DNA from: Candidatus Pacearchaeota archaeon | GTDB taxonomy: Archaea > Nanobdellota > Nanobdellia > Pacearchaeales > GW2011-AR1 | Reading direction: 5' to 3' | Assembly (NCBI GenBank): GCA_041649045.1 | Contig: JBAZNV010000003.1 | Coordinates: forward strand, 24,515 to 88,514 | Length of the DNA stretch: 64,000 nt | Part shown: positions 1 to 64,000 of the stretch, in pieces | How positions within the stretch are numbered: position 1 is the first letter of the stretch | Layout: each line of letters opens with the position of its first letter | Program-made: the position numbers and the translations under genes | Notes under the pieces: generated by a model | What the model saw: only the letters and a program-made list of their open reading frames with translations | Database searches by the model: none | What the model was told of the DNA's origin: nothing

Positions 1-41
1 ACAGTTTAAACACTTCTGGTTTAAACCAATTCATGATGCGA

Positions 42-749
42 TTATTTGATAGCCTTTAAGACCCCTGAGAGATTTTCCTTTAAAGCCTTGCAAGACTCAA
101 TAAATATATTTTTGGCTTCCATTTGGCCCCATGATTCTATATAAAATACAAGTTCATCGCCAAAACTCACAGAGACACCAGGGTAATCTTTTAAATCCTC
201 TTCATCGATATCTCCCCAAACAGCGTTTTTAACCTTTAATTTATCACTAAACTCAAAATTATTTGGATAAAGCTCAGCGAGCTCATGATGTTTTTCTCCC
301 TCTTGATTAATTTTTATTTTTGGCAAATGCTTATAATAAATTGTCCCTGGAGAAAATTTTGTATGAGTGTTTCCTTCACCCATTCTTGCCCTCGCGATAA
401 GCTCTATTTCCTGTCCCTCTTCAAGCAAAACAATCGGCATATTATCATAAACAACAATTTCTCCAAGGCTCCCAGACATAACTTTTGTTACAGCCCCCTT
501 CCCTTTGGCCTTCAATTTTAATTCTATCATCTCGCCTTTTATTTTTTGATTTTTCAATGGTATAAGCCCAAGTCTGTGGGCAATTACTTCATCGTATAAT
601 GCAGAATCATTTTTATAGAAATCAACTTCATCAATTGCAAGGGTAGAAATTTCCTCGACACTTCTTCTTATGGCATTTGCAAGACTAATATCAACATCTG
701 CCACTATTGTCATTTCTTCCTTGTTACCATCGATTAATTTCATTTCCAT
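42..749 (-). CDS. rpoD: DNA-directed RNA polymerase subunit D (Rpo3)
   Basis: 235-aa ORF. The N-terminal DVDISLANAIRRSVEEISTLAIDEVDFYKNDSALYDEVIAHRLGLIPL is the alpha-like dimerisation domain of archaeal subunit D. It lies directly downstream of S13-S4-S11, as in the conserved archaeal operon. It has one Cys only, so no Fe-S domain. Confidence 0.9.
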   Translation of the reverse strand: MEMKLIDGNKEEMTIVADVDISLANAIRRSVEEISTLAIDEVDFYKNDSALYDEVIAHRLGLIPLKNQKIKGEMIELKLKAKGKGAVTKVMSGSLGEIVVYDNMPIVLLEEGQEIELIARARMGEGNTHTKFSPGTIYYKHLPKIKINQEGEKHHELAELYPNNFEFSDKLKVKNAVWGDIDEEDLKDYPGVSVSFGDELVFYIESWGQMEAKNIFIESCKALKENLSGVLKAIK

Positions 750-773
750 TTATTCTATTTTTAGTTTATAAGT

Positions 774-1160
774 TTATACCCTCCTCCCTCTTCTGCCATG
801 AGCTTTTTTTGATCCTCCTCTCGGGACGCGCGTAACTTCACTCATGCTTACTATCTTGAATCCTTCTTTTGTCAAGGTTCTTGCAATTGCATGCGCACCA
901 GGCCCAAACCCAGTTTCTCCAGTTTGTCCTTTTATTCTTATATAGAGTGTATTCATCTTGTAATCTCTGCAAATTTCTTGAATCTTTTTTGCGATAAACA
1001 TGGCGATTGTAGGATTTGCTTTCATTCGGTCGTGTTTTGTAATTTGCCCGCCCGAAACTCTTCCGATCGTTTCTCCTGCTAAATCAGTGAGCGTCGCAAT
1101 CGTATTATTAAAACTCGCATAAATATTCAAAATCCCAATATTCTCTTCATTCTTTGCCAT
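774..1160 (-). CDS. rps11: 30S ribosomal protein S11
   Basis: 128 aa. NIYASFNNTIATLTDLAGETIGRVSGG and the basic C-terminal VTRVPRGGSKKAHGRRGRRV are typical of S11. Operon context with S4/S13. Confidence 0.93.
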   Translation of the reverse strand: MAKNEENIGILNIYASFNNTIATLTDLAGETIGRVSGGQITKHDRMKANPTIAMFIAKKIQEICRDYKMNTLYIRIKGQTGETGFGPGAHAIARTLTKEGFKIVSMSEVTRVPRGGSKKAHGRRGRRV

Positions 1161-1644
1161 CTTCTTTCTCCTTCTTTTTATTTTTTATTTTTAGCGGTTT
1201 TAATGACACTTTGTCTTCAAGTTCTCGAGTTATTAAAAAAGATGGTATATTCACAACGTTCCCGTTGACCAAAACTCTTTTATGGACAATTAACTGTCTC
1301 GCTTGATCAGGGCTACTCGACAATCCCCTTTTGAAAACAAATGTCTGGAGTCTTCTTTCAAGTAAATTTTCTTCCGTTAATCCCAAAACGTCTGAAACAA
1401 CCATTGTTTTTAAACCAAGTTTATTCAGTTTTTCAAAAAATTTCTGTTGCGTCTCCACATCTTTCCCAATAAGAAGTTTTGCTCTTCTTCTAAATCTTGA
1501 AATCGCTGACCTCGCTTTCCAAATTTCTTTTTTATTTTTTAATCCATATTTTTTTACAATTACATCTTCGGATTTTATTCTGTTAAGATCATATTTTTTT
1601 CTCGGCCTGCTGAATAATTTTCTTCTTCTTTTTATGTCGCCCAT
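1147..1644 (-). CDS. rps4: 30S ribosomal protein S4
   Basis: Archaeal S4 N-terminus MGDIKRRRKLFSRPRKKYD and S4 RNA-binding domain ARQLIVHKRVLVNGNVVNIPSF. I place the start at the internal ATG at 1644; the track ORF begins at 1680. Lys-rich C-terminal tail. Overlaps the S11 start. Confidence 0.88.
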   Translation of the reverse strand: MGDIKRRRKLFSRPRKKYDLNRIKSEDVIVKKYGLKNKKEIWKARSAISRFRRRAKLLIGKDVETQQKFFEKLNKLGLKTMVVSDVLGLTEENLLERRLQTFVFKRGLSSSPDQARQLIVHKRVLVNGNVVNIPSFLITRELEDKVSLKPLKIKNKKKEKEDGKE

Positions 1645-1719
1645 TAAAAAATCAGAAACTTGAAAAATTGTTCTCGGCACAACAATCTTTCATTTCTCCC
1701 CCATGTTTTATTTCTCATA

Positions 1720-2205
1720 TTATTTTTTAATCCCCCCGGATTTTTTTCTATGTGTTCTAAAATGAGATTTCGTTCTCTGCCCTCTTACTGGTTGCCCATA
1801 AGTATGTCGGTTCCCCTTGTAAGACTTAATTTTTTTAAGTCGCTTTATATCAAACTCATTTCTTAATTTTAAATCTGCGCCAGTCAAATGTTTGTCATCA
1901 CCCTCATCAAAATCTTTTTGTCTGTTTTTTAAAAAAATAGGAAGATTCGGATCTTTAATAAAACTCTCAATCTTTTCAATTTCCTCATCGCTGGCTTCAC
2001 TAACTAATTTTTCCCCGTCAACATCAACTGATTTTAAAATCGCATTTGAGAAAGCCCACGATATCCCCTTGATTTTCGTAAGACCAACTACCAGCTTTTT
2101 ATCTCCTCGAATATCTTTCCCTGCAATTCTAATTAAACTCGCCTCTTCCTGTTTTAACTGTTGCCTTTTATCTTCCTGTTTCGGTTTTTCTTTTTCTTCT
2201 GCCAT
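1720..2205 (-). CDS. rps13: 30S ribosomal protein S13
   Basis: IRIAGKDIRGDKKLVVGLTKIKGISWAF and the C-terminal RGQRTKSHFRTHRK match S13. Carries a Lys/Glu-rich N-terminal extension of about 25 aa. Confidence 0.9.
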   Translation of the reverse strand: MAEEKEKPKQEDKRQQLKQEEASLIRIAGKDIRGDKKLVVGLTKIKGISWAFSNAILKSVDVDGEKLVSEASDEEIEKIESFIKDPNLPIFLKNRQKDFDEGDDKHLTGADLKLRNEFDIKRLKKIKSYKGNRHTYGQPVRGQRTKSHFRTHRKKSGGIKK

Positions 2206-2206
2206 T

Positions 2207-2743
2207 TTATTGTATAAACAAATTTTGTCTTTGCATCTCCGTCAATTCCTCAAATATTCTTTTCTCTATAGTTTTTTGAGGGTCGGGCAAACTGTGAACT
2301 CTATTCTTTATATCTTCAAAAGATTCAAAGGGTTTTTCTTCCCTTTCTTTCAGAATCGCCTGAGTATGTTTCTTCCCAAATCCAGGCAATAGCTCAAACT
2401 GATGAAGTCGGGTATTTATAGCTTGTGCTTTGTTAAAAAAATCAACATATCTTTGTTCGTTTTCCTTCACAGATTTTTCAATAAAATCTTTCAACTGTGA
2501 TTTCGAAGTCTCTGTTAATTTTTCCCGAGGGCACCGGCCCAAAATATACTGAACCTTATCCCGTTTTCCTTCCCCAATATAAACTTCTTCCCCTACCTCG
2601 AATTTTATTCCTCTTCGAGGTACCAGTTGCAACAAAATAAATTCGTTAGCCCCAATAGCTTGTGCCACAGGCATCATTTTTTTGTCTAAAGGATAACCAT
2701 ACGGAAGGAAATCTAATATTATTGCTTTTTCTTCTTTTGCCAT
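2207..2743 (-). CDS. DUF655/COG1491 family protein (OB-like N-terminus plus helix-hairpin-helix, predicted RNA binding)
   Basis: 178 aa. ILDFLPYGYP...AQAIG..FILLQLVPR...YIGEG.RDKV near the N-terminus and LLPGFGKKHTQAILKERE (HhH) near the C-terminus. Sits after L21e-RpoF, as in the conserved archaeal L21e-RpoF-DUF655 cluster. Confidence 0.75.
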   Translation of the reverse strand: MAKEEKAIILDFLPYGYPLDKKMMPVAQAIGANEFILLQLVPRRGIKFEVGEEVYIGEGKRDKVQYILGRCPREKLTETSKSQLKDFIEKSVKENEQRYVDFFNKAQAINTRLHQFELLPGFGKKHTQAILKEREEKPFESFEDIKNRVHSLPDPQKTIEKRIFEELTEMQRQNLFIQ

Positions 2744-2748
2744 TTTGA

Positions 2749-3051
2749 TTAATATTTCTTGACAACATCCAAAATTTTCTCAACTTCTTCGCTGTCCAAA
2801 GAAATTTCAGAAAGTACTTTATTTAATTCAGAAGCATCTGTCGGTTTAAAATCAATTATTTTTACAATAGAAGAATCTTTTAATTTCATGATTTTAAGAG
2901 CATTTAATTCATCAGTCATTGCTCGCGCGTCTTTTAGCGAAGTGTCGTTAAATTTTTTTATAAACTCCCTTATTTGCTTTCCCTTTTCGGAATCTCCAGC
3001 TATTTCATAAACTTCAGCCAACGATATCGGTTTTTCTTCTTTAATTGCCAT
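2749..3051 (-). CDS. rpoF: DNA-directed RNA polymerase subunit F (Rpo4)
   Basis: 100 aa, small acidic helical protein. Its position between L21e and DUF655 is the conserved archaeal position of rpoF. Sequence-level support is weaker than synteny. Confidence 0.7.
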   Translation of the reverse strand: MAIKEEKPISLAEVYEIAGDSEKGKQIREFIKKFNDTSLKDARAMTDELNALKIMKLKDSSIVKIIDFKPTDASELNKVLSEISLDSEEVEKILDVVKKY

Positions 3052-3301
3052 TTGACAAACTCCTTAAATGTACAGGGTGGAGTACATAAATTTTATTTTT
3101 TCTGCCATCCTTAATTTCAATTATTTTGCATTTCCCTCTTTCCCCCACAACCTTCCCACTTCTCCCCTGGATTCTTTTTGGCAACTGAAAATTCACGCCC
3201 TTGTCAATATTTATTGCGACGGAATCACCCTCATTAATTTTTTTAAAGTAACTACTAAGCTTTATTTTCCCCTTCTCTCTGATTTGTTTTCCTTTCGCCA
3301 T
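3041..3301 (-). CDS. rpl21e: 50S ribosomal protein L21e
   Basis: 86 aa. N-terminal basic KGK..REKGK, then GDSVAINID...PKRIQGRSGKVVGERGKCKIIEI (SH3-like L21e core). Confidence 0.85.
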   Translation of the reverse strand: MAKGKQIREKGKIKLSSYFKKINEGDSVAINIDKGVNFQLPKRIQGRSGKVVGERGKCKIIEIKDGRKNKIYVLHPVHLRSLSNGN

Positions 3302-3419
3302 TTTTAATTAAGACAGAACTTATGCGCCATTGCTCTGACTCGGACATTTAATATCCTAACCTAAGAAGAAAAAGTCCATTTAAAAATCTTTTTACTATAA
3401 CCTTTGCACCAATATGACC

Positions 3420-3596
3420 CTATTTATTTTCTCCAACCTTTCCCAATTCCAAATTTCCCTTTTCTTTTTCTCTCTGCATGCTTTCAACAATTGCCTTCGC
3501 CATTTTTTCGCCCCAAACCTGATACATGCAACGTTCACACATGTCAACAACAGAATCAGATTCAATTTTAGTAGAACAATATATGCATTTTTTCAT
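3420..3596 (-). CDS. small CxxC...CxxC zinc-ribbon protein (58 aa), function unknown
   Basis: My own translation of the minus strand: [58 protein letters not shown], then TAG. ATG at 3596-3594. It is below the 60-aa track cutoff. It looks more protein-like than the antisense 61-aa track ORF at 3414-3599(+). Confidence 0.45.
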
Positions 3597-3781
3597 TGAA
3601 TTAGATTAACGATTTATTCGTCAATATAGCACCTCCCAAATTTATTTCCCATTTTCTCTTTTCACATTTCTTCTGACTTTTTCTCTTTTTAAATTTTTGT
3701 ACATTATCCCGCGCAATAAAAAGTCATTAGCGATTATTTGTCTTTAGCAATCTTTAAAAATACTTTTTACTTAACTAATAA

Positions 3782-4648
3782 ATGAAGAAATTGTTTTTGA
3801 TTCTTGCGATGATGGCATTTATGCTGTTATTTGTTCAGGCAGATTCTTGCGCGCCGAATATAACACTCTTGAATCAGGACCCATATCCCGCAGTTCCTGG
3901 AGATTATGTTAAGCTCGTTTTTCAGATAGAAGATATTTCGAGTTCGGAATGTAGCGATATAACATTAAAATTAATAGAAGATTATCCCCTAGTTTTTGAT
4001 CCCGACGAATCCGGCATAAGAAAATTCAGTAAAGTGGATTACGTTAAAGATTATAATAACAACATACTTGTCCCATATAGGGTAAGGATTGATGAAAATG
4101 CCCTGGATGGCTCAAACCCGATAGAAGTTTATCTCCAAAACAAAGGAATTTTTACCGTTACAAAAACATTTAATTTAGAGGTCCAGGATACGAAAACAGC
4201 TTTTTACGTCTATATTGAAGATTTCGATTTTACTGCAAACGAGATAACATTGCAAATTTTAAATACCGGAGATTCAAATGTTGAAGCCTTGATGATAGAA
4301 ATTCCAAAACAAGATAACATAGAAGTCAAGGGTACAAATAAAGTTATTGTCGGTGATCTTGATTCCAATGAATACACAACAGCAACATTCGAAGCACGGC
4401 CAAAAGAAGGACAGATAGATATTATTATACACTATTCAGACGAAATAAATGTCAGACGAAATATCAAAGAAACAATAGATTTCGATCCAACATATTTTCA
4501 AAATAGGTTCTCGCAAAAAACTTCCGCATCAGGAATTATTTTTTCCATTTTCGTTTCAGTTTTATTAATATTATTAATCTTGGGGATGATTTATCTTGGC
4601 TATAAAATCATAAGATCGTTTTTCAGAAAGAGTAAACCAAAATTCTAA
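3782..4648 (+). CDS. secreted, C-terminally anchored surface protein, COG1361 (S-layer/CARDB-like) type
   Basis: Signal peptide MKKLFLILAMMAFMLLFVQA and a C-terminal TM helix IIFSIFVSVLLILLILGMIYLGY followed by a basic tail. N-terminal ITLLNQDPYPAVPGDYVKLVFQIED is typical of COG1361 proteins, which commonly accompany FtsX-type ABC exporters in archaea. Confidence 0.6.
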   Translation: MKKLFLILAMMAFMLLFVQADSCAPNITLLNQDPYPAVPGDYVKLVFQIEDISSSECSDITLKLIEDYPLVFDPDESGIRKFSKVDYVKDYNNNILVPYRVRIDENALDGSNPIEVYLQNKGIFTVTKTFNLEVQDTKTAFYVYIEDFDFTANEITLQILNTGDSNVEALMIEIPKQDNIEVKGTNKVIVGDLDSNEYTTATFEARPKEGQIDIIIHYSDEINVRRNIKETIDFDPTYFQNRFSQKTSASGIIFSIFVSVLLILLILGMIYLGYKIIRSFFRKSKPKF

Positions 4649-4680
4649 TCGCATTATTTAATTTTTAAAAACATGTAGCC

Positions 4681-5901
4681 CTATTCATATCTTAAAGCAT
4701 CAACTATATTTGTTTTGGAAGCATTTAGCGCAGGTATTACTCCCGATATCGCACCTGTTATTGTTGCGAATAAAACACAATAAATAAAAATATCATAAGG
4801 GAAAAGCCACGAATAGCTTGGCGAAAGAAAACCCCAACCCAACATGTCTAATATTAATTTTGCCAATTCCGAAAATCCAAATCCCAAAACAACTCCAATA
4901 ACCCCCGCTATAAATCCAAGAAAGCTTGACTCAAATAAAAATATGCCAAAGATTTCGCTGTTCTTTGCCCCAATTGATTTGATGACCCCAATTTCTTTTG
5001 TCCTCTCAATTACCGAAGTTATCATTGTATTCGCCGTATTAACAGCAGAAACAATTACAGAAATAAAAGCAATCAAAAAAACAAAACCAATAATTATATT
5101 CAGAACAGTCATGTACGAAGCAATCATGTCCTGAAATGATTGAACAAAAAAATCTTCCTTGCCTCTTTCCTGATCACGTGCGCTTCGAAGATTCCTTTCA
5201 ATATTTTCTATTGCCCAATCAATCTGGTCTGCTTCAACTTCCGCAACTATCCATCCATACGAAATATTTTCATTAGAATAAATTTCTTCTGTCGCATCAA
5301 CCGTCGCATAAATATTAGCGTCATCCTGGGGGTTCCCAAGGGATTCGTAAAATCCCACGACACGCATTTCATTGCCCTGGATAATTACTTTGTCATTTAA
5401 TCTCAATCCTCTCGGGAAAATTTTATCTTCTATCATATAATTATAGCCAAGAACAACCTTATTTGTGTCTCCGCCTACAAGCTCTCTTCCTTTTTCTATT
5501 TCAATATTAAAAACATCCATGATCAGGGGATTTTTTGGATCATATCCGGTTAAATAGCCATAACCCCTATCCTCTCCATACTTGACTTCCGCGATCTTGA
5601 AATAAGCGCCGGTTGCTCTAAGGACCCCCGCCGAATTTTCAACTGCGCGCACATCTTCCTCGTCAAGTTTAAAATTCGCGTCAAGTCCCGGAGCAGAAAA
5701 TCCCCTGCCCTGCACAATAACTTTATTCGCCGACGAACCTTCAAGCATTTCATCTATATAATTGTAAAGCCCGAGCCCAAAACTTATAAAAATAAATACA
5801 GTCATTATCCCAATAAAAATCGAAAGCACCGTGAAAAAACTTCTCGATTTTCTATGCATCAAGTTTCGCAGCGAGTATCGGATGCTCTCAATCCCTATCA
5901 T
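4681..5901 (-). CDS. ABC transporter permease, FtsX/MacB-like (COG0577)
   Basis: 406 aa. N-terminal TM, a large extracytoplasmic domain, then C-terminal FtsX 3-TM module with ERTKEIGVIKSIGAKNSEI (the conserved ER..EIG..KA.GA motif). Confidence 0.85.
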   Translation of the reverse strand: MIGIESIRYSLRNLMHRKSRSFFTVLSIFIGIMTVFIFISFGLGLYNYIDEMLEGSSANKVIVQGRGFSAPGLDANFKLDEEDVRAVENSAGVLRATGAYFKIAEVKYGEDRGYGYLTGYDPKNPLIMDVFNIEIEKGRELVGGDTNKVVLGYNYMIEDKIFPRGLRLNDKVIIQGNEMRVVGFYESLGNPQDDANIYATVDATEEIYSNENISYGWIVAEVEADQIDWAIENIERNLRSARDQERGKEDFFVQSFQDMIASYMTVLNIIIGFVFLIAFISVIVSAVNTANTMITSVIERTKEIGVIKSIGAKNSEIFGIFLFESSFLGFIAGVIGVVLGFGFSELAKLILDMLGWGFLSPSYSWLFPYDIFIYCVLFATITGAISGVIPALNASKTNIVDALRYE

Positions 5902-5985
5902 ATTTTTTTCTCCATCTGTTTAACATTTTTTTATAATTTTTTTCTTCCTTTGGGGTACCACTTCTAATAATATATAAATGATATT

Positions 5986-7197
5986 TCATCCTCTTAATGC
6001 CTCCACTGGATTTTGATTAGCTGCCCGCATTGCTGGCAAAATTCCTGAAACGCTCCCAATGATAAAACTGCCGATTAAGCTTCCAAATATAAGTAAAAAA
6101 TTTATTTCAGGAGTCATCTCTGAACCCAAAAAATTATTTATTCCGACAATCCCAAGGTATCCAATCCCTACACCGCAAATCACTCCGAGTGCACCTCCAA
6201 CCAAACCGAGTAACCCCGCTTCAATTAAAAATTGGAAAAAGATTTGTGAATTTTTCGCGCCTATCGCTTTCATTATCCCAATTTCCCCCCTTCTTTCTAA
6301 AACAGAAGTAGTCATCGTATTTACAATACCTATCGCCCCAACAAATATAGAAATTGAAGCAATAATTATTATGAATGCCTGCACCCCACCAAGAATTTGG
6401 TTAACCATTTCAAGAGTCGCCTCCGGGGTCGAAACAGAAAAATCTTCCTTCCCGATATCGACATCTCTTCTTTGTCTCATTACCTTTTCAATTTTTTCCT
6501 TTGCTCGATCCATTAAATCCTTGTTTCTCACTTTCGCCAAAATAACGTCAACCTTATCATCATAATCAATCAAATCTCTAAGCAACTGTTCATTTATAAT
6601 TATAACATTATCAAGGACGAAACTTCCTTTTTTCTTCGTGATCCCAACAACTTCATATTCTTCGTCAAAAATTAATACTTTGTCGCCTGGTCGGACAACT
6701 CTTCCGAATTTTCCATCATCATGAAAATTCGCGCCCAGAACAACCTTTTTGCCATCGCTTTCTTTTAAGTTTCTTCCATATTCTATCTCGATGTCATTTA
6801 TCTCATTTGCGAGATCCCTATCTACTCCTTCTGGAACGGATGTCATGTACACAAAATCAATACGATTATTAAATTCTATTTTTGCCGTAGATATTATCTG
6901 CCCGAAGGCAACTTCAACCTCAGATATTCTGCTGATGGCATCAACATCGCCCTCTCTTAACGGGATTGTTACACCTGAACCCGGCGGTCCCATATTTAAT
7001 CCACCAGCCTGTATAGTTATTACTTCTGTGCTCGAAATGCCAAACTGAGAAATAACCGCCATTCGTAGTCCCGCTCCCAAACTAATCAGCGACACAACAG
7101 CAGCAACTCCGATGAAAATTCCAATCAAAGTTAACCATGACCTAATTCCACGATGTCTTAAATTCTTCAATGCGAGGTTAAAATAGTCAACAATCAT
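5986..7197 (-). CDS. ABC transporter permease, FtsX/MacB-like (COG0577)
   Basis: 403 aa paralogue of the preceding permease. LERRGEIGIMKAIGAKNSQI motif and the same topology. Confidence 0.85.
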   Translation of the reverse strand: MIVDYFNLALKNLRHRGIRSWLTLIGIFIGVAAVVSLISLGAGLRMAVISQFGISSTEVITIQAGGLNMGPPGSGVTIPLREGDVDAISRISEVEVAFGQIISTAKIEFNNRIDFVYMTSVPEGVDRDLANEINDIEIEYGRNLKESDGKKVVLGANFHDDGKFGRVVRPGDKVLIFDEEYEVVGITKKKGSFVLDNVIIINEQLLRDLIDYDDKVDVILAKVRNKDLMDRAKEKIEKVMRQRRDVDIGKEDFSVSTPEATLEMVNQILGGVQAFIIIIASISIFVGAIGIVNTMTTSVLERRGEIGIMKAIGAKNSQIFFQFLIEAGLLGLVGGALGVICGVGIGYLGIVGINNFLGSEMTPEINFLLIFGSLIGSFIIGSVSGILPAMRAANQNPVEALRG

Positions 7198-7591
7198 ATA
7201 TCATCTAAAAGGGAAGCGACTTTTTTAATTGATGCTTGTGAAATTTGAGTGTAAATCTGTGTGGTTTAATATCTGGGTGTCCAGGTAATTTCGAATAACT
7301 CTTAGAGAATTTAAGATATTTGCTTACAACAAAAACATAAGACCACATGATCTCTTTAAAATAATTTTCCAGTAAAAGATTTTCTTCCAATCTCCTCAGT
7401 AAACTTTCCATATTCAAATAAGTTTCAAAAGTATAAAAAGATTATCGTTTGCTCTAAATAAGGATATGAAAAACTAAAGTTTTATATCTGGCTTATCCAA
7501 AAGAATTAAAATTTGTCATCGGTAAAGTTTACACCAAAAATAATTACTAATGTTCAGATACAAAACACAAATATTATTTTAAAAATAAACT

Positions 7592-7921
7592 TTATTCTCC
7601 TGTGCTACGACTACTATAGAGCGCTTCATGTAATATTCCACTAATATCGCATTTTATTCCAGACACGTGATTTTCTGGATAATAATTTTCTCCTTGCTGT
7701 TTACAGTGATCTTTATCTTCTATGTGTGGGTTTGGGGCTAAAATAAATTTAGGCAACGCAATACTCTCCCCGTCAATTCCTGCTAAAATAGAACATGCTA
7801 ATCCTTCTAACTTTCCTCTCGCATCGGGGGTCCCACTCTCTCTTTCCCAATAGTTTATACGGTTATTTACATATTCTATGAAGTGCTTTCTAACTTCCTC
7901 TTCAGTATATTCCTTTGTCAT
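7592..7921 (-). CDS. hypothetical protein
   Basis: 109-aa ORF inside the gene-poor insert between the ABC ATPase and permease genes. I recognise no motif. Coding status rests on ORF length and non-repetitive composition only. Confidence 0.4.
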   Translation of the reverse strand: MTKEYTEEEVRKHFIEYVNNRINYWERESGTPDARGKLEGLACSILAGIDGESIALPKFILAPNPHIEDKDHCKQQGENYYPENHVSGIKCDISGILHEALYSSRSTGE

Positions 7922-8372
7922 AGTATCATCATTATTTAGTAGTATATAAAACTTTGAGATATTTCTAATTTAATCGATGAAACAACATCGTTATTAGAGG
8001 AAACTGCTCAAAAATCAGGGCTCAGGAGAGACTGTTTTTTTGTCCTTAATCATTCAGAAATTCTGCCTTTTGATATTTACGAAGCAGAAATCTATAAACA
8101 AATTTTAGATTCTTTATTTCAACAAATCGGTTTAAGTCATTAAAGTTACTCTGTAATTTGTTCACAAATCCAGAAGTCGTCTTACAAACCTTTATTCTGT
8201 TCATAGACATAATAATTGCTTAACCAGAAAATCCTGCAATATTTTCTCATACTATTACTTTTCTAAATTTGCCATTGATTATTCCTTGTAATAATAATAT
8301 GAAAAAAATACTCATTAATATTTATAAATTTTAGATTCTTTTACTGATATAAAAATAGTGAGCCAATTATAT

Positions 8373-9077
8373 TCATCTTAAAACTTTTCTTTTCGTCACT
8401 TTTTCCAATTCACCGTCTTTCAACCAATAAACAATATCAGCATATTTTTGTGCAAGATCAGGATCATGGGTAACCATGATTATTGTCTTCCCTTGTTTGT
8501 GGAGTTTTTCTAAAAATTCAAGTACAATTTGTCCCGTTTTTGTGTCCAAATTCCCCGTTGGCTCATCTGCCAAAATCACCTCAGGATTATTCGCCAGACT
8601 GCGAGCAATCGCAACCCTCTGCCTCTGTCCCCCAGAAAGTTGCCCCGGATAATGATCCATCCTATCTTCTAATTCAACAAGATCCAATAATTCCGTAGCC
8701 CTTATTTCTCTTTCCTGGACAGAGTTCCCCTGAAACATCATCGGCAACATAACGTTTTCTTTCGCGGTCAAATTTGGAATCAAATTAAAAGACTGAAAAA
8801 TAAAACCAATTTTTCTGCCCCTTATCTGAGCCAAATCAGATTCATGCAAAGTCGAAATATCATGGCCATCAAGATAAATTGTTCCATGTGTCGGCGTGTC
8901 CAGACTTCCAACGAGATTCATACTGGTAGATTTCCCCGAACCACTCGGCCCCATGATCGCCACAAATTCCCCCTCAAATATTTTCAAATTAAGTTTATTC
9001 AGCGCCTTTACTATAACTTCACCCATATGATAAAACTTCGACACTTCATGCAAATGAATAATTTCTTTTTTCCCCAT
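8373..9077 (-). CDS. ABC transporter ATP-binding protein (MacB/LolD-like, COG1136)
   Basis: Walker A GPSGSGKST, signature LSGGQRQRVAIARSL, Walker B ILADEPTGNLD, H-loop VTHD. Start placed at MGKKEIIHLHEV; the track ORF starts 5 codons earlier at 9092. Confidence 0.92.
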   Translation of the reverse strand: MGKKEIIHLHEVSKFYHMGEVIVKALNKLNLKIFEGEFVAIMGPSGSGKSTSMNLVGSLDTPTHGTIYLDGHDISTLHESDLAQIRGRKIGFIFQSFNLIPNLTAKENVMLPMMFQGNSVQEREIRATELLDLVELEDRMDHYPGQLSGGQRQRVAIARSLANNPEVILADEPTGNLDTKTGQIVLEFLEKLHKQGKTIIMVTHDPDLAQKYADIVYWLKDGELEKVTKRKVLR

Positions 9078-9174
9078 GAATAAACAAAACAAAAGAATTA
9101 TTTAAAGTTAAGTAGTCAAATTTTCATGCCGATTAAACAAAAAACTTTAAATATCCATTTTTCGCCACTTTTAT

Positions 9175-9372
9175 ATGATAATACCAATAAGATGTTTCAG
9201 TTGCGGGAAACCAATCGCTCATTTATATGAAAAATTCAAAGAACTCGTAGCTGCAGGCAAATCAAACAAGGAAGCTCTCGACGAGCTCGGTCTAAAAAAA
9301 TACTGTTGCAGAGCGCAGATTTTGGGTCAAACAGATACGCTTGAATTGATTAATAAGTTCAAGAAATTTTAA
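9175..9372 (+). CDS. rpoN: DNA-directed RNA polymerase subunit N (Rpo10)
   Basis: 65 aa. MIIPIRCFSCGKPIAHLYEKF...YCCR is the Rpo10/RpoN zinc-bundle signature. Confidence 0.9.
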   Translation: MIIPIRCFSCGKPIAHLYEKFKELVAAGKSNKEALDELGLKKYCCRAQILGQTDTLELINKFKKF

Positions 9373-9388
9373 ATCATAGAACGTAATT

Positions 9389-9763
9389 TTATTTGGTTAT
9401 GGTTTCTAATTTTCCTACTTTAACTAAATCTTCGAAAGCGGAAGGTAGTTTTTCTTCGAGAGTTTTTGAAGGAATATACCCCATTAAGGTTCGGGAAATT
9501 GGCGGCTCATTGCCATTTACATAAGCAAAAGAATCCCCAGTAATTACTGTTCTACCCACAGTTCCATAAACACTACAAAAATTAGTTTTTTGTTCTTGCG
9601 GACAGTTGGGTTTATTATCTATAAGTGGCGGGGTAAGGCGCGAGAAACAGCTCTCAAAAGTAGCGGTATTAACACAAACCAACCTGTGCGGCTCTCTCCC
9701 GAATCCAAATTCAATATAAACTGGGAGTAGATATTCGCACGTTTCACAATCTAATTTAGACAT
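9389..9763 (-). CDS. hypothetical Cys-rich protein
   Basis: 124-aa ORF with 7 Cys, including an N-terminal CETC. No family recognised. Confidence 0.45.
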   Translation of the reverse strand: MSKLDCETCEYLLPVYIEFGFGREPHRLVCVNTATFESCFSRLTPPLIDNKPNCPQEQKTNFCSVYGTVGRTVITGDSFAYVNGNEPPISRTLMGYIPSKTLEEKLPSAFEDLVKVGKLETITK

Positions 9764-9814
9764 AATATTTTATAGCATATACCTTTTTATTTATTATTAT
9801 CATCAAGAATATAA

Positions 9815-9927
9815 GTAGACAGCTTTGTACTTTCCCATCGTTGACAGTACAGGTACAAACGTCGAAAGCTTAACTTCTGAGTTCGGAATGGGATCAGGTG
9901 TTTCCAATCGACTATGGCCGTCTGAAA
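9815..9927 (-). rRNA. rrf: 5S ribosomal RNA
   Basis: The minus strand reads AGACGGCCATAGTCGATTGGAAACACCTGATCCCATTCCGAACTCAGAAGTTAAGC...GGGAAAGTACAAAGCTGTCT. It contains the universal 5S core CCTGATCCCATTCCGAACTCAGAAGTTAAG. Helix I pairs AGACGGC with GCTGTCT (one G-U). Ends are approximate to a few nt. No 16S or 23S in the window. Confidence 0.85.
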
Positions 9928-9947
9928 CAATCAGAAATTCCTCTCTT

Positions 9948-10454
9948 TTAAACTTTGCGTTCTTCACCCCACTCCCCAATTTTCCCGCCATTAATTTTTC
10001 TATCAACCATTTCAAGCTCTTCCCAAATCCCTTCGATCAAATCATAATTCTTTGCTTCCTCAAGCGTTACCCATTTGTAATCTGTCAAACTTTTGTCCAA
10101 AATAACCGGCGCATTTTTGTCAACAGGCCCGCCCCACATGCTCAAAACCAAAACCGGGACCTTATCGCTTCTCACAAAAACCAAACTCGTCACATAACTA
10201 ATGTCCTTTATCTTCAACCCAACTTCCTCCTCGCACTCCTGCTTGCACAAATTCTCAACAACATTATACCATTGATATTTCGAATCTTTTTCCCGCAATG
10301 CATAATCCAAAACTTTTAGTTTTCCTCCTGGGACTGTCCATCGGCCAGGAAACGCCTTTTCCCAATCAGCTCTTTTAGCAATAAGAAATTTTCCATCACT
10401 AACAATAATCACCGTAGCAGAAATATAGTGAGCCAGATTTTTGTCATATACCAT
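9948..10454 (-). CDS. NUDIX hydrolase
   Basis: 168 aa. GRWTVPGGKL...ENLCKQECEEEVGL is a Nudix-box-like G(x)E(x)RE.xEE.G pattern carrying an insertion. Confidence 0.75.
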   Translation of the reverse strand: MVYDKNLAHYISATVIIVSDGKFLIAKRADWEKAFPGRWTVPGGKLKVLDYALREKDSKYQWYNVVENLCKQECEEEVGLKIKDISYVTSLVFVRSDKVPVLVLSMWGGPVDKNAPVILDKSLTDYKWVTLEEAKNYDLIEGIWEELEMVDRKINGGKIGEWGEERKV

Positions 10455-10630
10455 AACCCCTCAAATCCCACATACTATAAAAGCATTTATTGCCTTTAAA
10501 ATATATTTTAGAAACGTCCGAGAAACAGGACCGAGCAATTAGATCTTGCAAACTCGCCAGTATTGCTTAGATTCTCTTTTTGAGCAAGAAATGATTGCGA
10601 GCCAGAACCTGCTCGCAGGTTCAAACAAAA

Positions 10631-10706
10631 CGCCCGAGACAGGACTTGAACCTGCGACCCCGGCATTAGGAGTGCCGTGCTCTAATCCAAACTGAGCTAC
10701 CCGGGC
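10631..10706 (-). tRNA. tRNA-Arg (anticodon CCU)
   Basis: The minus strand is GCCCGGGTAGCTCAGTTTGGATTAGAGCACGGCACTCCTAATGCCGGGGTCGCAGGTTCAAGTCCTGTCTCGGGCG. Acceptor GCCCGGG/CTCGGGC, anticodon stem CGGCA/TGCCG, loop CTCCTAA, T-loop TTCAAGT. No encoded CCA and no intron. Confidence 0.9.
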
Positions 10707-10729
10707 ATGTTCACATTAAAAATAGAGAG

Positions 10730-10738
10730 TATAAAAAA
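10730..10738 (-). promoter_or_regulatory. putative TATA box for tRNA-Arg
   Basis: The minus strand reads TTTTTTATA, 24-32 nt upstream of tRNA position 1, followed by CTCTCTATTT. The same element occurs upstream of the divergent tRNA-Leu. Confidence 0.45.
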
Positions 10739-10755
10739 TTAAGGGTTAGCGATAA

Positions 10756-10763
10756 TTTTATAA
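10756..10763 (+). promoter_or_regulatory. putative TATA box for tRNA-Leu
   Basis: TTTTATAA 25-32 nt upstream of tRNA position 1, followed by CTCTCTATTT. Confidence 0.45.
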
Positions 10764-10787
10764 CTCTCTATTTATCAGTAATTTTGT

Positions 10788-10869
10788 GAGGGGATGCCGG
10801 AGCGGTCAAACGGGCCAGACTCAAGATCTGGTGGCTACGCCTACGGGGGTTCGAATCCTCCTCCCCTCA
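10788..10869 (+). tRNA. tRNA-Leu (anticodon CAA)
   Basis: GAGGGGATGCCGGAGCGGTCAAACGGGCCAGACTCAAGATCTGGTGGCTACGCCTACGGGGGTTCGAATCCTCCTCCCCTCA. Acceptor GAGGGGA/TCCCCTC, anticodon stem CCAGA/TCTGG, loop CTCAAGA, long variable arm (class II), T-loop TTCGAAT. Confidence 0.9.
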
Positions 10870-11039
10870 TATTTCGAACCCACGTACGGGGGTCAAGCAA
10901 AACGCTTTGAGCAATTTAAAAATATTTAATTTTTGCGAAATGCATTTTGCGAGCAGAATCCTTTCCTCCTATTATTTTAGGTTCAAATAAAACAGAGGAC
11001 TTTAGCAAAATTTATAAAAATTAGTTTACCTTGTTAAGT

Positions 11040-12182
11040 ATGAAAAAAATCTTCGTAAGCGGGTGCTTCGATTTGCTTCATTCTGGCCATATAGAGTTTC
11101 TAAATCAAGCGGCTTCTTATGGAGAGCTTTACGTTTCAATAGGTTCAGATAAAACTATTCTAAAACTAAAAGAAAAAAAACCAGTATTTAATCAGGATGA
11201 AAGGAAATTTATGATAGAATCTTTGAAAGGAGTTAAAAAAGCTTTTATTGCCAAAGGAGAAGGGCTGTTAGATTTTTTGGAAGAACTTAAAGAGATTAAG
11301 CCCGATTGCTTCATTGTGAACGAAGAAGGCCATATAGAAGAAAAAGAAGAATTATGCAAGAGGCTCGGAATAGAATATAAAATCTTAAAAAGAATTCCGA
11401 AAGAAGGTTTGCCTCAAAGAAGCGCAACAAAAATTCTTGAAGGAAGCGTCCCTTATCGCATAGACTTAGCAGGAGGGTGGTTAGATCAGCCTTTTGTCTC
11501 AGAGCTCTCTTCTGGGCCAGTAATAGTAATTTCGATTGAGCCCGAAATTGAGTTTTCAAAAAGAAGCGGAATGGCAACTTCTACTAGGGAAATTGCGAAA
11601 GGACTTGTAAAAAAAGGGCTTATACTTCATGATGAAGAAAATGCAAAAATCTTGTTCGGCTTGGAGAACCCTCCAGGCAAAAAGGAAATCGCGGGGTCTC
11701 AAGATTCTTTGGGCATTGTTCTTCCCGGGCTCAGTTACTTGTATTATAAAGGAACCTATTGGCCGGAAAAAATTGTTCGGTGCACGGACGAAGAAATCTT
11801 AAGTTGGCTTGAAGAAAAAATTTACTTGATTCCTTTAGGAAGTCGGGAAAATGGATTTGATGTGCTTTCGGGTAAAAATCTTAACATCCCTGCAGCAAAA
11901 AAATTATCAGAATCTGCGGAAAAAGTTTTTCAAGCAATTTTGAGAAAGGACGTTTTAAGCTTAGGCAAATACTTTACAGAGAGCTTTAACGCTCAAATTA
12001 ATCTTTTCCCCGACATGGTAAATAAAGAAATTCTTGATGTTATTGAAAAATATAAATCTCGGGCGTTCGGCTGGAAAATTTCCGGCGCCGGCGGAGGCGG
12101 ATATTTGATTTTAATTTCTGAGAACCCAATAAAAGATGCCCTTAAAATTAAGATAAGAAGAGGTCTATTTTTCGATAGATAA
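11040..12182 (+). CDS. bifunctional cytidylyltransferase-like nucleotidyltransferase / GHMP-family sugar kinase
   Basis: The N-terminal ~135 aa read FVSGCFDLLHSGHIEFLNQAASYG, an HxGH motif of the TagD/RfaE-domain-II/RibL type. The C-terminal ~240 aa read YRIDLAGGWLDQPF ... KISGAGGGGYLILI, the GHMP kinase motifs of HddA/fucokinase-like kinases. Start placed at ATG 11040; the track TTG is at 11031. Confidence 0.8.
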   Translation: MKKIFVSGCFDLLHSGHIEFLNQAASYGELYVSIGSDKTILKLKEKKPVFNQDERKFMIESLKGVKKAFIAKGEGLLDFLEELKEIKPDCFIVNEEGHIEEKEELCKRLGIEYKILKRIPKEGLPQRSATKILEGSVPYRIDLAGGWLDQPFVSELSSGPVIVISIEPEIEFSKRSGMATSTREIAKGLVKKGLILHDEENAKILFGLENPPGKKEIAGSQDSLGIVLPGLSYLYYKGTYWPEKIVRCTDEEILSWLEEKIYLIPLGSRENGFDVLSGKNLNIPAAKKLSESAEKVFQAILRKDVLSLGKYFTESFNAQINLFPDMVNKEILDVIEKYKSRAFGWKISGAGGGGYLILISENPIKDALKIKIRRGLFFDR

Positions 12183-12185
12183 CTA

Positions 12186-12256
12186 TGCGCGGGCCGGGAC
12201 TCGGACCCGGGTCATCTGCTTGGAAGGCAGATATTCTGCCACTAAACTACCCACGC
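12186..12256 (-). tRNA. tRNA-Gly (anticodon UCC)
   Basis: The minus strand is GCGTGGGTAGTTTAGTGGCAGAATATCTGCCTTCCAAGCAGATGACCCGGGTCCGAGTCCCGGCCCGCGCA. Anticodon stem TCTGC/GCAGA, loop CTTCCAA, T-stem CCGGG/CCCGG. The T-loop is TCCGAGT, with C where the near-universal U55 is expected. Confidence 0.85.
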
Positions 12257-12342
12257 TTTAATATAACTTAATTAATTAGATTTTAAATTTTTGTATAATC
12301 ATTTCCCCAAAGATTTAAAACCACTTTTTATCTCTATTCACT

Positions 12343-13353
12343 ATGAAATTTAACACCTGGTATAACAAAAATCATAAGAAAATCTTGGTTGTCCCCGCAA
12401 TTTTTTTAACATTAGCCCTGATTTTTCTTGCAGCTTTTTATTTTCAAACAGGAGACATTATAAATAAAGATGTAAGCTTAACAGGAGGTTCAGTTTTTAC
12501 TATATCAACAGATATTCCCCCTTCGGAAATGACAAATCATCTTTCAAAAGATTTCACTGATTTTACAGTCAATTCAATATCTGATAATTCAGGGAATCAA
12601 ATACAATTAATAATCGCAATCTCTGAATCTCAAGCAGGTGATTTAAAAACTTCTTTGGAAAACTTTTTGGGGCATGAATTAAATAGTGAAAATTCATCAA
12701 TAGAGACTACGAGTGCGTCGCTATCAAAGGATTTCTACAGACAACTGATTATTTCGATAATTTTAGCTTTTTTGTGGATGTCCGCAATCGTATTTATTAT
12801 TTTCACAAAAGGAATTAAACCGAAAATTTGGATAATCGCGCTAAACCTCCTCTTTGGTTTTTTCATGGGAAAATTTTTCTATAGTTTAAATCCAATAATT
12901 TCTTTCATAATTTTTATTTTATTTTTAGCAATCTTAATAAAAATATATATAAAAAAATCAGTCCCGGCTTTCGCGGTAATGCTTTGTGCTTTCACAGATT
13001 TAATTTTGACCCTGGCAGTTGTTGATCTTATCGGGATGAAACTTTCCACTGCTGGTATCGTTGCATTTTTAATGCTCATTGGATATTCTGTCGACACGGA
13101 CATTCTTCTTACATCAAGGATATTGAACAAAAAAGACAATGTGAATACAGCCATGTTCAGTGCATTCAAAACAGGGATAACGATGACCCTGACATCAATA
13201 ATTGCGATAGCCACGGCCCTTATAATCGTTTTTCGTTTAGAGTCTGTTCTCAATCAAATTTTTATCATTTTAATAATAGGCCTTTGTTTTGATATTTTTA
13301 ACACATGGGTAACAAACGCGAGCATAATTAAATGGTATGTGGAGAAAAAATGA
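12343..13353 (+). CDS. secF: protein-export membrane protein SecF
   Basis: 336 aa. N-terminal TM, extracytoplasmic domain, then C-terminal 5-6 TM with MLIGYSVDTDILLTSRIL. Immediately followed by secD with an ATGA start/stop overlap. Confidence 0.82.
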   Translation: MKFNTWYNKNHKKILVVPAIFLTLALIFLAAFYFQTGDIINKDVSLTGGSVFTISTDIPPSEMTNHLSKDFTDFTVNSISDNSGNQIQLIIAISESQAGDLKTSLENFLGHELNSENSSIETTSASLSKDFYRQLIISIILAFLWMSAIVFIIFTKGIKPKIWIIALNLLFGFFMGKFFYSLNPIISFIIFILFLAILIKIYIKKSVPAFAVMLCAFTDLILTLAVVDLIGMKLSTAGIVAFLMLIGYSVDTDILLTSRILNKKDNVNTAMFSAFKTGITMTLTSIIAIATALIIVFRLESVLNQIFIILIIGLCFDIFNTWVTNASIIKWYVEKK

Positions 13354-14900
13354 GAATAACTTTTAGGATGTGGTTGGTTATAATAATGGTCCTGCTATCG
13401 TTTATATCAATTTTTTCAATCCCGCCATTATTTTTACAAAAAGGAGTAGAAGTGTCTTCGGTCAACACCGATTCAAAAATATTTTCAGAAGGACTTAGAA
13501 AGGATATGATTATCAAGCAAATTAATGGAGAGGAAATTAATTCATTATCAGATTATAACAACGCAATAAATTATATAAAAAATTTGGCAGATAATAAAAC
13601 AGAAAAAATTGTTATAACAACCGAGAACATAGAGATAATAGGTCTTTATGATAAAAGCATTTTAAATGATATCTCTATTCGGGAAATCTCGTCGACAAAA
13701 CTAAACTTGGGACTTGATTTGCAGGGTGGCGCTCGGGCGCTTATAAGAGCGGACATTCCAATCACCGACGAACAATTAGATGATTTGATTGCAGTGTCAG
13801 AAGAAAGGTTAAACGTATATGGGCTTTCTGATGTTAAATTTTTTAAAGTTATAACTTCCTCACAAGAAAGACTGATGGGAATAGAAATAGCCGGGTCTTC
13901 GCCGTCTGATTTAGAAAATCTTATCGCGCAACAGGGAAAATTTGAAGCGAAAATAGGAAATGACACCGTCTTTGTTGGCGGCGAAAAAGACATAACCCAC
14001 GTTTCAAGAACCTCATCAGAAGGAGCGATGATTTATGACTGCAGGGATTCGGAATCTCAAAGCATATGTTATTTTAGATTTCCTATATCTTTAAGTGAAA
14101 AAGCCGCAGAAAGATTTGCCGAAATCACAGAAAATCTTTCGTTGAACGGGACGCACTTGAGCAAAACAATCGATTTCTATATAGATGATAAATTAACAAA
14201 TTCACTTTCTATATCGTCTGGGCTAAAAGGGAAAATAGAAACAAGGATTTCTATTGAGGGTTCGGGCTCCGGAGCTTCAAGGCAGGAGGCAATAGACGAT
14301 GCTAAGTTAGAAATGAAAAAACTTCAAACCATTTTAATAACAGGCTCTCTCCCATACCAATTGGAAATTGTAAAAATTGACAAAATCTCTCCAACTCTCG
14401 GAAAATCTTTTATTAATCAAATTTTAATCGCCGGGATTTTTGCCTTTGTATCAGTTTCTATCGTTGTTTTTATAAGATATAGAAAAATCAAGAACTTCCT
14501 CGCGATGGTTTCAATTTCTCTGTCAGAAATAATAATCACTCTGGGCGTCGCATCGCTTATAGGTTGGAACTTCGATCTGCCTTCGATAGCAGGAATAATC
14601 GCAGCAATAGGTACGGGGGTCGACGATCAATTAATTATTTTAGACGAATCAGAAAGAAATAAATATGAGTCAATCGCCAAAAGAATCAAGAACGCTCTTT
14701 TTGTTATAGTTACCGCATTCGCAACAACATTTGTCGCCATGATACCTTTGACAGGGTTGCTTAATTTCATGGGAATCGGAGCTGCGTCGGCAGGATTATT
14801 AAAAGGTTTTGCTATAACTACACTCATAGGGATTACAATTGGTATCGTCATCACGCGTCCCGCATTTGCAGATATAGCAAAACAGTTACAAAAAGATTAA
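13350..14900 (+). CDS. secD: protein-export membrane protein SecD
   Basis: LNLGLDLQGGARALI (the SecD GLDL.GG motif), a large extracytoplasmic domain, and a C-terminal RND-like TM bundle with AIGTGVDDQLIILDE. Start placed at ATG 13350, overlapping the secF stop; the track start is 13332. Confidence 0.85.
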   Translation: MRITFRMWLVIIMVLLSFISIFSIPPLFLQKGVEVSSVNTDSKIFSEGLRKDMIIKQINGEEINSLSDYNNAINYIKNLADNKTEKIVITTENIEIIGLYDKSILNDISIREISSTKLNLGLDLQGGARALIRADIPITDEQLDDLIAVSEERLNVYGLSDVKFFKVITSSQERLMGIEIAGSSPSDLENLIAQQGKFEAKIGNDTVFVGGEKDITHVSRTSSEGAMIYDCRDSESQSICYFRFPISLSEKAAERFAEITENLSLNGTHLSKTIDFYIDDKLTNSLSISSGLKGKIETRISIEGSGSGASRQEAIDDAKLEMKKLQTILITGSLPYQLEIVKIDKISPTLGKSFINQILIAGIFAFVSVSIVVFIRYRKIKNFLAMVSISLSEIIITLGVASLIGWNFDLPSIAGIIAAIGTGVDDQLIILDESERNKYESIAKRIKNALFVIVTAFATTFVAMIPLTGLLNFMGIGAASAGLLKGFAITTLIGITIGIVITRPAFADIAKQLQKD

Positions 14901-14913
14901 TTATAATTACAAA

Positions 14914-16284
14914 ATGAATAACTTTTTAAAAGAAAGAAGGGGGGACTTTAGAAAAGTTCTTCGGAGAATTTTTAGAAGAGATTTTTCTGGGAATGCCGGA
15001 ATCGCCATAAAAAATTCTACATATCAATTAGGTTCAAATATGGTAGTCAAGATAGGCTCACTGATATTTACAATCATTCTTGCGAGGCTTCTTCTTCCGG
15101 AAAAATTTGGATTATATTCACTTGCTCTCTCGACAATAATTTTATTTTCTGCATTCGCTGATTTTGGCATAGCATCCGCAATAGTTACATTTATCCCAAA
15201 AGAACTTAAGAAAAAAAATTTCAAAAAAGCCAAAGGATATTTTTTAATTTTCTTAAAATGGAAAATATATTTGCTAATAATTGTGTCATTGGCGATGGTT
15301 GTTTTTGGATATTTTATTTCAAATAACTATTATCAAAAACCAATATATCTGGCGTTAATTGCAGGAATTTTTTATATCTTTTTTAGTGGGCTTCTTGGTT
15401 TTTTAGAATTATTTTTAAAAGCAAACGGTAATTTTAAAGCATCATTTTTCAAAGAATTAATTTTCCAAATTTCAAGAATTATTTTAATCGCATTAACTTT
15501 TGTTATAATTTTCAAAAATAGTTCTGATTCAGTTTTGACAGCGGGAGTAATATTTGTCTTGAGCGTGTGTTTTCTTCTCGCATCGATTTATCTTTTTATG
15601 AAAATAAATAAAATTAATTATTTAAAATATAAAAAACAAAGCCTAAACAAAAAAGAATACAAATCATTAATCAAATTTATATTGCCATTATTTGCCATAG
15701 TTTTATCAGGCGTTTTTTTTGGGTATATCGATACCATTATGCTGGGAGGAAATGTTTCTGCCCAATTCTTGTCATATTATAGCATCGCCTTTTCTCTCAT
15801 CGGTTCAATTGTGGCGGTTCTTGGTTTTTCAGCATCTTCTCTTCACCCTCTTTTTTCAGTAACAAAAGGAAAAGCGCTGGAACACCTGTTTAGGAAAGCA
15901 AAAGCGATAACGATTATGTTTTCTTTCTCTGGGGCGGTGGCAACATTATTTTTAGCAGAAATAATAATTAAAATAGCTTACGGATCAGCATATCTCCCAT
16001 CAGCTCCAATCTTGAAATTATTTTCTGTCCTTGTTTTTTTGCTGCCAATCTCCGCACTTTATGATGCCTATTTCTTGTCTCAAAAAAAAACAAGGAGCCT
16101 GGCAATAATTCTCATTTTTGCGACGATATTAAACATAGTTTTAAACTATTTTGGAATTAAATACGGAATTAAATACGGAGAATTCGGGGCAATTGTCGGA
16201 GTTTCAATTGCGAGTATTTTCAGTAAAACAACACACCTTGGAGGATTAATTTTATTTAAAAAAATTTCTAAAAATATTAAATAA
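14914..16284 (+). CDS. MOP-superfamily polysaccharide/oligosaccharide flippase (Wzx/RfbX-like)
   Basis: 456 aa and more than 10 predicted TM helices. N-terminal IKNSTYQLGSNMVVKIGSLIFTIILARLLLPEKFGLYSLA is typical of polysaccharide-biosynthesis (Wzx) proteins. Confidence 0.75.
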   Translation: MNNFLKERRGDFRKVLRRIFRRDFSGNAGIAIKNSTYQLGSNMVVKIGSLIFTIILARLLLPEKFGLYSLALSTIILFSAFADFGIASAIVTFIPKELKKKNFKKAKGYFLIFLKWKIYLLIIVSLAMVVFGYFISNNYYQKPIYLALIAGIFYIFFSGLLGFLELFLKANGNFKASFFKELIFQISRIILIALTFVIIFKNSSDSVLTAGVIFVLSVCFLLASIYLFMKINKINYLKYKKQSLNKKEYKSLIKFILPLFAIVLSGVFFGYIDTIMLGGNVSAQFLSYYSIAFSLIGSIVAVLGFSASSLHPLFSVTKGKALEHLFRKAKAITIMFSFSGAVATLFLAEIIIKIAYGSAYLPSAPILKLFSVLVFLLPISALYDAYFLSQKKTRSLAIILIFATILNIVLNYFGIKYGIKYGEFGAIVGVSIASIFSKTTHLGGLILFKKISKNIK

Positions 16285-16338
16285 ATTAATCAACATTTAA
16301 ACACATAATATTATAAAGATATTTTATTTCATGATTTT

Positions 16339-18023
16339 ATGGGGCAAAAAGAGGGAATAAAATTTGATCAGATGCGGGTTGCCTACTTTAGTATGGAAAT
16401 AGGGATTGACAGCAAAATGCCCACTTATTCTGGAGGACTTGGAGTTTTGGCAGGAGATTTGCTTAGAAGCGCTTCAGATATGAATATTCCAATAATTGGC
16501 GTGACCCTTCTTTACAAAAAAGGATACTTTAGACAAAAAATAAACGAAAACGGCTATCAAACAGAGCAGGATGAAAAATGGGAACCAGAGACTTTTTTAA
16601 AGAAATTACCAACTAAAATTAGTTTGAGAATCAAAGGGAAAGAGGTTTTTGTCTCTGCCTGGCTATATGAGCTTGAGGGCGTAACAGGAAATTTCAACCC
16701 GATTATTTTTTTGGATACTGATTTGCCAGAAAATTCTGAATATGATAGAACCATAACTCATCATTTGTATGGGAAAGACGACGAATATAGATTGTCCCAG
16801 GAAATAGTTCTTGGCATTGGTGGATTAAAAATTCTTGATAGCTTGGGATGTAGCATAGAAAAATATCATATGAACGAAGGTCACTCATCTCTCCTGTCCC
16901 TTGAGCTTTACAAAAAAGTGCCTGAAAACAAAACAGAGAACGTAAGAAAAAAATGCGTCTTTACTACGCACACACCAGTTCCAGCAGGACACGACCAATT
17001 TTCACGAGAGATGGCAGAAACACTATTAGGAGACTATCTGCCGGAAGAAATTAAAAAAGATTTGTTTTTTAATGACAAGCTTAATATGACTTATCTCGGG
17101 CTAAGATTTTCGGGTCATATAAATGGAGTCGCAAAAAAACACAAGGACGTTTCCAGGGCGATGTTCCCCGGATATAATATAGAATCAGTTACCAACGGAG
17201 TTCATTCCGTTTTTTGGACGTCACAATTTTTTAAAAAACTTTATGATAAATATATCCCGAATTGGAGAGAAGACCCATTTAATTTAAGATATATAATGGG
17301 AGTGCCCAAGGAAAAAATTTGGAACGCGCATCTTCTCGCAAAAGAAAAATTAGTAAGTTTTGTGAACAAAAATATAATCTCGATATGAGTGTTGATTCAT
17401 TCACGATAGGCTTCGCGAGAAGATCAACCAGCTACAAAAGAGGAGAACTTCTTTTGTCAGACATAGAAAAACTAAAAGGCATAGCCAAAAAATTTGAAGG
17501 AGGGATCCAGATTATTTATTCCGGCAAAGCACACCCAAGAGATACAGAAGGCAAAGAAATTATAAAAAGAATAATCGATAAAATAAAATTAATTAACGAA
17601 AAAATTAAAATTTGTTATATAGAAGATTATAATATTAGCGTGGCGAAAGTACTTGTTTCGGGAGTTGATGTTTGGCTGAACACTCCGCTTCGTCCCAAAG
17701 AAGCATCTGGTACCTCAGGGATGAAAGCTGCTCACAACGGCGTTCCTCATTTTTCAATATTAGATGGCTGGTGGCTTGAAGGGCATATAGAAAACATAAC
17801 CGGTTGGAGCATTGGCGCTCATCCTGAAAATTCTCCTGAAAATAATCAGGAAGAGGATATAGAGGATCTTTATGCAAAATTAGAGTATGTTATATTACCA
17901 ACATTTTATGAATCAAGAGACAAATGGATAGAAATTATGAGGCACACAATCGCCATCAACGCCTCTTTCTTTAACACTCATCGCATGCTCAATCAATATG
18001 TTTTGAATTCTTATTTTGAATAA
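16339..18023 (+). pseudogene. glgP: alpha-glucan (glycogen/maltodextrin) phosphorylase, GT35, split by a 1-nt frameshift
   Basis: Track ORFs 16339-17388 and 17319-18023 are the N- and C-terminal parts of one phosphorylase. The first carries AYFSMEIG..YSGGLGVLAGD. The second carries FTIGFARR..YKR and the PLP-lysine motif EASGTSGMKAAHNG. The frames overlap at 17319-17388. Adding one A to the A5 run at 17368-17372 gives a continuous ...LVSFVNKKYNLDMSVDSFTIGFARR. Confidence 0.85.
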
Positions 18024-18079
18024 TTTTGGACTTTCCAAAACCTATAAAAACCGCGAAACTCTTTTTCTGCGAGGTGAAT

Positions 18080-19090
18080 ATGAAAACAATTTTTTCAAGA
18101 GCTCCATCAAGAGTGGATTTTGCGGGAGGGACACTAGACTTACCTTTTTTTGCAGATGCCGAAAAAGGAGCAACCCTGAATTGTGCAATTTCAAAATATG
18201 GACACGTGACCCTATCTCCGAATGAAAAAGGGTTGGAAATTAATTCTATAAATTATAATAAAATAATAAAAGTTCCCTTCCCTGTAAAATACAATGGAGA
18301 TTTAGATCTAATCAAGGCAGCATTTAAATGCACAAACTTTAATCAAAAGGCGACACTCACAACTTATCACGAAATGTGTCCCCATTCAAGACTTGGCACA
18401 TCATCATCTATTTCCGTGGCTGTTCTCGGGGCGATTTATAGATATTTGGGTAAAAAAATTGACAGATATTTTATTTCAGATCTTGCGACAATGATGGAAA
18501 GACGGGAACTTGGAATGGATAACGGGCCGCAAGATCAATACGCAGCAGCATTGGGGGGAGTTCTTATGTTAAGATATAAAAAGGGCAGCAAAAAGACTTT
18601 CGTTGAACACGTGAAACTTAAAGAAGAAACAATTTTTGATTTAGAAAAAAACTTTGTACTTTGTTATCTTGATTCAGAAAAAGTCGCCGGGAACGTTAAT
18701 CATGAAACAGTAATGGGCTACAGCAACGGGAATGAACGGGTTGTAGACGCAATAAAAAACATAAAACAAATTACTTTCAGCATGTATAAGGCACTGAAAA
18801 AGTCAGATTTGCTCAATTTCTCTGAGCTAATTAACGAAGAAACTAAAAATCGTGAAAAATTAAACAAGTATATCGTGACTCCAAACTGCAAAAAATTTAT
18901 TAACATTGGTCTTAAAAACGGAGCAGCCTCAGCAAAAATTTTAGGAGCTGGCGCCGGAGGGACACTTCTTTTTTACGCTAAAGAGAATCAGCGAGAAAAA
19001 TTAATAAACACCCTTCGCAAAAACAACGGAGATGTTTTTGATTTTAGGTTTGACTTCAAGGGGCTGCAGACTTGGGGGAAAAACGAATAA
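18080..19090 (+). CDS. GHMP-family sugar kinase, HddA-like (COG2605)
   Basis: MKTIFSRAPSRVDFAGGTLDLPFF, SRLGTSSSISVA (motif 2) and ILGAGAGGTLLFYA (motif 3). Start at ATG 18080, preceded by GAGGTG; the track start is 18026. Confidence 0.8.
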   Translation: MKTIFSRAPSRVDFAGGTLDLPFFADAEKGATLNCAISKYGHVTLSPNEKGLEINSINYNKIIKVPFPVKYNGDLDLIKAAFKCTNFNQKATLTTYHEMCPHSRLGTSSSISVAVLGAIYRYLGKKIDRYFISDLATMMERRELGMDNGPQDQYAAALGGVLMLRYKKGSKKTFVEHVKLKEETIFDLEKNFVLCYLDSEKVAGNVNHETVMGYSNGNERVVDAIKNIKQITFSMYKALKKSDLLNFSELINEETKNREKLNKYIVTPNCKKFINIGLKNGAASAKILGAGAGGTLLFYAKENQREKLINTLRKNNGDVFDFRFDFKGLQTWGKNE

Positions 19091-19179
19091 AAAATAAAAT
19101 TATTGTAAAACATTAAATAAAAATAAAACCCTATAGATATCTGCAGACAACTTTCTTCTAAAATTATTTTATAATTTTC

Positions 19180-20862
19180 TTAATTGCCTATTTTCTCAAC
19201 TAATTCAATGAACATTGCAGCACTAAATGCCTGGCAAGCTGCACCCTCAGACTTTAAAGTTGATGCCGAACTTAACTCAGAATGATTGCCAATTGCACCA
19301 GAAAATAAAATTTCTTCAATACTTGCATCCAAAATTTTTTCTATATACTGACAATATTTTTTCTTATTTAAGTCCGACAACACCAGCCCCGCCAAATTAT
19401 TTATCCAAAACCAGCTATCTCCATTATGATAACTCCCTGCAATTTCCCCAGTATAATCTCTTTTGAAGAACTCGTCCTTTCTCGACAAACTTGAAAGCCC
19501 GCCCCAATCACACCATAATTCCACAAGTTCATTGTCGACAACCCTCTCCCATTCTTTCTTTGTCAAAAGTTCAGGATAAAAATAATAAACAATAAAAATA
19601 TTCGGCCTGATTCTTTTGTCGTCAGCATCATAAAGGAAATTTCCGTCAAAATATTTTTCTCTGACTTTTTGTTTGAATAGCTTTTCTTTTTCACTGTATA
19701 TATTTTTATTGTCCAGTTTACTCGCTAATTTAAAAATATATAATTTCATTGCCTGAACTTCAATTCCGTTTTTTCTGTAAATCGAATCCATCCAAGATTC
19801 ATTTCCTGTGTCAATAAATTCCAAATCTAAAAATGAAAAAAATCTCTTTATTTTTTCTCTGTTTTCATGTAATATTTCTGGGAAAATTTCAAGTCTTTTA
19901 AACATCCATCCGACACCATCAATTGACCTTCCGTCAAAACTGCCATCAATTTTTTCTTTTGAATTTATCGCAAATTCTCCCCCAATTAAATTAACCCACT
20001 TTTTCATTATTTTTTCAGAAAGTTTCTTATCAATTCCGTAAAACGCCTTGAGAGAAATCAATTCATCTCTTGCCCAGTATTGGAAAAACCACGGGAATCC
20101 TGCGAAAATTCCTTTCTTTGTGCCAAGTCCATCAAGCATGATTCTCGCAGAATTGTAAGCCATCCGCATTTTGCCTTTAAAAAAAGCATTGCTGTCTTTT
20201 TTAATTCGAGTCATTTTTTCTTTTTCGAATTCCTTTCTACGCCTAAAAATTTCCGCAGATTCTTTCATGGCGTTTTCTCGATCATTAGAAAATGAAAAAA
20301 CAATTTTTTTCGCACCTATTTTCCCCGGAGAATAAACATATCTTTCACAGGGATAAGAATTCCTCCCCTTGTCATAACTATAAAATCGGCAAAATGTTTT
20401 CTCATTTTTTTCAAATTTCCCTTCGAAATATGCAACAAGATAATAATTTTCCCCATGATAATTCATTTTTACAATTATCCCATTTTCAAATTCTTCAAAA
20501 AAATAATTTGCATAGTCGTTCGCATATGCTTCTCTAAAATCTAAAAAAAATTCCGTATCACTATTAGATTCATAAACCAAGCTATTCTTGAAATCAGGCA
20601 TCAAAACCTTTTCTCGTCCTTTCTCGCCATCCCCTCTCTCAACGCAAAAAAACTTATTTTCAATTTTATTAAATCCACTTTTCCCAAAAGATTCAATTAT
20701 CCTAAAAAACTTGCCATCGCAAGGCAAAAAAAATCCTTGATATCTGGAATTTATTTTATCTCCCATCCAAATATACCCGCCGTTTTTATTTGTCATCATA
20801 AAACTTGCATCTTCAGCATTTCCTTCGATTTTTTCCTTCCCCAAAGAATGGACTATTTTCAT
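19180..20862 (-). CDS. glycogen debranching enzyme (amylo-alpha-1,6-glucosidase, archaeal GDE type)
   Basis: 560 aa. GFPWFFQYWARDELISL and YHNGDSWFWINNLAGLVL are characteristic of the GDE_C (alpha/alpha)6 domain. Confidence 0.82.
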   Translation of the reverse strand: MKIVHSLGKEKIEGNAEDASFMMTNKNGGYIWMGDKINSRYQGFFLPCDGKFFRIIESFGKSGFNKIENKFFCVERGDGEKGREKVLMPDFKNSLVYESNSDTEFFLDFREAYANDYANYFFEEFENGIIVKMNYHGENYYLVAYFEGKFEKNEKTFCRFYSYDKGRNSYPCERYVYSPGKIGAKKIVFSFSNDRENAMKESAEIFRRRKEFEKEKMTRIKKDSNAFFKGKMRMAYNSARIMLDGLGTKKGIFAGFPWFFQYWARDELISLKAFYGIDKKLSEKIMKKWVNLIGGEFAINSKEKIDGSFDGRSIDGVGWMFKRLEIFPEILHENREKIKRFFSFLDLEFIDTGNESWMDSIYRKNGIEVQAMKLYIFKLASKLDNKNIYSEKEKLFKQKVREKYFDGNFLYDADDKRIRPNIFIVYYFYPELLTKKEWERVVDNELVELWCDWGGLSSLSRKDEFFKRDYTGEIAGSYHNGDSWFWINNLAGLVLSDLNKKKYCQYIEKILDASIEEILFSGAIGNHSELSSASTLKSEGAACQAFSAAMFIELVEKIGN

Positions 20863-21722
20863 AATAAAAATAAGGAAGCCGCTCCAAGTGCAGGCGCATG
20901 CCTCACTTTAGATATTTTTATTTCACACGGTTTAAAATAAACTCTTTTTTTGACCTCTTCTTTCGTCTTATCGAGAAATAAATCCGATGCATGCGAAATA
21001 CTCCCGAGAATTGTCACAATTTCAGGATCAGCCATCTTTATAATATCACTTATTCCAATTCCAAGATATACGCCAACTTTTTCATAAATTCCCCTTGCCT
21101 TTATATTCCCCTTTCTCGCAAGCTGTTCAATCTCAAAAGGAGAATCAGCCTTCAACTTTTCTTCTTTGGCGAATCTCATAATTCCTCTCCCTGCACAATA
21201 TTCTTCAAGACAACCAGTGTTCCCACAATTGCATTTTCGACCATAAGGCACAACACTCAAATGCCCAATTTCTGCCGCACATCCTCGTCCAATATACAAT
21301 TTGCCATCAGCAATCATCCCACCCCCAACGCCAGTTCCGACAGTAAGAGTAACAATATTTTTCTTCCCCTTCCCATACCCAAACAAATATTCTGCAACGG
21401 CCATGCAATTTCCATCGTTTTCCATTTTTATCGGGACTCGAAATTCTTTCCAAATTCTTTTACCAATATTAAAATTTTTTATATGCATATTCGGCATATC
21501 CAAAACAATTCCCTTTTTTCTGTCGACACATCCCGGGAACCCCATCCCAATTCCATGAATTTTTCTCCCTTCAGAAAGCTTCTTTATCATTAATATAAGT
21601 TGTTTAGTCATTCCCTTCTTCGTCTTTTGCGTGGGTTCCTTTATTTGCTCAACTATTTTATTTTTGTTGTCTAAAAGAAGCCCGTCAATCTTCGTTGCAC
21701 CCACATCAATCCCTATTAACAT
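20859..21722 (-). CDS. ROK-family glucokinase
   Basis: MLIGIDVGATKI (ATPase N-terminus), ENDGNCMAVAE, and the ROK zinc motif GHLSV...KCNCGNTGCLEEYCAG. Confidence 0.85.
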   Translation of the reverse strand: MLIGIDVGATKIDGLLLDNKNKIVEQIKEPTQKTKKGMTKQLILMIKKLSEGRKIHGIGMGFPGCVDRKKGIVLDMPNMHIKNFNIGKRIWKEFRVPIKMENDGNCMAVAEYLFGYGKGKKNIVTLTVGTGVGGGMIADGKLYIGRGCAAEIGHLSVVPYGRKCNCGNTGCLEEYCAGRGIMRFAKEEKLKADSPFEIEQLARKGNIKARGIYEKVGVYLGIGISDIIKMADPEIVTILGSISHASDLFLDKTKEEVKKRVYFKPCEIKISKVRHAPALGAASLFLL

Positions 21723-21811
21723 TCATCACCTCAAACCTAATCACACAACTTTCTTTAAATAGTTTTTCAAAATTAAATTAAACTTATAAACTTCTCTTTC
21801 TTCCAAAAATC

Positions 21812-22249
21812 ATGGGAGAGGATGATAAGATTGTTTTAAATATTCTTAATGAAATTCAGGACAAACATGGCTATATCTCAGAAAACTTATTAAAACAAAC
21901 AAGTGAACAATTGAATATCCCTATTGCACGCCTTTGGGGGGTCGTCAATTTTCATACAATGCTCAGAACAAAAAAACAAGGAAAATATATAATCGAACTT
22001 TGCGGTTCGCCTTCATGCGTTCTGAGTGAAAGTCGCGAAATAGAAAATTTTTTGAAGAAAGAACTTAATATTGACATTGGTGAAACGACTACTGACGGAT
22101 TATTTTCCGTTTACAAGACTTCTTGTATCGGTTGCTGTAACGAAGCCCCGGCGATGCTTCTAAACAACGAACCTTACACTAATCTGACAACCGACATTGT
22201 AAAAAAAATAATCGAGGAAAAAAGAAATGCAAATTCTAAGAGAAACTAA
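21812..22249 (+). CDS. hydC: NuoE-like [2Fe-2S] subunit of a [FeFe]-hydrogenase complex (HydC-like)
   Basis: 145 aa. Thioredoxin-like 2Fe-2S pattern CGSPSC ... CIGCC (C-x4-C ... C-x3-C). Confidence 0.85.
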   Translation: MGEDDKIVLNILNEIQDKHGYISENLLKQTSEQLNIPIARLWGVVNFHTMLRTKKQGKYIIELCGSPSCVLSESREIENFLKKELNIDIGETTTDGLFSVYKTSCIGCCNEAPAMLLNNEPYTNLTTDIVKKIIEEKRNANSKRN

Positions 22250-23345
22250 ACTTGAATCTTTGAAAAAAGCAAAAGAAATTGGGAGAGAATCTGCCCTGCA
22301 AATTTTGGAAAAAAAAGGTTTAGTTGGCAGAGGAGGGGCGGCATTTCCGACAGCGAAAAAATGGAGAATGGCCTTGAATGTGAAATCAAAAACACGATAT
22401 CTCATCTGTAACGCAGATGAAGGAGAACCTGGGACTTTCAAAGACAGATTTATTTTAAAAAACAATCCGGAAACATTTATCGAAGGAATTCTCGTTGCTG
22501 CTTTCATTCTCGATGTGAAAAAATGTTTTATTTATTTAAGAGGGGAATATAATTTTTTAAGAAAAGATTTGGAGGAAAAAATTTCTGAGCTTCTAAAAAA
22601 ATCAAAAATGAAAATAAAAATTGATATTGTTAGGGGGTCTGGAGCTTATATATGTGGTGAAGAAACAGCCATAATCCAGTCTATCATGGGATTCAGAGGA
22701 AATGCTATGCAAAAACCACCATACCCAACAATAAAAGGCCTTTGGGGGAAGCCGACAGTGATAAACAACGTCGAGACCTTAACGTGCGTGGCACAGGCAT
22801 TATTTTACAACGATTGGAATCCTAATATCAGATTGTTTTCTATTTCGGGTGACGTTGAACATCCCGGCCTCTATGAATGGGAACTGGGGGTCAAAATTTC
22901 GACAATTCTCGACACAGTTAAACCAGAAAACGGGAAGGTCAAGGCGATGTCTTTTGGATGTTTTGGCGGAATAATGCCCGTCAAAAAAACTGAGGCAATC
23001 AGCTCCGAATCCATCTGTAAAAACAATTGCCATCACGGAGCATTTACTATTATTTTTATTGGCGAAGACAAAAATATTTTAGATATGTGTTTGAGTATCT
23101 CCAAATTTTATACTTACGAATCTTGCGGCAAATGTACGCCTTGTCGCGAAGGAACAATTAGAATACTTAACCTTCTGAAAAAAATCAGGGACAAAAGGGC
23201 AATAAAAGAAGACCTGAATTTTCTTAAAGATTTGGCGAATCACATTCAGGAAACCAGTTTGTGCGGTCTCGGCCAATCCTGTGGTAATCATGTTTTAACA
23301 GCGATGAACTTTTTCAGGGAGGATTTTGAAAAATTTTTAAAATGA
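22227..23345 (+). CDS. hydB: NuoF-like FMN/NAD(H)-binding subunit (HydB-like, core only)
   Basis: 372 aa. GLVGRGGAAFPTAKKW (FMN site), CNADEGEPGTFKDR (NADH site), ESCGKCTPCREG ... SLCGLGQS (N3-type 4Fe-4S). No N- or C-terminal ferredoxin-like extensions. Confidence 0.87.
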   Translation: MQILRETKLESLKKAKEIGRESALQILEKKGLVGRGGAAFPTAKKWRMALNVKSKTRYLICNADEGEPGTFKDRFILKNNPETFIEGILVAAFILDVKKCFIYLRGEYNFLRKDLEEKISELLKKSKMKIKIDIVRGSGAYICGEETAIIQSIMGFRGNAMQKPPYPTIKGLWGKPTVINNVETLTCVAQALFYNDWNPNIRLFSISGDVEHPGLYEWELGVKISTILDTVKPENGKVKAMSFGCFGGIMPVKKTEAISSESICKNNCHHGAFTIIFIGEDKNILDMCLSISKFYTYESCGKCTPCREGTIRILNLLKKIRDKRAIKEDLNFLKDLANHIQETSLCGLGQSCGNHVLTAMNFFREDFEKFLK

Positions 23346-25009
23346 AAATAACATTAAACAACAAACAAATAGAAGCTCCGGAAAGAAAAACGATTTTGCA
23401 GATTTGCGAATTAAACGGGATAAAAATTCCAACTCTTTGTTATCATAAAAATCTTTTTCCCGAAGCAAGATGTCGAATTTGTTTAGTTGAAATGAACGGG
23501 AAATTAGTAACCGCATGTTCAACAATTCCATCGGAAAATTGCAAGATTTTAACAAATACTTCCAGGGTGATAAAAGCAAGGAAAGCAAACTTGCAGCTGA
23601 TGAACCCCCAGATTAATCCTAATAAATTAACCGACGATTTTGAAGCGAAAGAAATTTATGAACAAGTTGGTCTCGATTACGAGGAATTTAGTCCGATAAA
23701 AAATTACAAACCGGATTTAGGCTCAGCAATTATAAGAGATAACAACAAATGCATAAATTGTGGTAAATGCGTTCAGGTATGCAGTAAAATTCAGGAAATT
23801 TATGCAATCGATTTTTCAAGCCGTGCGCATAACGAACACGTGACTCCATATTGTGAAAAAAATCTGGCAGACGTTGCATGTATAAAATGCGGGCAGTGTC
23901 TGATTAACTGCCCCGTCGGAGCAATTTCCGAGCGTTCACATCTTGAAGAAGTTGAAAAAGCCTTGAAGGATAAAACAAAACATGTCGTCGCGCAAACAGC
24001 TCCGTCAATTAGAGCAGCACTTGGGGAACTTTTCCAGATGGAACCCGGAAGTTTGGTAACTGGGAAAATGATTGCCGCACTAAGAAAATGTGGTTTCGCA
24101 AAAGTTTTCGACGTGGATCTCGGAGCCGATATGACAATTATGGAAGAATCTGCGGAATTTTTACGAAGACTAAAAAATAAAGAAACTTTCCCAATGATAA
24201 CGACTTGTTGCCCTGGTTGGATTTTAATGATGGAATATTTTTACCACGATCTTTTCCCTAATATGTCGACCTGCAAAAGCCCGCACGAAATGTCGGGAAT
24301 GCTAATAAAATCATTCTATGCCGAAAAGGCAAACATCGATCCAAAAAAAATCGTTGTCGTCAGCATAATGCCTTGTACCGCAAAAAAATTTGAATCCACG
24401 CGCAAAGAACTTAATACCGGAGTCGATTATGTTTTAACTACAAGAGAACTCGGACGGCTAATAAAGAAAAAAAATATCGACTTTATTAATTTAAAAAACG
24501 AAGAGTTTGATCCCACTCTGGGAATTTCATCCGGCGCAGGAGATATTTTTGGGACTGCTGGAGGAGTAATGGAAGCCGCATTAAGAACTGTATACGAAAC
24601 AGCAACTGGGAAAAAGTTAAGTAAATTAGAAATCAGGCCCCTAAGAAAAAATAAAGGAATAAAAGAAGGTAAAATAGTAATTAACGGGGAAACAATAAGA
24701 TACGCGGCAGCCAGCGGCGGAGCAAATATCAGAAAACTTCTCAAGAATAAAGACAAATACCATTTTATAGAAATGATGGCATGCCCAGGAGGATGCGTCG
24801 GTGGTGGCGGTCAGCCAATATATTTTGATTCAGATGTTTTAAAAAAAAGAGGCGAAGCCTTGTATAAACAAGACTCGATGAAAAAATTTAGAAGAAGCCA
24901 TGAAAACCCGATAGTCAAAGAAATCTATAAAGAATATTTGGGAAAGCCATTGAGTAAAAAAGCAGAAGAGCTTTTGCATACGAATTATAAAAAAAGAAGT
25001 AAATTCTAA
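23342..25009 (+). CDS. hydA: [FeFe]-hydrogenase catalytic subunit
   Basis: 555 aa. N-terminal 2Fe-2S (C-x10-C-x2-C-x11-C), two 4Fe-4S motifs (CINCGKCVQVC, CIKCGQCLINCP). All three H-cluster signatures are present: TTCCPGW (24200-24220), MPCTAKKFE (24368-24394) and EMMACPGGCVGGGGQP (24770-24817). ATGA overlap with hydB. Confidence 0.92.
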   Translation: MKITLNNKQIEAPERKTILQICELNGIKIPTLCYHKNLFPEARCRICLVEMNGKLVTACSTIPSENCKILTNTSRVIKARKANLQLMNPQINPNKLTDDFEAKEIYEQVGLDYEEFSPIKNYKPDLGSAIIRDNNKCINCGKCVQVCSKIQEIYAIDFSSRAHNEHVTPYCEKNLADVACIKCGQCLINCPVGAISERSHLEEVEKALKDKTKHVVAQTAPSIRAALGELFQMEPGSLVTGKMIAALRKCGFAKVFDVDLGADMTIMEESAEFLRRLKNKETFPMITTCCPGWILMMEYFYHDLFPNMSTCKSPHEMSGMLIKSFYAEKANIDPKKIVVVSIMPCTAKKFESTRKELNTGVDYVLTTRELGRLIKKKNIDFINLKNEEFDPTLGISSGAGDIFGTAGGVMEAALRTVYETATGKKLSKLEIRPLRKNKGIKEGKIVINGETIRYAAASGGANIRKLLKNKDKYHFIEMMACPGGCVGGGGQPIYFDSDVLKKRGEALYKQDSMKKFRRSHENPIVKEIYKEYLGKPLSKKAEELLHTNYKKRSKF

Positions 25010-25632
25010 TTCATTATTTTATTTAGTGCTTTATCAGGATTTTTCGTGGTTGCAATTGCCGAAGATACGGCAATCCCCGACGCTCCGAGCTCCATTGCTA
25101 TTTGAACATCTTTAGCCGAATGAATTCCTGCACCAACCAAAAATTCTCTTCCGATTTCTTTTCTTATTTTCTTTATCACTTCAGGCTTCGCCTTTGAAAC
25201 CGAAATTTTTGTACCAACAAATTCTGGCGGTTCATAAACCAAATAATCTGGATTTAATTTTTTTTCATCTTTTGCTTCACGAAGATTTGAAGCAAAAATC
25301 AAAACCTTAAGTCCAATTTCTCGGCACCTTTTTACAGTTTTTTTCAACTCTTCAAAATTTATTTTATGCTCGGAATGATTAAGAAAAACACCAATTGCTC
25401 CATTGGCCTTTACTGCCTCAGGTAAAATAAACCCCGTCGCCTTTCCCCTTTCTTCACAATCAACATGTTGGGCAAAAACCATTAATTTCGTTTTACTGCT
25501 AACTGCAAAAATATCAGCGGCGCTTACCCCGACAATTATTTTTTTATCGAATTTCTCAATTTTTTTCGCAAGTTCTACAGCACTTTTTCCTTCAACATAA
25601 GTTTTAAAATTTACAACAATTATCGGTTTCAT
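25006..25632 (-). CDS. tpiA: triosephosphate isomerase (short archaeal type)
   Basis: 208 aa. VVNFKTY, LNHSEH, YEPPEFVGT and VGAGI match archaeal TIM. The stop (TAG) overlaps the hydA stop convergently. Confidence 0.85.
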   Translation of the reverse strand: MKPIIVVNFKTYVEGKSAVELAKKIEKFDKKIIVGVSAADIFAVSSKTKLMVFAQHVDCEERGKATGFILPEAVKANGAIGVFLNHSEHKINFEELKKTVKRCREIGLKVLIFASNLREAKDEKKLNPDYLVYEPPEFVGTKISVSKAKPEVIKKIRKEIGREFLVGAGIHSAKDVQIAMELGASGIAVSSAIATTKNPDKALNKIMN

Positions 25633-26405
25633 TTCCAGATTACTTTTTTTATTTGATTGGATATATTAATTGGATCAGAATCTTGCCAAACATTCCTCCC
25701 GACTGCAAGTCCGGTCGCACCAACGTCAATAATCTCCTTTGTCTGACCAAGAAATTCTTTCCTATCTTTTTTTGCCCCACCCGCAATCACAACTCTTGCC
25801 CTTCCCGCAGCCCTAACTGCTCTTGCCAAATCATCCTTATTCCCGCAATACCGAATTTTTATAATATCAGCTCCTATTTCAAGTCCAACCCTGCAAGCAT
25901 AAATCATTAAATCAGGATTATTCTCGTTTCTTACATCTTTTCCTCTGGGATAAATCCATGCGACAACAGCGAGTCCTTTTTTGTGAGCCTCTTCTTGTAT
26001 CTTCTCAAATTCAGACAGCATATCGCTTTCATTTCTCGAGCCAATATATATTGTATATCCAACTCCCTTAGCCCCAAGCATTATTGCTTCTTCAACACTG
26101 CAAAGTTGACGCGACATTGGTTCCCCTTTGTACAAAGAGGTCTTCCCATTTAATTTAACAATCAGCGGCACACCCGCTTTTTTTATTTCCTTGTTATATT
26201 TTTCTGCAATCCCTTTCTGAAAAATCACGGCATTATATTTCCCTTTCTTCGCAATATCAATTATAAACAGCGGATCAATATTTTTATCATTAAAATCACT
26301 TGGCCCATGTTCAAGTCCCTGGTCGTAAGCAAGCATCATCGTCTTGCCCTTTTTGAAAAACAGATTTAAATTTTTCGGACCTCTCTCCATCTTTTTTAAA
26401 TACAC
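25629..26405 (-). CDS. class I fructose-bisphosphate aldolase, archaeal DhnA/FbaB type (COG1830)
   Basis: 258 aa. MLAYDQGLEHGP, VKLNGKT, GADIIKIRY (Schiff-base Lys region) and GLAVGRNVWQ. Confidence 0.8.
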   Translation of the reverse strand: MYLKKMERGPKNLNLFFKKGKTMMLAYDQGLEHGPSDFNDKNIDPLFIIDIAKKGKYNAVIFQKGIAEKYNKEIKKAGVPLIVKLNGKTSLYKGEPMSRQLCSVEEAIMLGAKGVGYTIYIGSRNESDMLSEFEKIQEEAHKKGLAVVAWIYPRGKDVRNENNPDLMIYACRVGLEIGADIIKIRYCGNKDDLARAVRAAGRARVVIAGGAKKDRKEFLGQTKEIIDVGATGLAVGRNVWQDSDPINISNQIKKVIWK

Positions 26406-26420
26406 AAGAAGATTATAAAT

Positions 26421-27344
26421 TTATCTTATATTAACACTTTCAATCTTGCACGAATTTTTCTCAATCGATTTTTTTGCTTCTTCCCATGTTAATATTTTAT
26501 TAGTAGAACCCTTATACTTGATGACCGATTCCGAATTGGCAACACCGATTCTGATCGACTTTTCAATATCATTTGTTTTTATATATGCTCCAACAAAACC
26601 GGAAGCGAATGCATCACCTGCGCCAGTTCTTTCCACAGGCTTAACGTCTTTATTCGGGTATATTTTATATCTTACGCTTTTTGTATAACAATAAAAAGGG
26701 TTTTTACCGTCGGTTACAATCACAATTTTTGGCCCCATTTCGATAATCTGGCTATTTATTTTATCAAGACGGTCTGCCTCCTCTTTATTTAAAATGATTA
26801 TATCACATCTTTTTACAATTTTTTTCACATTAACTTTGTCGAACAAATACAGGCTCGGATTGTACGCAATTTTATATTTTCCAGATTCCGCAATTTTTAG
26901 CTGACTTTTGAAACTCTCTCCGTTCATTGCAGAAAAATAAAACCATTCGCTGTTAAAATTTATATTTTTTACTTTAAATTTATCATTCCCTCCCTTAAAG
27001 GTTAATATTGTACGGTCATGTTCTTTGCTGTCAAGAACTACAGAATATCCAGCACTACCCCTTCTTTCTCCCATAAATTCCACTTTTTCTTTTTTTATTT
27101 TGTCCAAAATTTTTTGCGACAAGCCCCCTTCCCCGATATCCCCCAAAAACCCAGTTTTAAAGCCAAATCTCGAAAACGTTGTTGATGTATTTACTCCACC
27201 ACCCCCGACGTCAAAATCCATTTCGTTTATCTGTATCTTGCTTCCGATTGGATAAGACAACTGCTTTTTCTTTTCATGAACATCAGTATAAACAAATATA
27301 TCAATTAGTCCCGACCCAAAACATATCACATCAAATTTTTTCAT
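26421..27344 (-). CDS. PfkB-family carbohydrate kinase (candidate 6-phosphofructokinase or other sugar kinase)
   Basis: 307 aa. N-terminal GGGGVN di-Gly region and C-terminal TGAGDAFASGFVGAY (PfkB signature 2). Assigning it to PFK rests on operon context only. Confidence 0.8.
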   Translation of the reverse strand: MKKFDVICFGSGLIDIFVYTDVHEKKKQLSYPIGSKIQINEMDFDVGGGGVNTSTTFSRFGFKTGFLGDIGEGGLSQKILDKIKKEKVEFMGERRGSAGYSVVLDSKEHDRTILTFKGGNDKFKVKNINFNSEWFYFSAMNGESFKSQLKIAESGKYKIAYNPSLYLFDKVNVKKIVKRCDIIILNKEEADRLDKINSQIIEMGPKIVIVTDGKNPFYCYTKSVRYKIYPNKDVKPVERTGAGDAFASGFVGAYIKTNDIEKSIRIGVANSESVIKYKGSTNKILTWEEAKKSIEKNSCKIESVNIR

Positions 27345-28480
27345 TTTAAAACCTCTAACCCCGGAAGTTTTTCTCCTGCAACATAATTAGCCAAAGCACC
27401 ACCAGAAAGCGAAATATAATCGAATTTATTTTTATTTATTTTAGATTGTTTTATTGCAGTGGTTAAATGTCCTCCGCCGATAATCGAGAATGCCCCGCTG
27501 TTGCCGACTGCCCTTAAAATTTCAATCGTACCTTTTCTAAACTGTTTTTCTTCAACGAATCCCAAAGGACCTTTCATAAAAATTGCCTTGGCTTTTTTAA
27601 TTTCTTCCTTAAATAATTTTATTGTGTCGAATCCGATATCAAAAATCTCATAGCCATTTGGAAAATTCTCCGTAGAGATTTCTTTTCTCTTCCCCGACTT
27701 TTTTATTGCAAAATCAATTGGTAAAATTGGATAAATTTTTTTCAATTTATTTTTTAAGGCTTTAACAGATGTCGTATCTAAAAGCTTTTCATGTTTCCCA
27801 AATTTAAATCCTGAAGCAAGCATGCACAATTGTCCAAATTTGCCTCCCGCGATTATTTTTTTATTCCTTTGCAAAAAAAGCATATTTTCTTCAGCCTTTG
27901 AACCTCCGAGAATATAAAGAACATTTTTCATTTTAATTTTTTCGAGGGAGATGAGTTCTTTCTCCATATTCGGACCGATGCAGCTTTTCATTTTTTTCGG
28001 AAAGCATGTCACCGAGGCCTGTTCCCGATGACTGACAGAAAAGGCATCGTTTACATAAATATCAGCAAGCGAAGAAAGTATTTTTACATAATTAGAATTT
28101 ATTTCATTATTTTTTTCATCATCGAGAAAGCGCACATTATCCAGAAGCAATGCCTCACCCGGGTTCAGAGACCTAATTTTTTTTTGCGCCCTTTCCCCAT
28201 AAATATCATCGACAAAATCAATGCTTGTATACTTTTTTAATAATTTGGCATGTTGTTTTAAATTCGTAAAATCTTTATCTCCCTTTCTCCCCTGATGTGC
28301 AAGAACCACAACCTTCGCATTTAGTTTTTTCAATGAAAGAATAGATTTTGCAGATTGCCTAATCCTTTCGTTATTAATTATTCTTCCTTTCACGACAGGA
28401 GAATTTAAATCAACTCGAAGCAAGACGGTTTTCCCAGAAAAATTATAATTTTTCAAAGTTTTAAACATCACCATGCTCAT
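27341..28480 (-). CDS. pgk: phosphoglycerate kinase
   Basis: 379 aa. KTVLLRVDLNSPV, VVVLAHQGRKG and the C-terminal ISLSGGALANYVAGEKLPGLEVL. Confidence 0.88.
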   Translation of the reverse strand: MSMVMFKTLKNYNFSGKTVLLRVDLNSPVVKGRIINNERIRQSAKSILSLKKLNAKVVVLAHQGRKGDKDFTNLKQHAKLLKKYTSIDFVDDIYGERAQKKIRSLNPGEALLLDNVRFLDDEKNNEINSNYVKILSSLADIYVNDAFSVSHREQASVTCFPKKMKSCIGPNMEKELISLEKIKMKNVLYILGGSKAEENMLFLQRNKKIIAGGKFGQLCMLASGFKFGKHEKLLDTTSVKALKNKLKKIYPILPIDFAIKKSGKRKEISTENFPNGYEIFDIGFDTIKLFKEEIKKAKAIFMKGPLGFVEEKQFRKGTIEILRAVGNSGAFSIIGGGHLTTAIKQSKINKNKFDYISLSGGALANYVAGEKLPGLEVLK

Positions 28481-28512
28481 TATTATATGTATTTCTTTAT
28501 AAAGATTTAGAG

Positions 28513-29514
28513 CTAAAAACGATTTGTGTTTTTTATAATTTTTACAGCATCCACCAGCCTACAGGAATATCCCCACTCATTATCATACCATCCGACAACA
28601 TTTACCATATTGCCGATTACTTTTGTCATCAAAGAATCAAAAACGCATGAAGATGGATTGTGGATAATGTCCGTCGACACAATAGGATCGGAGCAATATT
28701 CTAATATCCCCCTCATCCCTTTCGCTGAAATCCTTTCAAATGCCTCATTAACCTCTTCCGCCGTGACCTTTTTATTCACAATGCATGTAAAATTACATAT
28801 GGAGCCATCGGCAACAGGAACCCTTAGTGCATAGCCATCAAGTTTTCCTTTTAGTTCTGGAATAATTTCTCCGACCATTTTTGCGGCGCCTGTCGAAGTC
28901 GGAACGATATTTATCGAGGCAGTTCTTCCCCTTCTGAAATCTTTGTGAGGAGAGTCCACAATTTTTTGGTCTGCCGTTATCGCATGTGTAGTAACCATAT
29001 AACCTCTCTCGATAGAAAAATTATCATTTATAACTTTGACAATCGGAGCAATGCAATTAGACGTGCACGAAGCCATCGAAATAATATTATGTTCCTTTTT
29101 TAAGTTTTCAGAATTTACTCCCGGGACAATAAAACAATCAGAATTTTTGCCAGGCGCCGTCAATAAAACTTTTTTCGCACCGGCATTTAAATGCATCTCA
29201 CACCCTTCTCTATCTGTAAAAACACCAGTGGACTCCACGACTAAATCAATTTTTAATTTTTTCCATGGGTACTTTGACGTGTCTTTTTCGTTTAAGAAAA
29301 GAATCTTTCTTCCGTTTATTATTAATGAATCTTTTGTAAAATTAATTCTATCTTTTCTTTTCCCGTGAATAGAGTCATATTTCAGCAAGTATGCCAAATT
29401 TTCGGAATCGGCCAAATCATTAATCGCCACAATATCTTTCAATATATTTGCTTCCAGGGCAGCTAAAAAAAACTGTCTTCCAATTCTTCCAAAACCATTT
29501 ATGGCGATTCTCAT
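28513..29514 (-). CDS. gap: type I (bacterial/eukaryotic-type) glyceraldehyde-3-phosphate dehydrogenase
   Basis: MRIAINGFGRIGR, active-site SCTSNCIAPIVKV and WYDNEWGYS are hallmarks of class I GAPDH, not the archaeal class II enzyme. Confidence 0.92.
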   Translation of the reverse strand: MRIAINGFGRIGRQFFLAALEANILKDIVAINDLADSENLAYLLKYDSIHGKRKDRINFTKDSLIINGRKILFLNEKDTSKYPWKKLKIDLVVESTGVFTDREGCEMHLNAGAKKVLLTAPGKNSDCFIVPGVNSENLKKEHNIISMASCTSNCIAPIVKVINDNFSIERGYMVTTHAITADQKIVDSPHKDFRRGRTASINIVPTSTGAAKMVGEIIPELKGKLDGYALRVPVADGSICNFTCIVNKKVTAEEVNEAFERISAKGMRGILEYCSDPIVSTDIIHNPSSCVFDSLMTKVIGNMVNVVGWYDNEWGYSCRLVDAVKIIKNTNRF

Positions 29515-31199
29515 AAATTATCCTCCTTCTTTTTAATTGCAAGACGGTAAGCCTTTAAATAGTTTTCAATTAAATACTTCCATGAGAATTTTTTCCCGAA
29601 ATTTTCGGCCATTATTTTATTTTTCATTTTTTCCAATTTTTTTAAGTTCAAATATTCGTGCATCTCGTCTCGAAGTTGATCAACAATCTCATCATCATTT
29701 TTATTTTTTCTATTGGCTATGATAATCCCGGTTTCTTTCTTCCCATCGATAAAATCGCCAAACCCCGATAAATCACTTGCAATGGCAGGAACCCCCAGCG
29801 ATATGCTCTCAAGAGGAGTATACCCCCATGGTTCATAAAAAGAAGGAAAAATTCCAAGATCAAAACCCTTTGTAAATTCATAATAATCAAGGTTCAAAAG
29901 CCCATCTCCTTCCTCCAGATATGCAGGATAATAAATTACTTTCACTTTGTCATCCTCTCTATTCCCCAAACCATTCTCTGCTAAAAACTTCATGATAGCA
30001 TCATCATGAATAAGTTCATGTGTCGCAAGTGGGGGATGTCCCCTTTTTTTAAAAACCCGTATGCTCCTGCTTACTTCATCAGAAAGGCTCATGTCGCTTT
30101 CCTTTTTGAACAAAACATAATTAATGATTTTTTTTCTAAGCAATCTGAAATTATCCGATATTTTTTCATTTATTCTTGAAAAAAGCAAGAAGTTTTTGAT
30201 AACGTCATCATTCACTCTTTTTGTGGCGGCAGGAATTAAGATGAAGGCTATGATATTTTTTTTGCTACCCTCCTCCTTTAATTTTTTATTCAATCTCCCA
30301 AGGGATTTTACGAAAACATCAATACCTTTTGACAAAATTTCGTATCTTCCGGAAATAAAATAAAAATCAGTATTTTTTATTTCCAAATAATAATAAGGAT
30401 AAAAGTAAGACTTTACAAAAAACTCTATTTTTTTTCTGCTTTTTGAAAAATCATATTTTCTTATATCAATCCCATTATAAACCAAAACCTCCGGTTTCCT
30501 GCCAAAAATTTTTTCAGCAGATTCAGAAATTAAATTGCTTACAGTAGTAAAAACATCACAATTTAATGCACTTTCTCTTTCTAACGAGTGCTTGTCGATA
30601 ATTCCTCTTTTGCTTGCCTCGTCTTCCGGATTGCCAGAAACATAAATTTTTTTTTCAGAAGCCATTGCCCTTTCAAGTACAGTTGCGTGCGTCGTGAAAA
30701 CTGTTGCGACATTGGAATTGAATTTTTTCAAATATAAAATCCCGGCGCCAGAAAGCCACTCATGAAATTGAGCAACTATTTTATCTCTTGTTTTTGAAAA
30801 TTCCCCAAGAAACATCCCGACGGCCCATGCCCATACCACAGGTTCATCAAATTCAAACCCGGACCTTATAGAATCTACTTTGAAATATTCCCATAAAACA
30901 GTTTTGATGTAATTTTTTTCTCGCATTAATTCTTTAAAGTCAATCAAGATAGCATAGGAGTCAATACTCCCCCATCTCCCATAATGAATTTTGATTTTTT
31001 TCTCCGTCAAACTTTCAAAAATTTTCCTAAACTCTTCTGGCGGCTCTTCTTCCGAAAAATCTTTATTATTAAAATACGGCCCTATGAAAAAATAATTTTT
31101 ACATATCTTCTTGGCATATTTAGACTTTGAACTAATGACCGTGTAAATTCCGCCGACTTTGTTGCATACTTCCCACGAAATTTCAAATAAATAATTCAT
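29511..31199 (-). CDS. GT3-family (eukaryote-type) glycogen synthase
   Basis: 562 aa. The N-terminal LFEISWEVCNKVGGIYTVISSKS closely matches the animal/fungal glycogen synthase N-terminus (FE..WEVANKVGGIYTV). Also HEWLSGAG and PSFYEPWGYTPLES. Confidence 0.85.
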   Translation of the reverse strand: MNYLFEISWEVCNKVGGIYTVISSKSKYAKKICKNYFFIGPYFNNKDFSEEEPPEEFRKIFESLTEKKIKIHYGRWGSIDSYAILIDFKELMREKNYIKTVLWEYFKVDSIRSGFEFDEPVVWAWAVGMFLGEFSKTRDKIVAQFHEWLSGAGILYLKKFNSNVATVFTTHATVLERAMASEKKIYVSGNPEDEASKRGIIDKHSLERESALNCDVFTTVSNLISESAEKIFGRKPEVLVYNGIDIRKYDFSKSRKKIEFFVKSYFYPYYYLEIKNTDFYFISGRYEILSKGIDVFVKSLGRLNKKLKEEGSKKNIIAFILIPAATKRVNDDVIKNFLLFSRINEKISDNFRLLRKKIINYVLFKKESDMSLSDEVSRSIRVFKKRGHPPLATHELIHDDAIMKFLAENGLGNREDDKVKVIYYPAYLEEGDGLLNLDYYEFTKGFDLGIFPSFYEPWGYTPLESISLGVPAIASDLSGFGDFIDGKKETGIIIANRKNKNDDEIVDQLRDEMHEYLNLKKLEKMKNKIMAENFGKKFSWKYLIENYLKAYRLAIKKKEDNL

Positions 31200-31948
31200 T
31201 TCCCAGGTTCCCCTGCGTCATCCATTAATTCTGAAGTTTCATCTTTGGTTAAATTATTATCTACAAGGTATTCTGCGAGTTTCAGATATCTTTTGGAATT
31301 TTTATTTCTTGGAAAAGAATGGGTTACGGGCATGAATTTAGAAAAGGACTTCATTATTTTATTGTTGTCTCTTATCTCAGCTATTACAGGCAATCTCGTA
31401 GCATTTTCGATATCTTTTCTGCTTAATTCATGTCTCTTTTTTTTGTACTTGTTGAGCAGGACCCCGCCTACAGCGATGTTTTTACTTCTCATGAATTCGG
31501 CGGATCTTAATGTGGTTACAAGAGTAGGGTAATCAGGGGTCGTTATAAAAATTACTTCATCAACCGCGGCCAGAATAGCAAAAATTTCACGCGTGTAACT
31601 TGGCCCCGAATCCAAGATAATAAAATCATATTTCTTTTTTAACTCGTCTATTTTTGTTTTAAAAATTTTGCAATCCATGTCTCTGCAAAAATTACACGGC
31701 ATAATATGTATTCCTGTTTCATGTTCATAAATTGCATCTTCAGGGAGCATATCGTATTTTATTATTTCTCTTAGGGTCACATCTGGGTCCAATAGTCCGA
31801 GATAAATATGAAGCGTAGGCGATAAAAAGTTCACATCTACAACTAATACCTTCTCTCCTCTCTTAGACAACGCAGCAGCAATATTTATTGCAGATATTGT
31901 TTTACCAACACCACCTTTGAACGAAACAATTCCTATTACTTTTCCCAT
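31196..31948 (-). CDS. MinD/ParA-family P-loop ATPase
   Basis: 250 aa. Deviant Walker A SFKGGVGKT with the signature Lys, and Walker B DFIILDSGP. The C-terminus is acidic (DETSELMDDAGEPGK) rather than an amphipathic membrane-targeting helix. 4-nt overlap with the GT3 synthase start. Confidence 0.85.
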   Translation of the reverse strand: MGKVIGIVSFKGGVGKTISAINIAAALSKRGEKVLVVDVNFLSPTLHIYLGLLDPDVTLREIIKYDMLPEDAIYEHETGIHIMPCNFCRDMDCKIFKTKIDELKKKYDFIILDSGPSYTREIFAILAAVDEVIFITTPDYPTLVTTLRSAEFMRSKNIAVGGVLLNKYKKKRHELSRKDIENATRLPVIAEIRDNNKIMKSFSKFMPVTHSFPRNKNSKRYLKLAEYLVDNNLTKDETSELMDDAGEPGK

Positions 31949-31950
31949 GA

Positions 31951-32310
31951 CTATGAATTTTTCAAAAGATTAAGGATGTTCGACTTTTTTTTGGGAAATT
32001 TTATTCGCTTCATTTTGTCAGAAAAATCTTCCTGTTTTTCAGTCTTTCTCCTTTCTCTTTCAAGATGAATCCTAATTGCCCTTGTCATTTTTTTCCTATC
32101 CATGCCCCTTATTGCTTTTGCCAAATTCTCATTTCCATAAACATCCTTTATCCAATTACTGAAATCATTTTTTTCAGCATTAACATGATGATCAAATATC
32201 CACGAGTCAACCATATCCAAAATTTCTGCCAACTCTCTCAAGCTTTTCACAACTCTCCCATCCGCTAAATAGAAATAAAATTCTGGACTTACTTCTTGAT
32301 TTATATCCAT
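31951..32310 (-). CDS. small conserved-looking protein with basic C-terminal tail, function unknown
   Basis: 119 aa. N-terminal ~60 aa domain (EFYFYLADGRVVKSL.EL...DHHVNAEKNDFSNWI), then a Lys/Arg-rich tail (RERRKTEKQ...KRIKFPKKKS). Ends 2 nt before the MinD/ParA start. A paralogue lies immediately upstream. Confidence 0.6.
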   Translation of the reverse strand: MDINQEVSPEFYFYLADGRVVKSLRELAEILDMVDSWIFDHHVNAEKNDFSNWIKDVYGNENLAKAIRGMDRKKMTRAIRIHLERERRKTEKQEDFSDKMKRIKFPKKKSNILNLLKNS

Positions 32311-32320
32311 TTTATCACCT
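32243..32320. repeat. 78-bp perfect direct repeat, copy 1
   Basis: CTTTTCACAACTCTCCCATCCGCTAAATAGAAATAAAATTCTGGACTTACTTCTTGATTTATATCCATTTTATCACCT is identical to 32450-32527. It covers the first ~22 codons plus 10 nt of leader of the small ORF. Confidence 0.95.
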
Positions 32321-32334
32321 CCTTTTTTAATTTC

Positions 32335-32517
32335 TTATTTTGAGCAGATAAACTCTATCCACTTTATGAAATCATTTTTTTGGGCATTTACATGCGAATT
32401 ATAAACCCATTCATCCATCGTTTTTAGAGTCGAAATTAATTCAGGAACACTTTTCACAACTCTCCCATCCGCTAAATAGAAATAAAATTCTGGACTTACT
32501 TCTTGATTTATATCCAT
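32335..32517 (-). CDS. short paralogue of the preceding small protein (domain only, no basic tail)
   Basis: 60 aa. The first 23 residues are identical to ORF 31951-32310 and the rest is diverged but alignable (SHVNAQKNDFIKWI). Confidence 0.5.
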   Translation of the reverse strand: MDINQEVSPEFYFYLADGRVVKSVPELISTLKTMDEWVYNSHVNAQKNDFIKWIEFICSK

Positions 32518-32527
32518 TTTATCACCT
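32450..32527. repeat. 78-bp perfect direct repeat, copy 2
   Basis: Identical to 32243-32320, with a period of 207 bp. Confidence 0.95.
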
Positions 32528-32590
32528 TATTTCATAGAGGCAATCTTATTTATAAATCTGATGTCTTTAACATCTATCAATAAGATTCCG

Positions 32591-33799
32591 CTAAGCTTCC
32601 TTTACCTCCTTTTTATCTAATCTAAGTTTTATGTCTTCAAGAATATTCATGAAATTCATGAAAGCATCATACGGACTGTCATATGGGCTAAAATATTTAT
32701 GAACATCCCCGTCATTAAACCATTTGGTGCACATGTAATAAAAATGATCGGAAGTGGTCAATTTTTTCCAATCGCTGATTATTTTATAATCTTCGGATTC
32801 TAAAACTTTTTTTTCAATTTCATATAAACTATTTATTGCAGAATTTTGCATCGGGTTTCCTGTCCATGCACTAATATCTCGTTCGATATCGGCCCATGAA
32901 ATGGGATGATGAACATCAATTTCCCCAACAGGTTCATATTTTTCAATCAGTTCAGATGGAGTTTTAAAATTATTATCAGGATGTTTTAATATTTCTTCTG
33001 GCAATTTTTTCATGAACTCAAATATCCCGGTATCTTCCCATTGGTGCTCTCCGAAAGTTTCATAGTCCATAAAAAGATTGACATTCGTTCCATTCCCGTT
33101 GATAGCATTAACCCATTGTGCAAATTTCTCTGCCTTTAGAGGCCACTCTTTCCATTCTCTGGAAGAAAATCTAAAAGCAATGTCGTCGCTAAGTTTGTAA
33201 TTTTTCATTAATAATTTTATTTTTTTCGCACCAATGGGAAGATAAACAAAATTCGGACTCCTCCATCCAAGAATATGATCAGCCCCCTCAGTTATTATTC
33301 CCTTGAACCCTTGCTGCTCAATGATTTTTGCAATCTCATTATTATAAATTAATTCGGTATTTCGGAAAACTTTCGGCGTATAATCAAAAATCTTTTTAAT
33401 TTTTCTTTTGTGCTCATTTATCTGTCTCAAAAACTCTTCTTTAGAGTAAAGTGAAGAAATGGAATGATAATAAGTTTCAGATAAAATTTCAGCTCTCCCC
33501 GTTTTTATGACCTCTTTGAACAACTCAAGGACCCCCTTGTCATAATTTTCTAATTGTTCAAGAACAGTTCCGGAAAAAGAAAAACAAACTTTAAATCCAG
33601 GATATCGTCGCAATAATTCTAAAATCATTTTTGTCGCAGGAATATAACATTTGTCAGAAACTTTTCTTAAAATCTGTTTGTTTTTTTCTTCGTCAAAATA
33701 ATCACTATTTTTCCCGATATCAAAAATTCTATAATGCTTCATTCGATGAGGCTGATGCACCTGGAAATAAAAACAAATAGAGACCATTACCCGATACAC
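32591..33799 (-). CDS. glycoside hydrolase family 57 (alpha-amylase / alpha-glucan-active)
   Basis: 402 aa. N-terminal CFYFQVHQPHR and YETFGEHQWE are typical of GH57. The start may instead be the ATG at 33787, which overlaps the upstream stop as TAATG. Confidence 0.82.
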   Translation of the reverse strand: MYRVMVSICFYFQVHQPHRMKHYRIFDIGKNSDYFDEEKNKQILRKVSDKCYIPATKMILELLRRYPGFKVCFSFSGTVLEQLENYDKGVLELFKEVIKTGRAEILSETYYHSISSLYSKEEFLRQINEHKRKIKKIFDYTPKVFRNTELIYNNEIAKIIEQQGFKGIITEGADHILGWRSPNFVYLPIGAKKIKLLMKNYKLSDDIAFRFSSREWKEWPLKAEKFAQWVNAINGNGTNVNLFMDYETFGEHQWEDTGIFEFMKKLPEEILKHPDNNFKTPSELIEKYEPVGEIDVHHPISWADIERDISAWTGNPMQNSAINSLYEIEKKVLESEDYKIISDWKKLTTSDHFYYMCTKWFNDGDVHKYFSPYDSPYDAFMNFMNILEDIKLRLDKKEVKEA

Positions 33800-34968
33800 C
33801 TCTCATAAGCGTTGATGCATTTTGACGCAACTTCGTCCCAGTTAAATTTTTTGACTTCATTCAAAGAATTCACTTTCAGCGTTTCTTTTAGCCCTGGGTA
33901 TCTCAAAATCGAAACAATTTTGTTCGCCATTTCCTCGATATCCCAGAAATCTGTTTTCAATGCATGGACAACTACTTCCGCCACGCCGGATTGTTTCGAA
34001 ATTATTGTCGGGGTTCCATTCGCCATTGCCTCAAGAGGAGTTATCCCAAAAGGTTCGGAAACCGAAGGCATAACATAAACATCGGCCATTTTATACGCCA
34101 TTTCAATATCTTTCCCCCGAATAAAACCAGTAAAAAGGTACCTATCCAAAATACCCATTTGAGCGGCCTTGTCTATCATTATTTTTTTCATATCGCCGTC
34201 GCCCGCGACAACAAATTTCACATTAGGAATAAAATCGGAAACAATCTTAGACATATAAACAAAATAATCCGGTCCTTTTTGTAAAGTTATTCTCCCTAAA
34301 AACAAAACAATTTTTTTATTTTCTTTTAAAGGGAAACCATAATATTCGCTCCCAAATTCCTCAACGGCATTATGGACTACGAGAATTTTGTCAGAGCTTA
34401 TCCCATAATATTTCATTATTTTTTCTCTGGTAAAATTACTCACAGCGATAATTAAATCAGCCTTTTCCATTCCCCTTTTCTCAATTTCATAAACTACAGT
34501 GTTTACGCCATTTCCCCCGGTCCTGTCAAATTCGGTTGCATGAACATGTATAACCAAGGGCTTCCCCGATATTTTCTTCGCAATTATTCCCGCTTCATAA
34601 GTAAGCCAATCATGAGCATGAATTACATCAAAATCTTCGTTCCTGGCTATATCTTCAGCTTCAGCAGCATAACGCCTCACCTCTTCGATTAACGAATTAG
34701 AATACTTTTTCCCCGCACATTTTAATTCTTTCTCATAAGTTTCAGATGTGGCATACGGCTTTAATAAATAATCAACTTTTTTTATTTTCACATTTTTAAT
34801 ATTGTAATTCTTTACGACTTTCGCAAAATCTATTTCACACGGGAAAGGCAAGACAAGAGAAACGTTAATATTTTTTTTTGAGAGAGATTTAACTAACCCA
34901 TAGCAAGCTGTCCCCAGTCCTCCAGAATTAAAAGGCGGAAATTCCCATCCAAACATCAAAACTTTCAT
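33787..34968 (-). CDS. GT-B glycosyltransferase (GT4/GT5), putative alpha-glucan/glycogen synthase
   Basis: 393 aa. MKVLMFGWEFPPFNSGGLGTACYGL resembles the archaeal glycogen-synthase N-terminus. Also IHAHDW and C-terminal PSVSEPFGITPLEAMANGTP (E-x7-E region). Confidence 0.75.
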   Translation of the reverse strand: MKVLMFGWEFPPFNSGGLGTACYGLVKSLSKKNINVSLVLPFPCEIDFAKVVKNYNIKNVKIKKVDYLLKPYATSETYEKELKCAGKKYSNSLIEEVRRYAAEAEDIARNEDFDVIHAHDWLTYEAGIIAKKISGKPLVIHVHATEFDRTGGNGVNTVVYEIEKRGMEKADLIIAVSNFTREKIMKYYGISSDKILVVHNAVEEFGSEYYGFPLKENKKIVLFLGRITLQKGPDYFVYMSKIVSDFIPNVKFVVAGDGDMKKIMIDKAAQMGILDRYLFTGFIRGKDIEMAYKMADVYVMPSVSEPFGITPLEAMANGTPTIISKQSGVAEVVVHALKTDFWDIEEMANKIVSILRYPGLKETLKVNSLNEVKKFNWDEVASKCINAYERCIG

Positions 34969-35115
34969 TATACCTCTTTCATTGTATAGAAAACCTTCTT
35001 TCTTATATAAATGTTTTTAAAACCGGCGTTTTCTCGGGAATTTTTGAATTTCTGGTTGATTTTAATTCAAAATTTCAATCAATAATTTTATTAATCTATC
35101 TTTAGAGATTATTAA

Positions 35116-35856
35116 ATGAAAGAAAAAATATTATTTGAAAAAAAAACAAAAGAAGAATTGGCAGAATTTATTAATAAAAATAAAGAAAGAAAAATTATAA
35201 ACTTTTTAGATGCGCATACAATTTTTCACTCAGCGAATAACAAAAGTTTCAAAAAATGTTTTACAAATAAAAACTCAATTAATTGCATAGATGGCTTTCC
35301 CATTTCATTTTTTTTGTCTATAAAATCAATGAAAAGAATCCCAAGAAATCGTGGACCAACCTTTACCAGATATTTTTTAAATTCAGAATATTCTAAAAAT
35401 GCCAAGCATTTTTTTATCGGATTATCAGAAAAAGACCACAAACTTTTGAAAAGTAAACTGCCTCACTTAAAATACACTTATTGTTACAACCCACCTTATA
35501 TCAAAGACATCAGATTTCCAGAATCAGAAATAAATAATATGGCAAGTAAAATCAATAAAGTAAACCCCGATTATGTTTGGGTGGGCATTGGTAGCCCGAA
35601 ACAAAACATTTTATCAAGAGAGTTATTTGAAACAAAAGCAAAGTATTTCATAAATATAGGTGCGGCCTTGGACTTTTTACTCGGGAAAAAAGAAGAAGCC
35701 CCTCTTTTTATAAGAGAAATGGGGATCGAATGGTTTTATAGACTAATTAAGGATTTTAAATATTCTTATAAAAAAGTTTTAAGAGCCTTCATCGCCATGA
35801 GATACCTTAACACTATCGACATAGTTGACAACAAAAAATTCACTTATAATTTTTAG
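35116..35856 (+). CDS. WecB/TagA/CpsF-family glycosyltransferase (GT26)
   Basis: 246 aa. DGFPISFF, VWVGIGSPKQNILS and GAALDFLLGKKEEAPLFIREMGIEWFYRL are GT26 hallmarks. Confidence 0.8.
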   Translation: MKEKILFEKKTKEELAEFINKNKERKIINFLDAHTIFHSANNKSFKKCFTNKNSINCIDGFPISFFLSIKSMKRIPRNRGPTFTRYFLNSEYSKNAKHFFIGLSEKDHKLLKSKLPHLKYTYCYNPPYIKDIRFPESEINNMASKINKVNPDYVWVGIGSPKQNILSRELFETKAKYFINIGAALDFLLGKKEEAPLFIREMGIEWFYRLIKDFKYSYKKVLRAFIAMRYLNTIDIVDNKKFTYNF

Positions 35857-35907
35857 AACAAATTTTAGAACAAATAATTTTAAATAAGACCAAATCTCCG
35901 TTATGAC

Positions 35908-37152
35908 ATGATATTATATTTTGACAATCTGATAACAAACATTCCGCTAAACCCAGGTGTATATACCAAGCTCGATGAGATAAGAGACTCTTGCGCGGCT
36001 TATTCAACCAAAGATCGTTATGATGTTACATTATACACTCTTGCAAGTTATGCAGAATTTGATTGGGACGGGGTGGTAATAGTTTATGAATTTGGCGAGG
36101 ATATGATCAAACGGAAGAAAGAATTCGAAAAATTCGTGAAAAACCTTTGGCCCAAAGCTCACATATTCTACGGAAGAAGCGATAATCAAAAAAAATTTCA
36201 GGAAAGATTAAAATTTATTAATTCTTTGAAAAGCGACTGGATTTTTTACGCAGGAAATAACGATCACCCATTCGTCGCATCAAATAAAAAAATTTTTGAT
36301 CAATGCCTGAAAAAAGCCCAGGCCCTATCAAAGAAACATAAGTTCGTTTCAGTAACTTATTCTCATTTTTGGGAAACGTATAATATGTCAAAAAAAGGTG
36401 CTGCATATCGGGAGTTTATGCCCATGCGTCCAAAAATTTTAGAAGAAACAAAAGATTATTTTGTCTGTTTGTTTCATGAAATTTACGGCCATACTATCCA
36501 GATATTTAATAAAAATCTGATGAATTTTATGGTCTTTTCCGAAGACCTCGGAGATCAGACTTTTAGAAAGATTGAAGAAATAACCTGGCACGATAAATTA
36601 AAACATAAAAAAATAGATCAGGTAACAATAGTTCCCAAAGAAGTTATTTGCGACCATTTTGACGGTTACAATCACACAAAAAAATCCCCATTCCCAGTCC
36701 CCATAGAAATCTTCCCGCCACTATTTATTCCTAACGGATTTTTTGAAAATAAAATTAAAATTCGTTTCGGTTACGAAGACTATAAAGAAGGATGGGTAAA
36801 TATAAATCCTTTCAAGAAAAAATTTCGATTTCAGGATACAAAAAATGGAACTGACTTGAAAACTTTCATAGAAGACCTTCCTCTTTTTTGGAAGGCGCAT
36901 ATCTCAAAAATTGATGTTAATCCTGAATTAGACAATCGTCTTATTGAGAAAAAGAGACTTGAGATATTGCAAGCTATGAGAAATCCTTATGCGCCAATAA
37001 AAGAAAAAAGTTTTGGATACCGCTTGAAATATAAAATTGTTGCGGGGAACTACTTGCCCTATTTTTTAAAAAAATCTTTTAGGAATAATAACGTTGTTAA
37101 AAAAATCCGCAGAAAGTTTTTTAGTAACTTAAAAAAAGATTTTAGCGAATAG
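35908..37152 (+). CDS. hypothetical protein (414 aa) in a glycan cluster
   Basis: Long non-repetitive ORF with no motif I can assign. Located between the GT26 gene and the sugar C-methyltransferase gene. Confidence 0.55.
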   Translation: MILYFDNLITNIPLNPGVYTKLDEIRDSCAAYSTKDRYDVTLYTLASYAEFDWDGVVIVYEFGEDMIKRKKEFEKFVKNLWPKAHIFYGRSDNQKKFQERLKFINSLKSDWIFYAGNNDHPFVASNKKIFDQCLKKAQALSKKHKFVSVTYSHFWETYNMSKKGAAYREFMPMRPKILEETKDYFVCLFHEIYGHTIQIFNKNLMNFMVFSEDLGDQTFRKIEEITWHDKLKHKKIDQVTIVPKEVICDHFDGYNHTKKSPFPVPIEIFPPLFIPNGFFENKIKIRFGYEDYKEGWVNINPFKKKFRFQDTKNGTDLKTFIEDLPLFWKAHISKIDVNPELDNRLIEKKRLEILQAMRNPYAPIKEKSFGYRLKYKIVAGNYLPYFLKKSFRNNNVVKKIRRKFFSNLKKDFSE

Positions 37153-37432
37153 AGAATTGGAATAATTTTCTGTAATCTATTAGTAAACCAAAAGGAAGAA
37201 TTTCGCGAGGAACAATATTATCATTTTAGAATAACTGTTAAAATATTTTCTTTTATGAATAAAATTAGAAAAGTTTTTGAAAATTCTATGACGTATCATC
37301 AGCTTAGAGAATATTTGATACTCGCGCAAGTGTGTATTATTTTAATGGGGAGTTGCGTCAATCTATTTGGGGGAGCAGGGCTCGCCGATTTTCGAATTTT
37401 AAACTTATAAATATAATTTTAATTTTAAAATT

Positions 37433-38596
37433 TTATAAAAATACACATTCAATATTTTTGTTTATTCCTCTTATCTGCTCGTAAACTTCCTGATTGAATT
37501 GCACCACATTCAGGAATATTCTTATATTATCACTATTAGATTTTATAATATCTTCAGGTTTTCTGCATATTAAATCTGTCCCGTAAAGTCTTTTGTTTTG
37601 TTTTGGTGGGCTATTATCCAATACTCCTTTGAAAACTTTTTCATCCAGCCCATAAGCGAAAAGTTGATGCGCAATAAGGCTCGCACCGAAAAGCCAATTT
37701 TCTTTGTCGGGTTTTGCATAAGTCTTGACTTTATTTATTCTCTCAATTATTCTCTGCCCAAATTGATCAATCATCCTTCTTGTGTACTCTTTCAAATCGC
37801 TAATCTCAAACATTGCAGGCTCATTTGTCTTTTCGCCAACTATCTGTATTGCGTAATCAATATAAAATGAAATTTCTTTTATTTTAAATCCATGTTTTAA
37901 ATAAAGTTGAATCCAGTGAAGATTGGTGCATACTGATGTATGCTCGAGATTAATCACATTTCCAAAACCCTTAGAAAAATTATACTCTTGGTTTGGGACT
38001 GTAGTTATTAGTAACCCGCCGTCCTTCAACGCTTTTCTCGCATTAATAAAATATTCATTATAATCCATGAAATGCTCCAAAGTGTGGCACGAAACTATTG
38101 TGTCAAAAGTCCCCTCAAGTTCCTTTGCGGTCTTGCTGTTAAAAAGACCATTATGAACAACAACATTTTCTTTGGGACCAAAATATAATGGGTCAAAAAC
38201 TTCTACTCCAGTCTTGTAATGCTTCAAAAGTCTTTCAATGACTTTCCCCGGACCTGCGCCAATTTCTAAAAGCCTTCCTCCCTTATGGTATTTTTTTATA
38301 AGTTCAAACAACGAATTGTACTGACCTTCCCAAAGTTTTCCTATTCCGTCGGCATGAAAAATTTTATATAAAACCTCAGGATCAACAATATCTTTTAGAG
38401 TTATCAGACCACAATCTTCACAAAGACATATATTCATCGGCGCAAACTCATCTTCCTCCTTTGGCGTGTCGACACATACAGGCAAAACTGGCATCATTAT
38501 ATTTGCGTGCGGCGGTATAGCCTCGGAAAGATTTTTGGAATGACAAAAAGGACACTCTATTCTTCTTGTAAGATGTTTTGCTATTTCAATTTTCAT
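37433..38596 (-). CDS. SAM-dependent C-methyltransferase of the NDP-hexose C-methyltransferase (TylCIII-like) architecture
   Basis: 387 aa. N-terminal Zn-ribbon CPFCHS...CEDCG, class I MTase motif LLEIGAGPGK, and a C-terminal extension as in sugar C-methyltransferases. Confidence 0.75.
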   Translation of the reverse strand: MKIEIAKHLTRRIECPFCHSKNLSEAIPPHANIMMPVLPVCVDTPKEEDEFAPMNICLCEDCGLITLKDIVDPEVLYKIFHADGIGKLWEGQYNSLFELIKKYHKGGRLLEIGAGPGKVIERLLKHYKTGVEVFDPLYFGPKENVVVHNGLFNSKTAKELEGTFDTIVSCHTLEHFMDYNEYFINARKALKDGGLLITTVPNQEYNFSKGFGNVINLEHTSVCTNLHWIQLYLKHGFKIKEISFYIDYAIQIVGEKTNEPAMFEISDLKEYTRRMIDQFGQRIIERINKVKTYAKPDKENWLFGASLIAHQLFAYGLDEKVFKGVLDNSPPKQNKRLYGTDLICRKPEDIIKSNSDNIRIFLNVVQFNQEVYEQIRGINKNIECVFL

Positions 38597-38818
38597 ACCA
38601 TTAGAAAATTGAAAGGTTTATAAGTTTTATTATCATATAAAGAAGGTATTAAATATTTTAGATATAATGTAATAATATTTTCATTTAATGATCTATTGAA
38701 TAATTTCATATAAAAATATTATAAAATATCTTTTTAAATCTTTTGACTTTATATTAATTATAAAATGGTATCAAATTAATATACAAATCCTTTTAAATTA
38801 CATATTTATATCGAAAAT

Positions 38819-39562
38819 ATGAAATACGAGAATACTCCTTATTCGTTCGAGGGAAAGACTATGCTTGTAACGGGTTCTTCAAGAGGCATTGGCGCCGCAA
38901 CAGCAAGGTTGGCAAAACAATATGGAGCAAAAGTTATTCTACACGGGAAAACAGATTCGCAGCCACTTAAAGATTTGGCAAAAGAGTTAGACTCGGGATA
39001 TATTTTTTGCGATGCTGCAGATGAATGGGCTATCATAAGAGAAGTGGGTAAACTTGGAGGGATTGATATCTTGGTGAATAATGCAGGTATAAATCCTTCA
39101 AAAAAATTTATGGATTTAACTAACGATGATTGGTCAAGGATTTATTCTGTAAATTTGATGGGTCCCGTTAATTTTTCAAGAGCTGTTATTCCTGGGATGC
39201 AAGACAGAGGGCATGGAAGAATAATCAATATCTCTTCCGCTAAAGGTTATAACCACGTTACTGGCAAACCTGCGTATGCAGCTTCAAAAGCGGCACTTAT
39301 GAGACTGACTACAAGCATGGCTCAGGAATTTGCGCCACATATATTAGTGAATTCTGTCGCGCCAGGTTTTACTAAAACAGAAATGACTGCAGGCACAATG
39401 TCCCCACAAATTCAGGGGCAAATAGATAAAATTCCACTTAGAAGAATGGCTAATGCAAGAGAAATCGCCGAAGTAGTTTTATTTTTAGCAAGTGATAATG
39501 CAAGTTATATCACCGGTCAAACGATTGCGGTTGATGGAGGTTTTAGTATAATTAGCGGATAA
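38819..39562 (+). CDS. short-chain dehydrogenase/reductase (FabG-like)
   Basis: 247 aa. TGSSRGIGAATA (cofactor site), NNAGI, and catalytic Y-x3-K in YAASKAAL. Confidence 0.88.
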   Translation: MKYENTPYSFEGKTMLVTGSSRGIGAATARLAKQYGAKVILHGKTDSQPLKDLAKELDSGYIFCDAADEWAIIREVGKLGGIDILVNNAGINPSKKFMDLTNDDWSRIYSVNLMGPVNFSRAVIPGMQDRGHGRIINISSAKGYNHVTGKPAYAASKAALMRLTTSMAQEFAPHILVNSVAPGFTKTEMTAGTMSPQIQGQIDKIPLRRMANAREIAEVVLFLASDNASYITGQTIAVDGGFSIISG

Positions 39563-39563
39563 A

Positions 39564-40031
39564 ATGAAAATTAATTTAATACTTGATGTTGATGGAGTCA
39601 TGACCACGGGACAATTTTTATATTCAGAAGAAGGTAAAAGATACAAAATTTTTGGCCCACACGATGCCGACGGACTTAAGTTAATTAGAGACAAAGTGAA
39701 TATAACCTTTATTAGTGCTGACAAAAGGGGCTTTGCTATCTCAAAAAAGCGAATAGATGACATGGGTTACAAATTATTGCAAGTTTCAGAAGGAGACAGA
39801 TATAAGTTCATAAAAGAAAATTTTGGTTTTGAGAACACAATCTACATTGGGGACGGCATATTCGATGCCTTTATTATTAGAGATTGTAAGTTCGGAATAG
39901 CACCAGCAAATGCACGCATTGAAGCCCGAAAATTCGCAAAATTCGTCACACCATCTAAATCCGGCGAAGGAGCAGTATGTGACGCCTGTATAAAGATCAA
40001 TAAAACTTTTTTCGGTGCAGGAAAAATATAA
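39564..40031 (+). CDS. HAD-IIIA phosphatase, KdsC-like (sugar-acid/sugar phosphate phosphatase)
   Basis: 155 aa. LDVDGVMTTG (DxDGV motif I), DGLKLI, and YIGDGIFDAFIIRDCKFGIAPANA as in KdsC-family 8-phosphate phosphatases. Confidence 0.72.
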   Translation: MKINLILDVDGVMTTGQFLYSEEGKRYKIFGPHDADGLKLIRDKVNITFISADKRGFAISKKRIDDMGYKLLQVSEGDRYKFIKENFGFENTIYIGDGIFDAFIIRDCKFGIAPANARIEARKFAKFVTPSKSGEGAVCDACIKINKTFFGAGKI

Positions 40032-40091
40032 TGTCATTTTAAAGTAATACTTTAAGAAAAGGTTTATATAGAGTTTTAATTTTGAATTATT

Positions 40092-40886
40092 ATGCGAGAA
40101 GAAGTAAAAGGTTTGGAGGAACGCCTTAAGGACGCAACTCTCTCAAAAGCCCAAAGAAGAAGATTGTCAAGAAAGATTGGAATAATGAAATATCGCGAAG
40201 GTGAACATGATGCTGAACATGCTTCATTTGAAGGGGCGAGAGGGATGTATGTTGGCAGTTTTAGTATGGCTATCAAAAGTTATGAAAGCGCGGCAAGGTA
40301 TTTTATAAGAGCAAAAAAACCAAAACGTGTGTTAGATTGTTATAGGTCTGCTATTGCTATAGCAGAGCAAATTCCTGTTTCTAATAACACCTATAATCAA
40401 TTAGGTGCCTATATGGGTAAAAAAAATCTCCTGGAGAGGATTAATAGAAAGGCTTTACGAATAGCAAGGGTTGCGAACCTGCGATTTAATCCTGCAGAGA
40501 TTCCTTTTGATGAAAGACTTGAAGAAATGGAAGAGAGTTTTCATTATGGAGAGAAGATATCGGATAAATTTAGTAGAAAAGAAAAACCCTTTGAAGAATC
40601 ACTAAGAGAACTTTTAGAAAGATTAAATGAAAATTACGATCCTTCAATAAAAATCCATCTTTGGGGAACAACACCTGACGAATTAGGGATTAAATTAACC
40701 CTTTATAGCTCTGTTTTCTTGAATAGATCAAACTTACCCAAAGAAGGGGACAGTAGAAGAGTGGAGTATGCTAAGATATCGTCAGGGAGCGATAATGGTG
40801 TTTTTAGCTTCGTAAGAGTACCTGTAAGAATTGTTGAATTTGAAACATACATCCCGAAAGAAAAGTTAAGAGAAATATTCGGATAG
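40092..40886 (+). CDS. hypothetical protein
   Basis: 264-aa ORF. The N-terminal half looks helical and the rest is unassigned. Confidence 0.5.
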   Translation: MREEVKGLEERLKDATLSKAQRRRLSRKIGIMKYREGEHDAEHASFEGARGMYVGSFSMAIKSYESAARYFIRAKKPKRVLDCYRSAIAIAEQIPVSNNTYNQLGAYMGKKNLLERINRKALRIARVANLRFNPAEIPFDERLEEMEESFHYGEKISDKFSRKEKPFEESLRELLERLNENYDPSIKIHLWGTTPDELGIKLTLYSSVFLNRSNLPKEGDSRRVEYAKISSGSDNGVFSFVRVPVRIVEFETYIPKEKLREIFG

Positions 40887-41073
40887 AATATCGTTTTTCT
40901 AACAATTTGGTAGCAATCTTATCACTTGCCAAGTAAATGAGTATAAAACAAATAATAACCCATACATCCGTAAATAATTTCTAAATAGCAATTCTTTTTC
41001 GACGGCAAAATTTAGTGTCATTATAATATTACAACAAACAAATGTTTATAAATCAGTATAATCTGATAAAATT

Positions 41074-41736
41074 ATGGCACAAATAGACAGTACAAAAATT
41101 CAAAAAATATTTGATTACGTTTACTCGCCAACTTCTCCCTTAACAAAGGCGAATGGGAATTTGGTTTTTGGAAGATGGGATCCCTTAGTTGCACAAAGAG
41201 CCGGAGAAATTTATAAACAAGGATTAGTAGATTATTCAATGTTTGTTGGGGGCATAGGAAAAGATTCAGGAGTTTTAACCCAGTTAAATCTACCTGAGGC
41301 TACTTGGCAGGCAGCGTTAGGAAATATTTTCTATGGCATTCCTGCAAATACAATTTATACCGAACCAAGACCAACTAATGGGGGAGAGGCCGCAAGAATG
41401 GTGATCGAGGATTTGGTAGAATTAGAATCAAATAAGGGCCTAAAACATGACGGATTAATAATTCTTATACACCCTACAGCATCAAGAAGAATGAGGGCGA
41501 TAATGGACTTAACCAGAGATCAAAAGGGATTTAATACTTCTTATCAAAATGCAGGAAGTAATTACATTTTCAATTCAAAAAATCCAGTTGATCAAAAAGA
41601 AGCTGTGATGGAATTAGTAAAGCTCGCCGATTGGCCTGCAAAAAACTGGTGCGCCAAACAAAATGATCTGCCTGAAGATTTAGTTGCATACGCAAAGGAA
41701 GTATTACCGGTCGTAACTACGTCAGATTTTTGTTAA
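41074..41736 (+). CDS. DUF218 (YdcF/ElyC-like) domain protein
   Basis: 220 aa. LVFGRWDP..VAQRAGEIYKQGLVDYSMFVGGIGKDSG ... IYTEPRPTNGGEAARM follows the DUF218 pattern (vlG..., sGG..., E..S.nT.eNa). Assigned by pattern memory only. Confidence 0.45.
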   Translation: MAQIDSTKIQKIFDYVYSPTSPLTKANGNLVFGRWDPLVAQRAGEIYKQGLVDYSMFVGGIGKDSGVLTQLNLPEATWQAALGNIFYGIPANTIYTEPRPTNGGEAARMVIEDLVELESNKGLKHDGLIILIHPTASRRMRAIMDLTRDQKGFNTSYQNAGSNYIFNSKNPVDQKEAVMELVKLADWPAKNWCAKQNDLPEDLVAYAKEVLPVVTTSDFC

Positions 41737-41815
41737 ACTTTTATTAAATTTATAAACAGTAGTGTTTTTCCATAACCGCTACAGTTAAAGAGATTATTAA
41801 GATTAAAATATATTT

Positions 41816-42520
41816 TTATTCACCAGTATAACTTTCGCCATCAGGATAGTTCTTCATTGCGTGGGAATAAGATTCAGGAGTTCCCGTATCAAACCAAGAA
41901 AAAGTTTTTGATTTCAAACCTTCCTTCAAAAGAGCCTGCAAACCATTCGAAACCTGAATCTCTCCTTTGATTGCAGTTTTATTTTTTTCTAAAGCATCCC
42001 AAAAAATATCATAATCTTTTACGCCGAGCAAACCAATATACGCATGTTCATTATCATTTTTTACCTTATCATCAATTCTGCTTATTATTCCCTCTTCATC
42101 AATTTTTACTGAACAGAACCTTTCCGGATTTGCTACTTCAGCAACACCTAACCAGTTCTCTTCAGGTTCTGGGATTTCTTCAATTACTAACGTGTCCCCG
42201 GCAACATGTATAAAAGGACACATTAAGTGATTCTTGCAAGAATAAAGAGAAAAACCAGGTCCAGAACCTTCGCCTATGTAAGGATTAACTTCAACAAAAG
42301 TCAATTTTCTTTCAGGGTAAGCCGTCTTAAGATAGGTAACCAACCCTTCTTTTTTGTAACCTACAGCAATTACAATCTCGATCTCATCTGGAAACATTTC
42401 AATTATATGACAAATTGTTGGTTTTCCTTTTAGAGGAAGCAAAACTTTGTTAAGATGTTCACTAAATTCTTTCATCCTGCCGCCAACCCCTGCCGCAAGA
42501 ATGCATACTTTGTATTCCAT
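41816..42520 (-). CDS. sugar-phosphate nucleotidyltransferase (GT-A-like NTP-transferase fold)
   Basis: 234 aa. MEYKVCILAAGVGGRM (G-x-G-x-R loop). Clearly paralogous to the N-terminal domain of ORF 44764-46395 (shared YKVCILAAG, EIEIVIA, GSGPG, CPFI, IPEP..NW.GV). Confidence 0.75.
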   Translation of the reverse strand: MEYKVCILAAGVGGRMKEFSEHLNKVLLPLKGKPTICHIIEMFPDEIEIVIAVGYKKEGLVTYLKTAYPERKLTFVEVNPYIGEGSGPGFSLYSCKNHLMCPFIHVAGDTLVIEEIPEPEENWLGVAEVANPERFCSVKIDEEGIISRIDDKVKNDNEHAYIGLLGVKDYDIFWDALEKNKTAIKGEIQVSNGLQALLKEGLKSKTFSWFDTGTPESYSHAMKNYPDGESYTGE

Positions 42521-42632
42521 TAATTTTTTTATTTAATAGAACTTATAAAACTTTCGACATATAAACCTATATGTTACATTATAACCTTTATATAATAGCA
42601 ATCTTTATAAAAGCTCTTCATATAAAATTTTT

Positions 42633-43361
42633 ATGATAAACTATCAATTTAAGTCTCCTTGTAGTTACGATTCTGCAGTTTCACAGTTAGCAACATATTT
42701 GTCTGAACGTAAAAGTACAGCAGTAACTCCCCACGTGATATTAGTAGGTATTTCAGGGCTTTCTCAATCAGGAAAGACTACCTTTGCAAATTCTTTGGAA
42801 GAGGTTTTAGGAAATGTTGTTTCTATCGATGGAGATAAATATCAACCCGGAAGAGAAGTTGGAATGCCGATCTATAAAGAAGCGATTGAAGCAGCAAGAC
42901 AAGGAAGATTAGATCCTAATTTTCATCACCAGGTTTGGAACTATCAAGCGATGAAAGAACAAATTTTTGATCCAATTGCTCAGTTCAATCAATCCCCGGA
43001 TTATAGAATTACTTTGCAACTAAGGAATGTAATGAACGTTGCAACAAAAAGGAGTGATTCAATGCACGATGAAACAGTCGAGGTTAATAAAGATCAGACA
43101 CTAATTATGCCATTTATGTATCAAGGTCACTTAGGAGAACAGTTTGACTACAGGATAAGGCTGTTAATCACTCCGCAAACATCTGTTGATAGAAAGATTG
43201 CAAGAGATTTAGCAAAAGGAGTTCAAAGAGATCCAAAAACAACAATGGAGATGGTACAGTTAGTCGAATTCCCTGCAATGCAACATGAAGAAGAAGAATT
43301 CCCCTTAAGAAATGTTATAAAGCTTGACACGAACGATTTTACAAACATTAAGTTTCTTTAA
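42633..43361 (+). CDS. P-loop kinase, uridine-kinase/PRK-like
   Basis: 242 aa. Walker A ILVGISGLSQSGKTTFANSL. The rest is weakly PRK/uridine-kinase-like. Substrate unknown. Confidence 0.55.
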   Translation: MINYQFKSPCSYDSAVSQLATYLSERKSTAVTPHVILVGISGLSQSGKTTFANSLEEVLGNVVSIDGDKYQPGREVGMPIYKEAIEAARQGRLDPNFHHQVWNYQAMKEQIFDPIAQFNQSPDYRITLQLRNVMNVATKRSDSMHDETVEVNKDQTLIMPFMYQGHLGEQFDYRIRLLITPQTSVDRKIARDLAKGVQRDPKTTMEMVQLVEFPAMQHEEEEFPLRNVIKLDTNDFTNIKFL

Positions 43362-43385
43362 GAATATAGTTAATTGGATTTAATT

Positions 43386-44306
43386 TTATTCTCTTACTGC
43401 AATAGCAACGATGTCTTCCAATTTTTTCAAATTTTCATTACTATTTGCCCCTATCACCATATCTGCATTTTCTATATCTTCTGGACTTTCTAATTTATAT
43501 AATTCTCTTTCTTTAGAAATACCATAACATCTTGCAGCTCCTTCAGCTTCTGTAATATGAAGCATGCTTGCAACATCCCATGGTCCTCCTATCGCTGTAG
43601 ATATGCATCCAACAAGTGTCGGTCTTCCTGTAGCAACCAAAGCATATTGTACGCTGCTGTTTACGCAGCCTTCCTTTCCCCCAGCATCTTCAATCTGATC
43701 ACTTAAAGATCTTCTTCCTGATTGAGTTAAAATCTGCTTTCTTGTTCCATCTTTTAATTTTCTTTTGAACGGATGAAAGACATCCACTAAAACTCTCGAA
43801 CCATCCAAACCTTCTTTCTTATTTACGCCAATTTTTTGATCGTCATAAAGCCAGTTATGCTCGTCATAATCATAAACATTAAACCACGCACCTTTTTCTT
43901 CAGAAGAAAACCAAAATCTCCCAGTAGAAGGTTCCATCGTAGCCACAGCCAAAATTTTTTTGCGGGAACTGTCATATAAATCCAAAACTATTGCAGGTCC
44001 AGATCCACCGACCAAAAAAATTCCGGTTCCATCAAGAGGGTCGTGATGAATCTTTATTTTAGACCCTAGACCTCCCGAGTCTTCATCAGATTCTTCTTGG
44101 CTCAATCTTATCCCAGGATATCCATCTAAAATTATTGACTTTGTAATTTTTTGGCTTTCTCTATCAACTATCGTAACTGCAGTTTTATCTCCTTTAATGA
44201 GGTATTCTGATAAATCAACTTCACCTCTTATTGCTCCAACAATATACTTTGCTGCAGGAATGAGAGCTCTTGCCGAAACTTCTCTAAAATGTTCATAGGT
44301 ATTCAT
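43386..44306 (-). CDS. inositol monophosphatase/FBPase-family phosphatase
   Basis: 306 aa. HHDPLDGTGIF (the DP[IL]DGT metal motif) and GGPWDVASMLHITEAEGA (the WD.AA...EAGG motif). Confidence 0.7.
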   Translation of the reverse strand: MNTYEHFREVSARALIPAAKYIVGAIRGEVDLSEYLIKGDKTAVTIVDRESQKITKSIILDGYPGIRLSQEESDEDSGGLGSKIKIHHDPLDGTGIFLVGGSGPAIVLDLYDSSRKKILAVATMEPSTGRFWFSSEEKGAWFNVYDYDEHNWLYDDQKIGVNKKEGLDGSRVLVDVFHPFKRKLKDGTRKQILTQSGRRSLSDQIEDAGGKEGCVNSSVQYALVATGRPTLVGCISTAIGGPWDVASMLHITEAEGAARCYGISKERELYKLESPEDIENADMVIGANSNENLKKLEDIVAIAVRE

Positions 44307-44353
44307 TGATTTTTTATTTAGAAGATCTTTTTAAATATTCGTATGTTTTTATT

Positions 44354-44677
44354 TTATGAATAAAATTTTTTCTTCCAATCAAAGATTGTTTTTCTTGATA
44401 CTCTTACTTTAAAAGTTCGGTTTAAATTATAAACTACTTGACCTAAGCTATATCCATTTCGCATAAGACTAACCGCTGTTTTTATTATAATCGCCGGATG
44501 TCTAAATCTTTTAAAACCATCATTTGGTGTAAATTTTTTGCAACAATTTTTACAGAAATATATTGGTTTTTCTATTTTTTTATTTTTGCGGAGTTGTGCA
44601 ATCCGAGTCTTTTCCGAATTACAATAAACACATTGAGCTGTAGATCCAAATATTTCCATGTTAAGCAAATCAGTCAA
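44354..44677 (-). CDS. transposase-like Zn-ribbon plus HTH protein (N-terminal module of IS1/IS6-type archaeal transposases) with no DDE domain
   Basis: 107 aa. CVYCNSEK...YFCKNCCKKFTPNDGF (Zn ribbon), then IIIKTAVSLMRNGYSLGQVVYNLNRTFKVRVSRKTIFDWKKKF (HTH ending in W..KF). The ORF stops where a DDE catalytic domain would begin. Confidence 0.5.
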   Translation of the reverse strand: MTDLLNMEIFGSTAQCVYCNSEKTRIAQLRKNKKIEKPIYFCKNCCKKFTPNDGFKRFRHPAIIIKTAVSLMRNGYSLGQVVYNLNRTFKVRVSRKTIFDWKKKFYS

Positions 44678-44763
44678 ATCTTTATAAAAATATCGTTAAC
44701 TAAACACAAGTTTATATAGTAAAACCTTCCTTTATCCCCAGCAATAAAAAAAGTGAAAAAAAG

Positions 44764-46395
44764 ATGGATTACAAAGTATGTATTTTGGCAGCAGGAAGAA
44801 ATAATAGAGTAAGTTGTGCTGAAGATTTTCCAGTTGCATTACTTCCGATCGGAACAACCTCGTCAATAAGTAAAATTATAGAAAAATTTCCTCTTGAGAT
44901 AGAAATTGTCATTGCAACAGGATTTAAACAAGATTTGATTATTGATTTCTTAAAAATTGCGCACCCTGACAGAAAAATAAAAGTTGTAGAAATCTCGAAT
45001 TATCTTGAGGTCGGTTCTGGGCCTGGTCGTTCACTTTTAGCATGTAAAAAATATTTACAATGTCCGTTTATCTTTACATCGGCAGATACAATTGTTTCAG
45101 ACAAAATCCCAGAACCTTACCAAAACTGGATAGGGGTATCGCAAGTTTCAGATACAACGAATTACTGTATGGTCGAAGTAGAAAATGACTATGTTATTAA
45201 GCTTCACGACAAAGTTCCTATGCAGATACTTCTAAAAACATGCAAGAATTACAAAACGATTCTCAATAACGCTTTTATCGGAATGGCAGGAGTTTACAAT
45301 TACGAATCTTTCTGGGAGAGTTTGGAACAGAATCAGGATTTAATTGAAAAAAAATTACAGGTTTCTAACGGATTGTCAGGACTTATAGATCAAAAAATGA
45401 AGGTGATAAACTTTTTTACATGGTTCAGTATAGGCACTGAAGCCGGATATAACCTCGCAAATAGATTTTTCGAACAAAATAAAGTTATTATAAAACCTGA
45501 TGAATTTATTTACTTTGAAAATGGAAAGGTAATAAAATACTTTAAAGAAACAGAAATTGTTCAGCAAAGAATTGAACGATCAAAAAAACTCAAAGGAATT
45601 GTTCCGGAACTTTTGGACATCACGCCACATTTTTACTCTTACAAGTTTATTAAAGGGACTACGCTTGCAAAAATAAACGATGTTTTACTTTTTAAGGAAC
45701 TGCTTTCAGCTTGCAAAGAAAAACTTTGGAAATCGGTAACGAAAGAAGAACCCCAAAAGTTTAAAAATTTATGTTACAAATTTTATCACGATAAAACTTT
45801 AGAACGAGTAGAATTATTCTATAAAACAAAAGGCATAAAGGACGGCAAAGAAATAATTAATGGAGAAAAAACCCCTTTCCTGAAAGAAATGCTTTCTCAA
45901 CTTGATTGGGATAAACTTTCAGAAGGAATCCCTGTAAATTTTCACGGAGATTTTCAGCCAGAGAATATTCTAATTTGTGACCGCGGTTTTCAGTTGATAG
46001 ATTGGAGACATAATTTTGCAGGAAACTTGGAGCACGGGGACATATATTACGATTTCGCCAAGCTCCATCATGCTCTCATTGTTACACATCAGATAATAAG
46101 AGATAATCAATTTGAAATTAGAATTAATAACGATGTGGTTCATTTGGATTTTCTAATTAAGAGTAATCTCGCCGAATACAAAGATTTATTTGAAAACTTT
46201 GTTTTGGAAAATGGTTACGATCTTGATCGCCTTAAAATTCTTAGTGCTCTTATTTTTCTAAATATCGCACCATTGCATCACGAACCTTACGATCGTTTTC
46301 TTTACTATTTAGGGAAATATACCCTATTTAAGGAATTAAAAAATAAGAATCCTTATAGATTAAAAGAGGAGGTATTGCAATGGGTTATAAACTGA
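44764..46395 (+). CDS. bifunctional nucleotidyltransferase / APH-ChoK-fold (protein-kinase-like) small-molecule kinase
   Basis: 543 aa. N-terminal NT domain MDYKVCILAAGRNNR. C-terminal kinase domain with catalytic HGDFQPENILI and LIDWRHN (Brenner H-x-D-x4-N plus the D of the DFG-equivalent). Confidence 0.8.
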   Translation: MDYKVCILAAGRNNRVSCAEDFPVALLPIGTTSSISKIIEKFPLEIEIVIATGFKQDLIIDFLKIAHPDRKIKVVEISNYLEVGSGPGRSLLACKKYLQCPFIFTSADTIVSDKIPEPYQNWIGVSQVSDTTNYCMVEVENDYVIKLHDKVPMQILLKTCKNYKTILNNAFIGMAGVYNYESFWESLEQNQDLIEKKLQVSNGLSGLIDQKMKVINFFTWFSIGTEAGYNLANRFFEQNKVIIKPDEFIYFENGKVIKYFKETEIVQQRIERSKKLKGIVPELLDITPHFYSYKFIKGTTLAKINDVLLFKELLSACKEKLWKSVTKEEPQKFKNLCYKFYHDKTLERVELFYKTKGIKDGKEIINGEKTPFLKEMLSQLDWDKLSEGIPVNFHGDFQPENILICDRGFQLIDWRHNFAGNLEHGDIYYDFAKLHHALIVTHQIIRDNQFEIRINNDVVHLDFLIKSNLAEYKDLFENFVLENGYDLDRLKILSALIFLNIAPLHHEPYDRFLYYLGKYTLFKELKNKNPYRLKEEVLQWVIN

Positions 46396-47153
46396 TCGAT
46401 GACACTGGATTTTATAAGTTTGAAAGACTGCACCTTAGTCCACAAGAGTTTATCGATTGTCCCCCAAGCAACCGTGTTTCAACAACCTATATTCATAAAG
46501 GCAGATTGCTTTTTGCCTTTGATGCAAAGGAGTTTCTTCTTTCTTTAGGACAAGGTTTTATTGTTGCTCCCGGAATAGGATACTCTCTTTCGTCCGTCGA
46601 GGAGCTTGTTGCATACAGGGTTTCTTCAGAAGTTAGAAGGGATAGACCTTTAGTCGAAATTGTAGACCTTGGGACTTGCAAAGAAGAGATTCCTCTCGTA
46701 GCCCCCAAAATAATAACCGACCCAAAAAGAGTTGAAAAACCTTGGGGTTGTGAGTTATGGATAGGTTATAATAATTATCATGTTTTAAAAAGAATTAGCA
46801 AGATGAAAGGGCGAGAATCAAGCTTTCATTTTCATCGTCAGAAAGTTGAAACAAATTATCTTGAATCTGGAACTTCAAATGTTATTGAACACAGACTCGA
46901 TTCAACGCTTTCAATAGAAGAAATTATTGCTTCTGCTAAAGAAAAGGAGCATGAGGCCCCTAGAAATATTTCTTCGGGAGACTTTTGGACTTCTCATCCT
47001 TATATTGCTCATAGAGTAATACCTCTTACCAACTACATAGCTTACGAAGCATCAACACCTGAATTAGATGATGTTATTAGAATCCAGGACGACTTTGGAA
47101 GAGGTTCAGGAAGAATAATAGAAGAACATCGAGGGGGTATAAAAAATGGATAG
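46380..47153 (+). CDS. cupin-domain protein (sugar-phosphate isomerase/epimerase-like)
   Basis: 257 aa. EKPWGCELWI ... SSFHFHRQKVETNYLESG ... IAHRVIPL gives cupin motifs 1 and 2, resembling type II PMI/cupin isomerases. GAGGAGG Shine-Dalgarno at 46366-46372. Confidence 0.6.
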   Translation: MGYKLIDDTGFYKFERLHLSPQEFIDCPPSNRVSTTYIHKGRLLFAFDAKEFLLSLGQGFIVAPGIGYSLSSVEELVAYRVSSEVRRDRPLVEIVDLGTCKEEIPLVAPKIITDPKRVEKPWGCELWIGYNNYHVLKRISKMKGRESSFHFHRQKVETNYLESGTSNVIEHRLDSTLSIEEIIASAKEKEHEAPRNISSGDFWTSHPYIAHRVIPLTNYIAYEASTPELDDVIRIQDDFGRGSGRIIEEHRGGIKNG

Positions 47154-47802
47154 AAATGAAACAGAAGAATTAATAAGATCCTATTTTGATGAGAAAAAGG
47201 ATGCACTTAGTAGGCTTCCAATTTCTAGATTAACAGATGCGGCGGATTTAGTTTGGAGAGCTTATGAAAACAAAGGGACAATTTATGGTTGCGGGAACGG
47301 AGGTAACGCAGGTGCAGTGTCAAATTTATTAAATGATCTAGGGACTCATACTTTTGTAACTGATGACAAAACAAAACCCTTGCCAAGAGATGTTCCTAGG
47401 TTAAGATGTCTAGATCTATGCACAAATACAACTGCTATAACGGCATTCCTTAATGATTTTGGTTCATATTATATCTTTTCCAAGCAGCTAGAGACCTATC
47501 GCGTAGGAGAAAACGACATTATATTTGGATATAGCGGAAGTGGAAGCTCTAGAAACATCATAGAGGCTTTCGAAACAGTAAAAGGTGCAGGAGGAAAAAC
47601 TGTTGCAGTTTCAAGGAACCCTGAAGGTGCGATCGTCAAAATAGCAGATGTTCCTGTAGTATTCACTTTTGGTAGACCTTCAGAATTTCCCGGTCAACAG
47701 GCAAGCAATGATAACAACTTCCATTATGAAGGGTTTGGTTTTGATTTAGGGCACGTAATAACTGGTATAATGAGAAAAAGAGTAATGGAGAAATATTTAT
47801 AA
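47146..47802 (+). CDS. SIS-domain isomerase, GmhA-like (sedoheptulose-7-phosphate isomerase family)
   Basis: 218 aa. IYGCGNGGNAGAVSNLLNDLG, ITAFLNDFGSYYIFSKQL and GYSGSGSSRNIIEA follow the GmhA pattern (GNGGS..., ...NDy.y..vF..Q, S.SG.S.N...A). Confidence 0.78.
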   Translation: MDRNETEELIRSYFDEKKDALSRLPISRLTDAADLVWRAYENKGTIYGCGNGGNAGAVSNLLNDLGTHTFVTDDKTKPLPRDVPRLRCLDLCTNTTAITAFLNDFGSYYIFSKQLETYRVGENDIIFGYSGSGSSRNIIEAFETVKGAGGKTVAVSRNPEGAIVKIADVPVVFTFGRPSEFPGQQASNDNNFHYEGFGFDLGHVITGIMRKRVMEKYL

Positions 47803-47807
47803 TAAAA

Positions 47808-48683
47808 ATGGAAAAGCAAGAAGTAATTAAATCATTGAAACGTATTGCAAGAGAAATCAGAAGCCGTACGATTGATTCAATTTATATAGCGAACTCCGGG
47901 CATTACGGTTCTTCTCTATCTTGGGCAGATATTGCAGCAACACTAATTTTTTATGAAATGGACTTAGGTAAGAATTCTTTAGGACAACAACTAAAAACGC
48001 CCCCTGTAGAAGTTGCCCCTCAAACTGAAAGAGATATTCTAGTTTTGTCGAAAGGGCATGGAGTTCCGGCCTTATATTCTGCCATTTCACTCTTAAATCC
48101 GCGTTATCTCTCTGGATATTCTTTAACAACTCTGAGAGAGATTAATAGTCCTCTGCAAGGACATCCAGTTAGAGAAACATTGCCTATGATAGATGTAAGC
48201 ACCGGTTCGTTAGGGCAAGGAGTTTCGATGGCTGCAGGAATAGCTTATGCAATAAAACATCGGGGGCAGAATAGAAGAGTTTATGTAGTAGTCGGTGACG
48301 GAGAATGTCAGGAAGGACAAGTATGGGAAGCGTTTATGTCAGCTCCAAATTTAGGTTTAGAGAATCTGACTGTTATTATAGATAGTAACGGTTATCAACT
48401 CGAAGGTTCCGTTAATGGTAAGTCTCCACAAGGAGATCTCAAAAAGATTTTTAATGAATTTGGATTTTATACTCAAGAAGTTGACGGGCATAATATAAGG
48501 GAGTTGGCAGATGCATATTCAAATGCAAGGGTTAATTCAAGAGATCTGCAAAAGCCTTCAATGATTTTAGCCCAAACAATTAAAGGAAAAGGGGTCTCAT
48601 TTATGGAAAAGGAACCTTGGAGATGGCACGGAGGTTCTATGACGGCCGAACAATATGAAACTGCAAAGAAGGAGTTATCATGA
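47808..48683 (+). CDS. transketolase, N-terminal (TPP-binding) subunit
   Basis: 291 aa. SGHYGSSLSWADIAATL, LSKGHGVPALY and VVGDGECQEGQVWEA (the TPP GDG motif). Confidence 0.9.
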   Translation: MEKQEVIKSLKRIAREIRSRTIDSIYIANSGHYGSSLSWADIAATLIFYEMDLGKNSLGQQLKTPPVEVAPQTERDILVLSKGHGVPALYSAISLLNPRYLSGYSLTTLREINSPLQGHPVRETLPMIDVSTGSLGQGVSMAAGIAYAIKHRGQNRRVYVVVGDGECQEGQVWEAFMSAPNLGLENLTVIIDSNGYQLEGSVNGKSPQGDLKKIFNEFGFYTQEVDGHNIRELADAYSNARVNSRDLQKPSMILAQTIKGKGVSFMEKEPWRWHGGSMTAEQYETAKKELS

Positions 48684-49624
48684 CTACTGATTTAGAAAAG
48701 AGAGCAACTAGGGATGGTTTCGGAAAAGCTTTGCTTGAAGTTGGAGACGACCCCAGAATTATAGTCTTAGGAATTGATCTATCTGAGGCAACAAAAACGA
48801 AAAAATTTAGAGAAAAATATCCTCATAGATTTTGCGAAGTCGGAATTCAGGAACAAAATGCAGTTGGTATGGCAGCAGGAATGGCTCTTGAAGGACTTCG
48901 GCCAGTTGTTCCAAGCTTCGGAGCTTTTTTAACTGGAAGAGCATATGAACAACTTTTGATTTCTGCAGGTTATAATCGTGCAGGGATTTTAGTCGTTGGG
49001 ACTCACTCAGGGTTAGCGATAGGGAAAGATGGCACAACACAAATGGGGATAACAGATATAAATGTAATGCGAGGGATTCCAGGCATACAAATATTCCAAC
49101 CTGCCGACGCAAGAGAGGCAGAACAAATAACTCATTATCTTGCCAGGAACAATCAATTAGCTTATCTAAGATTATCAAGAACCCCTCAGCCTCAGATCCT
49201 CCCCAAAGATTATAATTTTATATTTAACAAAGCAACGGCTCTTAAAGAAGGAAAGGACTTGGTCTTTTTTGCAACAGGAGATAGTGTTTATAATTCTTTT
49301 GTGGCTGCAGAGGAACTTGAGAGATTTGGGGTGAACGCCTCTGTAATAAATGTATCAACATTAAAACCGGTAGACGAACAAACAATATTTCAATATGCAA
49401 ATTGTTCCAAAGTTATAGTAACTGTAGAGGATCACTCAATTATTGGTGGACTTGGTTCTATAGTTTCTGAAGTGGTCGCAAAGGAAGGGATTGGAAAGAA
49501 AGTGCTGAAGATTGGGATTAATGATTGTTATGGGGAAAGTGGCGACCCGAAAGATTTGTACAGAAAGTACGGTCTTGATTCCGAAGGAATCATAAGAGCA
49601 ACAAAAAAGTTTTATTGTGATTAG
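48680..49624 (+). CDS. transketolase, C-terminal (pyrimidine-binding) subunit
   Basis: 314 aa. FCEVGIQEQNAVGMAAGMA, GTHSGLAIGKDGTTQMG and a C-terminal transketolase domain. 4-nt overlap with the N-terminal subunit gene. Confidence 0.9.
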   Translation: MTTDLEKRATRDGFGKALLEVGDDPRIIVLGIDLSEATKTKKFREKYPHRFCEVGIQEQNAVGMAAGMALEGLRPVVPSFGAFLTGRAYEQLLISAGYNRAGILVVGTHSGLAIGKDGTTQMGITDINVMRGIPGIQIFQPADAREAEQITHYLARNNQLAYLRLSRTPQPQILPKDYNFIFNKATALKEGKDLVFFATGDSVYNSFVAAEELERFGVNASVINVSTLKPVDEQTIFQYANCSKVIVTVEDHSIIGGLGSIVSEVVAKEGIGKKVLKIGINDCYGESGDPKDLYRKYGLDSEGIIRATKKFYCD

Positions 49625-49664
49625 ATTTGCAATAATTTTTAAATAAATAAACTTACTAAACTTA

Positions 49665-50768
49665 ATGAAAAAAGTTCTATTCTTGTCGCCCCTTCCCCCA
49701 CCAAATTACGGCAGTGCACTTTCGAGTCAAATGTGTTTGTCTATTCTAAGAAAGAATAATTACGATACCAATACCATCAAATTAAACTTTGCAAAAGAGA
49801 TGTCCGAGATTGGAAAAATAAACTATTCTAAATTTTCGCAGTTCTTACGGATAAAAAGACAACTGCAAAATTATTTTAAAAAGGAAAAGCCCGACCTAAT
49901 TTATATGGTTCCTGCCACATACGGGCTGGGACTTCTCAGAGAATATTTTATTTTCAAGATTATCAAAAGAAATAATAAAGAAAAAATTTTATTCCACATG
50001 CGAAGCAGAATGACAGAAGAAAATTGGAGAAATCCCATTTATCGTTTTGTTTACAAAAAAATGTTCAAAGATCAAAAAGCAATAGTTCTGGATGATTCAT
50101 TAAAAGGAGATTTGCACAACTTGGTTTCTAAAGAAAATTTATTTGTCTTGCCCAATGCAATAAAAAATGAAGTAACAGATACAAAAATTAAAAAAACGAT
50201 AAATAAGAGAAAAAAGAGAAGAACTTTTAATTTGCTGTTTTTATCTCATATGGACGAAACAAAAGGATGGTGCCAACTCTTATCTGTGTGCAAGATACTA
50301 AAAGGTGAAGGCATAGACTTCAAATGTAATTTTGTAGGCGATTGGCCCTCAAACAAAGAAAAAACAAAGTTTGAAGATTTTGTAAAGATTAATTCTCTTG
50401 AAAAAAATGTAAAATATCTTGGCCCAAAATTTGGGAAAGAAAAAGACACGGTCATGGAAGATTCAGATGTCCTTATTTATCCCAGCACTCTTGATACATT
50501 CGGGAGGGTTATTATTGAATGTATGATGTGGGGCTTGCCCGTTATTGCTAACGGAGTCGGTGCGATTCCCGCAACGGTAAAACATAACAAAACAGGATTT
50601 GTTTTAAAAGAAAATTCTCCTGAAGAAATTGTCGCGTATGTAAAAAAATTAAGAAACAAAAACTTAAGAATAAAAATGGGAAGACTTGGAAGGAAAAGAT
50701 TTTTGGAAGAATACGAAATCGGAGAATATGAAAAGAAATTTTTGAAAATTATCAATTCCAATAATTAA
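49665..50768 (+). CDS. glycosyltransferase family 4 (GT-B, group 1)
   Basis: 367 aa. C-terminal STLDTFGRVIIECMMWGLPVIANGVGAIPATVKHNKTGFVL (E-x7-E region). Confidence 0.85.
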   Translation: MKKVLFLSPLPPPNYGSALSSQMCLSILRKNNYDTNTIKLNFAKEMSEIGKINYSKFSQFLRIKRQLQNYFKKEKPDLIYMVPATYGLGLLREYFIFKIIKRNNKEKILFHMRSRMTEENWRNPIYRFVYKKMFKDQKAIVLDDSLKGDLHNLVSKENLFVLPNAIKNEVTDTKIKKTINKRKKRRTFNLLFLSHMDETKGWCQLLSVCKILKGEGIDFKCNFVGDWPSNKEKTKFEDFVKINSLEKNVKYLGPKFGKEKDTVMEDSDVLIYPSTLDTFGRVIIECMMWGLPVIANGVGAIPATVKHNKTGFVLKENSPEEIVAYVKKLRNKNLRIKMGRLGRKRFLEEYEIGEYEKKFLKIINSNN

Positions 50769-52572
50769 ACCATTTCCAAAACAAGAACATTCTTATCTTG
50801 TAATTGTTGCTGATTAAATCCTTTCTTTTTAAAATATGATCTTCATAAAAATTTTTCCATTCCTCTGAAATAATTTTCTTTTCATATAATTTTTTTATTC
50901 CAAACTCTATATCTTTAATGAATTTATTTTCTAAAATCCACCGATCTACAGGAGGAGTAAACCCCTTTTTCTTTCTATTTATTATTTTGTCAGGGATCAA
51001 TCCTTTTACAATTTCTTTTAATAATATTTTCTCATTAAAAATAGATGCTTTCCATTTGGAAGGAATTTTGGCAGAGTACTCTAAGAAACGGTAATCTAAA
51101 AACGGGCTTCTAACCTCCAAAGAAGCCCCCATTGAAGCACGATCAACTTTACATAAGAAATTGTCAGCAAGAGTATTATAATATCGATCCATAAGAATTG
51201 TCGACTCTATAAGATCATTATTTGCAAGTCTCAGGCATTTTTCAAAATTTTTTCTATTAATTTTTTTGTATATTTCTGGTTTGTATATCTCTTCTCTGGC
51301 TTCGGAAAAGAATTCTTCCTTTGACAAAAGACTTAATTTAAGCCCATCTAATAATTTAGATAAATTTTTCACGCAAATTTTGTCAATGAAGAAAATCAAC
51401 ATTTTTCGAAATATTTTTGGAACTTTTTGTAGTAAAACCATCTGCGCGGCCATTTTATGTCGAGGATAACCGCCAAAAATTTCATCCCCTCCATCCCCAC
51501 TCAAAGATACAGTCAAAGTTTCTCTGGCAAAACGCGAAAGTGTCATCGTGGGAAACATAGAGTAATCAGCAAAAGGTTCATCGTAATAATAAAAAATATC
51601 CTTTAGTCCTTTTTCAAAATCTTCCTTCTTAAAATATTTATGATTATGCTTCACTTTTAGATAATCTCTCATTGTATGGATATAAGGCGTCTCATCATAC
51701 TCTCCCTCAAAGCCTATAGAATAGGTCTGTAAATCTTTTCTTTTTGTTTGAATAGCCATCTCAGAAGTAATTGTAGAACTATCAATCCCTCCACTCAGAA
51801 ACGCCCCTGTAGGGACATCAGAAATCAATCGGAGTCTGACCGCGTCTCTTAACAATTCTCTTCCTTCAGTAATTAATTTTCTCTTATCAAAAACAGGATT
51901 ATAATGAGGGCATTCGTAATAGTAAAATTTCTTTAATTCTCTGGTCTTAATATCAAAAATCAAACTTTGCATAGCCTCAATTTTAAAAACCCCTTCATAA
52001 ATTGAAAAAGGAGATGGAACGAACCCCATAGAAAAATAAAGATCAACAGCATCTTTTGATAGCTTCTTCTTTACCTCGTGTTCTAAAATGCCCTTTATTT
52101 CAGACGAAAAAATAAATTTCTTTCCGTCAAAATAATAGTAAAGAGGTTTTTTCCCAAACCTGTCTCGACTAAGAAATAATATCTCTTTTTGCGGATCATA
52201 TATGCAAAACGCCCACATCCCATTAAATTTATTTACGCAGTTATTTTCCCACTCCAGATAACTTGCAACTATTACTTCAGTGTCAGAATTACTTCGAAAC
52301 AAATAACCTTTTTTCTTAAGCTCTTCTCTTATTTCTTGAAAATTATAGATTTCGCCGTTAAAAACGATAATAGCCTTTTTCCCTTTATGACTATATTCCA
52401 TGGGCTGATTCCCATCTTTTGTCAGATCTATTATCGCAAGTCTTCTATGTCCTAAAGAAATGTTTTTGTCAAAAAAAGTTCCTTCGCTGTCTGGACCCCT
52501 ATGCACCAAAACCTGGTTCATCTTTTTTAGAATTTTTGCATTCTTAAAATTGAAACCATTTATCCCGCACAT
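50752..52572 (-). CDS. asnB: asparagine synthase (glutamine-hydrolysing) family amidotransferase
   Basis: 606 aa. N-terminal MCGI (Ntn Cys2), HRGPD, RRLAIIDL and the PP-loop FLSGGIDSS. In glycan clusters this family often amidates sugars. Confidence 0.9.
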   Translation of the reverse strand: MCGINGFNFKNAKILKKMNQVLVHRGPDSEGTFFDKNISLGHRRLAIIDLTKDGNQPMEYSHKGKKAIIVFNGEIYNFQEIREELKKKGYLFRSNSDTEVIVASYLEWENNCVNKFNGMWAFCIYDPQKEILFLSRDRFGKKPLYYYFDGKKFIFSSEIKGILEHEVKKKLSKDAVDLYFSMGFVPSPFSIYEGVFKIEAMQSLIFDIKTRELKKFYYYECPHYNPVFDKRKLITEGRELLRDAVRLRLISDVPTGAFLSGGIDSSTITSEMAIQTKRKDLQTYSIGFEGEYDETPYIHTMRDYLKVKHNHKYFKKEDFEKGLKDIFYYYDEPFADYSMFPTMTLSRFARETLTVSLSGDGGDEIFGGYPRHKMAAQMVLLQKVPKIFRKMLIFFIDKICVKNLSKLLDGLKLSLLSKEEFFSEAREEIYKPEIYKKINRKNFEKCLRLANNDLIESTILMDRYYNTLADNFLCKVDRASMGASLEVRSPFLDYRFLEYSAKIPSKWKASIFNEKILLKEIVKGLIPDKIINRKKKGFTPPVDRWILENKFIKDIEFGIKKLYEKKIISEEWKNFYEDHILKRKDLISNNYKIRMFLFWKWFNYWN

Positions 52573-52610
52573 AAGAAGGATAGGGATAAAGAGTTTTTAA
52601 GATTATCAAT

Positions 52611-53456
52611 CTATAGTTTAACGAATTCAGCAACAAGAAGCCAGCCCCATTTTCGTTTCATCCATTCAACAATATTCTTGGGCAAAAAAGGGATCATAAT
52701 AGTATTCATATGCGTGACAGTTATTTTATTGCACTTAAGTCCTATAGATTCTAATATTTTCTTCAATTCTCGTGGTGTAAAATGTCGGTGATAATAGCCA
52801 TCGGTATAAAAATCTTGCACCGATTTTAAATTGTATCCTGAAAAAAGTTTTCCTTTGAACAATAACCAATATAAACCATTAATATAATATCTAAGACTAT
52901 TTTTATTATACACCATGATTAATCCAGACCCATTCTTTTTCAATACCCTATATACCTGCTTGAAAGCATTTATTGTATTGTTTGAATGATGCAAAACTCC
53001 CCACGAAAAAACATAATCAAAATTCTCGTCTTTAAAATCCAACTTTTCCGCATCCTGTCTTTGAGCATTAACGCTTAATCCTTGAGCTTTGGCGTTCGTC
53101 TTTGTAAGTTTTATTGCATTTTCTGTGATGTCTACACAAGTTACTTCTGCGCCTCCCTTGGCGAACAAACAACTTGCAGCACCTGAGCCACAACCTATCT
53201 CCAAAACTTTCTTTCCTGCAAACGCGTTGAAATTAAATTTATTTTTTAAAAACTTACTTCCATTCAAAAGTAAAGACTCAATTTCCAAAAAATCTTCTTT
53301 TGTCTCGGGCGTTCTATTTTCCGAATCCCAATCAGCATAAGTCATCGGGAGAGTTTCCCACCAAAGCCTATTTTTTTCCTGCTTGTTTGAAATTTTAGAT
53401 AGATTATCTGTGTTTGCCTTTAAGCTTTTTGCCTTATTTTTCATTGTTAAATTCAC
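52611..53456 (-). CDS. class I SAM-dependent methyltransferase
   Basis: 281 aa. VLEIGCGSGAASCLFAKGGA (motif I) and DYVFSWGVLHH. Confidence 0.8.
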   Translation of the reverse strand: MNLTMKNKAKSLKANTDNLSKISNKQEKNRLWWETLPMTYADWDSENRTPETKEDFLEIESLLLNGSKFLKNKFNFNAFAGKKVLEIGCGSGAASCLFAKGGAEVTCVDITENAIKLTKTNAKAQGLSVNAQRQDAEKLDFKDENFDYVFSWGVLHHSNNTINAFKQVYRVLKKNGSGLIMVYNKNSLRYYINGLYWLLFKGKLFSGYNLKSVQDFYTDGYYHRHFTPRELKKILESIGLKCNKITVTHMNTIMIPFLPKNIVEWMKRKWGWLLVAEFVKL

Positions 53457-53497
53457 AAAACTATTATTATAAATTTATGCAAACACGATATTTAATT

Positions 53498-54177
53498 TTA
53501 TCTTCTATTCCTAATATCTACCATTTCTCTTTTGATCTCAAATAACAATTGTTCATATGCCTTGGAAAAAGTTTGATTTTCAATTACAAAATTATTTCTA
53601 TAGTGGGTCGCTTCAAGAACTACTCCCCCGTTTATTTTAGAGCCCTTGAGCCTGCCTCGTTCCAAGTATTGCCCCATAGTACATGAGCCAAAAGTCAAAC
53701 CTCTCCAAATAATTGCCCCAGAACCAGTCCCCCTAAAATAAGATCCAATCCTTAATCCGGTTTTTGCATTTTCTGCTATTTGTTCAATACAATCTTCTGC
53801 ATCTTCACCAGAAGAGCAATGGTAACCATCAATCTCACCCCGTTTAATTTATCAATGACTTCTTGGTCTTTAGAAAAATCCTCTAGAATTTCTGAATATT
53901 TGTTAATGAACTTTTTTACAATTTGTCTCCTTCTGCCAGAATAGGTAAGCCTTCCAAGAAAATCCCAAATTATTGAAGACTCTTTACTTATCCTTGTTCT
54001 TACTGGAGAGAAAGAATACGGCAATAGGGTAGCAACCCAAAGCATTTTATTTCCGCTTCTTCTTACCTCTAACTAATATTTATCTAATAATTCATTAAAT
54101 GCTTCAACTTTAGGGTCAAGATATTCTCCGCTGTTCCATCCATTATCCAATCTTTTCCCCTTATCAAATCTACTCAT
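53498..54177 (-). pseudogene. decayed gene of unknown family (one in-frame TAG plus one frameshift)
   Basis: My own translation. ATG at 54177 gives MSRFDKGKRLDNGWNSGEYLDPKVEAFNELLDKY, then TAG at 54075-54073. The same frame continues LEVRRSGNKMLWVATLLPYSF... to 53776 (track ORF 53776-54045). A different frame then carries IKRGEIDGYHCSSGEDAEDCIEQIAENAKTGLRIGSYFRGTGSGAIIWRGLTFGSCTMGQY... to 53498. Confidence 0.45.
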
Positions 54178-54243
54178 AATTTCTATAATGGTAATTTCTT
54201 TAAAAAGTTTTGCATAGATTATCACTATAAAATTAAAACATAA

Positions 54244-55179
54244 TTAAATTTTCCAGTATTTACGGGAATCAAAATTTTCTCTTTTTGTAAAAAGTCCTAT
54301 AAAAATTCCTCTAAAATATTCTTTAAGGCATAGAAATCGCTTTCCTTGTTTCATTATTTCATAAATATTCTTTGGGAATTTTATAAAAACCATATTAAAC
54401 AAAAAAAATAAAAACTCCACGCTTGACGCGTGAATTCTTTCAAGCCAAATCATATTTCTGGTAGAATAAAAAATTCTAAAACCCGAAATTTTTTTTGAAG
54501 AAGCGGCAACCTTATGCCACATTCTTGTTGTAGGATCAACCGCAAACTTATACCCGCACTTATTTATTCGTATTGCTAAGTCAATCTCTTCCCCGTATGC
54601 AAAAAATTTTTCGTTAAAAAGCCCTGCCTTTTCAAAAGTTTCTCGCCGTAATACCCAACAAGACCCACCCGTATAATCAACAAAAAAAATTTTTCCCCCT
54701 TTCAAAAGATTTTTGCTATTTGGCCATTTCTCTCCCCCGCCTTTTTTTAAATTAAACTTTCCAGGGTTGTCTTCCAAACTTAATTTTTTAACATCATAAT
54801 AATTAAAAACTGCCGGTGAAACAACTCCAATTTTTTTATTAGAATCCAAAACTTTTATCAGTCTTTTGAAGGTATCTTTTTTTACAATTGTATCGTTATT
54901 TATTATAGAAATATATTTCGGCTTGTTTTTTTCTTTCAGGATTTTTCTAAAAAGAAAATTATTTCCTCCGGTAAAACCTAAATTTTTATTACTTTTTAAA
55001 AAATGAACTTTTCTATCAACATTCCAAGCCCCAATTTTTTTAACAGATTCATCGTTAGATCCATTGTCAAGTACCCATATTCGACAATCTTTAACCCTCC
55101 CCTTTTGAATACTCTCAAGACATCCAATCGTATCTTCCCAGCCATTCCAATTCAAAACTATAACAGCGAGTTTATACAT
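54244..55179 (-). CDS. glycosyltransferase family 2
   Basis: 311 aa. AVIVLNWNGWEDTIGCLESI, LDNGSNDES and INNDTIV (the DxD-equivalent). Confidence 0.85.
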   Translation of the reverse strand: MYKLAVIVLNWNGWEDTIGCLESIQKGRVKDCRIWVLDNGSNDESVKKIGAWNVDRKVHFLKSNKNLGFTGGNNFLFRKILKEKNKPKYISIINNDTIVKKDTFKRLIKVLDSNKKIGVVSPAVFNYYDVKKLSLEDNPGKFNLKKGGGEKWPNSKNLLKGGKIFFVDYTGGSCWVLRRETFEKAGLFNEKFFAYGEEIDLAIRINKCGYKFAVDPTTRMWHKVAASSKKISGFRIFYSTRNMIWLERIHASSVEFLFFLFNMVFIKFPKNIYEIMKQGKRFLCLKEYFRGIFIGLFTKRENFDSRKYWKI

Positions 55180-55260
55180 CTTATAATAAAATTGTTTTTA
55201 CTTTTAAACTTATATTATCTTAAAACTTAATTTTATAAAGTTCTTCTGTCACTAATTCTT

Positions 55261-55842
55261 ATGATTAAAAAACTCCGCTACCACCTTCTTAGATTCTACG
55301 CAAAACTCAAGAGAATTGCAAATCCCAATATTCAAATGTGCGATGATCCCCTATATAAAAAATACGATATAGGAAGATTCACATATGGCGCACCAAGAAT
55401 ACTTGATTACAGTTCAGAAAAAACTCTTAAAATAGGGAAATATTGTTCAATCGCAGAATCAGTAAAGATTTTTCTTGGAGGAGAACACAGAATAGATACA
55501 ATTTCAACATACCCCTTTAAAGAAAGAATGAATCTTGGTCTTGATAATGCCTTCTCAAGAGGAGATGTAAAAATAGGCAACGATGTTTGGATCGGATACG
55601 GAGCGACTATACTTTCTGGTGTAACAATTGGAGACGGTTCGGTTATTGGAGCTTATGCAGTAGTCGCAAAAGATGTTGAACCATATTCCATTGTCGTCGG
55701 AAATCCCGCAAAAGTTATTAAAAAAAGATTTGATGAAAAAACAATCAGTAAACTTTTAAAAATGAAATGGTGGGATTGGAACGAAAAAAAAATTAAAGAA
55801 AATATAGACGTAATAACCGGTAAATTTGAAAGGCTAAAATAA
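55261..55842 (+). CDS. hexapeptide-repeat acetyltransferase (CatB/Vat xenobiotic-type O-acetyltransferase family)
   Basis: 193 aa. YPF..., then [57 protein letters not shown] (left-handed beta-helix repeats). Confidence 0.85.
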
Positions 55843-55934
55843 AAATTTAATTTTAAAGTAATAACAATAGAAAAGCTTATAACTCACATTTTGGTAATCT
55901 TTTATAGGAGTTTCAAGACATAGTGTAAGACAAA

Positions 55935-56465
55935 ATGGTGTCGTTTAAAGAACAAAATTCACAAAAGAAAGGAATAACAAGATTAGGTTTACCCATATTA
56001 ACGGAACAAACCTATAATTCTTTCTTAGAGGAATTGGGAAAAATTAAAAGTAATGAAGAAAGCATAACGTTCCTAAGTCGTTTATTTAAAAAAATAAGAG
56101 ATCAGGATGGTCTTTATGCAAAGTGGATTAGAGACACAACAGGAATGTATCCTCGTGAATTACAAAGTATTGCGTTTTCAGAACTTGTATTTGGATATGA
56201 ATTTTTAAGAAGAGGGGGGGAATTGCCCAAGATAGACCCTATAAAATATCAAAAAAGGTGGGACGGAACAAGCGACAGAAGTTTATCAACTCTTAATGTA
56301 GGATTGAATTTAGGCATCATCCGTGATGATAATCCGATTTTTTCTTGTGTGATAACACAAAGATCTGCAGCGTATTTTTCGGGAGAGTTTATAATACATG
56401 CCATTTCAGATTTATCCTCCGGTTATATGTATTTAGTGGATAATGCAAAAAGAGAAAAAACGTGA
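55935..56465 (+). CDS. hypothetical protein
   Basis: 176-aa ORF with no motif recognised. Its stop abuts the stop of the convergent gene 56466-57413. Confidence 0.45.
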   Translation: MVSFKEQNSQKKGITRLGLPILTEQTYNSFLEELGKIKSNEESITFLSRLFKKIRDQDGLYAKWIRDTTGMYPRELQSIAFSELVFGYEFLRRGGELPKIDPIKYQKRWDGTSDRSLSTLNVGLNLGIIRDDNPIFSCVITQRSAAYFSGEFIIHAISDLSSGYMYLVDNAKREKT

Positions 56466-57413
56466 TTATCTCTTGAATAAATTTTTAATTTTATAAATAG
56501 CTAGTTCAAGCAATTTCTTCGGGATATTGACTCTATAAAGATGAGTGAATGCATCCCAATAATCCCAGTTGTTAACCATTATTTCAGGATGGATTAGCGG
56601 AAATTTAAGAGGCCTAATTTTTATGCGTTTATCATCACCATAATTTGTTGTATGACCTCCTCCTCCTGCTTTTCCAAGACCAAGGTTCGTGATCAAATTT
56701 GATTTCGGGACTATTGCAAGAGCATTATTAATTCTGCATGTAAATTCCCATGGGTAATCATACCCCTCTACTTTTTTTGCATATAATAATCTGTTTAATC
56801 TTAACGCCCTCAATGTGAAAATAAATCCCCTGTATCCAAGAATTTTTTGCCCACGATAACTATCAAATTTAGGATAATTTTTCATTTCTAAATCACATTT
56901 CTCCCACGCCCTTCTCCATGAAGCCCATCCCCACACCCCGACAATGTTCGTAAAAAAATAACTTCCATCACTGTCTGATACCCCTTCAATATTAGTTCCA
57001 TTTATATGCATCACTCTTTCGTCGTCTTTATATTTCTCAAGAATCTCTTGACAAAATCTAAAAAAATCAGGGGAAGGTAGACAGTCATCTTCCAGCACAA
57101 TTCCCCGATCAACATGCTTGAAGAACCAGCTAACAGATTCGTAACTTCCATATTTTGTACCTTTATTGACGTCCCTAAACAAAGTTTTCACTTCACATTT
57201 CCAATCAATATTTTCTAAAATATACTTTCTCACCGCATCTGTTTTTTTCTTTTCTTCCGCATTTCGGGGCCCATCCGCTCCGATAAAAAATTTTTTAGGC
57301 TTAATTTTTCGTATCTCTGCAAAAACTGCTTTCATGCTATCCATCCTGGTAAACGGCAGAAAAAGTATCGGCGTGTCGAATTCAAATTTTTTTTCTTTCA
57401 TTACCAATAACAT
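56466..57413 (-). CDS. putative GT-A-fold glycosyltransferase (GNT-I/HlpA-like)
   Basis: 315 aa. ILFLPFTR..., GADGPRN and VLEDDCLPSPDFFRF (an EDD-type acidic motif) resemble GNT-I-like glycosyltransferases. Pattern-level call only. Confidence 0.45.
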   Translation of the reverse strand: MLLVMKEKKFEFDTPILFLPFTRMDSMKAVFAEIRKIKPKKFFIGADGPRNAEEKKKTDAVRKYILENIDWKCEVKTLFRDVNKGTKYGSYESVSWFFKHVDRGIVLEDDCLPSPDFFRFCQEILEKYKDDERVMHINGTNIEGVSDSDGSYFFTNIVGVWGWASWRRAWEKCDLEMKNYPKFDSYRGQKILGYRGFIFTLRALRLNRLLYAKKVEGYDYPWEFTCRINNALAIVPKSNLITNLGLGKAGGGGHTTNYGDDKRIKIRPLKFPLIHPEIMVNNWDYWDAFTHLYRVNIPKKLLELAIYKIKNLFKR

Positions 57414-58321
57414 CCCCCTTCAACTTTTTTATAATTTTCTATTACATCTTCTTTCATCGGGGATACCCAGTCTTTTGTATATTTAATTTCAGAACTATTG
57501 TCCCAACGTTTGCCCCTTATCCCAAAAAGAAGCTGGAGTCCCCCTCCAAGATGTATCGCCTGTTTTCCTTTTTTTTTCACATATGAAGCCAATGGCAATC
57601 CGTAAGCTCCACAACCGATCAGGGCAACGTCAAATTTTTTTTTATCTATTTCTCTTTTCATATATTCCAGCGCATCAAACCAATTTTTAAATCGGTCATC
57701 TTTTGTGCCGCCCTGCGTCTGAACAGATTTTATTATCTCAAGACTCTTGACTTTTGGGAGAATCCCCAGTTTCTCTCTTTTTTTCATCTGTTTCTCAATT
57801 GTTTTTTTAAACGGATGTATGACCAATATTTTTTTATTTTTCAATTTCTCTATCCATGAATAATATCCGCCACCAGCGACACAAAGAGGAATAATATACT
57901 CAAGGCTCGTAAGGTTTCTCATCAGTTTAACCTTATTTCTGAAATGATTAAGATAATTCCATGCCGCCAAGATATCAATATTTCTTGAAGCTTCAAAATA
58001 AACTTTTCTAAAATTTTCCATTAAAGTTATATCATGAGGGAAAAATCCTGCATTATTACAAAGGGTGTCAAAATTTTTTTTGCTGAACAAATTTCTAAAT
58101 TCCACGCTGCCAAATCTCGCAAGCATAAACGGTTTTTTTGAATCCAATTTTTTCGCAATAATCTCATTCGCCCTTGAAATAGTTTGTAGCGTTATCCTCC
58201 TCTTGCCATTATAAAAACCAATATACTTAACAAAAATCATTTTGAGAGGCCATAGACCCAAGGTTTTTTCGTAGACCTTTTTCAGAAAAATATACAATCT
58301 TGAGCTTTTATTCAATTCCAT
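57401..58321 (-). CDS. hypothetical protein, possibly GT-D (DUF1792)-like glycosyltransferase
   Basis: 306 aa. MLARFGSVEF near the N-terminus and ALIGCGAYGLPLASYVKKKGKQAIHLGG near the C-terminus recall the DUF1792 layout. Low confidence in function. Confidence 0.4.
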   Translation of the reverse strand: MELNKSSRLYIFLKKVYEKTLGLWPLKMIFVKYIGFYNGKRRITLQTISRANEIIAKKLDSKKPFMLARFGSVEFRNLFSKKNFDTLCNNAGFFPHDITLMENFRKVYFEASRNIDILAAWNYLNHFRNKVKLMRNLTSLEYIIPLCVAGGGYYSWIEKLKNKKILVIHPFKKTIEKQMKKREKLGILPKVKSLEIIKSVQTQGGTKDDRFKNWFDALEYMKREIDKKKFDVALIGCGAYGLPLASYVKKKGKQAIHLGGGLQLLFGIRGKRWDNSSEIKYTKDWVSPMKEDVIENYKKVEGGCYW

Positions 58322-58374
58322 AAAATTAATTTCTAAGATAGTATATAAGATTTACTAATTAGTTTTGATTAAAA

Positions 58375-59310
58375 TTAATAGCAATATAAATCCTCTTCCG
58401 AAAACTTATTTAGTCTAACCGAATAATCTTCCCTTATATTTTTAATTAACTCAGGCAACTCTTTTTTATCTGAAGGTTTATGGTAAGCACTTAAAGAAAG
58501 AATTGGCTTAAATTTTTTTATCGTTTTCTCGGCCCCGATTAAAACTTTCGCTTCATACCCCTCGGTGTCAATTTTTATAAATTCAATTTTTCCTAAATTT
58601 AAATCATCAAATCTGCAAACATCTACACTCTCACTTATCCACCCATTTTCTTTGACGAATTTCGGGTTTATTTGCCCTCCGCCGTCTCCAGTGTATCTAT
58701 ATGATATTTTTTCAGAACGATTTTCATCTCCCAAGGCTTTTCTAAACAAGATGATTTTATCTTCCATTTTGTTTAATCTAATTGTTTTTAAAAGATTTAT
58801 GTTCGAACGGCTAACGGGTTCAAAGGAATAAACTTTCTTTGCTCCTAAAAGAACAGAATAGATACTAAAAACACCTTTGTTCGCTCCACAGTCAAGCACT
58901 ATCTTATCTTTTATATTTTTTTCAAAAGCAAAATATTGGTTTTTATACATAATGTCCTTTATATCTTGAAGAATATCCACCTGGGGTATATCAGAAGTAT
59001 CAAATATAGCAGACTTCCCATTAGAAAACACAACGCTTACAAAACGGATATCTTTTTCTGAATATTTATTTAAATAAGGCAAAAGTTTGTATTGCATTTT
59101 TTTTGTTATACTCACTTTCCCAATAAATTTTCTCAAAATACTTTTAAATAATACACTAAAAACATTAAAGTTACCGATTTCTCTCCATGAAGATTTTAGA
59201 ATTGTTCGGATAGAATTACATTCCAAACACCTGAAAAGTTTTTTAATCTCTAAACCGCCAAGGGTTACGGCTTTTTTTGACATAATAAATTTAATTTCTT
59301 TTATTTCCAT
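58375..59310 (-). CDS. FkbM-family methyltransferase
   Basis: 311 aa. VLDCGANKGVFSIYSVLLGAKKVYSFEP and IKIDTEGYEAKVLIGAEKTI are FkbM-family signatures. Confidence 0.8.
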   Translation of the reverse strand: MEIKEIKFIMSKKAVTLGGLEIKKLFRCLECNSIRTILKSSWREIGNFNVFSVLFKSILRKFIGKVSITKKMQYKLLPYLNKYSEKDIRFVSVVFSNGKSAIFDTSDIPQVDILQDIKDIMYKNQYFAFEKNIKDKIVLDCGANKGVFSIYSVLLGAKKVYSFEPVSRSNINLLKTIRLNKMEDKIILFRKALGDENRSEKISYRYTGDGGGQINPKFVKENGWISESVDVCRFDDLNLGKIEFIKIDTEGYEAKVLIGAEKTIKKFKPILSLSAYHKPSDKKELPELIKNIREDYSVRLNKFSEEDLYCY

Positions 59311-59323
59311 TTTAATTTTTATT

Positions 59324-60256
59324 CTATTTCTTTAAAAGTTGTCTGTAATAATCTATCGTTCTTGTAAGCCCCTCTTCTAACGTAACTTTTGGCTCCCAGC
59401 CAAGAGATTTCAATTTTTTTACATTCATTGATTGAACGGTGGCCTCAGTAAATTGCATGGGTTTTGTAAAACTTTCAACATCTTCAGGAAATCGTTTCCC
59501 CGTAAGTTCACATATTTTTTTAATAAGATCTTCCAAGCTTATGGGAGTTGTTCCCCCGCAACAATACACTTCCCCACTCTTTCCTTTTCTTGCAATTGTC
59601 ATAAATGCTTCGATCGCATCGTCAATGTAAATAAATTCTTTTTCGTATTTTCTCACTGCATCTCCTAACTGAGCCTTGTCCCCATTAAGAAGCCTGGTAA
59701 TATTATTTGGAATAACTCTTGTTGTAAGATTCAAATCTCCGGGCCCATAAATATTCGTGCAAATCATCACTTTTATCGGAAGTTGAAAATCATGAAAATA
59801 ACAAAGCGAGACAAGTCTTTGACAAGCCTTTGTCGTGTCATAAACATGCTTTGGTTTTATGAGAGTTTCTTCATTATAAGGAGCGGGCGAGTCCCCAAAA
59901 ATTTTATTACTATTTGAAACTACAATGCTTCTTATGGATCGCGAAGTTCGACAGGCTTCAAACAAGGAAACAATCCCCATTACATTTATATCAAAAGCGC
60001 CATATGGATTATCAAAACATTTCCCCGCGATAGCTTGCCCGGCAAAATGGTAAACTTCCTGAATTTTATAATCTGCCACAACTTTCTTTAAAAGATCTGT
60101 GTCTCGGATATCTCCATTCACAACAACATCAGGGGTATATTTTAAATTTTTATTTTCTCCTTTATCGAATCCTACCACGAGATTTTCTAAACTTTTTAAT
60201 CTCCCTACTAACGAATTCCCTAAAAATCCTTCGTATCCTGTGACTAAAATATTCAT
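59324..60256 (-). CDS. NAD-dependent epimerase/dehydratase (extended SDR)
   Basis: 310 aa. MNILVTGYEGFLGNSL (Rossmann G-x-x-G-x-x-G variant) and the Y-x3-K in YDTTKACQ. Confidence 0.85.
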   Translation of the reverse strand: MNILVTGYEGFLGNSLVGRLKSLENLVVGFDKGENKNLKYTPDVVVNGDIRDTDLLKKVVADYKIQEVYHFAGQAIAGKCFDNPYGAFDINVMGIVSLFEACRTSRSIRSIVVSNSNKIFGDSPAPYNEETLIKPKHVYDTTKACQRLVSLCYFHDFQLPIKVMICTNIYGPGDLNLTTRVIPNNITRLLNGDKAQLGDAVRKYEKEFIYIDDAIEAFMTIARKGKSGEVYCCGGTTPISLEDLIKKICELTGKRFPEDVESFTKPMQFTEATVQSMNVKKLKSLGWEPKVTLEEGLTRTIDYYRQLLKK

Positions 60257-60279
60257 ATTCGTATGACGTCAGCACATTT

Positions 60280-60792
60280 TTAAACATTTGTCTTTACAAC
60301 TCTAAGCGTAACGCTTAATTCTTTCGCGGGGAACCACCAACAAAAAAACTCTTGGTAAATTCTCGGGCATAATCCAAAAATTTTTTCTAAAAACCAAAGT
60401 TGCTTTCTCCATGATATTTTTTTGTTGATTATTTTAAAATCTCCAAATCCCTGCCAATGACACACATGTTCTTTTTCCAGAAAATCAAAAGTAGTCCAAC
60501 TGAAAAAACTGTAATGATCCATCATTGAAAAAGCCGACTCAGAAGAAAAATAAGGTACTCTTATTCTGATTATAGCGTCATTTTTACACACACGATATAA
60601 TTCTTTCATGATTTCTATTGGCTTTTGGAAATGCTCAAGTACATGACTCATTAAAATCTCGTCAACACTGCCGTCTTTAAACGGGAGCCTTTTATTCAAA
60701 TCAACAATTTTGTCGGGGTTCACATCGGGAGATATATCGCAATTGATCCATCCCTTTTTGTGATCTCTGCCGCAACCCAAATTTAATTTCAT
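60280..60792 (-). CDS. class I SAM-dependent methyltransferase (Methyltransf_11-like)
   Basis: 170 aa. LNLGCG, FKDGSVDEILMSHVLEHF. Confidence 0.72.
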   Translation of the reverse strand: MKLNLGCGRDHKKGWINCDISPDVNPDKIVDLNKRLPFKDGSVDEILMSHVLEHFQKPIEIMKELYRVCKNDAIIRIRVPYFSSESAFSMMDHYSFFSWTTFDFLEKEHVCHWQGFGDFKIINKKISWRKQLWFLEKIFGLCPRIYQEFFCWWFPAKELSVTLRVVKTNV

Positions 60793-61508
60793 TTATTTGC
60801 CTCCACGATTAATCCGGTTCTTTGCTCAAGTCTTTTAACTTCTGGCAAATTACCTTTTTTAAACTCTTCTCTCCTAATATTTTTGAATCCAATTTTTTTC
60901 AATAAAACCTCCAGATCTTTAAAACTATATATTTTTTGATGAAAAGAAAAACGGTTGTGGTTGTACCTGTCAACAGTTAAAAATTCCTGAATGGGGTCAC
61001 TGTCGCCCAATTTATATTTTTTTATTGCTGCTTCAATTCTTTTTGTTTCTTCTTCCAAGTCGGGTACAACAATTCTTAAAATACCCTTATTTTTTAGGCA
61101 TCGATAACATTCTTCCAATATAGCGGCCCCCTCTTTTCCATTAAGATGTTCCAAAAAATGACTTGTATAAATATTTCGGACACTATTTGAATTAAGGGGA
61201 ATTCCATAATCTAAGTTAAAGTGCACTATCTTTTTATTTCCCAAACTTTTATAAAAATCTTCAAACCCTTTATAGTTGGAGGTACAACTTTTCTTGTAGA
61301 TATATTTTTTCAAAAAGAGAGGCAAACAAGACTTCATAATGTAAATCAAGAAACTTCCATCAATGCCAATATATTCTTTGATTGTATTATTTTCGCTTCC
61401 AAGATTTATTCCTAAGCTTTTATCATTTAAACTAATTTTTTTATTTTTCTTTAATTTTAAAATAAAAAAATTAATCTCTTCAAATATATCAAACCAAATT
61501 CTTCTCAT
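60789..61508 (-). CDS. class I SAM-dependent methyltransferase (Methyltransf_11-like)
   Basis: 239 aa. SVRNIYTSHFLEHL, CYRCLKNKGILRIVVPDLE. 4-nt overlaps with both neighbours. Confidence 0.68.
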   Translation of the reverse strand: MRRIWFDIFEEINFFILKLKKNKKISLNDKSLGINLGSENNTIKEYIGIDGSFLIYIMKSCLPLFLKKYIYKKSCTSNYKGFEDFYKSLGNKKIVHFNLDYGIPLNSNSVRNIYTSHFLEHLNGKEGAAILEECYRCLKNKGILRIVVPDLEEETKRIEAAIKKYKLGDSDPIQEFLTVDRYNHNRFSFHQKIYSFKDLEVLLKKIGFKNIRREEFKKGNLPEVKRLEQRTGLIVEANK

Positions 61509-64000
61509 TTCATAAACTGCAGATTATCAAGACCTGCATAATCTCCATCAAAGGGTGCGTAAAATTCATTTCTTTCAAGAATATTCTCCGGAATATTTTC
61601 GAGGTCCCATATTTTTATCGGTCCTCTAAATCCATTGTAATACAAAAAACTTCCCTCAAAATTATTCCCGCCCTGTTTTATTAAATCAATATAAACATCT
61701 TCTTCGGCATGAGCCAACTTGATTGTTTCATAATTATCAAAAGGATCATCCATTAAGTACAATTGCGCGAACAAACTCTTGCTTACTTTTGGGCTTAGAT
61801 AAATTGTTGCTCCCGTGGGATTCATTTTCTGCCCCTGAGCATCACTTTCTATTGATGGGAAAATCATCATTATTGCGTCAAGCCCGGTTCCAAAATCGTG
61901 AATTTCTCCATCGACAAAAAGATATCTAAAAGGAATATTGTATTGTTGCCCGTTATAATAAAACACCCCTTCCGGAGCCAAAACCCTACTCCCCTCATTT
62001 GTTAATAAAATTCCGGCAATTCCAGCTTTATAATTTGGGACACCTTCTTTATCATAAGTTGGACCAGGTAAAAATATTTCTTTTCCATTCAAGTTATAAG
62101 TTATATCTTCATCAACCGCACCATTAATTCGGTAAAGTCGGATTGTGCCATTCTTGCTTTCAAAAACTTGAGTTGGGTCGACTAATCCGATAGGCAAAAA
62201 TCCATATCTATCCCAGGACTCATCACTTCCAATTCTTGAATACGCAGGATATTTCCCCAAGTCAGTCGGGTCAATTAATAAATAATTTGTATTCATGCTT
62301 TTAAAATAACTTAATGCAGTTTCTGGGTTAGGCGTCGTCAAAACATATCTTCCAATTCTATGAATCCCCTCTTCTCCTTGAAAATGTCCTCCATCAGCGA
62401 CAGCCCTTCTCTCTCCCAGGCTTTCAACCCAATATCCATAATCCCACCAATGAACAAAAATACTATCCGTAGAGGTACTATTTCTTACCCACCCCATCGC
62501 CTTCTGCCATTGTAAATTTGCCGAAGGACCTATGTATTTTGATTGTTCAGAGATTATATCGTAAGAATAATAAATAAATAAAATTGATGCAATCAAGACG
62601 AGAACAAAAAACACAATTGCAACTACTTTAAAAATTTCATCTTTCGATTTTTTCCAATTTTTAAATAAACTTATAATAAAATAAGCCGACATGAAACAAA
62701 CAAAGGGAGTAATTGCAAAAAACATCCTTGCCGCCGCTCTCCCCATGACAATTGTAAAAAACATCCAGGCAAAAATAAAAAACTGAGTATAACTAAAACT
62801 AAAATCTTCCTTGAAATAAATCCATGCCAAATATGCCCAGAAAAAGATAAGAGGAATAAAATAAAAAGCGCTGCTGATTATATTCTCTCCATTTAAAATA
62901 GAAGTTTCAGATATTTTAGAAAAAATAATCCCCAAAATCATTAAAACATAAGAACCAATAAAAATAAAACGTCTTTTTAAGCTTTTAATATTTTTCCCAA
63001 TTTCAAATCCAAAGTAAACTACTCCCAAAATAAAAAGCCAAAATAATACCATCCCGGTTTGTCCGATCCAATCACTTAAATATGGCGCTTGATTTTCAGC
63101 AACCGTGGCTCCAAATCTTCCCCCACCAAAAGGCACGATAAATTTTTGTATAACACCAATAATCATCGAGAAAACATTTTTCCCAGAAATAGTTAACCCT
63201 ATAATCCCAACCAATATCGTGATAACAAAACTGTATAAAACGCGATAATTCTTTTTTATTGAAAATTTTTTTTGGAAAATTAAAAGACTATCGGCAACAA
63301 TAAAAATCAAAATAATAGGCGCCAAAATTACTTCAGTTCCAAGCAAATAAATATTGATTATTCCCGAAATTTCATATTTAAAAATAGGTCCCAAAATAAG
63401 TGTAAAAATAATCCAGCTAACATAAAAAACCAATCCTTTAATCATATAATCTTTAGAATTTTTAGTTTTGAATATCCAATTCAAAAAGAAACTCAGGGGA
63501 ATAATTAAAAATATGGAACGCGCAATCCCTCCCCATGTCGCAATCGTGAACACTGTCGCAAGCCCCGTCAAAAATCCAAATATTAAGGGATAATAATTTT
63601 TATTTTTTTTATCAATCGTTTTTAATGATAAATAATAAATTAAAAAACAAATAAGAAGAGCCATTATACCAACAGCATCATGATCTGTGAACCCACCCAT
63701 TGTTCTCATTAAATAAGCCGGCGTAAAACCCAAAAATGCAGAAGCCAAAACTGCCGCTAATTTACTTTTCGTGATAATATAAGTTAGAATAAATAAAACG
63801 ATTAGAGTAATCATGAAAAAAATTACAGGAGAAGCAAGGAAAACATCTCTTACCTCATACCAGGGCGAAACAAATTTTTGCATGAGTATAATAAGATTGG
63901 GCATTATTTCAGGATGCCATCCCGTTTGAAAACCAGGAGAATATCTAAAATTATCATATTGGGGCAAACTCCCATTTTCACTCAAAGTTTCCGTAATTCT
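61505..64000 (-). CDS. aglB: archaeal oligosaccharyltransferase AglB (STT3 family), N-terminus beyond the window edge
   Basis: More than 830 aa and multi-TM. The catalytic WWDYGYW motif lies at 62429-62449. The reading frame stays open through position 64000 (...RITETLSENGSLPQYDNFRYSPGF). The track start at 63985 is a TTG inside the first external loop, so the gene is 5-prime truncated by the window. Confidence 0.9.
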   Translation of the reverse strand, partial: RITETLSENGSLPQYDNFRYSPGFQTGWHPEIMPNLIILMQKFVSPWYEVRDVFLASPVIFFMITLIVLFILTYIITKSKLAAVLASAFLGFTPAYLMRTMGGFTDHDAVGIMALLICFLIYYLSLKTIDKKNKNYYPLIFGFLTGLATVFTIATWGGIARSIFLIIPLSFFLNWIFKTKNSKDYMIKGLVFYVSWIIFTLILGPIFKYEISGIINIYLLGTEVILAPIILIFIVADSLLIFQKKFSIKKNYRVLYSFVITILVGIIGLTISGKNVFSMIIGVIQKFIVPFGGGRFGATVAENQAPYLSDWIGQTGMVLFWLFILGVVYFGFEIGKNIKSLKRRFIFIGSYVLMILGIIFSKISETSILNGENIISSAFYFIPLIFFWAYLAWIYFKEDFSFSYTQFFIFAWMFFTIVMGRAAARMFFAITPFVCFMSAYFIISLFKNWKKSKDEIFKVVAIVFFVLVLIASILFIYYSYDIISEQSKYIGPSANLQWQKAMGWVRNSTSTDSIFVHWWDYGYWVESLGERRAVADGGHFQGEEGIHRIGRYVLTTPNPETALSYFKSMNTNYLLIDPTDLGKYPAYSRIGSDESWDRYGFLPIGLVDPTQVFESKNGTIRLYRINGAVDEDITYNLNGKEIFLPGPTYDKEGVPNYKAGIAGILLTNEGSRVLAPEGVFYYNGQQYNIPFRYLFVDGEIHDFGTGLDAIMMIFPSIESDAQGQKMNPTGATIYLSPKVSKSLFAQLYLMDDPFDNYETIKLAHAEEDVYIDLIKQGGNNFEGSFLYYNGFRGPIKIWDLENIPENILERNEFYAPFDGDYAGLDNLQFMK

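Follow-up and report, generated by a model that had tools for sequence, protein, structure and literature searches.

The structure of the T. maritima HydABC complex defined a direct chain from NADH to the active site, FMN-B2-A3-A2-A1-H, with the A4 cluster placed outside this main chain. The C-terminal clusters of HydB are found in all characterised bifurcating enzymes and are missing from the non-bifurcating ones (PMC9499530, PMC9304861). The two kinds of HydB are also distinguished by residue criteria: in T. maritima HydB numbering, a bifurcating HydB has A or E at 232 and M at 234, an F at the FMN site and a GGPSG motif, whereas a non-bifurcating one has T or S at 232 and K, S or A at 234, a Y at the FMN site, a single [4Fe-4S] cluster and no GGPSG (PMC7311640); these criteria, due to Losey, are based on two characterised non-bifurcating enzymes and on homology. 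The role of the catalytic subunit's [4Fe-4S] cluster with a His ligand has been called unknown (PMC9499530), and in CpI this cluster leads to the ferredoxin site. Among archaea, a DPANN clade of trimeric [FeFe]-hydrogenases has been described as "group A3, electron-bifurcating" (Huang 2021, PMC8421398; Greening 2024, PMC11216029). A complete HydEFG set was found in only 5 of 130 archaeal genomes encoding an [FeFe]-hydrogenase; the same report cites maturase-free archaea and eukaryotes with active enzyme, and semisynthetically matured archaeal [FeFe]-hydrogenases of other groups were active (PMC11216029). In situ transcription is documented for related hydA genes of Woesearchaeota, and DPANN relatives have been modelled as fermenters.

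The window considered here, the whole 64-kb stretch of DNA that was analysed, carries three plus-strand genes of this kind, with ORFs exactly where the initial annotation had placed three coupled genes. The first, hydC (21812-22249), encodes a NuoE-like, thioredoxin-fold [2Fe-2S] subunit of 145 aa (PF01257, 2Fe-2S_thioredx, 3.2e-39) whose C1 cluster ligands are C64, C69, C105 and C109; hydB (22227-23345) encodes a bare NuoF core of 372 aa, and hydA (23342-25009) a catalytic [FeFe]-hydrogenase subunit of 555 aa (PF02906, 3e-92; TIGR02512 above cut-off). By their ORF coordinates the genes overlap head to tail, hydC and hydB by 23 nt and hydB and hydA in an ATGA. The divergent intergenic region between a ROK kinase gene and hydC (21723..21811, plus strand) contains, as read from the sequence, a TATA-like TTTAAATA at about 21755 and a TTATAAA some 25 nt upstream of the hydC ATG, elements that may constitute a putative promoter. 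At the other end the hydA stop (TAA, 25007-25009) overlaps the convergent tpiA stop (25006-25008, CTA on the plus strand), as had been noted.

The flanks hold archaeal genes of glycolysis and glycogen metabolism. A convergent, minus-strand glycolysis block assigned by Pfam (25006..29514) holds tpiA (TIM), a class-I FBP aldolase of the DeoC/LacD family, a PfkB sugar kinase, pgk (PGK) and gap (GAPDH), and is followed on the same strand by glycogen synthesis and processing genes (29511..34968; glycogen synthase, a ParA-like ATPase, GH57 and a GT5 glycogen-synthase-like protein, again by Pfam). Upstream lie genes for glycogen and glucose use (16339..21722, no strand assigned): glycogen phosphorylase, frameshifted in the window, a GHMP kinase, amylo-1,6-glucosidase (GDE) and a ROK glucokinase. 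The flanks also include the archaeal genes for ribosomal L21e, RpoF, RpoD, RpoN and STT3/AglB, all of which had been listed earlier. The reported glycolysis/glycogen neighbourhood is real, and the linkage to glycolysis genes recurs in relatives, with synteny that is partial: besides the window, 10 of 35 DPANN loci have glycolysis genes next to the operon, whereas no Clostridia locus does.

An archaeal contig carrying such an enzyme might be suspected of being a mis-join with a bacterial hydrogenase fragment; the nearest non-archaeal HydAs are clostridial, at 44-49% identity. Nothing was found to support this explanation, which we regard as extremely improbable. Both operon borders are spanned by two assemblies, one from ENA (92.6 kb) and one from Logan (18.3 kb), which do not differ from one another and from which the window departs by a single base outside the operon. 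GC3 and tetranucleotide profile do not stand out within the window (rank 26 of 76), identity to the nearest relatives is similar for RpoD (74%) and HydA (76%), and many DPANN MAGs, one of them a 919-kb chromosome, have a matching operon between the same neighbours. The hydCBA genes are native to a Pacearchaeota-like DPANN archaeon, and the join is no assembly artefact.

The locus is a member of the published DPANN "group A3" clade (PMC8421398, PMC11216029), with which it shares gene order, subunit sizes, taxa and, within the 64 kb, the lack of maturases. At 62-76% identity its HydA matches over 100 protein clusters that bear the labels Pacearchaeota, Woesearchaeota, Nanoarchaeota or Micrarchaeota, and at least 33 GTDB species have the operon; L001 and L002 carry the same hydC gene. 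In genomes labelled Pacearchaeota, Woesearchaeota and Micrarchaeota the clade provides a dominant H2 enzyme, with a sister group in Aenigmatarchaeota, so the earlier remark that archaeal examples are rare does not hold for this widespread and already described group. Three papers place the clade in the bifurcating group A3, a counterpoint to a non-bifurcating reading. With the published clade there is no structural difference; it is the interpretation that differs, since the papers call it electron-bifurcating and the features tested here disagree. Such loci, and the lack of HydEFG in archaea that carry them, are already known, and the new point is the function, namely that the enzyme is probably non-bifurcating.

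The catalytic subunit appears competent. Pfam recognises Fer2_4, a 2x[4Fe-4S] domain, Fe_hyd_lg_C (3e-92) and Fe_hyd_SSU (5.8e-24), and the score against TIGR02512 ("[FeFe] hydrogenase, group A") is 482.6 for a cut-off of 405.95. The H-cluster domain and its fused small-subunit-like tail (23978..24997, plus strand) were delimited by Pfam and by the motifs P1 TTCCPGW (residue 287), P2 MPCTAKKFE (343) and P3 EMMACPGGCVGGGGQP (477), to be compared with the group A signatures TSCCPxW, MPCxxKxxE and ExMACxxGCxxGGGQP with their four cluster Cys and the Lys; together, PF02906, TIGR02512 and the motifs place HydA among group A catalytic subunits. None of the H-cluster Cys or Lys residues is displaced, and the P1-P3 residues as well as the H-cluster and chain ligands are invariant among 52 DPANN homologues at 63-76% identity. 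All strings quoted in the initial annotation were located (HydB residues 34, 61, 298 and 344; HydA residues 84, 287, 343 and 477). The N-terminal [2Fe-2S] domain (23342..23560, plus strand; PF13510, 1.2e-13), cluster A3 in Furlan's nomenclature and FS2 of CpI, is bound by C33, C44, C47 and C59, all four invariant among 52 relatives. The ferredoxin-like domain with clusters A2 and A1 (23729..23941, plus strand; Fer4 family matches) has the ligands C137/140/143/147 and C180/183/186/190, invariant in the same comparison.

Maturation has to be considered next to this conservation. As stated before, hydE, hydF and hydG are absent from the 64-kb window, and none was found in 68 kb of contig, the only ORF in 64 kb with a radical-SAM CX3CX2C motif being a 52-aa antisense ORF inside PGK, and no HydF-like gene was present in the same 64 kb. 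This absence is no novelty, being general among such archaea (PMC11216029). It could be taken to mean that the enzyme stays unmatured, or has been recruited to a non-hydrogenase role, for want of HydE, HydF and HydG, all the more as most archaeal genomes of this kind are without them. We consider this very unlikely: the invariance of the H-cluster ligands and of P1-P3 in 52 sequences argues for selection on catalysis, and maturase-free archaea and eukaryotes are cited as making active enzyme (PMC11216029). The H-cluster would instead have to mature with no linked HydEFG, which is what has been proposed for the majority of archaeal [FeFe]-hydrogenases.

Between the retained domains, HydA has lost a cluster. 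The segment at 23564..23716 (plus strand) is a degenerate remnant of the His-ligated [4Fe-4S] domain (A4/FS4C) with 4 of 4 ligands lost: when it is aligned with the HydAs of T. kivui and A. woodii, other residues stand in the place of the H-x3-C-x2-C-x5-C ligands, and no Cys or His occurs in residues 68 to 136, which bears out the reported absence of the His/Cys3 ligands of the distal accessory cluster. The description of a "trimmed" enzyme is right for the ligands but not for the chain, because the segment that follows the [2Fe-2S] domain is still there at roughly its usual length; residues 89-118 are of low AF2 confidence. An M3-type (CpI-like) HydA is defined by a [2Fe-2S] at the N-terminus, followed in the list by a His(Cys)3 [4Fe-4S] cluster and a ferredoxin domain with 2x[4Fe-4S]; the protein falls outside the type, since it keeps the [2Fe-2S] and 2x[4Fe-4S] ligands and otherwise the fold, with the His(Cys)3 set entirely gone. 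A complete A4 ligand set is found in none of 116 clade members and in every HydA paired with a long HydB; its loss is not mentioned in the parts of PMC8421398 and PMC11216029 available to us.

HydB is similarly reduced. Pfam finds only Complex1_51K (1.8e-40) and NADH_4Fe-4S (1e-27), corresponding to an FMN/NADH site and one [4Fe-4S] cluster bound by C300, C303, C306 and C346. Among solved proteins Aquifex NuoF is the closest, at 264 bits; the HydBs of the characterised bifurcating [FeFe]-hydrogenases of T. maritima, A. woodii and T. kivui score 222-234 bits. Comparison with long HydBs confirmed the missing N- and C-terminal ferredoxin-like extensions: the N-terminal [2Fe-2S] domain (B1) is absent (0 residues of extension versus at least 111), as is the C-terminal 2x[4Fe-4S] domain (B3, B4), with 0 residues past the NADH_4Fe-4S core where long HydBs have about 70 extra residues with 8 conserved Cys. 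The Zn (Cys3His) hinge site is also absent; its columns read C, H, C, C in all long HydBs and N/S/D and Y/K/L in other short HydBs, and in the window the C and H columns are N and F and the last two are missing. At the diagnostic positions the window HydB has T70, K72 and Y141, with FGCFGG in place of GGPSG, and thus agrees with the non-bifurcating HydB of the S. wolfei Hyd1ABC type. Losey's four criteria return non-bifurcating for the window and for 38 of 38 short HydBs, and bifurcating for 37 of 37 long ones. T/K/Y is the ancestral NuoF state and thus no positive signature; it shows that the bifurcation-specific changes are missing.

Taken together, HydB is left with the NADH/FMN site and one [4Fe-4S], HydA with its [2Fe-2S], two [4Fe-4S] clusters and the H-cluster, and HydC with the NuoE-type [2Fe-2S]. 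Save for the HydC cluster, all off-chain elements are gone: the HydB N-terminal [2Fe-2S], its C-terminal [4Fe-4S] pair, the Zn hinge and the dimer-interface His-ligated [4Fe-4S] of HydA. On these sequence features, hydCBA probably encodes a heterotrimeric group A [FeFe]-hydrogenase acting as a non-bifurcating NADH:H+ oxidoreductase, through which NADH from glycolysis is disposed of directly as H2; the "possibly non-bifurcating, NADH-linked" enzyme suggested initially fits all published sequence criteria (PMC7311640, PMC9499530, PMC9304861). A genuine bifurcating (confurcating) group A3 HydABC, in which NADH and reduced ferredoxin are oxidised together to give H2, would agree with the published assignments (PMC8421398, PMC11216029, PMC11606122), with the closest solved HydA being the T. 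kivui bifurcating HydA1 (530 bits), with the occurrence of a true long HydB in some DPANN (L023b) and with the hydC-hydB-hydA architecture, the sole A3 feature present and the genetic-organisation criterion of HydDB that the literature uses. It is unlikely nonetheless, given that all the bifurcation-specific elements tested (B1, B3, B4, the Zn site, A/M/F and GGPSG) are missing, that the His-ligated cluster, the route to the ferredoxin site in CpI, is lost, and that no ferredoxin or PFOR gene lies within the 64 kb; genes for PFOR, ferredoxin or further subunits could lie in other parts of the genome. The NCBIfam model NF040763 ("NADH-dependent [FeFe] hydrogenase, group A6") gives 716 bits with the window HydA, below its curated cut-off of 765, and as its best matches (900-920 bits) are HydAs partnered with bifurcating-type HydBs, its name is no sign of non-bifurcating chemistry.

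In the mechanism proposed, the window enzyme would be incapable of bifurcation or confurcation and would work as a simple reversible NADH:H+ oxidoreductase, releasing H2 as it re-oxidises the NADH that the GAPDH encoded next door forms when glycogen or sugar is fermented. NADH-driven H2 formation is endergonic unless H2 is at about 1-40 Pa; the reaction would run only where H2 pressure is very low, implying that some H2 consumer is close by. The same chemistry might serve mainly for uptake, as an H2-dependent NAD+ reductase through which the symbiont gains reductant from environmental or host H2, this being the thermodynamically favoured direction at normal H2 pressure and the characterised non-bifurcating enzymes being described as reversible (PMC7311640). 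This direction seems rather unlikely for an operon set among NADH-producing glycolysis and glycogen catabolic genes, in a window with no obvious NADH-consuming respiratory or CO2-fixing pathway and in a lineage whose relatives are modelled as fermenters.

If H2 evolution from NADH is extended to the entire DPANN "A3" clade, we favour, on balance, a minimal linear-wire NADH:H+ oxidoreductase that has shed its off-pathway clusters and is matured without HydEFG; the widely conserved His-ligated "Y-junction" [4Fe-4S] may have been shed stepwise. DPANN metabolic reconstructions now assume confurcation of NADH and ferredoxin at HydABC, and an NADH-only enzyme would change their redox balance, energy yield and dependence on H2-scavenging hosts or neighbours. 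Glycolytic NADH would then leave as H2 only while a partner holds H2 at pascal levels, making H2 transfer obligate in the symbiosis, and what the Y-junction cluster does could be studied in the clade as in a natural knock-out series. As a naturally minimal, cluster-poor HydABC with graded loss of the His-ligated cluster, it is useful for dissecting the requirements of bifurcation and for engineering small NADH-driven H2 catalysts. Caution in annotation is also advised, as neither "A3 = hydA next to nuoE/nuoF" nor the NCBIfam "A6, NADH-dependent" can separate bifurcating from non-bifurcating enzymes.

Among known systems, the S. wolfei Hyd1ABC type resembles the window enzyme in its HydB (FMN/NADH and one [4Fe-4S], T/K/Y, no GGPSG), in the single [2Fe-2S] of HydC and in the predicted ferredoxin-independent formation of H2 from NADH at low H2 pressure. 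It differs in that the bacterial HydAs carry 3x[4Fe-4S] and the window HydA 2x, which sets it outside that type; the window HydB is only 37% identical to those of the bacterial non-bifurcating enzymes, and its host is an archaeon. In NJ trees with few bacterial references the archaeal-type short HydBs form a separate clade (100% support), not one shared with the characterised non-bifurcating HydBs, and the Syntrophothermus orthologue Slip_0124 joins the bifurcating HydBs (98%). With the bifurcating HydABC/BfuABC complexes (T. maritima 7P5H, T. kivui 8A6T, A. woodii 7Q4V) the locus shares homologous subunits and the identical FMN-to-H-cluster chain, and its HydA and T. kivui HydA1 share 46% identity, the AF2 model giving a TM of 0.88; it differs by being without HydB B1, B3, B4, Zn site, A/M/F and GGPSG, and without HydA A4. 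The monomeric M3 hydrogenase CpI of Clostridium pasteurianum has the same HydA fold (TM 0.88, 40% identity) and H-cluster motifs, but is ferredoxin-dependent, has no HydBC partners and retains the His-ligated FS4C that the window enzyme has lost. Finally, the hydrogenosomal Hyd with NuoE/NuoF of Caecomyces churrovis (PMC13556243) and the fusion of Nyctotherus ovalis likewise combine an [FeFe]-hydrogenase with plain NuoEF for NADH-dependent, ferredoxin-independent H2 formation, and the anaerobic-fungal NuoF shows non-bifurcating features (PMC13556243); the fungal system is of independent origin, its NuoF clustering with mitochondrial complex I, and its subunits are eukaryotic, organellar and separately encoded.

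The hydrogenase genes form a compact plus-strand operon in the window, in which hydC (21812-22249) encodes a 145-aa NuoE-type thioredoxin-like [2Fe-2S] protein (PF01257, 3.2e-39), hydB (22227-23345) a 372-aa protein with only the Nuo51 FMN/NADH and NuoF [4Fe-4S] domains, and hydA (23342-25009) a 555-aa catalytic subunit with an N-terminal [2Fe-2S] domain, a 2x[4Fe-4S] ferredoxin domain, an H-cluster domain (PF02906, 3e-92) and a small-subunit-like tail. HydA passes the TIGR02512 profile, '[FeFe] hydrogenase, group A'. The ORFs overlap by 23 nt (hydC/hydB) and 4 nt (hydB/hydA), and the hydA stop (25007-25009) overlaps convergently with that of the minus-strand tpiA (25006-25008). Genes for a ROK glucokinase, GDE, a GHMP kinase and glycogen phosphorylase lie upstream, and those for TIM, class-I aldolase, PfkB, PGK, GAPDH, glycogen synthase, GH57 and GT5 downstream; archaeal hallmarks elsewhere in the window include ribosomal L21e, RpoF, RpoD, RpoN and STT3/AglB. 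The initial annotation's description of a complete hydrogenase gene set in an archaeal glycolysis/glycogen setting is thus borne out by ORFs, domains and neighbours, and all the motifs that it quoted were located where it had placed them. ROK and TIM genes, with or without aldolase and PfkB, accompany the operon at 10 of 35 DPANN loci, and PGK or GAPDH lies near it at additional ones; every clostridial locus lacks the core glycolysis neighbours. The ROK kinase gene and hydC diverge from an 89-bp spacer (21723-21811) that holds TTTAAATA, plus TTATAAA about 25 nt ahead of the hydC ATG. Each is similar to an archaeal TATA box, and transcription from the latter, as a candidate TATA box, would yield a hydCBA mRNA with a short leader or none.

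Further features were observed around these genes. A 5S rRNA and three tRNA genes (9814-9925, 10631-10706, 10788-10869 and 12186-12256) lie between a ribosomal-protein/RNAP block and the SecDF genes. The glycogen block at 29511-34968 (glycogen synthase, GH57 and a GT5-type synthase) includes a ParA/MinD-like ATPase, a faint DUF5752 protein and a 60-aa ORF, an unusual insertion for a sugar-metabolism cluster. Sizeable ORFs (218-414 aa) at 35908-37152, 40092-40886, 41074-41736 and 46380-47153, in a glycosylation/cell-surface gene region, gave no Pfam match.

The operon appears native to its contig. The window HydA also occurs on two other contigs, one of 92.6 kb from ENA and an independently built one of 18.3 kb from Logan, which match the window over 21.7 kb and 18.3 kb, respectively, apart from a single base in a homopolymer near 17368, which is not part of the operon. 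The hyd genes have GC3 values (0.33-0.35) inside the range of their neighbours, the hyd region ranks 26th among 76 equal-sized segments in tetranucleotide distance from the whole window, and top identities to relatives are alike for HydA (76%) and RpoD (74%), the nearest named RpoD relatives being Nanoarchaeota and Pacearchaeota MAGs at no more than 74%. The agreement of two assemblies, identical across the operon, the normal composition and the parity of HydA and RpoD identities make a chimeric join or a recent horizontal transfer very unlikely, and both were discarded. As a separate observation, the glycogen phosphorylase gene (16339-18023) is frameshifted in the window into ORFs at 16339-17388 and 17319-18023, owing to A5 in CAAAAAT where the compared contigs L001 and L002, whose gene is intact (561 aa), have A6. 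This indel, at about 17368, is the sole window difference from L001/L002 in 21.7 kb and probably reflects either strain variation or an error in the homopolymer. On the contig upstream of the window start (L083, 18668-20420), serine recombinase and tyrosine (phage-type) integrase genes lie just past ribosomal L13/S9, which may mark a mobile element border.

The window locus belongs to a clade that has already been published. Its HydA relatives fall into more than 100 90%-identity clusters (62-76% identity, 553-572 aa), the named ones labelled Pacearchaeota, Woesearchaeota, Nanoarchaeota or Micrarchaeota; a search of 1.84 billion representatives clustered at 50% identity reduces the clade to one entry at 828 bits, the next match scoring 552 bits. 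From GTDB species genomes 35 clade loci were recovered, one on CP070803, a 919-kb Woesearchaeota chromosome, together with three from Aenigmatarchaeota (48-50% identity), the remainder coming from Clostridia (44-49%). Huang et al. 2021 (PMC8421398) described trimeric hydrogenases of Woesearchaeota that include nuoE- and nuoF-like genes, and classed them as group A3 and bifurcation-capable; Greening et al. 2024 (PMC11216029) placed A3 HydABC in six or more DPANN phyla, with the prediction that they 'simultaneously reoxidize ferredoxin and NADH', and gave complete maturase sets in just 5 of 130 archaeal genomes. A 2024 Woesearchaeota study (PMC11606122) made the same A3 assignment and showed in situ transcription. 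The view that archaeal [FeFe]-hydrogenases are rare is therefore not upheld, as this clade is widespread in DPANN and published. Similarly, the reported lack of maturases holds for the window, where no HydE, HydF, HydG or PFOR domain occurs among the called genes, but it loses its novelty, such scarcity being already a known fact for archaea. Within the 64 kb the ferredoxin-type CxxCxxCxxxCP motif occurs only inside HydA, and the radical-SAM CX3CX2C motif only in a 52-aa antisense ORF. A literature search combining DPANN or Woesearchaeota with 'non-bifurcating' found no paper.

Sequence criteria for bifurcation have been proposed for HydB. According to Losey et al. 2020 (PMC7311640), bifurcating HydBs carry extra FeS domains, A/E at TmHydB position 232, M at 234, F at the FMN site and GGPSG at 427-431, while non-bifurcating ones have T/S, K/S/A and Y, and lack GGPSG. 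Furlan et al. (PMC9499530) reported a Cys3His Zn site as HydB-specific, and in the description of Schut et al. 2022 (PMC9304861) every non-bifurcating homologue lacks B2-B5. The three subunits were taken from all 80 loci and the HydBs aligned. The 38 short HydBs (360-411 aa), namely that of the window, 33 from the main DPANN clade, three from Aenigmatarchaeota and one from a bacterium, have T (S in one), K and Y, an FGCFGG-like sequence at the GGPSG site, and essentially no N- or C-terminal extension; all four Cys of the NuoF-type [4Fe-4S] cluster are retained in each. The 37 long HydBs, 36 clostridial and one from a Nanoarchaeota MAG, all have A, M, F and GGP[SA]G, with a C-terminal extension of about 70 aa in 37/37; the 36 complete proteins (574-656 aa; the other ends at a contig edge) are also extended at the N-terminus, by 111 aa or more. 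The bare core described in the initial annotation is confirmed by this comparison. The Zn-site columns read C, H, C, C in every long HydB; the first two are N and F in the window and N/S/D and Y/K/L in other short HydBs, and the third and fourth are missing. Among solved structures, the window HydB matches Aquifex NuoF best (264 bits), compared with 222-234 bits for the HydBs of the bifurcating [FeFe]-hydrogenases of T. maritima, A. woodii and T. kivui. Judged by these features, the clade fails all published requirements for bifurcation, against its annotation, and the NADH-linked, possibly non-bifurcating function guessed from the window is supported at the level of sequence.

HydB trees (NJ, 100-200 bootstraps, few bacterial non-bifurcating references) are indicative only, and in them all short HydBs, from DPANN, Aenigmatarchaeota and the bacterium alike, form one clade with 100% support; Slip_0124, the Syntrophothermus orthologue of S. 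wolfei Hyd1B, falls with bifurcating HydBs (98%), a group that does not take in Dehalococcoides HymB. By identity, the window HydB is roughly equidistant from Aquifex NuoF (40%), Slip_0124 (37%) and clostridial HydB (36%), which together with the tree suggests that T/K/Y is the ancestral NuoF state. An origin of the short HydB inside the S. wolfei-type bacterial non-bifurcating clade finds no support in the NJ trees, which tentatively indicate an independent archaeal lineage outside it. In the HydA tree (NJ) the main DPANN clade has 100% support, and ligand-deficient HydAs lie on one side, except P0165 and the P0135/P0159 pair, in a larger grouping that is weakly supported.

The reduction extends to HydA. 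Alignment with the T. kivui and A. woodii proteins shows that the H-x3-C-x2-C-x5-C ligands of A4, the His-ligated cluster, are replaced by non-ligating residues in the window, the segment roughly keeping its length; as had been noted, no Cys or His occurs over residues 68-136. The four ligands are present in every HydA beside a long HydB and in none beside a short one, so that both reductions occur together without exception in the 75 operons in which both subunits could be assessed. None of 116 full-length clade HydAs has the full set: the positions are empty, as in the window, in 52, one Cys is left in 51 (with a second elsewhere in the segment), and His plus one Cys in 13, 11 of which have a second His. 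Along the clade (HydA residues ~88-110; sequences P0001-P0120, loci L003-L036) the ligands decay stepwise, from H-x3-C...(H)..C in members labelled Woesearchaeota, through C...C only in those labelled Micrarchaeota, to none in the Pacearchaeota type, window included. The AF2 model of HydA (mean pLDDT 80.6) superposes over its full length on T. kivui HydA1 and CpI (TM 0.88), with low confidence in the ligand-less residues 89-118 (pLDDT ~46-58). A match to NCBIfam NF040763, 'NADH-dependent [FeFe] hydrogenase, group A6', was dropped as support for the non-bifurcating reading because clostridial HydAs with bifurcating-type HydBs match it best (900-920 bits) and the window is under the 765-bit cut-off, as are most tested DPANN HydAs (716-756; one, from L029, passes with 770).

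Two loci bear on how the types are distributed. In L023 (JAHJBD010000173.1, 558-7813), the Nanoarchaeota MAG, two hydCBA operons lie in tandem, the first of bifurcating type (HydB 574 aa, A/M/F/GGPAG, both extensions; His-Cys3 set intact in HydA) and the second short (HydB 372 aa, T/K/Y; HydA with a relic H..C..H only), so both types can coexist in DPANN. The bacterial locus, L058 (CAZAOE010000003.1, 8288-11737), has the reduced architecture (HydB 360 aa, T/K/Y; HydA 583 aa without His-Cys3 ligands) on a contig, its record labelled 'uncultured Gammaproteobacteria', that also encodes ComEC and a release factor of the bacterial RF1/RF2 type; archaea are thus not the only carriers of the reduced type, and the locus suggests exchange between DPANN and small-genome bacteria.

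The cofactor inventory shown by ligand conservation comprises the FMN/NADH site, B2 (NuoF-type) in HydB, A3 ([2Fe-2S]), A2, A1 (both [4Fe-4S]) and the H-cluster in HydA, and C1 ([2Fe-2S]) in HydC; the cluster ligands are all retained in the window and invariant in 52 homologues. NADH would pass a hydride to FMN in HydB, and electrons would travel singly through the HydB [4Fe-4S] cluster, the HydA [2Fe-2S] cluster and two HydA [4Fe-4S] clusters to the H-cluster, where protons would be reduced; a second, ferredoxin input would be absent and the protomers would have no electronic link. NADH-driven H2 evolution is exergonic only at ~1-40 Pa H2 (PMC7311640; PMC13556243), so the organism would rely on H2-consuming neighbours, in keeping with a symbiotic or syntrophic DPANN archaeon. 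Since the NADH/H2 reaction is reversible, the same non-bifurcating chemistry could instead serve H2 uptake, a use that we regard as improbable.

Taken together, what the probable non-bifurcating, NADH-linked reading adds to the published record of this clade is the failure of the bifurcation criteria, the loss of the Y-junction cluster and the coupling of both losses. In T. maritima HydABC (PMC9499530), B2, A3, A2 and A1 join FMN to the H-cluster, and A4 lies off this main chain, at the HydA-HydA interface, where it belongs to a conserved 'Y-junction' described there as being of unknown significance; this is the cluster that, by its ligands, the clade has additionally lost. The HydA of characterised bacterial non-bifurcating enzymes (Losey Table S7) retains 3x[4Fe-4S], whereas DPANN HydA has fewer, and the DPANN enzyme is therefore reduced further than its bacterial counterparts.

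What the first reader, a model, noticed from the sequence alone, without database searches (positions are those of the whole stretch)
44764..49624. Operon of NT-kinase fusion, cupin, GmhA-like isomerase and split transketolase: candidate non-canonical NDP-heptose (or related higher-sugar) pathway
Seen in sequence:
- Five plus-strand genes are tightly packed, with start/stop overlaps at 46380/46395, 47146/47153 and 48680/48683 and a 5-nt gap before tkt-N. Some have strong Shine-Dalgarno motifs, for example GAGGAGG at 46366-46372.
- Gene 1 is a nucleotidyltransferase fused to an APH/choline-kinase-fold kinase (HGDFQPEN...IDW).
- Gene 2 is a cupin with sugar-phosphate-isomerase-like motifs.
- Gene 3 is a GmhA-like SIS isomerase.
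- Genes 4 and 5 are the transketolase N and C subunits.

Established knowledge: the canonical NDP-heptose route is sedoheptulose-7-P to GmhA, then a kinase (PfkB-type HldE domain I or GHMP-type HddA), then a HAD phosphatase (GmhB), then a nucleotidyltransferase. Transketolase makes sedoheptulose-7-P.

Inference: here the anomeric kinase would be of a third, protein-kinase-like fold fused to the nucleotidyltransferase. The phosphatase step could be supplied by the adjacent IMPase-family protein (43386-44306) or the KdsC-like HAD (39564-40031). That combination would be an undescribed variant. Alternatively, the split transketolase may do a two-carbon branch transfer onto an NDP-sugar, as in some antibiotic sugar pathways.
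Basis: inference. Interest (0 to 1): 0.65.

Follow-up and report, generated by a model that had tools for sequence, protein, structure and literature searches.

The report
Archaeal operon activating a rare sugar
A tightly packed operon in a DPANN archaeon belongs to a widespread, uncharacterised gene cassette that most likely builds an unusual (probably seven-carbon) sugar and loads it onto a nucleotide for surface glycans, using a fused kinase/nucleotidyltransferase so far characterised only in phages that put arabinose on their DNA.

Summary
Five co-directional, overlapping genes at 44764-49624 encode a nucleotidyltransferase fused to an APH/choline-kinase-fold kinase, a PMI-type cupin, a GmhA-like SIS protein and a split transketolase.

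The linkage is not chance. It recurs in 19 other loci from archaea and bacteria and is reinforced by gene fusions.

The operon is one variant of a much larger cassette. The NT-kinase matched 284 stretches of the species-representative genome collection. Its constant partners are the cupin, a KdsC-like HAD phosphatase (in the window at 39564-40031) and a reductase (SDR at 38819-39562). Its variable front end is either SIS plus transketolase (17 of 49 complete loci) or a GatZ/KbaZ-like enzyme (33 of 49), and never neither.

The NT-kinase is a distant homologue (hhalign probability 96.9%) of the NT-kinase in a phage arabinosylation cluster of the AfhE type. A 2026 paper reports that AfhE phosphorylates arabinose-5-P at C1, and that a HAD then removes the 5-phosphate before UDP-arabinose is made.

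Heptose is plausible and unproven (about 0.4). The IMPase-like gene belongs to a separate module. The cupin and the reductase remain unexplained.

Verdict: new variant of a known kind; interest 0.58.

The parts
44711..44718 (+). TTTATATA, an archaeal TATA-box-like element 46 nt upstream of the ATG of gene 1; candidate operon promoter
   Evidence: Read directly from the sequence. Not tested. The sigma-70 scan is irrelevant for an archaeon.
44764..45465 (+). Gene 1, N-terminal domain: sugar-1-phosphate nucleotidyltransferase (GT-A-like NTP_transferase fold)
   Evidence: TIGR03992, residues 4-151. A profile search hits RmlA, GalU and IPCT. Foldseek gives E 1e-12 to 1e-10 to IPCT, GalU, PntC, RmlA, LicC, MurU and HddC. 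G11 is invariant, and A9 and A10 nearly so, within the LAAGxxxR motif.
45466..46395 (+). Gene 1, C-terminal domain: APH/choline-kinase-fold small-molecule kinase, inferred sugar-phosphate 1-kinase
   Evidence: Pfam APH. The domain model has pLDDT 93. Foldseek matches APH(2''), choline/ethanolamine kinases, FN3K and macrolide phosphotransferases. K258, H394, D396, N401, D413 and R415 are invariant. The full length is homologous to phage Acj61p083 in an AfhE-type cluster (hhalign probability 96.9%, E 1.4e-10; HMM).
46380..47153 (+). Gene 2: two-domain cupin. The C-terminal half is a PMI-type (PF01050-like) metallo-cupin and the N-terminal ~110 aa are an extra domain. Inferred aldose-ketose isomerase; its role in this variant is unresolved
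   Evidence: Alignment A3 shows the invariant PWGxE, SLQxHxxKxE, HR and STPELDDVIR motifs. Short homologues hit PF01050/TIGR01479. It is present in 100% of complete loci. It is fused to the NT-kinase in L002 and to the HAD in L010/L011.
47146..47802 (+). Gene 3: GmhA-like SIS sugar-phosphate isomerase of a distinct subfamily
   Evidence: SIS_2, with GmhA as best match but far below the cut-offs. The phosphate loop SGSGSS and the ND motif are kept. E65 is D, H61 is N, S55 is N and R69 is H. There is an inserted HxFVxDDK segment and a C-terminal FPGQxxxNDNNFHxE motif. The H180 equivalent is kept. It is fused to the NT-kinase in P0059/L001.
47808..48683 (+). Gene 4: transketolase N-terminal (ThDP-binding) subunit
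   Evidence: PF00456 at E 2e-37 and NF004559 at 238 bits. The equivalents of His26/66/100/261, the GDG motif and the N motif are read from the translation.
48680..49624 (+). Gene 5: transketolase C-terminal (pyrimidine-binding plus C-terminal domain) subunit
   Evidence: PF02779, PF02780 and NF004559 at 260 bits. The equivalents of R358, S385, E411, H461, D469 and R520 are present. The motif is DGTTQ rather than DGPTHQ, so the E. coli His473 equivalent is missing, as in most cassette TKs.
49665..50768 (+). GT4 glycosyltransferase, 40 nt downstream on the same strand; candidate user of the product
   Evidence: PF00534 at E 4e-27. It is not a conserved neighbour across loci.
38819..39562 (+). 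Classical SDR oxidoreductase: the cassette's reductase slot, filled in other loci by a shikimate-dehydrogenase-like protein
   Evidence: adh_short_C2 at E 4e-58. The TGxxxGxG, NNAG and YxxxK motifs are present. A reductase (shikDH-like or SDR, nearly mutually exclusive) is present in 17 of 17 TK-type and 28 of 33 GatZ-type complete loci.
39564..40031 (+). KdsC-like (C0-type) HAD phosphatase: the cassette's phosphatase, inferred to remove the terminal phosphate
   Evidence: TIGR01670 at 61.7 bits, below the cut-off of 106.95. The DVDG, SAD, K and GDGxxD motifs are present. It is present in 14 of 17 and 30 of 33 complete loci. It is fused to the cupin in L010/L011.
44354..44677 (-). 107-aa zinc-ribbon protein with an IS6-transposase-N-terminus-like segment, divergent from gene 1; possible regulator
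   Evidence: Weak hits only. It is conserved in the same divergent position in L003-L008.
37433..38596 (-). SAM methyltransferase with weak similarity to NDP-sugar C-methyltransferase end domains; a frequent cassette neighbour
   Evidence: Methyltransf_23 at E 8e-16. Methyltransf_13 and Methyltransf_14 score below their cut-offs. It lies within 8 kb of the NT-kinase in 9 of 17 and 18 of 33 complete loci, and directly adjacent in the reductase-less proteobacterial loci.

Best explanation
The operon, together with the SDR-HAD gene pair 5 kb upstream, is a self-contained route from central sugar phosphates to a nucleotide-activated rare aldose for the surrounding glycosylation island.

**Proposed steps**
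1. The split transketolase makes a ketose omega-phosphate. By default this is sedoheptulose-7-P, from a pentose-P acceptor and a ketose-P donor.
2. The GmhA-like SIS protein isomerises it to the aldose omega-phosphate.
3. The APH-fold C-terminal domain of gene 1 phosphorylates the anomeric hydroxyl, giving a 1,omega-bisphosphate.
4. The KdsC-like HAD (39564-40031) removes the omega-phosphate.
5. The N-terminal domain of gene 1 condenses the sugar-1-P with an NTP to give the NDP-sugar.
6. The PMI-type cupin and the SDR carry out one further isomerisation or redox tailoring step. Its position in the pathway is not resolved.
7. Glycosyltransferases of the island use the product. This includes GT4 at 49665; the island ends with AglB.

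**Shown:** fold and family of every protein, intact catalytic motifs, conserved linkage, fusions, and homology of gene 1 to the NT-kinase of an AfhE-type phage cluster.

**Inferred:** every substrate, the order of the steps, and the carbon number of the sugar.

**My estimates:** the AfhE-like logic (1-kinase on a sugar phosphate, HAD, then NT) about 0.75; a C7 sugar made from sedoheptulose-7-P about 0.4.
For: - **Conserved linkage.** Of 49 loci with at least 6 kb of flank on each side, 17 carry both TK subunits next to the NT-kinase, and 16 of those also carry the SIS gene. All 17 have the cupin and a reductase, and 14 have the HAD.
- **Fusions.** NT-kinase-SIS (L001/P0059), cupin-NT-kinase (L002/P0052), HAD-cupin (L010, L011) and NT-kinase-GatZ-like (L023).
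- **Co-inheritance.** NT-kinases of TK-type loci from archaea and bacteria form one clade, so enzyme and front end are inherited together.
- **Homology to the AfhE type.**
  - The gene 1 family matches Acj61p083 over 459 columns (hhalign probability 96.9%, E 1.4e-10; HMM E 9e-15).
  - Acj61p083 sits beside an arabinose-5-P isomerase, a small gene the record annotates as 'phosphoheptose isomerase' (my inference: the cluster's AfhF-like phosphatase, not verified) and a thymidylate-synthase-like gene.
  - This is the arrangement described for AfhE/AfhF. AfhE is reported to be both a D-arabinose-5-P kinase and a UDP-arabinose pyrophosphorylase. AfhF is a Mg-dependent phosphatase acting on the bisphosphate (PMC13326640).
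- **Catalytic competence.** Motifs are intact in the kinase, NT, HAD, SDR, TK and cupin.
- **SIS best matches** are GmhA.
- **TK keeps the sugar-phosphate binding residues**.
- **Heptose hint.** One TK-type locus (L001) has a GT9 (heptosyltransferase-family) gene two genes downstream.
- **Context.** The window around the operon is a glycan island with GT4, GT2 and WecG-type transferases, a flippase-like protein and AglB.
Against: - No enzyme was assayed.
- The SIS protein scores 64 bits against a 209-bit GmhA cut-off. It differs at four GmhA active-site positions (S55N, H61N, E65D, R69H). The E. coli reference sequence and its residue roles are from memory.
- Two isomerases (SIS and cupin) are one more than a heptose route needs, and the reductase has no role in it.
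- In 33 of 49 complete loci the same downstream enzymes work with a GatZ/KbaZ-like protein instead of TK plus SIS. That family is known for hexose-6-P chemistry, so the common intermediate could be a hexose.
- Bacteria that should have a housekeeping TK (an inference from what is known of these groups) still carry the cassette TK. This argues that the TK does more than supply ordinary sedoheptulose-7-P.
- The kinase domain is structurally nearest to choline/ethanolamine kinases and FN3K, not to known anomeric kinases. TM-scores are only 0.4-0.55.
- GT9 was seen in only one locus.
- The HAD is of the KdsC type, not the GmhB type that the paper reports for AfhF. It shows no similarity to the small Acj61 gene beside the NT-kinase.
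Confidence: 0.5

Rival explanations
1. The activation logic is the same, but the sugar is not a heptose. TK plus SIS would be a two-enzyme substitute for the GatZ/KbaZ-like enzyme, and both front ends would deliver the same unusual ketohexose-6-P. One example is tagatose-6-P, made by a GatZ-type 4-epimerase. The TK route would take the C2 unit of fructose-6-P, let the SIS protein invert the tetrose-4-P, and put the C2 unit back. The PMI-type cupin would then make the aldose-6-P (for example talose-6-P), which is activated as an NDP-hexose.
For: - Every complete locus has exactly one front end: 17 TK-type, 33 GatZ-like, none with neither. The single locus with both simply holds two cassettes.
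- Cupin, HAD and both kinds of reductase are shared by the two variants, as are candidate transferases c13 and c32.
- HAD sequences do not separate by variant.
- In the GatZ variant the cupin is the only isomerase, which gives it a clear role.
- The GatZ-like protein is homologous to GatZ structures 3TXV and 2FIQ.
- A dedicated TK in bacteria that should already have a pentose-phosphate pathway (an inference) suggests a non-standard TK product.
Against: - TK stereochemistry normally demands a 2R-hydroxy acceptor (from memory), and the residue that enforces it (the Asp469 equivalent) is conserved here.
- The SIS protein resembles GmhA, a C7 enzyme, and not any known tetrose-P isomerase.
- NT-kinases and cupins of the two variants form separate clades.
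- The two variants sit in tandem in L044, and one MAG carries two TK-type cassettes. This argues for different products.
Confidence: 0.2
2. A phosphatase-first, salvage-like order. The HAD dephosphorylates the ketose phosphate. The cupin isomerises the free ketose to a manno- or talo-configured aldose, as lyxose/mannose isomerases do. The kinase then phosphorylates the free aldose at C1, and the NT makes the NDP-sugar. In this scheme the SIS protein acts before the TK and supplies its acceptor.
For: - The HAD-cupin and cupin-NT-kinase fusions fit the order HAD, cupin, kinase.
- This is the only order in which SIS, TK, HAD, cupin and kinase each have a non-redundant role and the shared enzymes do the same job in both variants (inference).
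- APH-fold kinases acting on free sugars are known, such as NahK and AmgK (from memory).
Against: - The only characterised homologue, AfhE, is reported to phosphorylate the sugar 5-phosphate, with the phosphatase acting afterwards (PMC13326640).
- The NT-kinase-SIS fusion fits the order isomerase then kinase.
- The invariant basic residues in the kinase domain (R269, R272, K344, R348, R415, K433) would suit a phosphorylated substrate. This is a weak argument.
Confidence: 0.1
3. A LicC-LicA-like system for a CDP-polyol. The reductase turns the sugar into an alditol, the HAD removes the phosphate, the choline-kinase-like domain phosphorylates a primary hydroxyl, and the NT makes a CDP-alditol for phospho-polyol decoration of glycans.
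For: - The NT-then-kinase domain order is the same as in LicCA fusions (from memory).
- The kinase is nearest in fold to choline/ethanolamine kinases.
- The NT is near LicC, IPCT and PntC.
- A reductase is nearly always present.
Against: - A clade of proteobacterial cassettes has no reductase within 8 kb yet keeps HAD, GatZ-like, cupin and NT-kinase.
- An aldose-ketose isomerase is present in every cassette but would not be needed for an alditol.
- No LicD- or TagF-type phosphotransferase was seen in the window.
- The characterised homologue AfhE makes a sugar 1-phosphate.
Confidence: 0.08
4. One reading: the split transketolase transfers a two-carbon branch onto an NDP-sugar, as in some antibiotic sugar pathways.
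For: - Split ThDP enzymes do such chemistry in avilamycin-type pathways (from memory).
- The TK C-subunit lacks the His473 equivalent.
Against: - The residues that bind the phosphate of a sugar-phosphate substrate (R358, S385, H461 and R520 equivalents) are all present.
- The two halves together reach the NCBIfam transketolase equivalog score.
- Three close relatives (L004-L006) keep the His.
- No 4,6-dehydratase that would provide a keto-sugar acceptor is part of the conserved cassette.
Confidence: 0.03
5. The genes are ordinary pentose-phosphate and housekeeping genes that merely lie next to a sugar-activating enzyme.
For: Split TKs are the normal form in many archaea (from memory), and the window also holds glycolysis and glycogen genes.
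Against: The same arrangement occurs in 19 other loci from both domains, including bacteria that should have their own TK. There are also fusions between cassette members.
Confidence: 0.02

Closest known systems
Phage UDP-D-arabinofuranose pathway for arabinosyl-5-hydroxycytosine DNA: arabinose-5-P isomerase, AfhE and AfhF of phage HY126, with analogues in RB69 and DLP3 (PMC13326640, which cites He et al. and Mahler et al. 2025)
   Same: - One polypeptide has an N-terminal MurU/LicC-like nucleotidyltransferase and a C-terminal APH-like kinase.
- It is homologous to gene 1.
- It is encoded next to an SIS isomerase and works with a HAD phosphatase.
- The reported order is isomerase, 1-kinase on the sugar phosphate, phosphatase, then NT.
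   Different: - The similarity is distant. tblastn found only about 30% identity over 29% of gene 1 (E 0.3), and the hhalign alignment shows 21% identity.
- The SIS protein here is GmhA-like, not KpsF/GutQ-like.
- The HAD here is KdsC-like, not GmhB-like.
- The cellular cassette adds a transketolase or GatZ-like front end, a PMI-type cupin and a reductase.
- It sits in glycan islands of archaea and bacteria, not in DNA-modification clusters.
- The sugar is not expected to be arabinose.
Canonical NDP-D-glycero-D-manno-heptose pathways (GmhA; HldE or HddA; GmhB; HldC or HddC)
   Same: The logic is ketose-7-P isomerase, anomeric kinase, 7-phosphatase, then nucleotidyltransferase. The SIS protein's best matches are GmhA.
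   Different: - The kinase has the APH fold, not PfkB or GHMP.
- The phosphatase is KdsC-like, not GmhB.
- The SIS protein is below every GmhA cut-off and has altered active-site residues.
- A dedicated TK, a cupin and a reductase are added.
Lincosamide GDP-octose pathway (LmbR transaldolase, LmbN GmhA-like isomerase, LmbP kinase, LmbK phosphatase, LmbO NT); from memory
   Same: A dedicated pentose-phosphate-type C-C bond-forming enzyme feeds a GmhA-like isomerase. Kinase, HAD phosphatase and NT then act to give an NDP-activated higher sugar.
   Different: A transaldolase (C3 transfer) takes the place of the transketolase (C2 transfer). The kinase is GHMP-type and is not fused to the NT. That pathway belongs to an actinomycete antibiotic cluster.
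AmgK-MurU, NahK and FKP sugar salvage enzymes; from memory
   Same: An APH-fold (AmgK, NahK) or fused (FKP) anomeric kinase works with a nucleotidyltransferase. MurU is among the structural neighbours of the NT domain.
   Different: Those enzymes act on free, imported or recycled sugars and have no de novo front end. NahK and AmgK were not among the top 50 structural matches of the kinase domain.
LicC-LicA (CDP-choline), including LicCA fusions; from memory
   Same: The domain order is NT then APH/choline-kinase fold. LicC and choline kinases are among the best structural matches.
   Different: The context of sugar-phosphate enzymes (TK, SIS, PMI-type cupin, HAD) and the homology to AfhE point to a sugar, not an amino alcohol.

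Membership tests
AfhE-type bifunctional sugar-phosphate 1-kinase / NDP-sugar pyrophosphorylase | A single chain with an N-terminal nucleotidyltransferase and a C-terminal APH-like kinase | tested here: met
   The AlphaFold2 model has pLDDT 93 and pTM 0.89. Foldseek was run on the whole protein and on the kinase domain.
AfhE-type bifunctional sugar-phosphate 1-kinase / NDP-sugar pyrophosphorylase | Sequence homology to a phage protein of an arabinosylation cluster | tested here: met
   hhalign of A2 against Acj61p083 gives probability 96.9% and E 1.4e-10 over 459 columns. The cassette HMM hits it at E 9e-15 and hits Enterococcus phage 9183 ORF047 at E 8e-40. That Acj61p083 is the AfhE orthologue is inferred from its gene neighbours; the AfhE sequence itself was not available.
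AfhE-type bifunctional sugar-phosphate 1-kinase / NDP-sugar pyrophosphorylase | Works with an adjacent SIS isomerase and a HAD phosphatase | tested here: met
   The SIS gene is directly downstream, and the two are fused in L001. The HAD is present in most loci, and in the window lies 4.7 kb upstream. Both belong to subfamilies other than the phage ones.
AfhE-type bifunctional sugar-phosphate 1-kinase / NDP-sugar pyrophosphorylase | Phosphorylates C1 of an aldose omega-phosphate and makes the NDP-sugar | not testable with these tools
   This needs enzyme assays.
Canonical NDP-heptose pathway | GmhA (sedoheptulose-7-P isomerase) with its Zn/catalytic residues | tested here: inconclusive
   GmhA is the best match, but at 64 bits against a cut-off of 209. 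The phosphate loop, the ND motif and the H180 equivalent are kept. S55, H61 and R69 are replaced and E65 is D (E. coli reference from memory).
Canonical NDP-heptose pathway | PfkB (HldE) or GHMP (HddA) heptose-7-P kinase | tested here: not met
   The operon's kinase has the APH fold. A distant HddA/fucokinase-like GHMP kinase exists elsewhere in the window at 18026-19090 (170 bits against a cut-off of 600).
Canonical NDP-heptose pathway | GmhB-type HAD 7-phosphatase | tested here: not met
   The cassette HAD is KdsC-like (TIGR01670 at 61.7 bits; the HAD-IIIA model only at E 0.006).
Transketolase | ThDP motif, catalytic histidines and sugar-phosphate binding residues | tested here: met
   Pfam and NCBIfam hits and residues read from the translation. 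One exception is that the E. coli His473 equivalent is absent (DGTTQ), as in 12 of the 18 proteins in the cassette's TK C-subunit cluster.
Type II phosphomannose isomerase cupin (PF01050) | Cupin with a Gln/His-His-Glu-His metal site and the C-terminal DD(I/V)xR motif | tested here: inconclusive
   The window protein has no Pfam hit. Its aligned homologues do, and all motif residues are conserved in it. The activity is unknown.
KdsC (Kdo-8-P phosphatase) family | C0 HAD with four HAD motifs, scoring above the family cut-off | tested here: inconclusive
   The motifs are present. The score is 61.7 against a cut-off of 106.95, so it is a relative and not a member by the curated threshold.
LicC-LicA CDP-choline system | Choline kinase plus phosphocholine cytidylyltransferase, used with LicD-type transferases | not tested
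   Only the fold and the domain order agree. No LicD-like gene was found among the annotated window genes. Choline-binding residues were not examined.

The most novel reading that the evidence does not exclude
A cassette spread across DPANN archaea, CPR bacteria and many marine and sediment bacteria makes a nucleotide sugar that has never been described. Candidates are an NDP-heptose or NDP-octose with non-manno configuration, or NDP-D-talose. In this reading the two interchangeable front ends are different enzymatic solutions to the same unusual ketose phosphate: GatZ/KbaZ-like on one side, transketolase plus GmhA-like isomerase on the other. The second would include a transketolase-based epimerisation cycle. 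The AfhE-type NT-kinases of phages would then be offshoots of this cellular family.
Probability: 0.25. Interest if true: 0.8.

Novelty: new variant of a known kind. Interest (0 to 1): 0.58.

Why it matters
- **Annotation gap.** The NT-kinase family is large. Two protein searches returned 1,462 and 3,215 clusters from capped candidate lists, and 284 stretches in the species-representative genome collection encode a relative. Every public name seen for it is generic: 'phosphotransferase', 'hypothetical protein', 'choline kinase'. No curated model names the family.
- **Testable function.** Linking it to the recently characterised phage AfhE enzyme gives a testable function for all of these genes. 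It also suggests that the phage DNA-arabinosylation pathway and a cellular glycan pathway share an origin.
- **Biology of ultra-small cells.** Several host groups here (DPANN archaea, CPR bacteria) are ultra-small and mostly uncultured, and their surface glycans are largely unknown. A dedicated de novo route to a rare sugar would say something concrete about their cell surfaces.
- **Enzymology.** If the product is a heptose, this would be a further, non-homologous solution for heptose activation, besides the HldE and HddA routes. A dedicated transketolase in a glycan operon would also be unusual.

Tried and rejected
- **Sequence searches of genes 1 and 2 against PDB chains** found nothing useful. 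A profile of gene 1 found only the NT domain.
- **Foldseek with the whole gene 1 model** was swamped by NT hits, so the kinase domain was folded alone. Its matches were weak (E 2e-5, TM 0.4-0.55) and did not single out any substrate class.
- **Seven literature searches** for the gene combination found no description of the cassette. The AfhE lead came only after a tblastn against phage genomes drew attention to a paper listed earlier.
- **The plasmid collection** gave one irrelevant partial hit.
- **IMPase as the pathway phosphatase** was rejected in favour of the KdsC-like HAD. The IMPase-like gene is present in 1 of 17 TK-type loci, and in L029 it is fused to the stand-alone NT.
- **A canonical heptose kinase/NT elsewhere in the window** was considered.
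  - 18026-19090 is only a distant HddA/fucokinase-like GHMP kinase.
  - 11031-12182 is a cytidylyltransferase-like domain fused to a GHMP part. A homologue of it lies next to a GDP-mannose 4,6-dehydratase and an epimerase/reductase-family gene in L084. That points to fucose-type salvage rather than heptose.
- **A cyclitol route from sedoheptulose-7-P**, suggested by the shikimate-dehydrogenase-like partner, was rejected because no sugar-phosphate cyclase is in the cassette.
- **The missing His473 equivalent as a marker of altered TK function** was not pursued, because three close relatives keep it.
- **The product's carbon number** could not be decided from sequence.

Full report
**1. What is in the window**

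The window has about 34% G+C. The best matches of its genes are in DPANN archaea: Pacearchaeota, Woesearchaeota and Nanoarchaeota MAGs.

They show 16-, 8- and 4-nt start/stop overlaps and one 5-nt gap. A GAGGAGG motif sits 7 nt before the second gene. A TTTATATA element lies 46 nt upstream of the first ATG.

The region around the operon is a glycosylation island. It holds GT4, GT2 and WecG-type transferases, methyltransferases, a flippase-like protein, an asparagine synthase-like amidotransferase and an AglB oligosaccharyltransferase at 61505-63985.

**2. The proteins**

*Gene 1* folds with high confidence (pLDDT 93, pTM 0.89) into two domains.
- The N-terminal domain is a nucleotidyltransferase resembling IPCT, GalU, RmlA, LicC, MurU and HddC.
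- The C-terminal domain is an APH/choline-kinase-fold kinase.
- The catalytic residues K258, H394-G-D396, N401 and D413 are invariant in 57 homologues.

*Gene 2* has no Pfam or PDB hit.
- It aligns with shorter homologues that carry the type II phosphomannose-isomerase cupin domain.
- It keeps that family's metal ligands and its STPELDDVIR motif.
- It has an extra N-terminal domain of about 110 residues.

*Gene 3* is an SIS protein whose best matches are GmhA. The scores are far below the curated cut-offs.
- In an alignment with cassette relatives and E. coli GmhA (reference from memory), the phosphate loop, the ND motif and the H180 equivalent are kept.
- S55, H61 and R69 are replaced, and E65 is Asp.
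- The family has its own insertion and a C-terminal NDNNFHxE motif.

*Genes 4 and 5* are the two halves of a transketolase. The ThDP motif, the catalytic histidines and the sugar-phosphate binding residues are present. The E. coli His473 equivalent is missing, as in most but not all cassette transketolases.

**3. The linkage is conserved, and the operon is one variant of a larger cassette**

A scan of species-representative genomes found 284 stretches that encode a relative of gene 1, and 80 loci were fetched. They come from DPANN archaea, CPR bacteria, Omnitrophota, SAR11, SAR86, Gamma- and Deltaproteobacteria, Bdellovibrionales, Chlamydiales and others.

I clustered the neighbouring ORFs and scored them with HMMs built from the clusters. 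Among the 49 loci with at least 6 kb on each side:

| Feature | TK-type loci | GatZ/KbaZ-like loci |
|---|---|---|
| Number of loci | 17 (16 also with the SIS gene) | 33 |
| PMI-type cupin | 17 of 17 | 33 of 33 |
| KdsC-like HAD | 14 of 17 | 30 of 33 |
| Reductase (shikDH-like or SDR, almost never both) | 17 of 17 | 28 of 33 |

One locus (L044) counts in both columns because it holds two cassettes in tandem. No complete locus lacks a front end. The GatZ/KbaZ-like assignment rests.

In the window the HAD (39564-40031) and the SDR (38819-39562) form an adjacent pair 5 kb upstream. An inserted second module separates them from the operon.

Fusions tie the parts together:
- NT-kinase-SIS (L001/P0059)
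- cupin-NT-kinase (L002/P0052)
- HAD-cupin (L010, L011)
- NT-kinase-GatZ-like (L023)

In a neighbour-joining tree the NT-kinases of TK-type loci from archaea and bacteria form one clade, separate from the GatZ-type clades. The cupins mostly follow the same split. The HADs do not.

**4. A characterised relative**

A tblastn of gene 1 against phage genomes found several matches:
- full-length homologues in Enterococcus phages;
- a full-length homologue in a marine viral contig that carries a cupin-NT-kinase-GatZ-like cassette;
- weak kinase-domain matches in T4-like phages such as Acj61.

In Acj61 the matching 552-aa protein lies between an arabinose-5-P isomerase and a small gene that the record annotates as 'phosphoheptose isomerase'. 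A thymidylate-synthase-like gene is nearby. I take the small gene to be the cluster's AfhF-like phosphatase; this is an inference and was not verified.

A profile of the gene 1 family aligns with the 552-aa protein over 459 columns, with probability 96.9% and E 1.4e-10.

This is the gene arrangement described for phages that arabinosylate 5-hydroxycytosine. According to PMC13326640:
- AfhF is a Mg-dependent HAD phosphatase that removes the terminal phosphate of the 1,5-bisphosphate.
- An SIS-type isomerase supplies arabinose-5-P.

The cellular cassette thus has a biochemical precedent for the order isomerase, 1-kinase on the sugar phosphate, phosphatase, then nucleotidyltransferase. The accessory proteins are not orthologous. 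The SIS protein is GmhA-like rather than KpsF-like, and the HAD is KdsC-like rather than GmhB-like.

**5. Most likely mechanism**

By homology and context the steps would be:
1. TK makes a ketose omega-phosphate.
2. The SIS protein makes the aldose phosphate.
3. The kinase domain makes the 1,omega-bisphosphate.
4. The HAD removes the omega-phosphate.
5. The NT domain makes the NDP-sugar.
6. Transferases of the island use it.

I put about 0.75 on this activation logic.

For the sugar itself, sedoheptulose-7-P and a heptose is the simplest reading: it is the usual TK product, the SIS protein is GmhA-like, and one locus has a GT9 gene. I put only about 0.4 on it, for four reasons:
- The SIS active site is altered.
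- The cupin and the reductase have no role in a plain heptose route.
- Bacteria that should have their own TK still carry the cassette TK.
- The same downstream enzymes more often work with a GatZ/KbaZ-like enzyme, whose family is known for hexose-6-P chemistry.

The strict either/or pattern of the two front ends allows two readings. They could be two ways to the same unusual ketose phosphate (rival 1), or they could be homologous pathways for a C7 and a C6 sugar. The separate NT-kinase clades, the tandem cassettes in L044 and the two TK-type cassettes in one MAG favour the second reading. The shared HADs, reductases and candidate transferases favour the first.

**6.

- The fused APH-fold kinase/NT is not an undescribed solution in general, because of AfhE. 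It would be new only for a heptose.
- The IMPase-like gene (43386-44306) belongs to a separate module with a stand-alone NT, a P-loop kinase and a 220-aa protein. It is fused to that NT type in L029.
- Two-carbon branch transfer onto an NDP-sugar is unlikely.

**7. Verdict**

The finding is real, conserved and functionally coherent. It is a new variant of a known kind of pathway. Its product is unknown, and it has a clear experimental path. Interest is 0.58.

Noticed in passing
window 41074-44306: A second sugar-activation-like module sits between the SDR-HAD pair and the operon. It consists of a 220-aa protein of unknown family (41074-41736, +), a stand-alone NT paralogous to the N-domain of gene 1 (41816-42520, -), a P-loop kinase (42633-43361, +) and an IMPase/CysQ-like phosphatase (43386-44306, -). 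It recurs in DPANN loci. The IMPase is fused to this NT type in L029, and a HAD is fused to it in L064.
   Followed up: partly
window 18026-19090 (+); L059 3213-4811 (-): A GHMP kinase whose best match is HddA (heptose-7-P kinase) at 170 bits against a cut-off of 600; it is also fucokinase-like. In a Micrarchaeia locus (L059) a similar kinase lies next to an SIS protein that keeps GmhA residues S55 and H61. A more canonical GmhA-HddA pair may therefore exist in DPANN archaea.
   Followed up: partly
window 11031-12182 (+), between tRNA genes: A 383-aa fusion of a cytidylyltransferase-like domain (like RfaE domain II) with a fucokinase/HddA-like GHMP C-terminal part. A 51%-identical homologue in L084 lies next to a GDP-mannose 4,6-dehydratase and an epimerase/reductase-family gene, which suggests a fucose-type salvage enzyme.
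   Followed up: partly
L086 (Enterococcus phage 9183, record 29756-32956): A full-length NT-kinase homologue (cassette HMM E 8e-40) directly follows a small HAD gene. It sits among thymidylate synthase, dUTPase, thymidylate kinase and a 'nucleotide sugar synthetase-like' gene. This looks like an uncharacterised DNA sugar-modification cluster in a Gram-positive phage.
   Followed up: no
L088 (Marine virus AG-345-E15, locus 8640-11480): A contig filed as viral carries a cupin-NT-kinase-GatZ-like cassette (32% identity to gene 1 over 96% of its length) and a second cupin at 14319-14681. It is either a virus carrying the cellular cassette or a mis-assigned cellular contig.
   Followed up: partly
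window 48680-49624 and cassette relatives: Twelve of the 18 proteins in the cassette's transketolase C-subunit cluster have DGxTQ or DGxSQ where canonical transketolases have DGPTHQ, so the E. coli His473 equivalent is missing. Three close relatives (L004-L006) keep it.
   Followed up: partly
L044 (alphaproteobacterial SAG AG-464-G03); L004 and L006 (one Pacearchaeota MAG): One locus carries a GatZ-type and a TK-type cassette in tandem. One MAG carries two TK-type cassettes on different contigs, one with an SDR and the other with a shikimate-DH-like reductase.
   Followed up: no
window 44354-44677 (-): A 107-aa zinc-ribbon protein with an IS6-transposase-N-terminus-like part. It keeps the same divergent position upstream of the NT-kinase in six related archaeal loci (L003-L008). 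It may be a domesticated regulator.
   Followed up: no
window 16339-18023 (+): A glycogen phosphorylase-like gene is split into two overlapping ORFs (16339-17388 and 17319-18023), each matching only part of the Pfam model. This could be a frameshift, a pseudogene or a very divergent enzyme.
   Followed up: no
window 19180-33799: For a DPANN archaeon the window holds a notable set of central-metabolism genes: ROK kinase, a glycogen debranching-like protein, glycogen synthase, a GH57 enzyme, TIM, a DeoC/LacD-type aldolase, a PfkB kinase, PGK, GAPDH and a three-gene FeFe-hydrogenase cluster (21812-25009).
   Followed up: no
shikimate-DH-like partners, e.g. L028 9168-9986: The cassette's alternative reductase is close to genuine shikimate dehydrogenases (NF009202 at 247 bits; aroE at 199.6 bits against a cut-off of 200.2). 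It keeps the Lys/Asp catalytic pair but lacks the SxS carboxylate-binding motif (E. coli AroE reference from memory). This suggests a neutral ring ketone or alcohol as substrate.
   Followed up: partly
P0019: A 99%-identical protein from a 92.6-kb ENA contig is recorded as only 350 aa, covering 64% of gene 1. This may reflect a different start call or a frameshift in a near-identical strain.
   Followed up: no
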